Source: Oligoflexia bacterium (GTDB lineage: Bacteria > Bdellovibrionota > UBA1018). Taken from it: a stretch of DNA of 64,000 nucleotides. Below, in pieces: positions 1-64,000 of this stretch. The position numbers and the translations under genes are program-made. The notes beneath the pieces were generated by a model. That model did no database searches and was not told the origin of the DNA. It saw only the letters and a program-made list of their open reading frames with translations. The first letter of the stretch is position 1. Every line of letters begins with the position of its first letter. The stretch is taken from the NCBI GenBank assembly GCA_043732485.1, contig JAYTHP010000141.1, positions 462-64,461 on the forward strand, given 5' to 3'.

Positions 1-645
1 GCTTTATGAGCGGATACAAAATTTTTGCCTCCATTTTTCAACCCTTACGCTTACGGCATGCTCACTTGCCCACGGGCGTTGCAACTGCAGCAAGAGCATC
101 TTCCCATGCTGAAGGCAGCTTTTTTACTATTCCTTGTTGTTTTCACTGGGAAAAAAGCTCTTTCGTTCTTCCTACTGACCTTCCTACCTCTCATCACCTG
201 ACAAGCCCAGCCCCAAGCAAGCCCCCGCGTCGTGTCTCGCGCAGTAACCCAGTTCAAAAGAAAAGGCCTTTGCGCCTAGGCCTAAGTCCTCTCACTCAGC
301 TACTCTCAAGCTCTTGACTCCTTGATAAGAGCTTGGGCATAAAGAATTTTACAGCAAGAAATAAAGCGCCAGACATTTGTCCTCCCCCTCGTTTTGTGAG
401 GCTTTTTTTTTAGAAAAACTAAGCCGTGAGGGCTTGTTCCCCCCCCCCCCCCGGAGCTACGGCCACCCCTTCAGGCGAAGGAGGACCGCACACTTGCTCA
501 TCTCGGAGCCCTTCACTCAGGCTCTCTCCCTGCAGGCCTGGCCTCAAGCGGGGTTTGGTCAGCAACGCTTGCGCCCCCCCCCCAACTCACAAGTACTTTC
601 CGCTTTATCAAACGTCAAAACTTTGACAAACTTCTGGCTACCGCT

Positions 646-3360
646 ATGCCGCGCTTTTTTCTAAGGCCTCTCTGGCTCCCTTATGCTTGCTGGTGTCTTT
701 CCAGCATTTTTTTACCCCTTACCGTCTGCTCAGGCTCGCGCGCGCCAGGACACCCAACGCCGGCTAAGCGGGGAGCAGCGGCGGCGGGCTTCTCCCACCC
801 CCACGTCCTAGAAACGAGTGACGAAACGAGTGACGAAACGAGTGACGACACCAGTGACGACAACACCCGCAACCCGCCTCAAGCCACCCCAGCAAGCGGC
901 AATGCTTGGTCGACCGCTTGGCCCCAGTTCGCTTTACGTAAAGCCAGAACAAACTGCTGGGCCAACCTGCCACTCGACGGGCAACACGCACTGTGTTTTA
1001 CCCGCGCGGCATGGAAACGTTGGCTCAAGCTGCCCAACCCCCCCGTACTTGCGCCTGACCCCGCGCTCGCTTGGAAAGTGTTCAGCCCGCTTGAGAACCT
1101 GACCGGGCAGACCCCACCCCCTCTCCACCCTGAGCTCAGACAAGACACCCCAGGCTCCCTCGCACCGCCGACTCTCGCTCAGACTTTTCCTGCCGCAACC
1201 ACTCGCCTGCCCGCTGCACTTGCTCATGACCCCACCACGCCGCTGATTCAGCCCCCGCCAATTAAAACTTTACTCTTTCGCCAAACCGTCAGCCACCTGA
1301 GGCCGACGACGGCCTCAAGCGACCTCAGCACGGCTCATCACACGGCTCAACTCACAGCTCATCAGGCGACTCTCCTCCGCCGCGGTGTGCAGCGCGTCGA
1401 GCGGCTGCGCGAATGGGTCTCAAGCCAGCTTGCCCCTGCTGATTCGCTAGGCTTGCTACGCAGTCTTTTGCTGCATGAAGGGACCCAAAACCCGACATTT
1501 GCCATGCTTCGTACCCTGGGCTTCGTCCACCTGAACGCCACCTCCGGGATTCATCTCTTAGCCGCCGTGGCGTTCTTGAGCTTTTGGATGAAATGGCTGA
1601 GCTATCTTTGCAACCTCAGCCTGCCTTGGGGGCTAGCACTCTTTCGTGGGATCAGCTGGGTCTTGGTAGGCTTCATTTGGCTTTTAACTGGGCTAAGAGC
1701 AGGCTTGCTCAGGCCCACGCTGTTAATTGTGGCGCGCTCCTTGGAGCGCTCGGTCGGGTTTCGTTGGCATCGCCTCGTCCCCTTGACGCTGGCACTCCTG
1801 CTGCCGTGGGCGTTTCGCGTGCTCCTTGACCTTGCAGCCGAGCTCAAGCAGGCAGTGGACCCCACCTCTACCCACTTACTCGCTCACCTGCACCACGCTG
1901 TGCATCAGCACTCGGGAGCCACGATTTATGCGCTGGCCATTGCCGGTGGATTGCTCTGGGCGCCTTGCTTTCCCAAAGCGCTTTCTGGCCACATTGGACT
2001 TGCGCTGGGTTCCTGGTTGAGTGTGGCCTTTTGGGAGTTTTGGCACGAAGGTCGGCTGGCGCTTGCAACCCCACTCTTAAGTCTCCTGACGCTACCCTGG
2101 ATTTGCCACTTTACCTACCCCGGGGTCTTCCTGAGTTTGCTCCTGGCGGCGTTAGGTTGGACGACTGGCGCCCACGCCCTTTTGCAAGTCACCTGCCAAG
2201 GACTGAACTTCTTGACCGAGCAGGCGGCCACGCTGGCTTTTTATCCTGGCAATGTCTGGCAAATCCCCTTTTGGAGTCGCGTTTGGGGCGCAACCCTTGG
2301 CACCTTGTGGATCGCACTCACCGCGTTCACGCCCGCAAAGCCTTCCCTTCTCGCGCCAGCATCACTCCCCCCCTCCTCTCTGATGCGACGCCGCAGCGTG
2401 CAACTCTGGGTCGTCTTCAGTCTATGCAGCCTGGCTCTGCGGCTGGCGGGCGATGAAAGCCACCCCCTGAAACCGCATCAGCTGGCCTTAGGAAACTTAA
2501 GCTTTCAAGCCACGGCCATCCATCAGCTGGATGTGGGTCAGGGCGACGCGGCGGTGATTCAAGGGCAAGAAGAGGCGGGGTTTTTGGCAAAACCGCACAG
2601 GCTTTTAACCGGGCTCGTGGACACCGGCTCAGAATACGGGTTATCAGAAGAGCAGTGGTTGCATCTCTTTTTTTTGCTGGAAATCACGCAACTGGACTGG
2701 GTGGCGCTCACGCATCTGGACGAGGACCACCGCGGCGGGCTTGCGAAAATTGCCGGCCTGATTCCGATCCGCTGTGTGGCCACCCCTTTTGCCGGACTAG
2801 AAGGCCAGCAAGGCGCAAAGTTTTTGCAAAAACTGCATCCCTCCCTCAAACTGCGCTTGCAAGATTGGGGCGCTCCGTGCTTGCCCTTTGCCACCACCAC
2901 CACCACGATCGCAAACACCAAGGCTACGGCTAACGCCAACATGGGGGCGCTGTTCATCCCCTTAGACTTAGGCGGCTTTTACTTTGCCGCAGGCGATGCC
3001 ATGAAAAAAAACGAACCGGCCCTCAGGCGCTGGGCCGAGCGCCTAATCCAACACACTGCCGCAGGCCCCCATCTTGTTAAACTCAACCACCACGGCTCGA
3101 AATCCTCCAACACCGCCCTGCTACTCAGCCAACTTCAGCCTTCCGAAGCTTGGATCTCCTCTGGCGCAAGCAACCGTTACGGACACCCCTCGCCTGAGGT
3201 CTTAGCGCGCCTCCATCAACTCCAGATCCCGGTACGGCGCACCGATCAGGAAGGCAGCTTAAGCTACCCCCCCTGGAACTCCGCCCCGCGGCTCCGACTG
3301 GATCGGCTAATCTTGAGGCTTTTTAAGCGCCTCTGGCGACCAGCAAACCCCACTTTTTGA
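646..3360 (+). CDS. comEC: DNA internalization competence protein ComEC/Rec2 (membrane channel domain + C-terminal metallo-beta-lactamase domain)
   Basis: 904-aa ORF. Multiple hydrophobic TM segments in the middle. C-terminal MBL signature ALTHLDEDHRGG (HxHxDH) plus downstream His/Asp residues. N-terminal ~250 aa is low-complexity and Pro-rich. Confidence 0.8.
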   Translation: MPRFFLRPLWLPYACWCLSSIFLPLTVCSGSRAPGHPTPAKRGAAAAGFSHPHVLETSDETSDETSDDTSDDNTRNPPQATPASGNAWSTAWPQFALRKARTNCWANLPLDGQHALCFTRAAWKRWLKLPNPPVLAPDPALAWKVFSPLENLTGQTPPPLHPELRQDTPGSLAPPTLAQTFPAATTRLPAALAHDPTTPLIQPPPIKTLLFRQTVSHLRPTTASSDLSTAHHTAQLTAHQATLLRRGVQRVERLREWVSSQLAPADSLGLLRSLLLHEGTQNPTFAMLRTLGFVHLNATSGIHLLAAVAFLSFWMKWLSYLCNLSLPWGLALFRGISWVLVGFIWLLTGLRAGLLRPTLLIVARSLERSVGFRWHRLVPLTLALLLPWAFRVLLDLAAELKQAVDPTSTHLLAHLHHAVHQHSGATIYALAIAGGLLWAPCFPKALSGHIGLALGSWLSVAFWEFWHEGRLALATPLLSLLTLPWICHFTYPGVFLSLLLAALGWTTGAHALLQVTCQGLNFLTEQAATLAFYPGNVWQIPFWSRVWGATLGTLWIALTAFTPAKPSLLAPASLPPSSLMRRRSVQLWVVFSLCSLALRLAGDESHPLKPHQLALGNLSFQATAIHQLDVGQGDAAVIQGQEEAGFLAKPHRLLTGLVDTGSEYGLSEEQWLHLFFLLEITQLDWVALTHLDEDHRGGLAKIAGLIPIRCVATPFAGLEGQQGAKFLQKLHPSLKLRLQDWGAPCLPFATTTTTIANTKATANANMGALFIPLDLGGFYFAAGDAMKKNEPALRRWAERLIQHTAAGPHLVKLNHHGSKSSNTALLLSQLQPSEAWISSGASNRYGHPSPEVLARLHQLQIPVRRTDQEGSLSYPPWNSAPRLRLDRLILRLFKRLWRPANPTF
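811..861 (+). repeat. in-frame 12-bp tandem repeat (gaaacgagtgac x3 plus degenerate copies) encoding SDETSDETSDETSDDTSDD inside comEC 5' region
   Basis: direct reading of sequence; repeat units contiguous. Confidence 0.85.
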
Positions 3361-3464
3361 TCGGGATTCTTTTTAAGCAGCTTGCAAAGGTCACTTTACC
3401 TCCCCACCCCGAAACGCCATCTGACTGACCTCACCCATGCGCCCCGCCTCTTCTCACAGAGTCC

Positions 3465-4637
3465 TTGTTTCTTATGTTTTTGCGCTTCTTTTTTCTCCCA
3501 CAAGCTGACAAAATCAGTCCTAGGACAGAAAAAATCCCAAAAAACGCATCATCTCACTTGTCACTTGTCACTTGTCACTTGCCGAAGACCAAAAAACCTC
3601 AAGCCCCAACTCGCTTTGCCCTTTTTTGTAAGCTAGGCCGCGGCAGGGCCCCCGCTGTGAAAGAATCCCCCAAAAACATGAGACACTCACTCTCCCTTCA
3701 GAGCTCCCTCGACCACAACAACACCGACAACAACCCCCCACACACAGACGCACCGTCTCCAGGAGCAAGCCCTTTTTTCCGAGGGACGATCACCCTGCTG
3801 TTTTTGCTCCCGGCGCTCTTGTGTCACTGCACCATCACGCCCGGGGGACTGGGAACACCCATTACCAACACCTGCTTGATCCCCAGCGATCAATCCGGAT
3901 CGATTGAAGGCACTTGGCTAGCCTCTCCGATCCCGGTGGCTTTTGCCGCCACTACCGCCAATACCTTTGACGCCCAAGAAATCAGCGCCATCACCGCGGC
4001 AATGGATAGCTGGAATCAGTTCTTTCTAAAATCCTCGGCTTTACCGGCCATTTTTAATTATGGCTCCTCAAGCACCCCCAACACCTCCACCCTGGCTGAC
4101 ACCGAAAACGGCAGCCAGGGGCTTTGTAGTTCCGCGATCTTAACCGCTTCAGGCAGCTTTACCGGCCAAGTGGTGATTTATAAGATGGGAAGCTGGCCTA
4201 GCGATTACCCGGCTGCAGCCATTGCGCTCACCAGCTATTGCAAACGCACCCAAACCCCCTACCCAAGCTTCTTTAACGCCGTGATTGAGCTCAACTATCA
4301 AAGTTTTTTCATCGCAGGACAGCAGATTCCCGACTTACAAAGCATTCTTTTGCATGAACTAGGTCACGTTATCGGTCTCTTTCACAGCTGTGAGAGCAGC
4401 ACCGTAAGTGGCCGCCCTAACTGCAACGCCGCCGGACTGAATCCCGATTACGTGGCAGCCAGCATGTATCCGGTCTTTAGCTTCTATCAAGATGGCTCAG
4501 GACAGCAAAAACGAGCGCTAGGCACCAATGACGAAAGCCGCGCGAATTGCCTTTACGCAGGGCCTAGCCCCCAACCCAGCAGTGCCGCCGCCGCCGCTCA
4601 CTCAACGACCACCACGCCCGCCCCGCAGCCATCCTAG
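3465..4637 (+). CDS. secreted zinc metalloprotease, metzincin/matrixin-like (HExxHxxGxxH); likely true start at ATG 3678
   Basis: motif LLHELGHVIGLFHS in ORF. Hydrophobic N-terminal segment after Met at 3678. Pro/Ala/Thr-rich C-terminal tail. Confidence 0.7.
   Translation: MFLMFLRFFFLPQADKISPRTEKIPKNASSHLSLVTCHLPKTKKPQAPTRFALFCKLGRGRAPAVKESPKNMRHSLSLQSSLDHNNTDNNPPHTDAPSPGASPFFRGTITLLFLLPALLCHCTITPGGLGTPITNTCLIPSDQSGSIEGTWLASPIPVAFAATTANTFDAQEISAITAAMDSWNQFFLKSSALPAIFNYGSSSTPNTSTLADTENGSQGLCSSAILTASGSFTGQVVIYKMGSWPSDYPAAAIALTSYCKRTQTPYPSFFNAVIELNYQSFFIAGQQIPDLQSILLHELGHVIGLFHSCESSTVSGRPNCNAAGLNPDYVAASMYPVFSFYQDGSGQQKRALGTNDESRANCLYAGPSPQPSSAAAAAHSTTTTPAPQPS
3553..3580 (+). repeat. 7-bp tandem repeat (tcacttg)x4 in 5' leader/extension of metalloprotease gene
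   Basis: seen directly: tctcacttgtcacttgtcacttgtcacttgcc. Confidence 0.85.
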
Positions 4638-5026
4638 ATCCGAGGCCCGCAGCTCGGGGTCGTCGGGGTAAACTGCTTGTCCAGTCTTCATTTTTTTTGG
4701 CATCCTCAAGCAAGATCCGTCACACTTAAAATAAGTGAGGGTCAGCAGCCCGGAGCAAATGGGGGGCACCGGTACTAGGGCGTTCCGTTGACTCGGGGTC
4801 ATGAGAAAACACGCGTCGTCAAGCCTGGCTTTAGCGTCGTAGGCTTTAGCGTCAATGAACAGGGGAGGATTTTGTGGTAAAAACACAACTCTTGTGGTGT
4901 TATCTTTTCGTGCAATTTGGCGCTTTTGCAAGCGAATACCCACCCATCCCCAGACCTTCACCCTTTCCTCAGGCTACCTAGAAAAAGCATAACTCCAACG
5001 AAGGTCTCTCTGCCTTTCCGCTCAGC

Positions 5027-6295
5027 ATGATCCAACTCTACAGTCAAGGATTTGACGCTGTCGCTGGATCCCCTCCCACCTTAGGCTTGCGGACGCTGAC
5101 CGTTGCCTTGGAACTGCCGGTGTCTTTGTTATTGGCACTTGCTTTCATGGTGCCTTATCATGATTTTGGACACGCAAGGGTTGCGCGGTCGCAAAACGGA
5201 GACTCTTCTTTTCGTTTTTCTTTTTAGGGCAACCCGGTAACGGGTATTCCGAGTTATTGGGAACTGCAGGCCTTGCGACTGCTCAGTCCTTTTGATTTGC
5301 CTGCGGCGACCTACCCTCTTTTTTAAAACTCGTTGACGCCTGCACTGAACCAGTATTATGGCAATCCTGGCTTAGGCATCATTTTATCAGGCGCCAAGTT
5401 GAACAACCAATTGCTGCTTGCAAAAAAGGTGGCTGACGGCATTTACACCTCAGGCACCGGGCACATCACCTACCTGCAGCAGTATCTGGGCAACCAGCTG
5501 GCAGGGTTGATTGACTCCCAGTGGGATAGCCAGGCGATCGGGGCTGGAGGCTAGGATATCGGAGCGATTCTCCGCTCTTATCGAGCCAAAAACTACCCGA
5601 TTTTGCACACGACGCTTGAGATGCAATCGCTTTTAAGTTTGCTCAGTGGCAGCACAGCCCCGTTTGTCCTGGGTTACGCGCGCTATCTGAGTCAAGGCGA
5701 TCCCAGTGTCAGACCCTTAGAAATCGCAGGCGTGCTGCGGGTACCAGACCTCCAAAGTTACATCAATGCTAAGGGTCTCTCGTTAGAACTAGTCACAGGC
5801 TACCGCGTCAGCCGGCACTTCTATTTTGAGCTGGCGTACGAGCGCATCGCGGTCGGGGACACGGAGCAACAACTGACCACCACAGTCCACTATCAACTCG
5901 CCTCCCTCTTCCCGGCGTTACAAGACTTTTGGGTGACCTCTGACGTGGTCATTGGTGGTGGGGTCGGAGGGAGCCTAGAGCTCAAGTGGTCCACGTTTCC
6001 GCTTGCCGGGGTTAATCAGGAAATGAGTCGTTGCCCTGGCCAAGGCCCAGAAGCACCTGCGGGCGCGTCAGCTGCTCCTACTTTTTTCAGGTCGCTTGCC
6101 TAGTCCTTGAAATACACGCTTTACGGCGAGAGAAACATCCCCTTTACAAGTGGGCAAGACGTCAGCCACGAATTACTGGTGGGCCTCCATTACCGGCACT
6201 TACGCGCCGCCTCAGCCTGGCTCTTGCTTGAATCCCCCCGCGCTCGCCTGCCCGCCTTCCCCCAAGAGCTTCCCGGCGCTTCAAACACTTTTTAG
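5027..6295 (+). pseudogene. decayed outer-membrane beta-barrel-like gene: one reading frame interrupted by in-frame stops (TAG 5225, TAA ~5324, TAG 5552, TAG 6101, TAG 6293)
   Basis: four consecutive ORFs (5027-5227, 5333-5554, 5603-6103, 6107-6295) share the same frame. The translation shows alternating hydrophobic beta-strand-like segments (YRVSRHFYFELAYERIAVGD, VVIGGGVGGSLELKW, LVGLHYRHL). Confidence 0.35.
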
Positions 6296-6364
6296 GCGAC
6301 AAAGCACACCGGCTCGTTTTAGAGTGGCTGAAGCGGCGACGCCCACTCCACCGCACCCCACCCC

Positions 6365-7117
6365 ATGCCCGAGCAGAACATGACTCAAATGACAACCGAC
6401 CTCTTCTTTCAGCAACAAAAAATTGCCCTTTTTTACGAGGATCAACACCTCGTCGTCTTATCCAAACCCCCCAACCTGCTGAGCCAAGGGGACCACTCAG
6501 AGGCCAGCAATTTAGTCGACCTGCTGCGTCAAGCTTGGGGACGCCCCTACGTCGGCCTGGTGCACAGGCTCGATCGCAATACTTCAGGACTGATGGTGGT
6601 GGCCAAGCGCAGTAAAGCGGCCTCACGGCTCAGTGAAGCGCTGGTTGCCGGCAAGCTTGAGCGTCATTATCTCGGGTGGCTCGTCGGCCATCTCCCCCAA
6701 CCCGTGCAATGGCGACATCTCCTTAAAAAAAACCCCCACACCAACCAAGTACAAGTCATCGCAGGCCCAACCGCCCCGCACCCATCTCAAGCGGGTTTTC
6801 AGCAGGCTAGCCTGCAAGCCACCCCACGCGATTGGGTCCGCTGGCAAAACACGCCGCTCACCTTATGCGAATTTTGCTTGCAAACCGGGCGCTCGCACCA
6901 GATCCGAGCACAAGCAGCTTTTGAAGGCCTCCCGCTTTTGGGTGATCGCAAATACAGTAGCCCCCTGGCCCCCCACAGTCCCGCTTTCCCGCGGCACGCC
7001 TTACACTCCTGGCAATTACGCTTTCCCCACCCGATGTCAGGTCTCACCCTGTCGTTCCAAGACCCGCTACCGCCAGACCTCAAGCTTACAGACTCCCTAA
7101 GCACCGAAAAGCCTTGA
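6365..7117 (+). CDS. RluA-family RNA pseudouridine synthase
   Basis: catalytic motif LVHRLDRNTSGLMVVAKR; size and layout typical of RluA/RluC/RluD family. Confidence 0.8.
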   Translation: MPEQNMTQMTTDLFFQQQKIALFYEDQHLVVLSKPPNLLSQGDHSEASNLVDLLRQAWGRPYVGLVHRLDRNTSGLMVVAKRSKAASRLSEALVAGKLERHYLGWLVGHLPQPVQWRHLLKKNPHTNQVQVIAGPTAPHPSQAGFQQASLQATPRDWVRWQNTPLTLCEFCLQTGRSHQIRAQAAFEGLPLLGDRKYSSPLAPHSPAFPRHALHSWQLRFPHPMSGLTLSFQDPLPPDLKLTDSLSTEKP

Positions 7118-7166
7118 GCAGCCGCAGACTCCTCCGCCCTACCGACCGACCAACCAACCGCCACTT

Positions 7167-9545
7167 TTACCGCTGCTCGCGCAAGATTTGCGAGTCAAAC
7201 CAGTCGATCACAAAAAACTCCTGATCCTCCCAAATCCGATCTTCTTGGCGTAATGCCGGGTGTGTTTGCACTAAGCTCAACTCAAAACTCACCCAAGCCT
7301 GAGCCAGCTCCTCTCTTAATTTTTCAATTCTATTGGCCCTTTTTTCTTCCCGGCTGCCCTCACCATCCGTAGAAGAGGCAGAAGGTACATCCTCTTCAGC
7401 CAGGCCGTCTTCATTTTCCGATAAATCCAACCGACGCAACCATCGCAGCTGCCGCAAGGAGCTCGCAAACCGCTCCAGGGTTTTGCCGTAAATCGGATTA
7501 GCCCGCAGTTCTAACCTGCGCAACTGCCGCACAAATTGCAAATGCCGCCCCAGGCGATCCAGCGCTAGGTCATCCCACTGACCCTCCCCCAAGTACAACT
7601 CCTCCAAAAGGGGGAGTGAGCGCAGGGCTCTAGACAGGGGTTGCATCGCTTTTGCCGCCAAATCACAACCCGTCAGATTCAAGACTCGCAGCCCCGGATG
7701 AGCACTCAGCCCCTGCAGTAGGACGTGAGCAGCACTCCCCCCCCCTAAAAATACATGCGAAAAATCAAGCTCCAGCAATTGCGTGAGAACGCGCAAGCCT
7801 GCTGCAAACTTCTTGACGGCGCAAGGCACATAAGGCCCCACGGTGCGACCGGCTAAGCGCAACACCCGCAGATGGGGCATCTGCCGTAAACTCCAGCCTA
7901 ATTCTGCCAACCACTCCCACGACAATCCGCACTCACTTAAATCCAGCGCCGTGAAACTCTCACCCCCGCTTCTGAGCCTGGCGTTGAATACTTTAAAACT
8001 TGCGGCCGTAAACTGCGCTTGGGCTAAGCCCAAGGATTCCAGCTCAGGCAGTGCCCCCAAGTGATCCACCAGTAGGCCGGTGCCAAGCACTCCTAGATGA
8101 TTGTCGCTGAGATCCAAATAGGAGAGGCGTGAGACTTCCTTAAAACCTGCCGCAAGCGTCGCCATGCCAGGATCGCCAAGCGAGTTCCCGCGCAACCCTA
8201 AACCCCGCAGCCTGGGGAATTTTTTAAAACTGAGCGCTAACGCCACCCCAATTTCGTCAGTCAGCCGGTTCCAGGCAAGATCCAGAGTCTGAAGCCGCGA
8301 ATTCCCACGCCACGCGCTTAAGATTTGCTGGGTGAGCAGGTCACCTAAGCTATTTTTTCCTAAGAGCAAGCGCGATAACTCAGGCAAGGCGGCTAACCCT
8401 TGACTGAAACTTTTTTGCAAACCCCCCTCCTCAGGCAAAGCGTTTTCTGAAAAGCGCGCGCCAATGCCGCAATTTTCCATCCGCAACTCCCACAAAGTGG
8501 GCCGAACACCACCCCCCCGACCTGCTGCTGCCAGGCTAGACACCAGGGTGGTTGCCCCCTGCAAACCAATGTGATTGTCACTGATATCCAGTGCCTCAAG
8601 CCCACCGCCCAGGTGGCTGAACCTTGCCAGGGCCTGCGCAAGCCTACCTGCGCCCGTTCCGGTGATCTCGTTGCCAGCGATTTCCAGCCGCTTGAGCTGG
8701 GGCACCCCTTCGAGACCTTCCGCTAAAAGCTCCACCCCTTGGTCGTTCATCTTGTTTTCATTCAAAAAAAGCACTTCAAGTGCAGGTAAGCGTGGTAACA
8801 GCGCTCGAAGCCAGCCCATCCCGCGCTGACCCAACTGGTTTTGCTCTAAATTAAGCTTTTTTAAGCCCCGTAACTCGGCTAGAGCGGGCGTCAAACTTTC
8901 CAAGCTTTGATCCGTCAGCCCCATCCCAGAAAGGTCCAGCTCTTGGAGGTGACTCAAGCGAGCGCGAAAAACCTCCACCAACCAGGGCTGATCAAAGTCG
9001 AAGGCCTGACCCGCGAGATTAGCGCCATGAGCGAGTTTTAACGCCTCAAGGCTCGTAGGCAAATAACCCAAGGCCGCAAGCTCAAAACGGGCACCACTCA
9101 AATCCAAAAAACGAATCCCACTTAACGCCGCTCGTCCCGACTGAAACCAGCTTTGGAACTCCGTGAGCGTAATCGTGCGCTGAGGCAGGCGAAAAAACTG
9201 GCTGCGCGCTGCAAACGCGTGCACCAACGTCTCGCGAAGCGCTGGGCTCACCTCTCCCAAAGCCACCGCATCTCGAACGCCCAAGTCGCCAAAAATGTGC
9301 TGATGCACCCCCGTCGGCAAACGACCAAACGCTGAGTGATCGTGCCCTCTCTCCCGACCCCCTGAAGACGCCGACGACGAGGCGGTGGCGGCAAGACTTT
9401 GATGCGGCGCCCTCTGATGCGACTCCATCGCAGCCGCATCGCTTTGCCCGACAAGCCAAAAAATCAGCAAAAAACATCGTACTAACCCAAGTGTGACCTG
9501 CAAACGACCCCTGCGCGACCTCAGTTTTTGTTGCAAACGACTCAC
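7167..9545 (-). CDS. RNI-type (ribonuclease-inhibitor-like) leucine-rich repeat protein with N-terminal signal/TM segment and acidic C-terminal tail
   Basis: 792-aa ORF with >15 consecutive ~28-aa repeats of the form LxxLxLsxNxIGdxGaxxLaxaL (e.g. LEALDISDNHIGLQGATTLVSSLAAA, LQTLDLAWNRLTDEIGVALALSF). Hydrophobic N-terminus LVRCFLLIFWLVG. Confidence 0.8.
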   Translation of the reverse strand: MSRLQQKLRSRRGRLQVTLGLVRCFLLIFWLVGQSDAAAMESHQRAPHQSLAATASSSASSGGRERGHDHSAFGRLPTGVHQHIFGDLGVRDAVALGEVSPALRETLVHAFAARSQFFRLPQRTITLTEFQSWFQSGRAALSGIRFLDLSGARFELAALGYLPTSLEALKLAHGANLAGQAFDFDQPWLVEVFRARLSHLQELDLSGMGLTDQSLESLTPALAELRGLKKLNLEQNQLGQRGMGWLRALLPRLPALEVLFLNENKMNDQGVELLAEGLEGVPQLKRLEIAGNEITGTGAGRLAQALARFSHLGGGLEALDISDNHIGLQGATTLVSSLAAAGRGGGVRPTLWELRMENCGIGARFSENALPEEGGLQKSFSQGLAALPELSRLLLGKNSLGDLLTQQILSAWRGNSRLQTLDLAWNRLTDEIGVALALSFKKFPRLRGLGLRGNSLGDPGMATLAAGFKEVSRLSYLDLSDNHLGVLGTGLLVDHLGALPELESLGLAQAQFTAASFKVFNARLRSGGESFTALDLSECGLSWEWLAELGWSLRQMPHLRVLRLAGRTVGPYVPCAVKKFAAGLRVLTQLLELDFSHVFLGGGSAAHVLLQGLSAHPGLRVLNLTGCDLAAKAMQPLSRALRSLPLLEELYLGEGQWDDLALDRLGRHLQFVRQLRRLELRANPIYGKTLERFASSLRQLRWLRRLDLSENEDGLAEEDVPSASSTDGEGSREEKRANRIEKLREELAQAWVSFELSLVQTHPALRQEDRIWEDQEFFVIDWFDSQILREQR

Positions 9546-18574: not shown

Positions 18575-20751
18575 GAGCTCAAGCCCCGCGTGGGTCTGAA
18601 GTGAGTAGGCAGACTGAAGAGCGTGTCTTTTTCTGGTGATTTGCCGTCGCCGAGAGGCGGCGGCAGGCCCAGCAGGTGCTGGCTGAAGCAGTGGTCTTCC
18701 ATGCTTGCAATCTGCAGCGGTAACACGCCAAAAGCAGGCACCTCAAGCGCAAACAGCTCACACGGCTTAGCCTCTTTTGTGTTGACGCTTGGCGCGCCCT
18801 GGTGCGATGCGCTGGCTTCGGAGTGCGCGGTGGTCGTCTGCGCGCAGCGGGCGCCTAAATCTGAGGCCAACACGGGCTCCGAAAAGGTGAGATGAGCTAA
18901 ACAGCCCTCAGCCCGGGGATTGAGAATAAATAGCACCCAGTCGTGCTCGCCCGGGGCGTGAAAGACCATTTGCTCGAGATACGGTAAATCCAGGCTGCAG
19001 CGCGGAGTGATGCCGGCAAGCGAGAGGGCAACTTGTAAGAAGCGCTTCAACACCGCAAACGGCTCTTGCTCCCCCGGCAGGGTCTCAAACGGATCCATCA
19101 GCAGCAAGCGTCCCTGGCCTAGGGCATACAAAGAAAAATGAAAACCGAGATTGATTTCCACCCCTTGCGCTTCCAAAAAGATCGCTTCTAACTCCTTGCG
19201 CGCTAATTCGGTAAAAAACGGGCTCCGCGGCAAGACCAACACCCGGCTGTGGCCCCCTTTGACCCAGGCTAATAACTTTTCCAGCAACTCCTGCGTCAAA
19301 ATCGTCTCACCGTCGACAATCAGTAAGCTTGCTTCCCCTTGAAAACTCAGTTCTTCTGGCTGACTCAGCACGGCGGCTTGCACGCCTAAGGTCCGCTGCA
19401 ACTCCTCCCATAACAAACTGGAGCGCGACCACAAGTGCGGCAAAAAATAGAGGGCCTGCCTGCGTAATTGTAATTTTTTCTGCTGCAAAAGCGCCGCTAC
19501 CCCTTCCGCACGCTGACGAAAAGAGTCTGAAAAACCTGACCAAACTGCTTCGTCTAAAAACACGCCCCCGCCTCGCCCGCAGGCAAGCAGCAGACTTTTT
19601 AAAAATAAGAAACACCGCTCCGACTCCCGTAATTCCTGAAAACCACCAATGGCCGTCCAATGCACCCAGGAACTGATCGGCTGGGAGCCAGCGCCCATCG
19701 ATAACCCAGCACCTGCTGCATCCAGCAAATGAGAAAGGGTTTGAAAATGCGGCCCCGCTCCCTGCAACACCCCTTGCAACAACCGCGCGTAGGTGAGCAA
19801 GGGATCCACCTCAGGCGTATAGATCTCCAGCTCCTGCACCTGTAAGTCTTTGTTTTTACGGGTTAAACTATGTAACGTCCTTTGTCGAAAGCCATTTTCT
19901 GCTTGCTGCGCAAGCCACTTGCCACTGGCCTCCTCAAAAGGCTTTGATTTCCAGCGGTTCTCCCCGCCGCTACCACCTCTTTTTTCAGAAGGGGTTGCGG
20001 AATTGAATTCCCGTTGATGCAACAGGGTCTCAAGCCTGCTGCGATAATGCAGCAGGGCCTGACGCGAGCGGTCGCCACAGTCACCTGCAAAGGCCCGCAC
20101 ACCGGCTGAGCGGAAATAGGTACTAGAAGCCAGCGTTTCTTCCTGGGCTAAGCGTAAAAACGCCAAACCCTCTTGCGTGGGGAGTAAGCCGCGGTAATAT
20201 TTCCACAAACTACCACTAACGCACACCTGCACCGCCTCCCTCATCTGGGGATGGGTGCGAAAAAACCCCTCTAAAACGCTTTCAATCCTGCCCAAAAACA
20301 AGGCATAGCGCTTCATCAACTCTGGCGCGAGCAAGGAGGGCAGGACAAAGGTGTTGGGTGGAAAGTGCACGACAAATGTGTTAGACTCAGAGTCGGAAGC
20401 GAGATTGTCAGCGCGCGAGACCAGATCTTTTGGAAAACCTGAATGAGGGTAGTGTAAGCCAAGCTCAGGTGTCACGATCAAGGAGACTTGAAAGTTGTTT
20501 TCAGCCACCAGTTGCAAAAAGTGATGCAAGGAATGGGAAATATCCGATTCCGCGGCCTGCCAAGGGATGAAAGTGGCGACCTGGGGGGACCCCTGCTGTA
20601 ACCAGGAGCTTAATTTTTTTTGAATTACTTTAGTCGGATATTCCCAATAATTTAAAAGCAGCACGATTGATTTTAAGCGGTGGGACGTCATCGAAGTGAG
20701 CGCAAACTCAGCCATACTGAAAATTATGGCATGGACCGGAACAGGAGTCAC
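18565..20751 (-). CDS. large hypothetical protein (728 aa)
   Basis: long ORF in GC-rich frame with plausible composition; no motif recognised. Confidence 0.5.
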   Translation of the reverse strand: MTPVPVHAIIFSMAEFALTSMTSHRLKSIVLLLNYWEYPTKVIQKKLSSWLQQGSPQVATFIPWQAAESDISHSLHHFLQLVAENNFQVSLIVTPELGLHYPHSGFPKDLVSRADNLASDSESNTFVVHFPPNTFVLPSLLAPELMKRYALFLGRIESVLEGFFRTHPQMREAVQVCVSGSLWKYYRGLLPTQEGLAFLRLAQEETLASSTYFRSAGVRAFAGDCGDRSRQALLHYRSRLETLLHQREFNSATPSEKRGGSGGENRWKSKPFEEASGKWLAQQAENGFRQRTLHSLTRKNKDLQVQELEIYTPEVDPLLTYARLLQGVLQGAGPHFQTLSHLLDAAGAGLSMGAGSQPISSWVHWTAIGGFQELRESERCFLFLKSLLLACGRGGGVFLDEAVWSGFSDSFRQRAEGVAALLQQKKLQLRRQALYFLPHLWSRSSLLWEELQRTLGVQAAVLSQPEELSFQGEASLLIVDGETILTQELLEKLLAWVKGGHSRVLVLPRSPFFTELARKELEAIFLEAQGVEINLGFHFSLYALGQGRLLLMDPFETLPGEQEPFAVLKRFLQVALSLAGITPRCSLDLPYLEQMVFHAPGEHDWVLFILNPRAEGCLAHLTFSEPVLASDLGARCAQTTTAHSEASASHQGAPSVNTKEAKPCELFALEVPAFGVLPLQIASMEDHCFSQHLLGLPPPLGDGKSPEKDTLFSLPTHFRPTRGLSSWS

Positions 20752-21994
20752 CTTTATGTATTTTTTTTCGCAAGAAGATTACTTTTTACAAGACGCCGTC
20801 CGCCAATTCTCCCAAAGCGAACTGGCCCCAAGCCTTGCCTACTTTGAAGAACAAGAAACCCTGAACCTTGCCGCTTTTCGCAAAATGGGGCCTTTAGGCT
20901 GGCTCGGAATCACCGTCCCCTTAGAAGACGGAGGCAGTGGCCAAGGCGCGGTGGCAGCGACCCTGATTTTAGAAGAATTAGCCACCGTGGACGCCTCAAC
21001 CGCGTTGTCGTTTCTCTCCCACGCCATCTTGTGTGTCCATCAAGTCGCCCAAAACTGCACCCCAGCGCAAAAAGCCCACTCACTGCAAGCGTTACTCTCC
21101 GGCGCAAGCATCGGAGGCATGGCGATGTCGGAACCGGAAGCCGGGTCGGATGCCTTGGGCATGACCACCAAAGCGCAGTATCAAGCCACCCAGGACAGCT
21201 ATCTCTTAAACGGCACTAAAGCTTGGGTTACCAATGGTCCGGTGGGCGATTTCTTTTATACTTACGCCCGCACCGGAGCGGACAAAAAGCAAATCTCGTC
21301 TTTTTTGATCCCCCGCTCGCTTGCCGGGCTGTCGTTGGGTAAAAAACTCAAGAAACTCGGCATGCGCGCCTCGCCGACTTGTGAGCTGATCTTTGAGCAA
21401 TGCCAGGTGCCGGCGAGCCTCAGAGTGGGTGAGGAAGGCGGCAGCGTTTATTTAATGATGAAAAACTTAGACTTAGAGCGGATCACCATTGCCGGTATTT
21501 CTTTAGGCATCGCCCAGGCGGCGCTTGCGGTAGCAACCCTTTATGCCACCCAGCGTAAGGCCTTTGGGAAAACCATCGGCTCGTTTCAGCAGATTCAAGC
21601 GCAATTGGCCGATGCTTCAGCGTCGCTTGCCGCCTGTCGCGCCTTAACCTACCAGGCTGCCAAAATGTGGGACTTAAACCTCCTGAATGGCAAACAAGCC
21701 GGAGTGATGGCGGCCCAAGCCAAACTGCAATCGGCGCAGATGGCCACCCAAGTGTCGCTGGTGGCGATTCAAATCCTGGGGGGATCAGGCTACACGAGAG
21801 AATTTCCGGTGGAGCGCTATTTGCGTGATGCAAAATTGATTGAAATTGGGGCAGGCACCAATGAGATCTTGCGCCTGATCATTGCCAAACAGATGCTCAA
21901 CACCGCCCAGACGGAGGTCACCTTGTCCCAGCCCGCAAGCAGTCTTCCACCCACAGGGCTGCATTCGCCCCACGCTACTGGCATCACGCTTTAA
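20696..21994 (+). CDS. acyl-CoA dehydrogenase family protein (isovaleryl/short-branched-chain-like)
   Basis: conserved ACAD blocks: GMAMSEPEAGSD, YxLNGxKxWxTNG, QxxGGxGYxxExPxERxxRDAKxxEIGxGTNEI. Alternative start at Met ~20725/20756. Confidence 0.85.
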   Translation: MSANSAILKIMAWTGTGVTFMYFFSQEDYFLQDAVRQFSQSELAPSLAYFEEQETLNLAAFRKMGPLGWLGITVPLEDGGSGQGAVAATLILEELATVDASTALSFLSHAILCVHQVAQNCTPAQKAHSLQALLSGASIGGMAMSEPEAGSDALGMTTKAQYQATQDSYLLNGTKAWVTNGPVGDFFYTYARTGADKKQISSFLIPRSLAGLSLGKKLKKLGMRASPTCELIFEQCQVPASLRVGEEGGSVYLMMKNLDLERITIAGISLGIAQAALAVATLYATQRKAFGKTIGSFQQIQAQLADASASLAACRALTYQAAKMWDLNLLNGKQAGVMAAQAKLQSAQMATQVSLVAIQILGGSGYTREFPVERYLRDAKLIEIGAGTNEILRLIIAKQMLNTAQTEVTLSQPASSLPPTGLHSPHATGITL

Positions 21995-22079
21995 TAACCA
22001 AAAAAAGGGGGACTGCGGCGAGGGCTTGCGGCGCTTTGCGCTTGACGAGGCCAGTGAACTTTGACCATACTGGGCGGCT

Positions 22080-23036
22080 ATGATGACCTATTCCCCGCAA
22101 CAGTCGCTTAAAAATAACGTTAGCAACGGACCTCATCGCCCAAGGCTTGATGCCAGCAACCCTCCTCCCCCCAAGCCTCGTCTTTTACGGTCGCTTGCCT
22201 GTCGCTTGCAGTCCAGTCTGGGTTCTAGGCGGTTCGGACTTGTGTGGCTCGGTCTTGCGCTGCTTGCCCCCCATTTCAGTTATGCAGTGACCGAGGAGGC
22301 TGTGATCTGGAAGATCGAAGATCAAGGCGCCGAGCTGGATGGCCCGTGGAACTCAGGAGCCTATTCAGCGCATATTTTTTTAAAATCACAAGGCAGCCCC
22401 CTCACGCTGGAAGAAGTCTTGCTCTTATGTCCAGCTTATGCCATTCGCAGTGAATTTGCTCCCTCACCGCCAAAAATTTTGGAAGCCAACATGAAGAAGG
22501 CCTGCGGTGAGGAAGAGACCTGCTTAAAGACTTTTGAAGTCGGTTCCCTGGCCCTGACCCTGTCTGCGCAGGAGGTGATTCAGGAATTACAAAGCCACTT
22601 AAAACAGGGACCGATGATCTTGTTTGTCAAAAAGGGCATTGAACAGCATCCGCTGGCAGGCACCATCGTACAATTACATCATTTGGTGGTTTATGGCTTT
22701 GAGCCTGGGAGGGAGGCTGACCCGGCAGGCGCTCCAGTGGAAGCCCTCCAGTTTTTAGTCTATGAAAACCAAAAGCACCCAGAAACCGGCGAGCGGCGGC
22801 AAAAAATCTCAGGCTCTCAGCTGGTCGACGACTGGTCGTGGGACGTGGCCGACTCCACCCGACCGGAATACAATGCGCTGGTGAGCAGGGTGTTCCTGAA
22901 AGTGGGCTTAACCGCGCGCTCTTTCATTCGGTCGCTGGATGCCACCCGCTTTCAGCTGGAAACTCAGCCTGCAACCGCCAACAATGAGATCGCCCCAGAG
23001 CCTACCGCTCTGGCCCTTGCAGTTGCAGGAGAATAG
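22080..23036 (+). CDS. hypothetical membrane-anchored/secreted protein
   Basis: 318-aa ORF with hydrophobic segment FGLVWLGLALLAPHFSYA after a Pro/Arg-rich N-terminus. Confidence 0.45.
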   Translation: MMTYSPQQSLKNNVSNGPHRPRLDASNPPPPKPRLLRSLACRLQSSLGSRRFGLVWLGLALLAPHFSYAVTEEAVIWKIEDQGAELDGPWNSGAYSAHIFLKSQGSPLTLEEVLLLCPAYAIRSEFAPSPPKILEANMKKACGEEETCLKTFEVGSLALTLSAQEVIQELQSHLKQGPMILFVKKGIEQHPLAGTIVQLHHLVVYGFEPGREADPAGAPVEALQFLVYENQKHPETGERRQKISGSQLVDDWSWDVADSTRPEYNALVSRVFLKVGLTARSFIRSLDATRFQLETQPATANNEIAPEPTALALAVAGE

Positions 23037-23193
23037 TCTAACGTCAGTGCCACGCGAAGGTGTGCCGCCTCGCCGGTCTTGAATCTTGGGGTCAATCTCA
23101 GGATCGATCTCAAGGTCGATCTTGGGCTGACTCTGGGGCTTGACTTTTGCTAGTCATTGACGGCAGACTTTCAATGAGAAGGAAGGCAGTTTT

Positions 23194-24585
23194 ATGGCCA
23201 TTACCGCTTTGCGCTTAGGCAGCGCTCCACTGACGATCGACTGGAGTCACCTGTTACTGAAACCCGTCACCGACCCCGCAGCGCTAGAGCGCAAATTTCA
23301 AGACACTTGGGAGACCCTCAAGCAACGCTTCTCGGCGTCTGACGTCGGCTTCTACTTGACGCCTGAAGACCCTACATTGTCGCAGCTGCCCCAGGTCCTG
23401 GAGTTGTCCGAGCGGCTCTTGAGCTCGCGCCGCTTTCAAGATTGTCTGATTTTAGGCATTGGCGGCAGTGCCTTGGGCCCGATGAGTTTACTGGAAAGCC
23501 TCAAAGACCGGATGCGGCCCAACAACAACGACGGCCCAGGCACTCTCCGCTTTCATTTTTTAGAGAACCCTGATCCCTTGGAATGGCAGGCCTTAATCCA
23601 CAAGCTCAACCCTGAGACCACCTTAGTCTGTGCCATTACGAAATCGGGGACCACCTTTGAGACCATGGCGCAAGTGCTCTTGGCCTTGGAGTGGTTGGGG
23701 CGTAAACGCTGGATGACCCACCTGGTGACCCTCACTGACCCCAAGGCCGGAGATTTAAGGGCCTTTACCCAGCAAGAACAGATCCCGACCCTGATCATCC
23801 CGCCTTCGATTGGCGGAAGATTCAGTATTTTTTCCTCAGTCGGGCTCTTTCCAGCCGCTTTAGCGGGCTTGGACGTCGCTGATTTCTTAGAAGGGGCCAA
23901 ACGGGTGCGCGATTTTATCGAAAAAGCTCCGCCCCTTAAAAACCCGCTCTTTTTAATGGCCCAAGCGCTTTTAGAGCAAAGCGAACAACGCCCGGTGCAT
24001 ATCTTCATGCCCTACTCCACCCGCTTGCGGCTGATTGGCTCGTGGTTTGTGCAATTGTGGGGAGAAAGTCTCGCCAAAGACGGTAAAGGTTTTACACCGG
24101 TGGCAGCTTTAGGAGCCACCGACCAACATAGCTTGCTGCAGCTCTTAAGCGATGGACCGGACGATAAGGTGACCTTTTTTGTGACCCTCGACCAGGTGCC
24201 AGAACCCACCGTGATTCCGCAGCCTTTTTCGCTAGCCACGGCGCAAACTTACCCGGCGTTTCAGCTGCTCAGTGGCCATCACTTGCAGCAGCTGCTGACG
24301 ATTGAACAGCAAGCCACCTCCTTAGTGTTAACTCGCAAGCAGCGACCGCACTGTCACTTTAAATTAGATCAACTGAACGAACGCTCCTTAGGCGCGCTCT
24401 ATTTTGCCACCGCAACGCTTACGGCTTTTACCGGCACACTGTGGGGCGTGAATCCGTTTGATCAACCCGGGGTGGAAGAGGTTAAAAAGTACATTCGTGA
24501 GATGCTCACCGGGCTGAGACAAACTCAGCAACAACAGTCCGCCACCACCCCTTGGAGTCAGAGCCCTGAAGCAAGGCTACTGTGA
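23194..24585 (+). CDS. pgi: glucose-6-phosphate isomerase (short bacterial type)
   Basis: LILGIGGSALGP sugar-isomerase signature, SKSGTTFET, GGRFSxxSxVG motifs in canonical order. Confidence 0.85.
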   Translation: MAITALRLGSAPLTIDWSHLLLKPVTDPAALERKFQDTWETLKQRFSASDVGFYLTPEDPTLSQLPQVLELSERLLSSRRFQDCLILGIGGSALGPMSLLESLKDRMRPNNNDGPGTLRFHFLENPDPLEWQALIHKLNPETTLVCAITKSGTTFETMAQVLLALEWLGRKRWMTHLVTLTDPKAGDLRAFTQQEQIPTLIIPPSIGGRFSIFSSVGLFPAALAGLDVADFLEGAKRVRDFIEKAPPLKNPLFLMAQALLEQSEQRPVHIFMPYSTRLRLIGSWFVQLWGESLAKDGKGFTPVAALGATDQHSLLQLLSDGPDDKVTFFVTLDQVPEPTVIPQPFSLATAQTYPAFQLLSGHHLQQLLTIEQQATSLVLTRKQRPHCHFKLDQLNERSLGALYFATATLTAFTGTLWGVNPFDQPGVEEVKKYIREMLTGLRQTQQQQSATTPWSQSPEARLL

Positions 24586-24633
24586 TCCTCGTGTCTTGGT
24601 CAAGAGGGGCTTGTTGAGGTTTTTTTTTCGAGA

Positions 24634-25608
24634 TTGACGTCAGCCTCGTTCCGCCTTAACATGACAAGAAGAGATATGAACGGCGCAGAAGAAACGGATC
24701 CTAAAAGTGAAAACACCACCGTCTTGCTAGGGGGCCACGGCACCCTCTCGGCTGAGTTACAACGCGCCAAAGAGCAAGAGGCCTGTTTGATTATGATTCG
24801 CGGCACCCCGCAAGGGCATCGCTTCTTTCTCAACCAGTCCCTCATGACCATCGGACGCGACTTAAGCGCAGAAATTAGCGTGGCAGATCAGGGCATCTCG
24901 CGAAAACACGCCCAAATCACCAAAAACGGCACAGAAATCAAGATCAGCGACCTGGGCTCAGCCAATGGGACGTTTGTGAACGATAAAAGGCTTGCCTCTG
25001 AGCAGACCGTCGTGCTGGTGAAAGAAGACATGGTGAAGCTGGGCAATACCATTTTAAAGTTCTTACCAGCAGGCGAAATTGAAATCCTTTTCTACGGTAA
25101 CTTAGGCCTGGCGGCCCATACCGACTCGCTGACCAAGGTTTACAACAAAGGCTATCTGCTGGAAGCGCTTGAGGCAGAATTTAAGCGCGCGAAAGCCTTG
25201 CACACCGACTTTTCGCTGGTTTTTTTTGATTTAGACCATTTTAAGCGCATTAATGATACTTATGGGCACGAGGCAGGCGATTTAGTGCTGATCCAACTCA
25301 CCCAGCTGATTCGCACCCAGCACTTAAGAACCCACGACGTTTTTGCGCGCTACGGGGGTGAGGAGTTCGTTATTTTACTGGCCAGCACTGACGAAGTAGG
25401 CGCCCTCGAGACGGCGGAAAAAATCCGAGCAGGGATTGAGCATCACGCCTTCACTTACGAGAAGCAGCGCCTGCCGGTTACCGTCAGTGTCGGGGTGGCA
25501 ACGCTTACGGGGATGGTGGAATCAGCTTCCACCCTTCTGCGAAATGCCGATCGAGCCTTATACCAGGCCAAACAAAATGGCCGCAATCAGGTCTTGGCGT
25601 TCACTTAA
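24634..25608 (+). CDS. FHA-domain diguanylate cyclase (FHA + GGDEF)
   Basis: N-terminal FHA-like block (TIGRDLSAEISVADQGISRKHAQI...GSANGTFVN) and C-terminal GGDEF domain with RYGGEEF active-site motif and HxxGD upstream. Confidence 0.85.
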   Translation: MTSASFRLNMTRRDMNGAEETDPKSENTTVLLGGHGTLSAELQRAKEQEACLIMIRGTPQGHRFFLNQSLMTIGRDLSAEISVADQGISRKHAQITKNGTEIKISDLGSANGTFVNDKRLASEQTVVLVKEDMVKLGNTILKFLPAGEIEILFYGNLGLAAHTDSLTKVYNKGYLLEALEAEFKRAKALHTDFSLVFFDLDHFKRINDTYGHEAGDLVLIQLTQLIRTQHLRTHDVFARYGGEEFVILLASTDEVGALETAEKIRAGIEHHAFTYEKQRLPVTVSVGVATLTGMVESASTLLRNADRALYQAKQNGRNQVLAFT

Positions 25609-25638
25609 CTTTGACTGAGCGCTCCTGGCAACCCACGC

Positions 25639-28008
25639 TTGGAAAACACGGGAGCGCTTGACGCCTCTCAAAACACAAGGTTTTTTTTCGAAAGCAAGCG
25701 CAAAGGCAAACTAAAATCCATGTCCTCTCCCTCCGCCACAACGATCCGCATCCTCCCGCCACTGATTGCCGAGCGAATTGCCGCAGGCGAGACCATCGAG
25801 CGACCGATGAACGTGGTCAAGGAGCTCGTGGAAAACTCGCTTGATGCCGGTGCCACCCTGATTGAAGTGACGCTTGAGCAAGGCGGACAGCAGCTGATTC
25901 AAGTCACCGATAATGGCACAGGGATGAGTCCTGAGGACCTGAGTTTGTGTATTGCCCGCCATGCCACCAGTAAGTTAACGACGCTTGAGGACCTGCAAAG
26001 CATGAGCACGCTGGGTTTTCGCGGCGAGGCCTTAGCAAGCATCTCGGCGGTGGCCGAGGTCACTCTCACTTCGCAGAGCAAAGTCCCACTCCTCGATCAC
26101 GACGCATCACCCTCATCACCTCCCTTAGCCAACGCGACCTATCAGCTGCGGGTGGGAGATCTAGCGACGCGTTTTGCGCAATCGTTGGTCCCGGAAAAAA
26201 CCACTCGCGGCCATTTCTTGCACTCCCCGCACGGCAGTGAAATTCAGGTGCAAGGACTGTTCTCGCAGATCCCAGCCAGGCTCAGGTTCCTGAAGTCACC
26301 CAGCAGCGAGGTGGCCCAGGTGCGCGACTGCCTAGAAAAACTAGCGCTCGCCTATCCGGCCGTAGGCTTTAAACTGGTAAGTAATGACCGGGTGCTCTTT
26401 GATTTAGCCGCAAGCGATCTGGCCACCCGGATGCGCATCGTGCTGGCTGAGAGCGAAGACTTTCCGATTCGATCAGCGACTTTCACCCCTGAGGATGCTC
26501 GCGACCGCGGACTAGCCATGACCTTGCACTGGATTCAAGGCTACCACACCTCACACACTCGTAAGATCATCCAAGTCGTCAACCTGCGGGTGGTGAAAGA
26601 CCGCTTGCTGCAACAAGCCCTGCTCTTGCCGTTTAAGCAAAGTCTCTTGCCAGGGCATTTCCCGGTGTTGTTTCTTGATCTGACGATCAACCCTGCTGCC
26701 ATTGACGTGAACGTGCACCCGCATAAGACGGAAATTCGCTTCCTGAACTCGCAAAAGATTTTTCAAGCACTCGATCAACTCGTCCGTCAACTGCTGCGTC
26801 AACAGTTCGTAGGTCATCCTCATCATCCAACAACCACGACGCCTCCTACCTTCTCGCCCGCCATCGCTCAGCAGGACGACGAGTCGTGGTCGTCAGCATC
26901 GTCATCGTCACCTTCATCAAGAGCCGCACCCTCCCCCGTACCCTGGACCACCCGGCTTGCGCAAGAAAGCCCACGCTGGCAACAGCAGCCCTTAGTCGAA
27001 GGCCCACCCCCCGCATCATCACTCTTTTTACCGGACGAATCTGCGACAGAGCCTGTGACGGGACTGCCCTCTCAGAATCAGGCGCCGCATGCTCCCGTAG
27101 CCACCCATGCGTCCATTTTTGGCTCCACACCCAGAACAACCCCGCGCTCGCACGTGCTTACCAACACACACACGCCGCCGCCGCCGCCGCCGCCTTTCAG
27201 ACCTCCGTTCCTGGCTGGTAGCAACCAGACCTGGGCGCGCCCACAACTCCCCAGCGATTGGCTGCGCAACGCCCGCTGGATTGGGTCAGTTTTTCAGACC
27301 TATTTACTTTACGAGAAGGCAGGCCAGCTGATTCTCATCGATCAGCACGCAGCCCATGAACGGATTCGCTATGAGTGCCTGAAGAAGCGATTTTTAGCCG
27401 GAGCGCCACCGTTAGCAGACGGCTCGGCGTCGTCGTGGATCGCCCCCAGCCAAAGGCTGCTCGTGCCTGAGACCTTGCACTTTAAAAGCGAACAGCTAGC
27501 GGCAGTGACCCAAGCCGTGCGCTGGTTTAACCAGCTGGGCTTTGAGGCAAGCCACTTAACAGGATTGCTGAGTATCAGCAGTATTCCCGCGGAATGGGGC
27601 GACTTTCAGGTCAAACCCCGCCTCAAAAGTCTCCTAGAGCGCATGTTGCTGCAACAAGAAAGAGCAGAAGACGCCCACGCTCAAGCAGCGGCAAGCGCGG
27701 GGGAAGAAGCACAGCCACCCTCCTCTGCGGGAGGTGATGCGCCAGAGCGTAGCGCAGAAAATCTACCGGGAAACATCCCAGAAAATCTTCCAGAAAACCT
27801 TATGGATGAGCTCTTGTTTGAAAAACTAGCCAGCGAAGCCTGCCACTCCTCCGTGCGCTCAGGCGACGTGCTGCATGAACTCTCGCAACTGGCCTTAACC
27901 GACCAGCTATTTCTTTGCGACCATCCCTGGAATTGTCCCCACGGGCGACCGACCGTGATACAAATTCCGGAAGAAAAATTGGAGCTATGGTTTCAACGCA
28001 CCCTCTAG
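25639..28008 (+). CDS. mutL: DNA mismatch repair protein MutL (endonuclease type); likely start at Met 25720
   Basis: N-terminal GHKL ATPase motifs (VVKELVENSLDAGAT, DNGTGM, GFRGEAL). Long Pro/Ser-rich linker. C-terminal DQHAAHERIRYE endonuclease motif. Confidence 0.9.
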   Translation: MENTGALDASQNTRFFFESKRKGKLKSMSSPSATTIRILPPLIAERIAAGETIERPMNVVKELVENSLDAGATLIEVTLEQGGQQLIQVTDNGTGMSPEDLSLCIARHATSKLTTLEDLQSMSTLGFRGEALASISAVAEVTLTSQSKVPLLDHDASPSSPPLANATYQLRVGDLATRFAQSLVPEKTTRGHFLHSPHGSEIQVQGLFSQIPARLRFLKSPSSEVAQVRDCLEKLALAYPAVGFKLVSNDRVLFDLAASDLATRMRIVLAESEDFPIRSATFTPEDARDRGLAMTLHWIQGYHTSHTRKIIQVVNLRVVKDRLLQQALLLPFKQSLLPGHFPVLFLDLTINPAAIDVNVHPHKTEIRFLNSQKIFQALDQLVRQLLRQQFVGHPHHPTTTTPPTFSPAIAQQDDESWSSASSSSPSSRAAPSPVPWTTRLAQESPRWQQQPLVEGPPPASSLFLPDESATEPVTGLPSQNQAPHAPVATHASIFGSTPRTTPRSHVLTNTHTPPPPPPPFRPPFLAGSNQTWARPQLPSDWLRNARWIGSVFQTYLLYEKAGQLILIDQHAAHERIRYECLKKRFLAGAPPLADGSASSWIAPSQRLLVPETLHFKSEQLAAVTQAVRWFNQLGFEASHLTGLLSISSIPAEWGDFQVKPRLKSLLERMLLQQERAEDAHAQAAASAGEEAQPPSSAGGDAPERSAENLPGNIPENLPENLMDELLFEKLASEACHSSVRSGDVLHELSQLALTDQLFLCDHPWNCPHGRPTVIQIPEEKLELWFQRTL

Positions 28009-28934
28009 TCGGCATCCTGACCGGACCGACCGCCTCAGGTAAAACCGCACTCTCCTTGCACCTCTCCTCGCTCCAACCGCAACTCGAGATCATCAATGCT
28101 GACAGTCTCTTGTTTTACAAAGAACTAGCCATCGGCACCGCCAAACCCACCCCCCGTGAGCTGGCCTCCGTCACCCATCATTTGATTGGCACCCATCAGC
28201 TGGATCAGCCCTTCAGTGCTGCTGACTTCTACCGCGCCGCGCAAACCTTGATCACCGAGATTACCGCGCGCGGCAAACGCGCTTTGATCGTCGGCGGCTC
28301 AGGCTTCTATCTCAAGGCCCTGCTTTTTGGTCTGTGGGAAGCCCCAGCCAGCGATCCTCAGGTCCGAGCCAGACTCAGCCACTTGAGCTTAACCGAGCTG
28401 CACCAGCAGTTGCTCGTGCAAGATCCCGAGTCGGCACAAAGCATCGGCGCGCACGATCGCTATCGCCTCGTGCGAGCCTTAGAAATTATTGAACTGTGCG
28501 GCAAAACCCCCACCCAGTTAAAAGCCCTGATGCCTACTCACCCCGACCCGCGGTTTGCACTGTGGGTGATTGACCGCTCGAACGCCGACTTACATCAGCG
28601 GATTGCCAGTCGCACCTCCCAAATGCTCGAAAACGGACTGATCGCTGAATACCAGACCTTTCAAGACCAGTATCCAGGGGCAGCAGGCTTAAAGTCGGTT
28701 GGCTACCTGCAGGTGGCGCAATGCTTAGGCAGCGGGCTAACGCTAAGCCCAGCGCAAATGACTGACAAGCTGAACGAATCCATTGCCTTAGCGACCCGAC
28801 AACTCGTCAAACGACAACGCACCTGGTTTCGCAATCAACTGGCTAAAATACCGCAATCTCAGCAATTTCTTTTAGACGCCCAGGGACAACAGCTTGAGGA
28901 AGCCTTTAAAAAGGTGTACAACCTGCCAACATGA
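27915..28934 (+). CDS. miaA: tRNA dimethylallyltransferase MiaA; likely start at Met 27987
   Basis: P-loop GPTASGKT near N-terminus; length and downstream blocks typical of MiaA. Confidence 0.85.
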   Translation: MRPSLELSPRATDRDTNSGRKIGAMVSTHPLVGILTGPTASGKTALSLHLSSLQPQLEIINADSLLFYKELAIGTAKPTPRELASVTHHLIGTHQLDQPFSAADFYRAAQTLITEITARGKRALIVGGSGFYLKALLFGLWEAPASDPQVRARLSHLSLTELHQQLLVQDPESAQSIGAHDRYRLVRALEIIELCGKTPTQLKALMPTHPDPRFALWVIDRSNADLHQRIASRTSQMLENGLIAEYQTFQDQYPGAAGLKSVGYLQVAQCLGSGLTLSPAQMTDKLNESIALATRQLVKRQRTWFRNQLAKIPQSQQFLLDAQGQQLEEAFKKVYNLPT

Positions 28935-39253: not shown

Positions 39254-39425
39254 CTCTGGTTAAAAAAAGTTAGCTTTTTGCCCCCTCGCTCAGGTATAAA
39301 ACACCCTAATCGGCTGACTGCGCCGATCCGCCACCTAAACGCCCGAGAGAAACAAAGTAAGGGAGCCAGGCTCAAGCCGCCACCCTCCCCTCCCCCGTTT
39401 TACCCCTGAAGGAGCTTGCCCAAAA

Positions 39426-40412
<987 letters not shown>

Positions 40413-40491
40413 ACATTCGGAGCACCAAGCGAAAGAAGGCGTTTTAGGTCTTTTGCGGTTCCCTAACAACAACGCCCTGTCTTTTTCGTTG

Positions 40492-42801
40492 TTACCACAC
40501 CCGACAACGCTCACGTGGAGCCATCGGGGTTCCTTCTTGACAGTGAAAGCTTTCGGCGAAGGCTTCAAACTGCGAGACGGAGCCATTGACGCGAAAACGC
40601 GGCGGCGAGTGCGGGTCGACTTTGGCCAGCACGCGGGACAAGGCGTCTTGCTTTTTGGTGCACCAACTTTGCGCGAAACTGAGGAAAAACTTCTGGTCTT
40701 CCGTGGGAGGGTGACGGTCGCCGTTGGTTACCGGCTGCAGACTGCCACCCGGTTTTTTTTCCAGTAAGCCAGTGTCAGACTTTGGCTTTTGGGTTTTTTG
40801 GAAAGCTTGATACGCAAGCCTGAGACCGCCTAGATCCGCTAGATTTTCTCCCAACGTCAGCTGCCCATTCAAAAACACTCCCGGCAGCGGCTGAAACTTT
40901 CCATAAAGTTGCACCACGCACTCAGATTTTTTGGCAAAATTTTGGGCCACCTGCGAGCTCCAGCTATCGACCCAGTTGCCAGTTTCGTTAAATCTGCGCC
41001 CCTGATCATCAAAGCCATGGGTCAACTCATGCCCCATCACCATGCCCATGCCGCCATAATTGAAGCTCGGGTCAGCTTGCACATGGAAAAACGGCACCTG
41101 TAAGATCCCTGCCGGGAAGACCATCTTGTTCATCGCTGGATCATAGTAGGCGTTAACGTCAGCCGGGCTCATCTCCCACTCCTCACGGTTGACCGGCTGC
41201 CCAATGCGCCGCAAATGATCCCTGAGGTTAAAGGTGTTGGCAAGAAAGAGGTTATCTAGATAGGAGTGGGGCTCCAGCTTGAGGGCGTCATAGCTTTTCC
41301 ACTCTTGCGGATAACTCACCTGATTGACCACCGCGGCCCGCTTTTTCTCGGCAGCCGCATGGCTGGCGTCATCCATCCAGGCAAGGTGCCGCTGATTGTC
41401 ATCAAAAGCCTGCTCGATCGCCTGAATCATCTCATGCGCCACCCCCCGGGTTTGCTGCGCTCCCGGGGTGGCTTCAATGTAAGCGCGACCCACCGCAAAC
41501 GGCAAATGCTCTTGCACGGCACCCACGCAGCGCTTCCAACGCACTTCCATCTTCTTTTGTCCGGTAAAAGCCTGGGATTGAAAGTTAAACTGAGTGTCTA
41601 AAAAAGCCTGCGGCAAGGCCGGAAGCGCCACCAGCAAAACCTGCCACTCCAAGTAACTCTTAATGTCTTGCGCAGAAAGCACGACCAGCAGCTTTTGTAA
41701 TCCACTAAAAAACTCGGGATGCATGACGTTCACTTTCGGAAACACTCCAACCACCCCCAGCACCCGACGTGCATACTGCTCCCAATTCACGCTTGGCAGC
41801 CACTCCTGCAAACGCGCCTGATCGACCGGGTGATAAATCTTTTCTAGCTCCCGGCGCTCCGTACGCGACATCGACAGTTGCGCCAACTGGGTTTCTACCC
41901 GCCAGATGCGATCTGCCGTCTCCTCAGGAGCCGCAGCGCCTAAGAGCGTGAATAACTGAGTCATCCACTTTTTAGCAAGCCCCTGGATCTCGCGAATCTT
42001 CGGGTCGTTGCTGTTTAAAGCATAATAATCGCGGTCCGGGAGACTGAGCCCTCCTTGATCCAAGCCAGCAATCATCTGGGTGGCATCCTTCATGTCTTGC
42101 TGCTCCCCCACGTTAAAAAATGCAAAAACCCCCCGTAAGTGCAAGTCCGCAAGTACCCGAGTAAAAGACTCAGCAAAATGCGTTCGCTCAGTCCAGTCCA
42201 CCGCTTGAATAGCGGCAAATTGCTCTAACACGGGGGCAATGCCACGCTTTTCAATCAAGGAAGCATCCATGCAAGAGGTATAAAAGGTCTTAATTTTTTG
42301 TAAATGCGTCGACGAAGCCGCCTGAGGGGAGTGGTTTGCGGTCAAAAGGTCGCGCAGCTTTTCCTTGGTGTTTTGCCGCAACTGCATGAAACTGCGGTCC
42401 CAAGAGGCCAGGTCTGAGGGGATTTCCTCTTTGGCAAGCCATCCACCACAAGCGTGCTGATAAAAATCATCGCAAGCAGAGACCTGAGGATCCAGCACAG
42501 ACTCATCAATCCCCCACGAAAAAGCGTTAATTCCTTCTCCGCCGCCTCGCTTCTTCTCCCCACCTTGCGCCTCCTCGTGGTGCCGAGCGTGCGGCGGCGA
42601 CGGCCGCCTGACTCGCTTTCTAGCCCGGCGCCCACCTTGCCTCCCGTGCGTACTCTTTGGTAAGAAGCTTGACTCAATCCCGCTCGGACTCAGCAGGCCA
42701 CCGTCCCCCCAAGCTGGACCCGCAGCAACTAACCCCCCACTCAGCGCAACCCAGCACCAAAACAGCAACCGCATCGCTTGACTCCTCTGACCCTTTTTCA
42801 T
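40492..42801 (-). CDS. M13-family zinc metallopeptidase (neprilysin/PepO-like) with signal peptide and basic N-terminal extension
   Basis: HELTHGFDDQGR (HExxH), ENLADLGG (ExxxD), NAYY motifs in canonical M13 order; signal peptide MRLLFWCWVALSGGLVAAGPAWG from Met ~42774. Confidence 0.85.
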   Translation of the reverse strand: MKKGQRSQAMRLLFWCWVALSGGLVAAGPAWGDGGLLSPSGIESSFLPKSTHGRQGGRRARKRVRRPSPPHARHHEEAQGGEKKRGGGEGINAFSWGIDESVLDPQVSACDDFYQHACGGWLAKEEIPSDLASWDRSFMQLRQNTKEKLRDLLTANHSPQAASSTHLQKIKTFYTSCMDASLIEKRGIAPVLEQFAAIQAVDWTERTHFAESFTRVLADLHLRGVFAFFNVGEQQDMKDATQMIAGLDQGGLSLPDRDYYALNSNDPKIREIQGLAKKWMTQLFTLLGAAAPEETADRIWRVETQLAQLSMSRTERRELEKIYHPVDQARLQEWLPSVNWEQYARRVLGVVGVFPKVNVMHPEFFSGLQKLLVVLSAQDIKSYLEWQVLLVALPALPQAFLDTQFNFQSQAFTGQKKMEVRWKRCVGAVQEHLPFAVGRAYIEATPGAQQTRGVAHEMIQAIEQAFDDNQRHLAWMDDASHAAAEKKRAAVVNQVSYPQEWKSYDALKLEPHSYLDNLFLANTFNLRDHLRRIGQPVNREEWEMSPADVNAYYDPAMNKMVFPAGILQVPFFHVQADPSFNYGGMGMVMGHELTHGFDDQGRRFNETGNWVDSWSSQVAQNFAKKSECVVQLYGKFQPLPGVFLNGQLTLGENLADLGGLRLAYQAFQKTQKPKSDTGLLEKKPGGSLQPVTNGDRHPPTEDQKFFLSFAQSWCTKKQDALSRVLAKVDPHSPPRFRVNGSVSQFEAFAESFHCQEGTPMAPRERCRVW

Positions 42802-43260
42802 TTTAATCCCACCTTCACTCCTTCGAACGCCTGCTTGAAGAGACCCCTCACTCCCGACCCTCCCCTACCGATGATTTGCGAAACAGAACTTTTTAGCTCT
42901 CAAGCCCTATTTGCTTTTTTTTCTCAGCCAAACGCCGCTTTCGGGCGCCCCACCTCTCTCATCCTAGTCGTGAAACTCAGGCATTGCAACCCTTTGCACC
43001 CCCCCCCTCTCCTGAGGGTCGCCACCCCTACCCAGCCACCGCCCCTCCTTCTTCTTTGGGTTGCTTTTTTTGAAACGTTATTGTAATTACTCAGGTGTCT
43101 TGAGCGACTTTTTCGTTAGCCAGCGCAAACCGTGAGGTAGAAACCCTAGGGCGGTTCCCCTCCCTTTGATTTCTACCTTTTGCTCCCCTGAGCTCACAAG
43201 TCCTTGAGGCAAAATTTCCGCGCGGGAGGGTTACCCTTTCCGCCGCTATCCACCTCATGT

Positions 43261-43335
43261 TGGGGTGTAACTCAGCGGGAGAGTGCGTCCTTCACACGGA
43301 CGAAGTCGTAGGTTCAATCCCTATCACCCCAACCA
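43261..43335 (+). tRNA. tRNA-Val (anticodon CAC)
   Basis: cloverleaf folded by hand: acceptor tggggtg/cacccca, D arm actc-agcggga-gagt, anticodon arm cgtcc-ttCACac-ggacg, T arm gtagg-ttcaatc-cctat, encoded CCA. Confidence 0.85.
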
Positions 43336-43519
43336 TTTTTTTTAGCGTGCCTTCCTTTTTTTTGTTCCTCAGCACCCCACCCTCCCTCGCCTCAATCCCC
43401 CAGTCACCCCACCCCTCTCGCAGCAAAGTGCCTTTAACCGTTGCCGTCTAAGTATTGGGTCTGTAAAAAAATTACTCAATTCATCTTCCCTTTTCCCGCG
43501 AAGTTCCTTAAAATCTGAT

Positions 43520-44209
43520 TTGATTAAATCTAAACCCCACTTTGCAGAAAGGAACCCTGCGTTTATGAATTTCAAACTCCCTGCCAACTTGCTGAGCGCT
43601 GAAAATGCCCTCCGCCAGCGCACCTCAGTGCAACACTTTGACCCCAAGCGTCCGCTTTCCGATGCAGTCATTCAAGACTTAGTGGGTTACGCCATTGAAG
43701 CTCCCTCGTCTTTTAATATCCAACACTGGCGTTTTTTGGCCATCCGTGAGGCTGCTGCCAAGGAAAAGCTCAAAGGACTGGCCTATGGTCAACAAAAAGT
43801 GGCTGATGCCGCCGTCAACTTTTTGATTCTAGGCGACCTGAAAGGCCACGAGCTGTTAGCCGATGCCTACGCGCCTTTAGTGAAAGCCGGCGCCATGGAT
43901 GACAAAGCGCTAGGCGGACTTTTGGGGATGGCCAATCAAAGCTATGCCAACCAAGCACAGCCCTCCCGTGACGAAGCGATTCGCTCAGGTTCTTTGGCAG
44001 CAATGAATTTGATGACGGCTGCGCAAGCCATGGGTCTGGTCAGCGCGCCGATGATTGGCTTTGATCCAGCAGGCGTTAAAAAAGCCTTTTCGATCCCGGA
44101 GCAGCTGTTGCCGGTGATTTTAATTGCGGTAGGTTACCCTGCGCCCGGCAACTGGCCTAAAAAACCCCGCTTCCCCGTCTCCCAAGTGCTGAAATTTGAA
44201 ACCTGGTAA
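43520..44209 (+). CDS. nitroreductase family protein (NAD(P)H-dependent, FMN); probable start at Met 43565
   Basis: SSFNIQHWRFLAIRE and downstream nitroreductase-fold blocks; ~215 aa. Confidence 0.75.
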   Translation: MIKSKPHFAERNPAFMNFKLPANLLSAENALRQRTSVQHFDPKRPLSDAVIQDLVGYAIEAPSSFNIQHWRFLAIREAAAKEKLKGLAYGQQKVADAAVNFLILGDLKGHELLADAYAPLVKAGAMDDKALGGLLGMANQSYANQAQPSRDEAIRSGSLAAMNLMTAAQAMGLVSAPMIGFDPAGVKKAFSIPEQLLPVILIAVGYPAPGNWPKKPRFPVSQVLKFETW

Positions 44210-44223
44210 GAGTCCTGCGTCCT

Positions 44224-44251
44224 CAAGCCTGAGTCAAGCCTGACTCAGGCT
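44224..44251. terminator. bidirectional hairpin between convergent genes (12-bp stem aagcctgagtca / tgactcaggctt, 4-nt loop)
   Basis: perfect palindrome read directly; lies between stop of nitroreductase (+) and stop of 44293-45174 (-). Confidence 0.55.
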
Positions 44252-44292
44252 TGACTTGGACTCATCAGGCCTCACCCCCCAACAACGTGAGG

Positions 44293-45174
44293 CTAGGGGG
44301 GCAGCAGAATATTAAAACCGACGGAGATTGCCGGTGCAAGCGAAAGCTGGTTTTTTAAGATAACGCCTGAGGTGTAGGAAATAACGTTTTCCTGATACAG
44401 CATAAAGCGAACATCAGCCTTCAATGCGAGCCAAGAGGTCAAATAAAACTGCTCTCCTAACCCCGGCCAAAACGCCACCGTGCCGTATTTCGCAGAAACG
44501 CTAGGCGCTCCCGAGGAGTAGTTTAACAGCCCGGCGCCACCTAATAAAAAGAAGTCAAAATAGATAACGGAAGCCCCAAAAATACTGAGTTTACCATAGA
44601 GCAGACTCAGCGAAACTTCGCCTCCTAGCAGCGAGCTCATCTGGTTGGTGTCCGAATGCACGGTCGCCGCCAAGTTAGTTTCTGACTGATTATAGTTGCT
44701 GTTCATCGCCCAGTAGAGACTGTGAAAGCCAATGATTTCATTAAGATAAAAACCCAAGGACCCTCCAAAAACCGTGTAATTCAAGAAGGGATCAGCGCTA
44801 AAAGTCGAGTAAAAGCCGTCAATGGAGACCTTTAAACTCTTCGTGAATTTACGAAACTGCACCACTTGTGGATCCAAGCCTGCGCCTGGAATCCAGTACT
44901 TTTTCTTCAAACTATCCACTCCCACCCTTTTACCGGCAGACCCAGGGGTTTGTGATGTCGCCGAGTTTGCAGCAGGGGTCGAGGCGCCCGCACTCGCCTC
45001 AGGTGCGCCCGACTCACCTAACCCTGCGGCAGCTGCGGTCCTGGGGATCACTTGGTCAAAGCCAAGCGCCAAGACGCTAAAGCCGAGACAAGCAAGCAGG
45101 CTTGAACATCGCTTACCCATAAGGGTTGATTTCTTGTTTGCATGACTCTGAGAATGCAATAAAATTTTCTTCAT
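44293..45174 (-). CDS. secreted outer-membrane beta-barrel-like protein (hypothetical)
   Basis: N-terminal signal peptide; C-terminal alternating aromatic/hydrophobic pattern ending ...ISVGFNILLPP; no specific family recognised. Confidence 0.5.
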   Translation of the reverse strand: MKKILLHSQSHANKKSTLMGKRCSSLLACLGFSVLALGFDQVIPRTAAAAGLGESGAPEASAGASTPAANSATSQTPGSAGKRVGVDSLKKKYWIPGAGLDPQVVQFRKFTKSLKVSIDGFYSTFSADPFLNYTVFGGSLGFYLNEIIGFHSLYWAMNSNYNQSETNLAATVHSDTNQMSSLLGGEVSLSLLYGKLSIFGASVIYFDFFLLGGAGLLNYSSGAPSVSAKYGTVAFWPGLGEQFYLTSWLALKADVRFMLYQENVISYTSGVILKNQLSLAPAISVGFNILLPP

Positions 45175-45246
45175 ACTTTTATGTTAACACTTTAGGTCAA
45201 TTTAAAAAGAGATTTTTTAATTTATTATTGGTTTTTAAAAAAAATA

Positions 45247-46044
45247 TTGCTACACTTTAAGTCGATGGCAAGCGATAAAAAAATTTACTTGAGTAAAAAT
45301 CAAAAAGTCTTTGGTCCCCTCAGCGCAGAAGACCTGGAAAGTCTGCGCATCAAAGATCAGTTAGGTAACTTCGATTGGATCTGGCGGGACCCAGCTCAGG
45401 GTTGGCGCATGGTCAATCAACCTCCAGCCCCACCGGTGCTGGACGCCACCCACTCGGAAATCCCAGATCTGAGCTTGGCTCCTGCCGTCCATGAGCCATC
45501 GGTCCACACCACCCATTCGCGCGCGCATGACCAGGTCCCTAACCGTGACCTTGACCAGGCCGAGAGTCCCTCCCGTTCACAGCAGCAGCCTCCGCCGCTG
45601 CAAACAACAGGGCGCTTGGTGAAGCCACTCCAGTCAACTCAGCTTAAGCGCGACCTCAGTGGGTCCTTAGATCACTTTGATCCAGGCAGCCTGAGTCATC
45701 TTGAGCACTCAAAGTCTGGTAAAACGAGCAGCCGTTTGCATCCCAGCCGCGAGCTGGACCCTGAGACCGTGGTTGCGGTGGGGCATAACCATAAAGTGGT
45801 GATCTCGGCGGTGCTCACGGAAATCAATCGCGAAGGCTTCACCCTCTCGCACGTTAGCCCCTCGTCCCAATCCAGACCCTGTTTACACAGCAATGACCTC
45901 ATTTTTCTCAATCTCCTTAATCCGCACTCTGGCAAGAGCCAAAACATTGAAGCCCGCGTATCAGGGGCGTTCAAGAACCAGGGATTTTGGGAATACCGGG
46001 TGCATTGGAAAAACTCACCCGAGCTGGTCAAGCAACTGGCGTAA
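45247..46044 (+). CDS. hypothetical protein with N-terminal GYF-like/DUF4339-like module
   Basis: YLSKNQKVFGPLSAEDLESL...WIWRDPAQGWRMV resembles the GPxxxxxL...W pattern of DUF4339; remainder Ser/Pro-rich. Confidence 0.45.
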   Translation: MLHFKSMASDKKIYLSKNQKVFGPLSAEDLESLRIKDQLGNFDWIWRDPAQGWRMVNQPPAPPVLDATHSEIPDLSLAPAVHEPSVHTTHSRAHDQVPNRDLDQAESPSRSQQQPPPLQTTGRLVKPLQSTQLKRDLSGSLDHFDPGSLSHLEHSKSGKTSSRLHPSRELDPETVVAVGHNHKVVISAVLTEINREGFTLSHVSPSSQSRPCLHSNDLIFLNLLNPHSGKSQNIEARVSGAFKNQGFWEYRVHWKNSPELVKQLA

Positions 46045-46239
46045 GTGCGGGCTTTGCTACAAGGACCGAAAAAAATCTTTTTTTTTGAAAAATGGGTGCG
46101 CAGCCTGAGTCGTTTCACCCCTTTGCACGGTTACGGTGGTTGTTATTTTTATCGCCAGCTGCCCCACCACCACCACCCCGAGATGGCCTCAAACTCCCTC
46201 GTGAGCAAGCGGAAGCTTATGGATAGTAGGCCGAGTTTG

Positions 46240-46315
46240 TCAGTGATCACCACCAAGTGCTGAAATCTAATGCTTTGGCCGGAAGCAAGAGTGCAATTTT
46301 TTAATCTTTTATTTT
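46240..46315. repeat. ~75-bp dispersed repeat, copy A (cagtgatcaccaccaagtgctgaaatctaatgctttggccggaagcaagagtgcaattttttaatcttttatt)
   Basis: ~85% identical to 47659-47733; both in non-coding DNA. Confidence 0.7.
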
Positions 46316-46559
46316 GAGATTGTTGCCTTGCAAGACCACCCGTAAGGGTCACCGCAGGTTTAAAGGGGCGGAGGACTTCAAGACACAAAAGACCCCGCCG
46401 TCTCGTGAAGAGTGCTCTTGCGAGGGTAGCTGAGGGTAAGGCAGTCATTTGCGCAACGCTGTAAAGGCAACAGAAACCTTCGGTTCCAGGCAGAACGGGA
46501 GTCCGCTGATGAGCGGTCTCTGAAATCATTATTAAAAATACACCTGACATCCTGCCGGC

Positions 46560-47149
46560 GCAGCTTCTCTGAGCTGCCTTTGAAGCTCAGGACTAATCAT
46601 ATTTTTTTCTAAGAATACATAAGTGAGCTTACTTCGAGGATTTTCCCGTAGCGCTTCGATCAGCGAAGTTGCACCCTTGTCTCCGAGACCATTGCGCTGC
46701 AGATGCAAAAGGGTGAAGTTGGGGAGATGGGGGAGCTGAGCTGCCAGCGATGCTGCTCCATCGTCTCCTAATCGATTGCCTATAAAATTCAGAGAAGTGA
46801 GGGCATTTTAGGTTAGGAGCTGCGGCGCCAGCGATGCTACTCCCGCCGCTCCTAACCTAAAATGCCTTAAATTCAATTCAATGGCTTGCGCCTGTAGTCG
46901 GTGGAGCAGTGCCCAATCACCGTCTTGCCATCCTCCATCGTGCTCGAACCCAAAGGAGAAGCGATTAAACTCTCTAGCGACGTTACTTATCAGAAACGTT
47001 CTCATTTCCGCAACATCTCTAAATCGCAGTTTGAGGGCGTCGGATAAATAGCTTAGCTTATGGCGTCGTCTCGGTCTCAGTAGGGCGTATCGCTCTAAAA
47101 ACTGCGGGTCAGTCATTTCCCGAACCTCACTCAGCGAGTCTTGCCTCAC
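46560..47149 (-). pseudogene. small RNI-type LRR gene disrupted near a hairpin-forming inverted duplication (N-terminal ORF 46808-47149 plus out-of-frame LRR fragments 46560-46800)
   Basis: minus-strand translation of 46600-46800 gives NRLGDDGAASLAAQLPHLPNFTLLHLQRNGLGDKGATSLIEALRENPRSKLTYVFL; ORF 46808-47149 ends ...LRHFRLGAAGVASLAPQLLT immediately before the inverted repeat. Confidence 0.45.
46802..46866. repeat. perfect 19-bp inverted repeat (ggcattttaggttaggagc / gctcctaacctaaaatgcc) around a 27-nt loop that duplicates adjacent LRR-coding sequence
   Basis: read directly from sequence. Confidence 0.85.
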
Positions 47150-47658
47150 CCTTCAAGTCCTATAAGCTGCAGCACTTGCTAGAAGATCGAAAAACTCGCT
47201 TGAGCAAAAAGTCAGCCCCACCAAAAACGACGGATCCAACGAAAATCGAGCAGCCTGCGATACCGCCTCCGTGAACTTAACCACGCGTAAAGCCTCCTTC
47301 GTCTCCTCCTTCTTCTCCTCCTTCTTCGTCAAATCTCTGACACCTGCTGACGGCCCCTGATGATTTGCAGGATGCACGGGATGGTTTCCACTCCTTCGGC
47401 CTGCGCAAGAGGATCGGAGGGGGCCGTTACCGCAAGCGCGGCTCTTTCTGAGGGCAGAGAGAAGTAAGCGGGGGCAGGGCTCTCTTTTTGTCAGTAAGCA
47501 TAGATTTCCATCTTGTCCTCTCAATGATCTACGCACTACTTAAATGAGTGGGCTCGTCAACCCCACCTCAACCCAACCCGTTACGTTCCGCATCACACCT
47601 GCTTTGAGTGCACAAGCTCGCGCATGGGGAGCATAAAGGTGGCGTGCGCGATCCTAGG

Positions 47659-47733
47659 TCAGTGATCATCACAAAGCGCTGCAATCTGACCCTTTGGCCG
47701 GAAGCAATCGTGCAATTTTTTAATCTTTTATTA
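47659..47733. repeat. ~75-bp dispersed repeat, copy B
   Basis: tcagtgatcatcacaaagcgctgcaatctgaccctttggccggaagcaatcgtgcaattttttaatcttttatt; paralogous to 46240-46315. Confidence 0.7.
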
Positions 47734-48071
47734 GGGGGTATCAGGGAGAGATCGCTGAGTCTGGACAAGCAGCCCAGACTGGCCGCCATCTGGACGCCCT
47801 CTTGCTCTCACCACGCCCCCTGGTTTTTCGTTCTCTCTGGCATAGTAGAATAAAACCAAACCAGTCCAGTAATCGCCTTGGCGCTCGCTATAGGCTCTTT
47901 TCGCTTATTTTTTTGCCAACTTAAATCTTGTGGACAGCGCTTCTACCTCTGTCCTAGCTGCGATCGCGGCAAAGCGACGAGAGTGGCTGGCGCAACCGCA
48001 CAGCCAATTTTGCCGTGCCTGAGGGTTAAGCGAAGGTGTCCCCAACCCGGCTATCCTACAAGCGCCTGGCT

Positions 48072-49544
48072 TCAAGAATGCGGTGCGGCAGAGACTGGGG
48101 TGACCACCGACGACGACGACGACGGGCTTGGGCAAAAACGGGGATTGAGCAGGAAGGCCTTGCTGGCGTTTTCTAGGAAAAGCTGCAACTGTTCGCGCCG
48201 TTGATTGAGCGCGCGGACGCTTTCTTGGTACCAGGCGTCTTTCACGCTTGCTGAGGCGAAAGAGAAAGAGGTGGCTCCCGCCCCCCGTTGACTCACGCCG
48301 CCCCGCGCGACACGACTCACAACAGGAGTGGGGGTGGGCTTGCTAGGAGCTTTCGCCGAAATCGCTGCCCCGGCGCCAAAGATCCTCGTGTCTACCTGGG
48401 TTTGCAGCTCCCGAAACTCGCTTTCAAGCGCCGCTAATTGCTCAAACCCCGGGCCATAAAATTCCCGCCCCTGCGGACGAGCTGCAGTCAAAGAAGGCCT
48501 TGCGCCATGCGCCTTGATCCACACCAGCCAGGGGCCGGTGTTTTTTTTCACTCCTGAAAGTTTGGCCAACTCAGCCAAAAACTCATTCAAGCTCACCTCA
48601 AACTGCCTTAAGCCTGCTTGTAAACCCGTTAACTCAGCCTGAGCCTCTTGCCTCAGCTTCGCAACCAAGATCGCCTGCTGCCTGGCGTATTCACTGCCTG
48701 AGAGCCCACCCCAGTAGACCGTCTGCTGGTGAAAAACCTTCTTTTCAGCTCCCACCCATGCAGGACGCGGGTTCTTTGGGTCCAAAGCCGTCTGTGGTAA
48801 AAATGCCAAAGCCTTTTGCGCTTCTCCCGACTGCTGATCCGCCTCCACCAAAACGGCATGATACCAGCCGCCCACTCCCAGACTGAGCTCCTTACCGATT
48901 GCAACATGACGGGCAAGCGTCACAACGGCAGTGGTTTCCACCCGCTGCTCGCTTAAGATTTCCCCGGGAAGTCCAATTAAAATGAGCTTTAACGCTACAC
49001 CGTCAGGCAAATTACTGACCACAACCAGCTGCTGTTTTTGCTGCTGCTCAGTTGCATTGCCCCCGGATTGACCACTGACCGCAACACTCAAATGCACCCC
49101 TGCTTGCGCAAACGGCAGGGCTGCCACCTTCGCAAACTCCGCCTGCTGCGCCACCGAAAAACCTGGCAACGGTGCGAGGGCCGCGCCAAAAGATATAAGT
49201 CCTGAGAAGAAGGAGCCCGGAGCCCTTAATTTTTCCCTCAAGGCGCTCAGATCGACGAACTGCCCGGCCTCGAAGACCGCCACCCCGAGCAAAGCGCAAA
49301 CCACGGTCACCCGTAGCACGCGCTTCACGAGATGCTTTCTGGTAAGCCGCCCCACCACCGCGTGGGCCTGCCGCAAGCTTTGCTGGTCGATCATCTCCGT
49401 GCGATCCTCAGTGCGCATGATGGTGCGTTCTTGCAAAAAACTGAGATCGTCGCCAGCCTTCGTTTTTAAGCTCTCCTGCGCGTGAGTAGGCTCGAGCTTC
49501 AGCGTCGTTTGCTTTTTGGCACTCATTTTGCTTTTTTCCCGCAA
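48072..49544 (-). CDS. hypothetical membrane protein (single TM, Ala/Gln-rich, coiled-coil-like), distal gene of motor-like operon
   Basis: 490-aa ORF with TM segment VLRVTVVCALLGVAVF; co-oriented and overlapping with upstream gene. Confidence 0.45.
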   Translation of the reverse strand: MREKSKMSAKKQTTLKLEPTHAQESLKTKAGDDLSFLQERTIMRTEDRTEMIDQQSLRQAHAVVGRLTRKHLVKRVLRVTVVCALLGVAVFEAGQFVDLSALREKLRAPGSFFSGLISFGAALAPLPGFSVAQQAEFAKVAALPFAQAGVHLSVAVSGQSGGNATEQQQKQQLVVVSNLPDGVALKLILIGLPGEILSEQRVETTAVVTLARHVAIGKELSLGVGGWYHAVLVEADQQSGEAQKALAFLPQTALDPKNPRPAWVGAEKKVFHQQTVYWGGLSGSEYARQQAILVAKLRQEAQAELTGLQAGLRQFEVSLNEFLAELAKLSGVKKNTGPWLVWIKAHGARPSLTAARPQGREFYGPGFEQLAALESEFRELQTQVDTRIFGAGAAISAKAPSKPTPTPVVSRVARGGVSQRGAGATSFSFASASVKDAWYQESVRALNQRREQLQLFLENASKAFLLNPRFCPSPSSSSSVVTPVSAAPHS

Positions 49545-51352
49545 ACGTTGGTGATTTTCGATTGTAAACTACCTAACTCATCGGACCAAATTTCTGAGTC
49601 TTGGGAAGAATTATCCTCAAATTTCCCCCAGTTAAAAATCGGGAGGCCCTCTTCGTCTTTTTGGGTGGGGCGATAGACTTCAGTTTCCGTGTGTTTAGCG
49701 TGTGCCTTATCAGAGGGTTTTTTAAAAATACTCTCGCCCAAGGTGCTATAAATATCGGCGCCTAACGCCTGGAGATTGTTCCAGGTGGCAATCCATTGAC
49801 TCATCAAATAGCGATTGATAAAACCCAGTTCGTGGTTAATCCGCTGCACCAGCGAGCGCCTGGCATCAGGAATTTCCTTGAGAAAGCCTTGCAGCATGGA
49901 AAGCATCGCCGCTTGAATCTGATGCTCCTGCTCCACCTCGCGCTTGGAGTTCAAGCCCTGGCCGTGGTATTGCTTGACCATCCGTAACAGCTCTTGGGTC
50001 GATTTTTCTTCATCCAGCAGCAAGTTGATCTCTTGTTGGGCGTTAAAAAACAACGAGGACTTGACCCATTCGGTGGTAATTTTTAAGGGTACGCCATTTT
50101 TCTTTTTCTCGAGCATCGCAATGACTTTGCTATAAAGATCCTCATCTTGGCCGGTCTTGCGATACCTGCTATACCACTGATACAGCCACTGGTAAGCCGG
50201 GTCATAGGTCTTGCGAAAGAACTTAATCACTTCTTGAGCGTGCGCATACTGACAGTTCTCAAAAAGCGCAATAGCGCCGATCATCGGTGCATCCACCGCA
50301 AAGGTGTTATTCAATTCTCCAAACATCATGTTGTCTGCGGCGCTCACGGCGCCTACATAATTTTTCATGAGTAGAGTCGACCAGCCTAGGCCAATCAGCG
50401 AATCAATGTAATGGTTGGAGTCTCGTGCTATTTTCTTAAACTCTTTTTCTGCAGCGCCAAAGTTGCCCTGATTATAATAGCTACGCGCCATGTTGAGTTG
50501 CAATTGATCGCGGTGTTGGTTCAAGGAGCTAGGAAGATGCTTATTTTTCAAGAAAGTTTGCGTGAGATTAATCACATCTAAGTCGTTGCCCTTAAGCGCC
50601 GCTAAATTGATGCTGCTAAACATCATGTGCAACGGGCTACTCTCCAACAGGTGCATCCCAGCCTTGACGTCGGCACTGGGTCCTGCTTCGGCATACTTAG
50701 CGTGCACAATCGAGGTGCCTGCTTCCCAGATCTGGTTGCGCTGGGTGGGCCAAAGACCATTGATATTGGTATTGGCAAAAGCGGTGGTCAGCTGGGGTGG
50801 CAACTTCAGCGTCGAGTACTTCCGGTGCACTTGATTCAAGCAACCCAAGGCGGCAAGCCTAATACCATCAATTTCTGGCTGCGGCGGCTTATTGGCTATG
50901 GCATTGAGCCCACGGTAGGCGAAATGCCAAATCCCTAAATCCAGATAGGCCTTATAAACCACGTAGAGCGCGAGGTTTTTTACCTCCTCCGTCTGCGGTG
51001 CCCCTTGCACGCGGTAGCCTTGGACCAGGTTTTGCAAAATCTCCTCTTGACTCTCACCCGAGCGCGTCAAGCGCTCAATAATCCGAGCAGGCACGTTGCG
51101 ACCAAACTTCCAAGACTCCTGGCGCGTGCAGGCTGCTGAAGCCCAGGAAAAAGGCGCCCGACTCACGGGCGCGGCCTGCGCAAGCGACGACACCGAGCAC
51201 AATAACGACACTACCGAAAAAAACAAGCCTGCGCGACCTTGACTCCAAAGACTGGGACGGACCCAGAGGCGATCAATCATCAGGCTGATTGCCTTAGTCC
51301 CTGCGCAAGACTTTAAAAACAAAGGGGTAAGTAACCGCAACATGAACGCCAC
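49523..51352 (-). CDS. hypothetical secreted protein (possibly TPR/helical repeat)
   Basis: 609-aa ORF with hydrophobic N-terminus, rich in helix-forming residues; no motif recognised. Confidence 0.5.
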   Translation of the reverse strand: MAFMLRLLTPLFLKSCAGTKAISLMIDRLWVRPSLWSQGRAGLFFSVVSLLCSVSSLAQAAPVSRAPFSWASAACTRQESWKFGRNVPARIIERLTRSGESQEEILQNLVQGYRVQGAPQTEEVKNLALYVVYKAYLDLGIWHFAYRGLNAIANKPPQPEIDGIRLAALGCLNQVHRKYSTLKLPPQLTTAFANTNINGLWPTQRNQIWEAGTSIVHAKYAEAGPSADVKAGMHLLESSPLHMMFSSINLAALKGNDLDVINLTQTFLKNKHLPSSLNQHRDQLQLNMARSYYNQGNFGAAEKEFKKIARDSNHYIDSLIGLGWSTLLMKNYVGAVSAADNMMFGELNNTFAVDAPMIGAIALFENCQYAHAQEVIKFFRKTYDPAYQWLYQWYSRYRKTGQDEDLYSKVIAMLEKKKNGVPLKITTEWVKSSLFFNAQQEINLLLDEEKSTQELLRMVKQYHGQGLNSKREVEQEHQIQAAMLSMLQGFLKEIPDARRSLVQRINHELGFINRYLMSQWIATWNNLQALGADIYSTLGESIFKKPSDKAHAKHTETEVYRPTQKDEEGLPIFNWGKFEDNSSQDSEIWSDELGSLQSKITNVCGKKAK

Positions 51353-53204
51353 CTTTCGGACGAGGGAATTGTAATTCCTTCAATTTTCCTAAAATACACT
51401 GCTCTAAGTCGCTATTGTTCAGCGTCGAGGACTCCACCCGGGCTGACTCCACGCGCCCTTGCGGATTAATGCTAAAGTGCGCCAACAACTTGCCACTGGC
51501 ATCAGGCGTCGAGGCCATCGCGCGGTCCTGGCAAAAGCGGATCTCAGTGCGGTGCGCATGGATCACCTTCCCTACTTCACTTTGCGACAAGCCTTGATCA
51601 ACTTCCACTTCGCTACCTGCCACCTCGACAAAGCCCGACCCGCCGCCTGCAGCGGAGATCTTGTTGCCACTGCCTTCGCCGTAACCCACGCCTCCTACCT
51701 GATCGCCAACCTTGATCTTTGATCCTGCCGTAGCATAGCCATGATAGGAAGGACCCACCTGAGTGGTGCCTAAGTTCTCACCCGCCCGACTGCGAATGTC
51801 AGGAGCCCCAGAATCGCTGATGACAGGCGCACTCGACGAGCTGGTTTCCCCAAAGCTCTTGGTATTGCCCAGCATAGCGCGCATTTTTCGCAAGGTCTCG
51901 CTACTCTTTTGCTTAGCCGCTTCCTCCGGGCTTTGCCTTGAAGCTCCTGAAGCCTTGCTAGGTCCAGTCTTAGCTTCCGTCGTGGCCTTTCTTTGTGCCT
52001 GCTTTGAGGAGGTGCTGAGCTTGGCCTCAAACTTGCCAGGCGCCGTCTTCCTGGTCTCAGGTTTTCTCGAGGCCTCAGCTTTTTTAGTAGGAGCCGCAGG
52101 TTCCGGTTTCTTATTGGCGACCGGCGCCTCGGGCTTGCGCTTCAGCTCAGGCGTCTTTTTAGGCTCGGTCTTGGTGACCGGGGTCGGGGCAGCCTTAGTC
52201 TTGGCTTCAAACTGAGGCTCAGGCTTAGGCTCAACTGGCTTGGGCGGCTCGATTTTTTTCGGCTTGGGCTCAGGTGGCTTGGTCGGCTCAGGCACCGGCA
52301 CCGGCACAATGCGCTTGGGCTCTTTTCTCGTTAAAGGCTTAAGCGGCTTCAAGGTGACGGCTAAGACTTTTTCAGGCTTCTCCACTTCCACTTTCGGCTC
52401 AGCCGCAGGCGTCCAGGGGAAAAAAAGCACCTTGACCCCAAAACTTAAGAACAACCCTAGCGCAAGCAACAAGGCAATCAGGCGTTTGCGTTGCCGCTCC
52501 TCGAGATCCTCACTGCGCGTGAGGCCCAGCAGCGGTAATTGCGCTAAATCAGCGTTTTTTAGTAACTTAAAGCGCCACCAACGATTGGCCCGTGCCACCG
52601 TGCAGTGAGTGAGCTCATGCGGCGTGAGCTTCCAGGTATCCCCGACGTTGCCTAACAGCGATTTTTGATGCCGTAACTTGAGATGCACTCCAGGCAACAA
52701 CACCTGTACAGAGTAATGCTCGGCGCTCTTTTGCAAGATAAAGACCGGATTTTTTCGAGTATAAGCCACGAATTCATTTTGCACCTGAACGGAATCCGTC
52801 AGCGAGCGACCCGATCCCGAGAAAGCAAACAGCGCTAGATCTCGCACCCCACTTAAATCGGGTGCGTCGTGCAACTCCAAATAGGCAGGCGAAATGGCAC
52901 TCAGCCTGCGCACCCCGATCTTTAAATCGCTAAAAGGATGCTGCCAGATTGCCTCCTGATGATCGTGGCAATCCAGCTTAAAGGTCCTAGGGAGGCTGGC
53001 TTCCGCTGCCGACCTAGCAGACGAGCGCTTCGCCGTCTCAGGGTCATCCGCCACACCGCAGTTGCGCAAATAGACGCTCCCATCAGCCTGCTCCAGCAAC
53101 CATTGGAAGCGATAATCCACCGCCATCGGTTGGGTCGCATCCCAGATCTGGGTACGCTTAAAGGTCGGGAAATAGGTGGTAACTTGATATTTTTCAGCTT
53201 TCAT
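51294..53204 (-). CDS. TonB-like protein with Pro/Lys/Glu-rich linker and AgmX/PglI-type C-terminal domain
   Basis: single TM (LIALLLALGLFLSFGVKVLFF), long PEPTKPPEPKPKKIEPPKPVEPKPEP linker, C-terminus ...CILGKLKELQFPRPKGGVHVAVTYPFVFKV typical of AgmX/PglI C-terminal domain. Confidence 0.65.
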   Translation of the reverse strand: MKAEKYQVTTYFPTFKRTQIWDATQPMAVDYRFQWLLEQADGSVYLRNCGVADDPETAKRSSARSAAEASLPRTFKLDCHDHQEAIWQHPFSDLKIGVRRLSAISPAYLELHDAPDLSGVRDLALFAFSGSGRSLTDSVQVQNEFVAYTRKNPVFILQKSAEHYSVQVLLPGVHLKLRHQKSLLGNVGDTWKLTPHELTHCTVARANRWWRFKLLKNADLAQLPLLGLTRSEDLEERQRKRLIALLLALGLFLSFGVKVLFFPWTPAAEPKVEVEKPEKVLAVTLKPLKPLTRKEPKRIVPVPVPEPTKPPEPKPKKIEPPKPVEPKPEPQFEAKTKAAPTPVTKTEPKKTPELKRKPEAPVANKKPEPAAPTKKAEASRKPETRKTAPGKFEAKLSTSSKQAQRKATTEAKTGPSKASGASRQSPEEAAKQKSSETLRKMRAMLGNTKSFGETSSSSAPVISDSGAPDIRSRAGENLGTTQVGPSYHGYATAGSKIKVGDQVGGVGYGEGSGNKISAAGGGSGFVEVAGSEVEVDQGLSQSEVGKVIHAHRTEIRFCQDRAMASTPDASGKLLAHFSINPQGRVESARVESSTLNNSDLEQCILGKLKELQFPRPKGGVHVAVTYPFVFKVLRRD

Positions 53205-53881
53205 TGAAAAGATCCTAATTTTCTTATGTCGACTCCCATTTCAGGATAGAAGTTCTTCCGCTTACGAAACAGATGCTTATCTGCCTTCTGGTCTTCTTTC
53301 CCTAACTCAAGCAAAGAATCGTAAGGGTTGCGGTTATCAAAGCCCTCAATCAACTCATCATCAAAATTTAAATCCTTCTTGCGTGGCATCCCGGCCCCCT
53401 TTGCTCCCGCCTTCCAAGGCGCAGTCTGCACGCCTTGCAAATCAATCGGCGGAGGTGTGGGAGGCTCGTTAGGGTTGGCGTTCATCTCCTCTACGGCCCC
53501 AGGAACCAGTGGCAAGGCCGCTTGCGCAGCCGGCTGCTTGCTTGCAGCCACCACAGGCTTTGCGACGCGCGCGGCCACCGGAGCATTTGCCGCAGCCAGC
53601 CGCCCTTCGCCAAGCCAACTGACTGCAAGCAACGTCAATCCAGTCACGGTAGTCAAATCTATGACTCCGCAAAAAAAAGAAGCGATCACGTGAGAAACGG
53701 GTCTGAGCTTAAGAGCGTGAGAGGGTCTCACCTGCGGCCCAAGCGGGCGGCGGCAAAGGGAGCTTTGAGGCCTTGCTCGCGTGAGTGACTTACGGGTTGT
53801 CTGATCGATCATGCGCAACGCCTCCTGCTTTTCATCCTGACTTTTTAACTTTTCCTGCATGCATGCTTGCTTGCCTTCCAC
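53201..53881 (-). CDS. hypothetical protein (TM segment, Ala/Pro-rich), ATGA-coupled to downstream TonB-like gene
   Basis: 226-aa ORF with 4-bp overlap to 51294-53204. Confidence 0.4.
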   Translation of the reverse strand: MEGKQACMQEKLKSQDEKQEALRMIDQTTRKSLTRARPQSSLCRRPLGPQVRPSHALKLRPVSHVIASFFCGVIDLTTVTGLTLLAVSWLGEGRLAAANAPVAARVAKPVVAASKQPAAQAALPLVPGAVEEMNANPNEPPTPPPIDLQGVQTAPWKAGAKGAGMPRKKDLNFDDELIEGFDNRNPYDSLLELGKEDQKADKHLFRKRKNFYPEMGVDIRKLGSFQ

Positions 53882-53961
53882 CCTTGAGTTCTACCGCTAT
53901 TCTCAAATATTTTTTTTCAGCAAAAACCAATTTTTCAAAACCCCACTTTGCCCAGCAATCG

Positions 53962-56900
53962 TTACTCTTCCTCGCTGGGTCCACCTTGCACCGGGCTCTG
54001 TAAGGAAGTCCCAGCCCAGGCTGAAGCATTCTTAATCTCCGCAGCATCCTGCGGGTCAAGGGCCTTGGTAAGATGAACGTCGTGCAAAAACTGAACCACC
54101 TTCTCCTTGTTCCTGACTCCGTAAAATCCGCGAATCAACGCTGAACTGATCTGACTCTTCTGGTCGTCCGTTTCCACCGTCAGCTTGCCTTGAAACTCCT
54201 TCAGCCCCTCAGCTGCCGCCCCCACAAAAATCAGTAACCCACCGCGCGCTAGACTCTGCTCGCGCTCACCTAACCATTTTTGATCAGACGCCGCTTGAAT
54301 CAGATACTGCACCTGTCCCAGCAGACCCTGATCCGCCGCTCGCACCAAAGCGTCGCGCCAGGGGCGGGGTCCATGGAGGGTGGCAAAAAACTTGCCGTGC
54401 AAGAGTGGCGGACTCTCACCAACGTGCTGAAAGCGCACCATCACCTGATCTGGACTCATCAGACTGTCTGCGTCAGATTCCCCAAACAGGCGGAGGTAAT
54501 CTTCTGCTTCAATTCCTGAATTTCTTGCAAGCTCCAGCGCCTGTTTCTTGAACTCTTCCGTTTTCTTTTGAAACGGAGCGCGGGCCTCCTCTACGCTCTT
54601 TTTGTAAACCACAAGGTCGTCTTTTGAGAGACCCTCAGGCTGTGGCAGCGCAGAAAAATCGTGGGCAAAGACCCCATACAAATTAGACCACTCGGCAAGC
54701 GCTAAGACCCGGAAGCGGGTCCACGGCATCTTGACTATCTGCTGTAGAACTTTTTCCATCTGCTCGATGAAATGCACGCGCTTTTCAATGGCGTGGCCAT
54801 CCAGCGCAATAGGCGAGCTGCGCCGCACTTCTAAGGCCGCAAGCCTGAGACCCATCGACAAGGAGCGCGCCAGCACGTGCAGCAGGGGCAACTGAAACAA
54901 AGGATCCAGTCCGCCAAAAGAGCTCGCCACGGTTTGCAGCAACTTCAAGCGGTGCCCAAAATCGATCCGACTGGCAGTCGCTAGCGCCAGGATCGCTCGC
55001 AGCGCCTTTTGCGCGCTGTCGCCTTGCTCCAAATCTCTGTCGGCATTATCAGCCACCTTTTTACCACCCCCACTTAAGCGCAACTTGAGCAGTAGGTGGT
55101 AGTTCTCACAAAAATTTGATCCTGGGCCGCAAACCTTAGGGTCAGCAAGCACGCTACTGAGTAATCCCGTATCTCCCGACAGGTAGGCAAACAAGACGCT
55201 CTTTTTGCGCATCTCTGGCGAGGGAGGCCCTTGCCGCTGCAAGCCTAAATAGTTTTGATAATCCCGCGCCGCCTTGCCAAAATCAAACTCCTCTTCTTCC
55301 AGCGAACCGCGAGTGAGCAGCAACTGGAGGTTCATATCCAAGTCCATGCCCCCTTGCGGGATTTTCTGGAAATAGCTGATAGCCAGCTTGCGGTCTTTCA
55401 TCCCCAAGGCGGCATTAGCCCCTAGCGTACAGACCTTAGCCTTGAGCTGATTGGCGGCTAACTGATCCGCAGGCGTCGCCTCCACTACTCCACCCACCAC
55501 CTTGTCAAAGGCATCTACCCGCTTCAAGACGTCCACATACTGCGCCTTGCTAAAAAGGGTTTCAGTGATCTTAAAGTAACTAAATTGCCGGGTTTTTTTC
55601 AGGGCCTTGAGCAACTCGGGCAACTTATCGCCCTTCAGCTGACCATTGCCTAAAATGTGGCCTGTAAATTGGAACACCTCAGGCCAGCGCTCACTCACGA
55701 CATAGGTGTCAACGACTAAGGAAATCGACGCCACCACGTCCTTGCTCGTAGGCCCATGATCAATATCCTTTTGCACGCGCTGGATCGCCTCAAGCACGGC
55801 GCCTTGAGAGTAAAGTAGCCGATTCGCCTGCGAGCGCAAGTCCTCAATCGCCAGCCGGTCTTTGGGATTATGACACTCATCGACAAACCTCAGCCACTTG
55901 CGCAAATCCGCGGCCAACTCCGGGGGATGAGCCGGGATCGGCGCCACCTTGAGATTCTTGGGAAAAAGACCACGCGCCTGCAGCACTTCATACAAAATCG
56001 TCGCCGATTGCAGACGGGCAGCCTCAATCAGCCCAGAGTTAACAGCCGTCTGCTGGGTATGCTCGACGATCCAACGGTACTGGGCAATGGAGGCGTCATA
56101 ACTTTTAATCAAGTACAACGCCTCAGCCAGGTTAAAGCGCACTCCGATTTCTGCGGGCGTTTTATCGTGAATTTTGAGCAACAACACGTCAACCGAGATC
56201 AGCACGCTTGCCAAACTGGTGACACGCTCGGAGCCTTTGGCAGCCGTCACCGCTTTTTGCAGCCTTGAGGCAGCGTCCGTCAAACTTTTAGTCGCGGGAT
56301 TAAGGCTAAACCCAAGTTTTTGTAAAGCCGCCAGTTGCTGAATCGATTGGTAGAGTTTCGGGAATCCGCCCTCTGCGGTCTCAGCTTCCATCGAAAATTG
56401 AATAAAGTCGACCAAATCGTTTTTATCTAAATTGCTCTGATACACGAGCTCCTTGAGCGTCTCAAGCTCATCACTTAGTCCCGAACCCCGCAGCAATTTA
56501 CCAAAATACTTTAGCGCCTTAATCGTCGTCTTCCTGGCGTTTAGCTGCTCAACAAAAGGGATCAGGCGATCAATCGTGTAATCAGGCAGCCTACTGCGAT
56601 GGCCTGTGAAGTAAAACAGCACACAGTTCAGATACAACTTTTCTAAATCGCCAGCGTCCCGCTCCACCTTGTTCAGCTGCGGGGTCACGGTATAAGCAAT
56701 TTCCCGCTTCATCGTGGCAATGGCTTCGTTAATTTTGTTAAAATAGAAGTAATCAAACGCCAGGCGATCGAGATAGAGCGGATAGTAGGGATCTGAGGGC
56801 TTGACTTGATAGGCCAGCAGGTAATCAATGGCCGCTTGGTATTGTTTTTCTTTCACCAGCAGGTCGTTTAAGCTAAATTCAGCGTTGGACAAGTCGGAGC

Positions 56901-57387
56901 TTTTTTTGAAGTTTTGGACAAAATACTTAAAATCAGCAATCGCTTGATCCGATTTCTCTAGCTCGGCGTAGGACTTGCCCCGCAAAAAAATCATGCGTCC
57001 CACTTCTGGCACCTGCGAATACTCTTTTGCAAAACGGGTCACTAAATCGACCACCACACCAAGCGATTTCTTATACTCCAAGCCAGAGGCCGCAGCTTCC
57101 GCAGGGCTTCGATGATTGTCGTGCGCCAGCCGGAAGAGCACAGCGTCCATGCGGTAGTAATTCTCAATGATCTGCGAGCGAATGTTGACGTCGTCTTCGC
57201 GCGACCGCTTGTTCACCGCAATCACTTCTAATTGCCTGATGGCACCGCGGTAAAAACTAATCGCCTTTAAATCCTTGGCAACCGCTTGCAAAGCAGAAGT
57301 ACTGGCACTTGCTGCCACCTCAAGACTGTCCCCTAGGCCATGAGTGAGTATCAGCAAAAAAAGGAGGATCCCACGAAAACCCTTCAT
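53962..57387 (-). CDS. large secreted tetratricopeptide-repeat protein (1141 aa)
   Basis: signal peptide MKGFRGILLFLLILTHGLG; recurrent TPR-like helical repeats with A/Y/L signature positions throughout. Confidence 0.7.
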   Translation of the reverse strand: MKGFRGILLFLLILTHGLGDSLEVAASASTSALQAVAKDLKAISFYRGAIRQLEVIAVNKRSREDDVNIRSQIIENYYRMDAVLFRLAHDNHRSPAEAAASGLEYKKSLGVVVDLVTRFAKEYSQVPEVGRMIFLRGKSYAELEKSDQAIADFKYFVQNFKKSSDLSNAEFSLNDLLVKEKQYQAAIDYLLAYQVKPSDPYYPLYLDRLAFDYFYFNKINEAIATMKREIAYTVTPQLNKVERDAGDLEKLYLNCVLFYFTGHRSRLPDYTIDRLIPFVEQLNARKTTIKALKYFGKLLRGSGLSDELETLKELVYQSNLDKNDLVDFIQFSMEAETAEGGFPKLYQSIQQLAALQKLGFSLNPATKSLTDAASRLQKAVTAAKGSERVTSLASVLISVDVLLLKIHDKTPAEIGVRFNLAEALYLIKSYDASIAQYRWIVEHTQQTAVNSGLIEAARLQSATILYEVLQARGLFPKNLKVAPIPAHPPELAADLRKWLRFVDECHNPKDRLAIEDLRSQANRLLYSQGAVLEAIQRVQKDIDHGPTSKDVVASISLVVDTYVVSERWPEVFQFTGHILGNGQLKGDKLPELLKALKKTRQFSYFKITETLFSKAQYVDVLKRVDAFDKVVGGVVEATPADQLAANQLKAKVCTLGANAALGMKDRKLAISYFQKIPQGGMDLDMNLQLLLTRGSLEEEEFDFGKAARDYQNYLGLQRQGPPSPEMRKKSVLFAYLSGDTGLLSSVLADPKVCGPGSNFCENYHLLLKLRLSGGGKKVADNADRDLEQGDSAQKALRAILALATASRIDFGHRLKLLQTVASSFGGLDPLFQLPLLHVLARSLSMGLRLAALEVRRSSPIALDGHAIEKRVHFIEQMEKVLQQIVKMPWTRFRVLALAEWSNLYGVFAHDFSALPQPEGLSKDDLVVYKKSVEEARAPFQKKTEEFKKQALELARNSGIEAEDYLRLFGESDADSLMSPDQVMVRFQHVGESPPLLHGKFFATLHGPRPWRDALVRAADQGLLGQVQYLIQAASDQKWLGEREQSLARGGLLIFVGAAAEGLKEFQGKLTVETDDQKSQISSALIRGFYGVRNKEKVVQFLHDVHLTKALDPQDAAEIKNASAWAGTSLQSPVQGGPSEEE

Positions 57388-57872
57388 TTGTTATCAACCA
57401 CCACCAGCCTGAAATCCTCAAAGCCGTTAAGGCTTGCTGAAGCGAGAATTTTCTTCAAGGTGGCAAAAGGGGTCTTCTCATCTGCAAGCACCATCAGTTG
57501 ATTGAGTGATCCCGCACCAGGAGCTTGAGCGCGGCTCTTGCGCAAAAAGGTCTGATTCAGATTTCTGGGGGTGCCGTTGGCTTCAATGTCCAGTACGTCA
57601 AATTTGAAATGCGTCAACTCGCTGACGACCTTATCGTCCAGCAGGATGACGTTTTCTGCAATCTCAAGCTTCAGGGTATCGACAATAGCCACCGAAGATT
57701 CTGAGATCGGTAGCTGGATACTGTTATGAGGGGCAATTTTGTTCACTTCGGTAGCAAAACTTTTCAACAAAAAGACCAAAAGGATTGTGAAAATGTCTGC
57801 CATCGAGGTAATCTGTAACGCCACTTCGGTGATAGGAACCAACTTTTTCTTGCCAAATCGTTTTTTCTTCAC
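57384..57872 (-). CDS. ExbD/TolR/AglS-family biopolymer transport protein
   Basis: N-terminal TM ITSMADIFTILLVFLL typical of ExbD/TolR; ~160 aa; ATGA overlap with neighbours. Confidence 0.75.
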   Translation of the reverse strand: MKKKRFGKKKLVPITEVALQITSMADIFTILLVFLLKSFATEVNKIAPHNSIQLPISESSVAIVDTLKLEIAENVILLDDKVVSELTHFKFDVLDIEANGTPRNLNQTFLRKSRAQAPGAGSLNQLMVLADEKTPFATLKKILASASLNGFEDFRLVVVDNK

Positions 57873-58354
57873 TTTAAGCCTGTATTTTCCGCCGATAATG
57901 CGGCTTGCGTGAGGACCTTTTTACTACTCTCAATCACCATCACCAGCCGCTTATAGTCAATCTCGTCTGCAGCAGCAATCACCAAAGTATCAAGTTTTGG
58001 AAACTGCAGCTTCAACTTCTCAAGCTCAGCGTTCAAGGTGAGCAAATCCCACCCGCCCGTTTCCGCCTGCGCTTCAATTCGCCCAATCACCCGCTCAGAG
58101 GTCTCATTACTCAAGTCCATCGAATTGTTTTGATGTAAACTGAGCTTAATCTGCGGCGGCGCATCGCCGACTAAAGTGGTTTTCACCGGTTCCGCATCCT
58201 TAGCGTCCTGCGGCACCACCACTTCCAGCATCCCTAAATTAATAAAGGAGGCTGAGAGCAACAAATAAGTGATAAGTACGGTAAAGCAATCGATGATCGG
58301 AGCTAAATTGAGTTCAACATCACCACTTTTACTGTCTGAGCCTGAAGATACCAT
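57869..58354 (-). CDS. ExbD/TolR/AglQ-family biopolymer transport protein (second copy)
   Basis: LNLAPIIDCFTVLITYLLL TM motif; ~160 aa. Confidence 0.75.
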   Translation of the reverse strand: MVSSGSDSKSGDVELNLAPIIDCFTVLITYLLLSASFINLGMLEVVVPQDAKDAEPVKTTLVGDAPPQIKLSLHQNNSMDLSNETSERVIGRIEAQAETGGWDLLTLNAELEKLKLQFPKLDTLVIAAADEIDYKRLVMVIESSKKVLTQAALSAENTGLK

Positions 58355-59029
58355 TTAAGTCATCCTTTTTGAGTTGCCCTTGAAAGGTTCAGTTTCTGAC
58401 TGATAATAGCGCTGCTTAATCATATCCATCATGCGAATCGCTGATTGCTCAATGTCCGTGTTCAATCGGTTAGTCTTCGTCATCAAGAAGCTGAAAATCA
58501 CCATACAAGGAATGGCAACTCCTAAGCCCATCATGGTGGCATTCATGGCAGTGGCAATCCCTTCGGCAAGCAAGGCCGAGCGCTGCTGGGCATTGGCCGA
58601 GCCGATTGCCTCAAAGGAGTGAATCAGACCGACAATCGTCCCAAACAACCCTAGAAGGGTCGCCACATTGGCAATCGTTGCAAGATAGGGCGTACGCACG
58701 CTCACTTTAGCGGAGGCTTCACTAGCTGCAAGTTCAAGCCCTTCTTCTAACAAATCTTCCGGCTGATGCGCTCGCAAAAGCGCCTCTTTCACCAAATTGG
58801 CCACAGGCTTCGCTTGATATTGATCACACAAGGATAATGCTTCAGCCAGGCGATCCGTCATCATTAAATCTCGCACCCGGTCAAAAAATTCACGCATATT
58901 GGCAATAGGATAAACCCAAATCAAGGCATTAGAGCGCTCTATGATGATTGCCAGGGCAAAAACCCCTGCAATAATGATCGGCGCCACGTGAAGAAAGTTT
59001 GGTCCTAATAGATCAGTCATCCCCTGCAT
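58355..59029 (-). CDS. MotA/TolQ/ExbB-family proton channel
   Basis: three TM segments; conserved LGLFGTIVGLIHSFEAIG...LAEGIATAMNATMMGLGVAIP block. Confidence 0.8.
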   Translation of the reverse strand: MQGMTDLLGPNFLHVAPIIIAGVFALAIIIERSNALIWVYPIANMREFFDRVRDLMMTDRLAEALSLCDQYQAKPVANLVKEALLRAHQPEDLLEEGLELAASEASAKVSVRTPYLATIANVATLLGLFGTIVGLIHSFEAIGSANAQQRSALLAEGIATAMNATMMGLGVAIPCMVIFSFLMTKTNRLNTDIEQSAIRMMDMIKQRYYQSETEPFKGNSKRMT

Positions 59030-59336
59030 AATTTTAATTCTCCTTTTTTTCTATCCGTAAATTTTTAAACGCCAACCCCGATACTCTAAGGTTAGCCGAT
59101 CTCCTAGACAACATCAAGTTAAGCTATCAGTAAAAATGAATAAATAAATTTTTTTTCGTAATCTTATTTTTTTACTTTTTTATAAATACTAACAACTATT
59201 TTTCATCGCCATTATTCTGACAGTGCAGACCTAAAAAATTTTTACCGCAATCCTAACCAGGCAACCAGACTGCTTCAAACGCGACCAACAAAACTGCCGG
59301 CTAAGAGAACTCACATGCCTAACTCCTGATGATCCC

Positions 59337-64000: not shown

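Follow-up and report, generated by a model that had tools for sequence, protein, structure and literature searches.

Organization of the locus

The window (the whole 64 kb stretch of DNA that was analysed) carries a run of eight minus-strand genes, numbered here g1 to g8 from the 5′ end, and two further genes of interest nearby (Table 1). The initial annotation had read the eight genes as an operon spanning positions 48072-59029, and all eight open reading frames were found where it had placed them, with lengths of 224, 161, 162, 1141, 226, 636, 609 and 490 aa. Its limits hold for these eight genes, with two more associated genes lying downstream, at 44293-46044.

Table 1. Features of the locus (nucleotide positions in the window, except for the regions of g6, which are given as residues).
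Feature	Position	Strand	Product	Assignment or remark
AT-rich spacer	59030..59336	.		5′ of g1; presumed operon promoter region
g1	58355..59029	-	224 aa	AglR-like TolQ/ExbB/MotA-family channel
g2	57869..58354	-	161 aa	ExbD/TolR-like, AglQ position
g3	57384..57872	-	162 aa	second ExbD/TolR-like paralogue, AglS position
g4	53962..57387	-	1141 aa	TPR/solenoid scaffold, GltD (AgmU) position
g5	53201..53812	-	203 aa (ORF to 53881, 226 aa)	putative GltF/CglF-like protein
g6	51294..53204	-	636 aa	GltG-like transducer
g6 regions	residues ~1-240; 242-260; 263-400; 539-631			cytoplasmic N-terminal domain; transmembrane helix; Pro/Lys-rich linker; AgmX/PglI TonB-like C-terminal domain
g7	49523..51352	-	609 aa	GltC-like TPR protein
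g8	48072..49526	-	484 aa (ORF to 49544, 490 aa)	bitopic membrane protein
GYF-domain gene	45247..46044	+	265 aa	putative; divergent from barrel gene
GltA/GltB-type barrel gene	44293..45174	-	293 aa	2.9 kb downstream of operon

The ATGA couplings that had been proposed between the genes are found as 4-nt overlaps at g3/g4 and g5/g6, and also at g7/g8 if codon 7 (ATG) is taken as the start of g8; this start yields the 484-aa protein predicted on the Logan contig. Elsewhere the junctions are of another kind: g2 and g3 overlap by 4 nt as GTGA, g1 and g2 abut without a gap (TAA, then ATG), and g4 and g5 are separated by the sole real intergenic gap in the operon (80-149 nt). The g6/g7 overlap of 50-59 nt becomes a 13-nt gap if g7 starts at Met25. 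Upstream of g1, the spacer has a GC content of 34.5% compared to about 53% for the window, and the ATG of g1 follows a good Shine-Dalgarno sequence (aaaggag). The low GC content agrees with the promoter previously assigned to this spacer; nevertheless, a simple consensus scan of the minus strand of 59030-59336 revealed no sigma-70 site, with regional counts at chance level, so that the operon promoter is only presumed.

Predicted motor proteins

The family calls made for the first three genes were borne out by profile searches. The g1 protein matches MotA_ExbB (PF01618, 96.8 bits in Pfam) and has 3 transmembrane helices, and g2 and g3 both match ExbD (PF02472), with 48.5 and 41.9 bits, respectively. 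Residues T131, T165 and P174 of g1 are invariant among 48 relatives. The single transmembrane helix of g2 bears Asp22, invariant in all 49 relatives, and that of g3 bears Asp26, which is kept in 49 of 50. Similarity between g2 and g3 is minimal (E 0.003 over 23 aa), which suggests that they are old paralogues. The g1 protein falls under the cut-off of every TolQ, ExbB and MotA equivalog, its best matches among solved structures being TolQ (1.4e-13) and ExbB (3.6e-10). Its identity to TolQ and ExbB of E. coli is 29-33% (112-169 aligned residues), compared to 50-79% for the first gene of related clusters, and it is therefore not placed firmly within ExbB.

Predicted scaffold, transducer and accessory proteins

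The g4 protein is read as secreted, with a signal-peptide-like N-terminus lacking a lipobox Cys. It had been described as a TPR protein, and this description is upheld by its family: TPR matches of g4 itself are sub-threshold in Pfam, yet 39 of 40 family members match the YbgF/CpoB TPR model. Its AF2 model is entirely helical (53 helices, mean pLDDT 88.6), and likenesses in the PDB are to generic long TPR scaffolds only. HMMER searches of 1.84 billion representatives yielded 305 relatives, mostly of 1000-1250 aa, with 23-36% identity over most of their length and always encoded downstream of two ExbD genes. In the family alignment C760 never varies and C753 hardly does. A GltD-like identity of g4 is suggested by its size, its fold, its position and the synteny seen across the family. 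The next protein, g5, is of the small size first noted, and a family can now be proposed for it. It has one transmembrane segment (residues 65-87 of the 226-aa form), and its conservation is confined to the C-terminal ~60 aa (31-46% identity). The CglF model NF033764 is matched by 13 of 16 family members (best 1.2e-5), the window protein itself giving E 0.18; CglF is the same protein as GltF (PMC4488436). Thus, g5 appears to be a small protein anchored in the membrane, with a C-terminal motif like that of GltF/CglF.

The AgmX/PglI C-terminal domain predicted for g6 was confirmed with model NF033768 (95.3 bits, cut-off 40), and residues C558 and C603 of g6 are invariant. The best full-length match is to GltG (NF033760, E 1.7e-33, 116 bits, cut-off 650), followed by the GltJ model (2.7e-18). 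Both TonB models remain under their cut-offs (TonB_C, 20.7 bits for 24.6; tonB_Cterm, 22.9 for 27.1). Pro makes up 23% and Lys 20% of the linker. Relatives conserve the N-terminal domain, in which no FHA match was found with Pfam or by comparison of the family profile with the PDB; its single-sequence structure model was of poor quality.

Two genes had initially been left as unknowns. For g7 this no longer applies, with a weak match to GltC (NF033756, E 1e-11, 44 bits, cut-off 450) that recurs in relatives (1e-14 and 1e-11). Homologues at the same position in related loci share 25-33% identity across about 550 aa. The probable start is Met4 or Met25, the latter followed by a good signal peptide ending ...SSLAQA/AP; g7 is a secreted, GltC-like TPR protein. 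The g8 protein matched no family in Pfam and NCBIfam, as first described. It has a transmembrane segment at about residues 76-97, and its homologues, found only in loci L002, L003 and L008, are restricted to the sub-clade of the window. Two of these relatives have an N-terminal GltJ-type GYF domain (GYF_2, 61.9 bits in the L003 copy), which g8 of the window lacks, and among solved structures the family profile finds the GYF domain of GltJ/AgmX (7z3c, 2.2e-6).

Associated genes downstream of the operon

A search of the window for glt/agl partners elsewhere, as proposed in the initial annotation, yielded two genes. The first encodes a GltA/B-type barrel protein matching TIGR04565 OMP_myx_plus (70.2 bits, cut-off 60). 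It is transcribed in the same direction as the operon, from which an opposite-strand gene separates it. The barrel protein also matches an HMM of the ~250-aa products of genes that relatives have between g6 and g7 (3e-46), and its homologues in 20 related loci are located either between g6 and g7 or just 5′ of g1. The second gene has homologues adjoining related clusters (L002, 2.6e-36; L053, L032, L034, L005, L037, L012, L045 and others). GYF_2 is sub-threshold in the 265-aa protein of the window (E 0.031) and over the cut-off in three relatives; in the PDB the family profile fits the GYF domain of GltJ best, at a weak E of 0.006, and one close homologue has a sub-threshold PilZ match. The product is predicted to be a stand-alone cytoplasmic GYF-domain protein. 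Both genes are found beside related clusters, and the system reaches past the operon to include 44293-46044.

Conserved synteny and relationship to known gliding machineries

The order g1-g3, g4, (g5), g6 and/or g7 is kept in 22 of the 28 related loci with enough sequence, and homologues of all eight occur in the same order on other contigs, so that the arrangement is not due to chance. Nearly all related loci are from metagenome-assembled genomes of Bdellovibrionota/Oligoflexia, several of which contain 2-3 such clusters each. Relatives also carry OMP_myx_plus genes and MIDAS/CglD-like adhesin genes, the latter 5′ of g1 or after g7.

The closest published layout is that of Bd1474-Bd1481 in B. 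bacteriovorus HD100, one of four clusters in this organism (PMC3169522; PMC12546842; Lambert et al. 2011), compared here by published order and sizes. Genes Bd1481 to Bd1474 are listed as AglR-AglQ-AglS-GltD-GltF-GltG-GltB-GltC (Luciano et al. 2011 Table S3, PMC3169522), with Bd1480, at the position of g2, as a homologue of MXAN_6861 (AglQ), Bd1479 of MXAN_6860 (AglS), Bd1477 (82 aa, g5 position) of MXAN_4868, Bd1475 (254 aa, between the GltG and GltC genes) of MXAN_2539 (GltB) and Bd1474 of MXAN_2541 (GltC); Bd1478 (1237 aa, "adventurous gliding motility protein U") is the g4-position gene. Sizes in HD100 and the window are 236/224 aa for AglR, 185/161 for AglQ-like, 167/162 for AglS-like, 1237/1141 for GltD/AgmU, 82/203 for GltF, 488/636 for GltG and 713/609 for GltC. 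Homology to each of g1 to g7 is detectable in Bdellovibrionota loci of exactly the HD100 layout. The window differs in the location of the GltB-like barrel gene, paired with the GYF gene downstream rather than between GltG and GltC, in its longer g5 (N-terminal anchor) and g6 (larger cytoplasmic domain), in the extra gene g8, and in having a DUF2844-DUF3443 pair upstream instead of an adjacent MIDAS adhesin gene.

With the M. xanthus Agl-Glt machinery (AglRQS; GltA-K; CglB) the window shares a TolQ-like channel with two TolR-like subunits bearing a membrane Asp, a GltG-type transducer whose AgmX/PglI TonB-like tail is disulfide-bonded, a giant TPR protein of the periplasm, a small protein like GltF/CglF, a TPR protein like GltC, an OMP_myx_plus barrel and a GYF module. 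Unlike the window, with its single locus, M. xanthus has these genes split into clusters G1, G2 and M1. The matches of the window proteins are far under the equivalog cut-offs, none of the curated Glt ones being reached, and GltE, GltH, GltI, GltJ (TonB-tailed), GltK, CglB and AglZ were not seen in the window. Moreover, GltG has FHA domains, which were not detected in g6, and the numbering of mature GltD starts at Cys1 (PMC11761067), in contrast to g4 with no lipobox. A "core complex" operon of unknown function (aglRQS-gltD-E-G-C and one extra gene), described from Gammaproteobacteria, Geobacter and Fibrobacter (Luciano et al. 2011, PMC3169522), is likewise a single operon of about eight genes with the motor and GltD, GltG and GltC homologues. 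GltF and GltB were found only in Myxococcales and Bdellovibrionales in the same study. The GltF-like and GltB-like genes of the window, its lack of a recognisable GltE and its Bdellovibrionota relatives thus suggest an expanded glider-type version rather than the bare core.

From the observed gene set, family matches, conserved residues and conserved synteny, the operon very probably specifies a machine of the Agl/Glt type that spans the envelope, of the sort by which Myxococcus xanthus and Bdellovibrio glide. The preference for an Agl/Glt machine over a TonB-siderophore system, expressed when the locus was first annotated, is strengthened by the AgmX/PglI domain, the GltG, GltC and CglF matches, the Bd1481-Bd1474 order and the Bdellovibrionota relatives.

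Alternative functions

The same Agl/Glt-like machine might serve an output other than surface gliding, either the movement of surface polymers, as for the M. xanthus Agl-Nfs spore coat, or movement of the cell as it enters, inhabits or leaves a prey or host cell. We consider this rather unlikely. The AglRQS, GltD/F/G/C and GltB-like barrel genes correspond to the potential-glider set of Luciano et al. minus GltE and GltA (PMC3169522), and gliding is not separated from other outputs by sequence. Conversely, the core Agl/Glt set alone is insufficient for motility (Luciano et al. 2011, PMC3169522) and M. xanthus Glt paralogues act in sporulation, not motility, and core sets are present in non-gliders (PMC3169522; PMC3858216). 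Clusters of B. bacteriovorus are expressed at different predatory stages, some peaking in the early bdelloplast and others at exit (PMC12546842), so that surface gliding is not necessarily the output here. The presence of 2-3 clusters in related genomes also fits such an output. The 64 kb yielded no recognisable adhesin, no GltE and no second barrel, and LRR and F-box-like proteins are also encoded there, a hint of association with a eukaryotic host.

Ton and Tol systems (TonB-ExbB-ExbD, TolQ-TolR-TolA) resemble the locus in their 3-helix channel with a single-pass Asp subunit and in a transducer that is bitopic, rich in Pro and TonB-like in its C-terminal fold. They differ from it in that the window has two distinct ExbD-like subunits, leaves the curated Ton and Tol cut-offs unmet, lacks a transporter, TolB and Pal among the scanned ORFs, and has four to five further conserved partners in the periplasm or outer membrane. 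A divergent Tol-Pal-like system acting in outer-membrane integrity and cell division is very improbable, even though g1 is slightly nearer to TolQ than to ExbB, the g4 family matches the YbgF/CpoB model and g6 has a weak TolA match via its low-complexity linker. TolQ and TolR scores (73 bits for a cut-off of 221; 23.5 for 127) are low, several copies per related genome would be unexpected for Tol, the GltG, GltC, CglF and OMP_myx_plus matches have no place in Tol-Pal, and neither a TolB beta-propeller nor a Pal/OmpA-like lipoprotein was detected in the operon or the scanned ORFs of the window. A TonB-ExbB-ExbD system powering outer-membrane TonB-dependent transporters is close to refuted: the MotA_ExbB and ExbD domains, the TonB-like topology and Pro-rich linker of g6 and the match of its family profile to TonB C-terminal domains in the PDB (3.6e-5) are outweighed by an AgmX/PglI score well over its cut-off with both TonB models under theirs, by ExbB and ExbD equivalogs far under cut-off, by a g1 only 33% identical to E. 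coli ExbB (169 aa), by two ExbD paralogues and four conserved extra genes that occur together in no Ton system, and by the absence of a Plug or TonB_dep_Rec domain from all ORFs of at least 600 aa in the 64 kb and from the other ORFs scanned, in line with the initial remark that no receptor is adjacent.

Proposed mechanism

For the favoured Agl/Glt-type machine, protein contacts, use of the proton motive force and motility output can be proposed by analogy with M. xanthus, the structural model of which (PMC11761067) is the source of the contacts. The g1 protein would assemble into a pentameric channel like that of AglR, enclosing g2 and g3, which resemble the AglQ/AglS pair and whose membrane Asp residues would take up protons. 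This inner-membrane motor would engage the transmembrane helix of the GltG-like g6, the Pro/Lys-rich linker of which would span the periplasm, allowing its disulfide-bonded TonB-like C-terminal domain to dock on the GltD-like scaffold g4. GltF-like g5 and GltC-like g7 would complete the periplasmic assembly, and g7 would link it to the GltA/B-type outer-membrane barrel. The barrel would hold a surface adhesin, none being recognised in the window and MIDAS-type adhesins being encoded beside the cluster in relatives, and proton flow would move the adhesion complex along the cell surface. The g8 protein and the stand-alone GYF protein probably provide a cytoplasmic or inner-membrane link to positioning factors, as does the GYF domain of GltJ in M. 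xanthus. The locus is not a new kind of system; it is a divergent new example of the known Agl/Glt system of Bdellovibrio-like and myxobacterial predators.

Gene organization and upstream region

The eight minus-strand open reading frames (ORFs) claimed in the initial annotation at 48072-59029 were all found at exactly those positions, and are referred to here as g1 (first, upstream) to g8 (last). The genes had also been described as linked by ATGA couplings, and this holds for four junctions, which are 4-nt ATGA or GTGA overlaps. The rest are joined otherwise: one junction is a direct TAA-ATG abutment, g6 and g7 either overlap or lie 13 nt apart depending on the choice of start codon, and the sole true gap of the operon (80-149 nt) separates g4 from g5. 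The spacer upstream of g1, put forward as the site of a single promoter, is AT-rich as stated (34.5% GC, compared to about 53% for the window), but promoter (sigma-70 consensus) and terminator scans gave counts at chance level, with nothing inside the spacer. A single promoter for the operon at this location is plausible.

Directly upstream of the operon lie two mutually overlapping genes of the DUF2844 and DUF3443 families, the latter (332 bits) encoding a Ser/Thr/Cys-rich product with a lipoprotein-like N-terminus. This pair occupies the site where many related clusters hold a MIDAS-adhesin gene, and no such pair was found adjoining any of the related clusters.

Features of the Agl/Glt-type locus and of its surroundings in the window.
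Feature	Positions	Strand	Description
g1	58355-59029	-	AglR-like channel
g2	57869-58354	-	ExbD/TolR-like, AglQ/AglS position
g3	57384-57872	-	ExbD/TolR-like, AglQ/AglS position
g4	53962-57387	-	TPR scaffold, GltD position
g5	53201-53881	-	small GltF/CglF-like protein
g6	51294-53204	-	GltG-like transducer
g7	49523-51352	-	GltC-like TPR protein
g8	48072-49544	-	bitopic protein
Barrel gene	44293-45174	-	GltA/GltB-type barrel, 293 aa
GYF gene	45247-46044	+	stand-alone GYF family
Interval from g8 to GYF gene	46045-48071		about 2 kb
78-nt direct repeat, two copies	46239-46313, 47658-47732		88% identical
Three 40-nt units	46648, 46732, 46816		84-nt spacing
32-nt inverted repeat	46794-46874		
AT-rich spacer	59030-59336		upstream of g1
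DUF2844 and DUF3443 genes	59337-61182	-	overlapping pair
Eukaryote-like repeat protein	7167-9545	-	
Eukaryote-like repeat protein	32274-34433	+	
Eukaryote-like repeat protein	36436-37917	+	

Motor genes

The product of g1 belongs to the MotA/TolQ/ExbB family of channels (PF01618, 96.8 bits), with three hydrophobic helices and residues T131, T165 and P174 invariant across 48 relatives, i.e. the AglR feature of a three-helix TolQ/ExbB/MotA-type channel with conserved residues. It scores far under all curated TolQ, ExbB and MotA cut-offs. Identity to Escherichia coli TolQ is 29% over 112 residues and to E. coli ExbB 33% over 169 residues, and in a neighbour-joining tree the g1 clade sits on a long stem apart from both. 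The g2 and g3 proteins are of the ExbD/TolR family (ExbD model, 48.5 and 41.9 bits, respectively), and each has a single transmembrane helix bearing an aspartate, Asp22 in g2 (kept in 49/49 relatives) and Asp26 in g3 (49/50). They are barely alike in sequence, and so provide the two distinct TolR/ExbD-like subunits with a membrane Asp that characterize AglQ and AglS.

Periplasmic and transducer proteins

The large g4 protein has a signal-peptide-like N-terminus, and no more than sub-threshold TPR matches. It appeared to be an orphan in a word-indexed search, which returned only g4 itself, and a search of the same kind with the profile of its family retrieved TPR proteins of a generic type. A HMMER scan of 1.84 billion representatives yielded 305 relatives, mostly 1000-1250 aa long, with 23-36% identity across the greater part of their length. 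The AF2 model of g4 (pLDDT 88.6) is all helical, its resemblances in the PDB being confined to long TPR scaffolds of a generic kind, and none of the NCBIfam Glt models matched any of 40 g4-family members. GltD is a periplasmic TPR scaffold of about 1000-1250 aa encoded beside the motor genes, and g4, which agrees with this in size and signal peptide as well as in helical TPR fold and location, is a candidate counterpart.

The transducer g6 is a bitopic protein with a transmembrane helix at residues 242-260 and a linker of 23% Pro and 20% Lys. The AgmX/PglI C-terminal domain ascribed to it initially was borne out by the curated model NF033768 (95.3 bits vs. a cut-off of 40), so that the feature set of GltG-type proteins (helix, Pro-rich linker, AgmX/PglI domain) is complete in g6. 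Its best full-length match is GltG of Myxococcus xanthus (E 1.7e-33), followed by GltJ; a word-indexed search with its C-terminal region returned two fragments. M. xanthus GltG has been described with FHA domains (PMC11761067). In g6, FHA was matched neither in Pfam nor by the family profile against PDB sequences, and the single-sequence AF2 model of its N-terminal domain, although beta-rich, is too poor for its fold matches to be meaningful (pLDDT 47). A conserved Cys pair is present in each of g4 and g6, the two Cys of g6 being invariant among relatives. These pairs are consistent with periplasmic domains.

Two further genes can be named more precisely than at first. The small protein g5, left unnamed initially, has one hydrophobic segment and lies between the GltD-like and GltG-like genes, in the position of Bd1477 in the gliding cluster of Bdellovibrio bacteriovorus HD100. 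The window copy has no family match of its own (CglF model, E 0.18, 11.8 bits vs. a cut-off of 90), and 13 of 16 members of its family match CglF, at best with 1.2e-5; the conserved C-terminal motif of the family is also found in the window copy. CglF is the same protein as GltF (PMC4488436). As to the pair previously listed as two unknowns, g7 has a signal peptide, and its match to GltC, though weak (E 1e-11), is specific; g8 indeed matches no family. Equivalog-level identity to the M. xanthus proteins is not reached (GltG 116 vs. 650 bits, GltC 44 vs. 450), and g5, g6 and g7 are therefore to be regarded as distant homologues rather than as orthologue-level counterparts.

Outer-membrane barrel and GYF modules downstream of the operon

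A search for glt partners beyond the operon identified two genes in divergent orientation. The first encodes a GltA/GltB-type outer-membrane barrel, recognized by a hidden Markov model (HMM) of the barrels encoded in related clusters (3e-46) and by the OMP_myx_plus model (70.2 bits vs. a cut-off of 60); only one such gene was found in the window, with no GltA and GltB pair. The second encodes a homologue of small proteins found beside related clusters, with the copy at related locus L002 closest (2.6e-36). In this stand-alone family, GYF_2 exceeds the cut-off in three relatives and stays under it in the window copy (E 0.031), and the solved structure best matching the family profile, weakly (E 0.006), is the GYF domain of GltJ/AgmX (7z3c).

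The bitopic protein g8 has homologues only in related loci L002, L003 and L008. The L003 and L008 copies have an N-terminal GYF domain that is lacking in those of L002 and the window, and the family profile matches 7z3c with 2.2e-6. In M. xanthus, AglZ is a binding partner of the GltJ GYF domain, which connects the machine to its cytoplasmic platform (PMC11135422). By analogy, the GYF modules found here could reasonably be assigned a GltJ-like coupling role, though GYF domains are widespread in bacteria. Separately, the C-terminal half of the L002 homologue of the GYF protein (9563-10243, minus strand) shows a sub-threshold match to PilZ (E 0.026). If real, this would tie c-di-GMP control to the cluster; c-di-GMP governs Bdellovibrio gliding, according to entries in the reference list of PMC12546842.

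In the interval separating the operon from the GYF gene, no gene is recognizable and no ORF has counterparts at the related loci, nor were pseudogene remnants or Rfam matches detected. It features a direct repeat with only two copies in the window, three short regularly spaced units and an inverted repeat. It may be what remains of a mobile element, or the scar left when a rearrangement displaced the barrel/GYF pair.

Conservation and variation among related loci

By BLASTP, all eight proteins have collinear homologues in loci of g4 relatives, with identities of 56-79% for g1 and 23-51% for the others. In the four loci of g4 relatives that were looked up, two ExbD genes precede the g4 homologue, and a MotA_ExbB gene precedes this pair where the contig reaches (that of L002 starts inside the g1 homologue). 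Downstream, where the contig continues, follow a small gene, a gene for a protein of 500-600 aa, homologous to g6 in all and with a weak or faint TonB_C flag in two, a gene for a TPR protein of 560-630 aa, and sometimes a gene for a protein of 400-490 aa. When an alignment of g1 homologues was run against GTDB species genomes, 51 loci emerged (best match 72% identical), nearly all in metagenome-assembled Bdellovibrionota, Oligoflexia or Bacteriovoracaceae, with two or three loci in several genomes. The order g1-g3, g4, (g5), g6 and/or g7 is kept in 22 of the 28 loci whose sequence runs for 9.5 kb or more past the start of g1. GltC was matched by g7 and its relatives (1e-11 to 1e-14), and GltG and AgmX/PglI by g6 and its relatives. 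Many relatives also encode proteins of about 250 aa between g6 and g7 that pass the OMP_myx_plus barrel model, and, upstream of g1, proteins of about 560 aa recognized by the CglD model and by that of the Bdellovibrio MIDAS adhesin.

Such MIDAS/CglD-like genes (about 435-600 aa) are present in most related clusters (L004, L053, L034 and about 25 other loci), either adjoining the AglR-like gene on its upstream side or right behind the GltC-like gene. This suggests that each related cluster comes with its own adhesin, a linkage not discussed in the published study of the MIDAS protein Bd0875. No ORF of the window matches the HMM of these adhesin-like proteins at E values up to 1; an adhesin gene may lie in another part of the genome. 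GltE was likewise not found among window ORFs.

Three further observations concern the distribution of these clusters. A second type of cassette occurs in Bdellovibrionota genomes (L013, L014, L024, L027, L036, L048 and L049), in which a channel of this kind and two ExbD-like proteins are encoded directly ahead of a protein of 220-606 aa with an AgmX/PglI-like tail (the L036 copy runs off the contig end), with no GltD-, GltF- or GltC-like gene. A 982-kb contig labelled Lysobacteraceae (L053, JAGTJX010000003.1) also bears a complete cluster, adhesin and barrel genes included; since this is a gammaproteobacterial family and all other hits are to Bdellovibrionota, either horizontal transfer or a mislabelled bin is implied. 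Finally, the window proteins located in a collection of 15 billion proteins (four of six queried) are all singletons at 90% identity, and the locus itself recurs solely on a 26-kb Logan contig (run SRR23617243). The lineage of the window is very sparsely sampled.

Relation to known systems

The initial proposal of an Agl/Glt-type motor rather than a TonB-siderophore system is supported by five independent family matches, and HMM classification agrees with it, in that g6 passes the AgmX/PglI model and the channel proteins fall short of the ExbB and ExbD cut-offs. In B. bacteriovorus, genes Bd1481 to Bd1474 encode homologues of AglR, AglQ, AglS, GltD (AgmU), GltF, GltG, GltB and GltC (236, 185, 167, 1237, 82, 488, 254 and 713 aa, respectively; Luciano et al. 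2011, Table S3, PMC3169522). This is the order of g1-g7 with a barrel gene inserted, and L028 and L055, among other relatives, show precisely this layout. The same study reported a bare "core complex" operon of unknown function in other phyla. Unlike the latter, the window locus has GltF-like and GltB-like genes, and is therefore of the expanded, glider type. The evidence thus supports placing the locus in the Agl/Glt family of gliding machines already known, as a divergent representative of the Bdellovibrionota type, and reveals no new kind of system. It differs from the known type in minor features, namely its displaced barrel gene, stand-alone GYF module, membrane-anchored and extended g5, extra gene g8 and the absence of an adjacent adhesin gene.

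A serious alternative is that such an Agl/Glt-like machine has an output other than gliding, which bears on its function and not on its identity. Glt-like machines serve sporulation in Myxococcus (PMC3169522, PMC3858216), and Bdellovibrio clusters peak at different predatory stages (PMC12546842). A TonB-ExbB-ExbD system would fit the channel family and the TonB-like topology of g6, but TonB_C (20.7 bits vs. 24.6), tonB_Cterm (22.9 vs. 27.1), ExbB (57.7 vs. 206) and ExbD (about 23 vs. 123) all remain below cut-off, and a further argument against it is the presence of two ExbD-like subunits together with four additional conserved partners. As noted initially, no TonB-dependent receptor is adjacent: neither Plug nor TonB_dep_Rec domains were found among window ORFs of at least 600 aa or the other ORFs scanned. 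A TonB-dependent receptor gene does lie about 1.6 kb beyond the L003 cluster (20162-22375, minus strand), past an HNH gene and in opposite orientation; this looks coincidental, as no other examined locus shows one. Nor is a Tol-Pal system supported, to judge from the scores for TolQ (73 bits vs. 221), TolR (23.5 vs. 127) and TolA (23 vs. 59), from the lack of a TolB or Pal-like protein among the window ORFs scanned, and from the several cluster copies in related genomes.

Possible re-wiring and implications

The window also encodes three eukaryote-like repeat proteins, two of them large LRR proteins (LRR_6, LRR_4, LRR_8) and one combining LRRs with an F-box-like motif (E 3.7e-5, just below cut-off). 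Such proteins are unusual for free-living bacteria, and hint at interaction with a eukaryotic host. It is tempting, if rather improbable, to imagine that this lineage runs a re-wired Glt machine. GltJ-type cytoplasmic coupling would then be split between g8 and the stand-alone GYF protein, the latter possibly with a PilZ-like C-terminal half; GltF would be membrane-anchored; and the MIDAS adhesin would be replaced, conceivably by the DUF3443 lipoprotein at its usual site. In view of the neighbouring LRR and F-box-like proteins, the role of a machine of this sort might lie in eukaryotic-host interaction, and not in bacterial predation or plain gliding.

The locus adds a very divergent example of the Agl/Glt envelope motor, one that comes from a Bdellovibrionota-like lineage of which few samples exist. 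Across the 51 related loci, AglR-Q-S, GltD, GltF, GltG and GltC in fixed order are constant, as are the invariant channel Thr/Pro and Asp residues and the conserved periplasmic Cys pairs. The MIDAS adhesins and GYF modules are exchangeable, and so is the place at which the GltB-like barrel is encoded. This picture of constant and exchangeable parts could steer structural and mutational work on force transmission across the periplasm.
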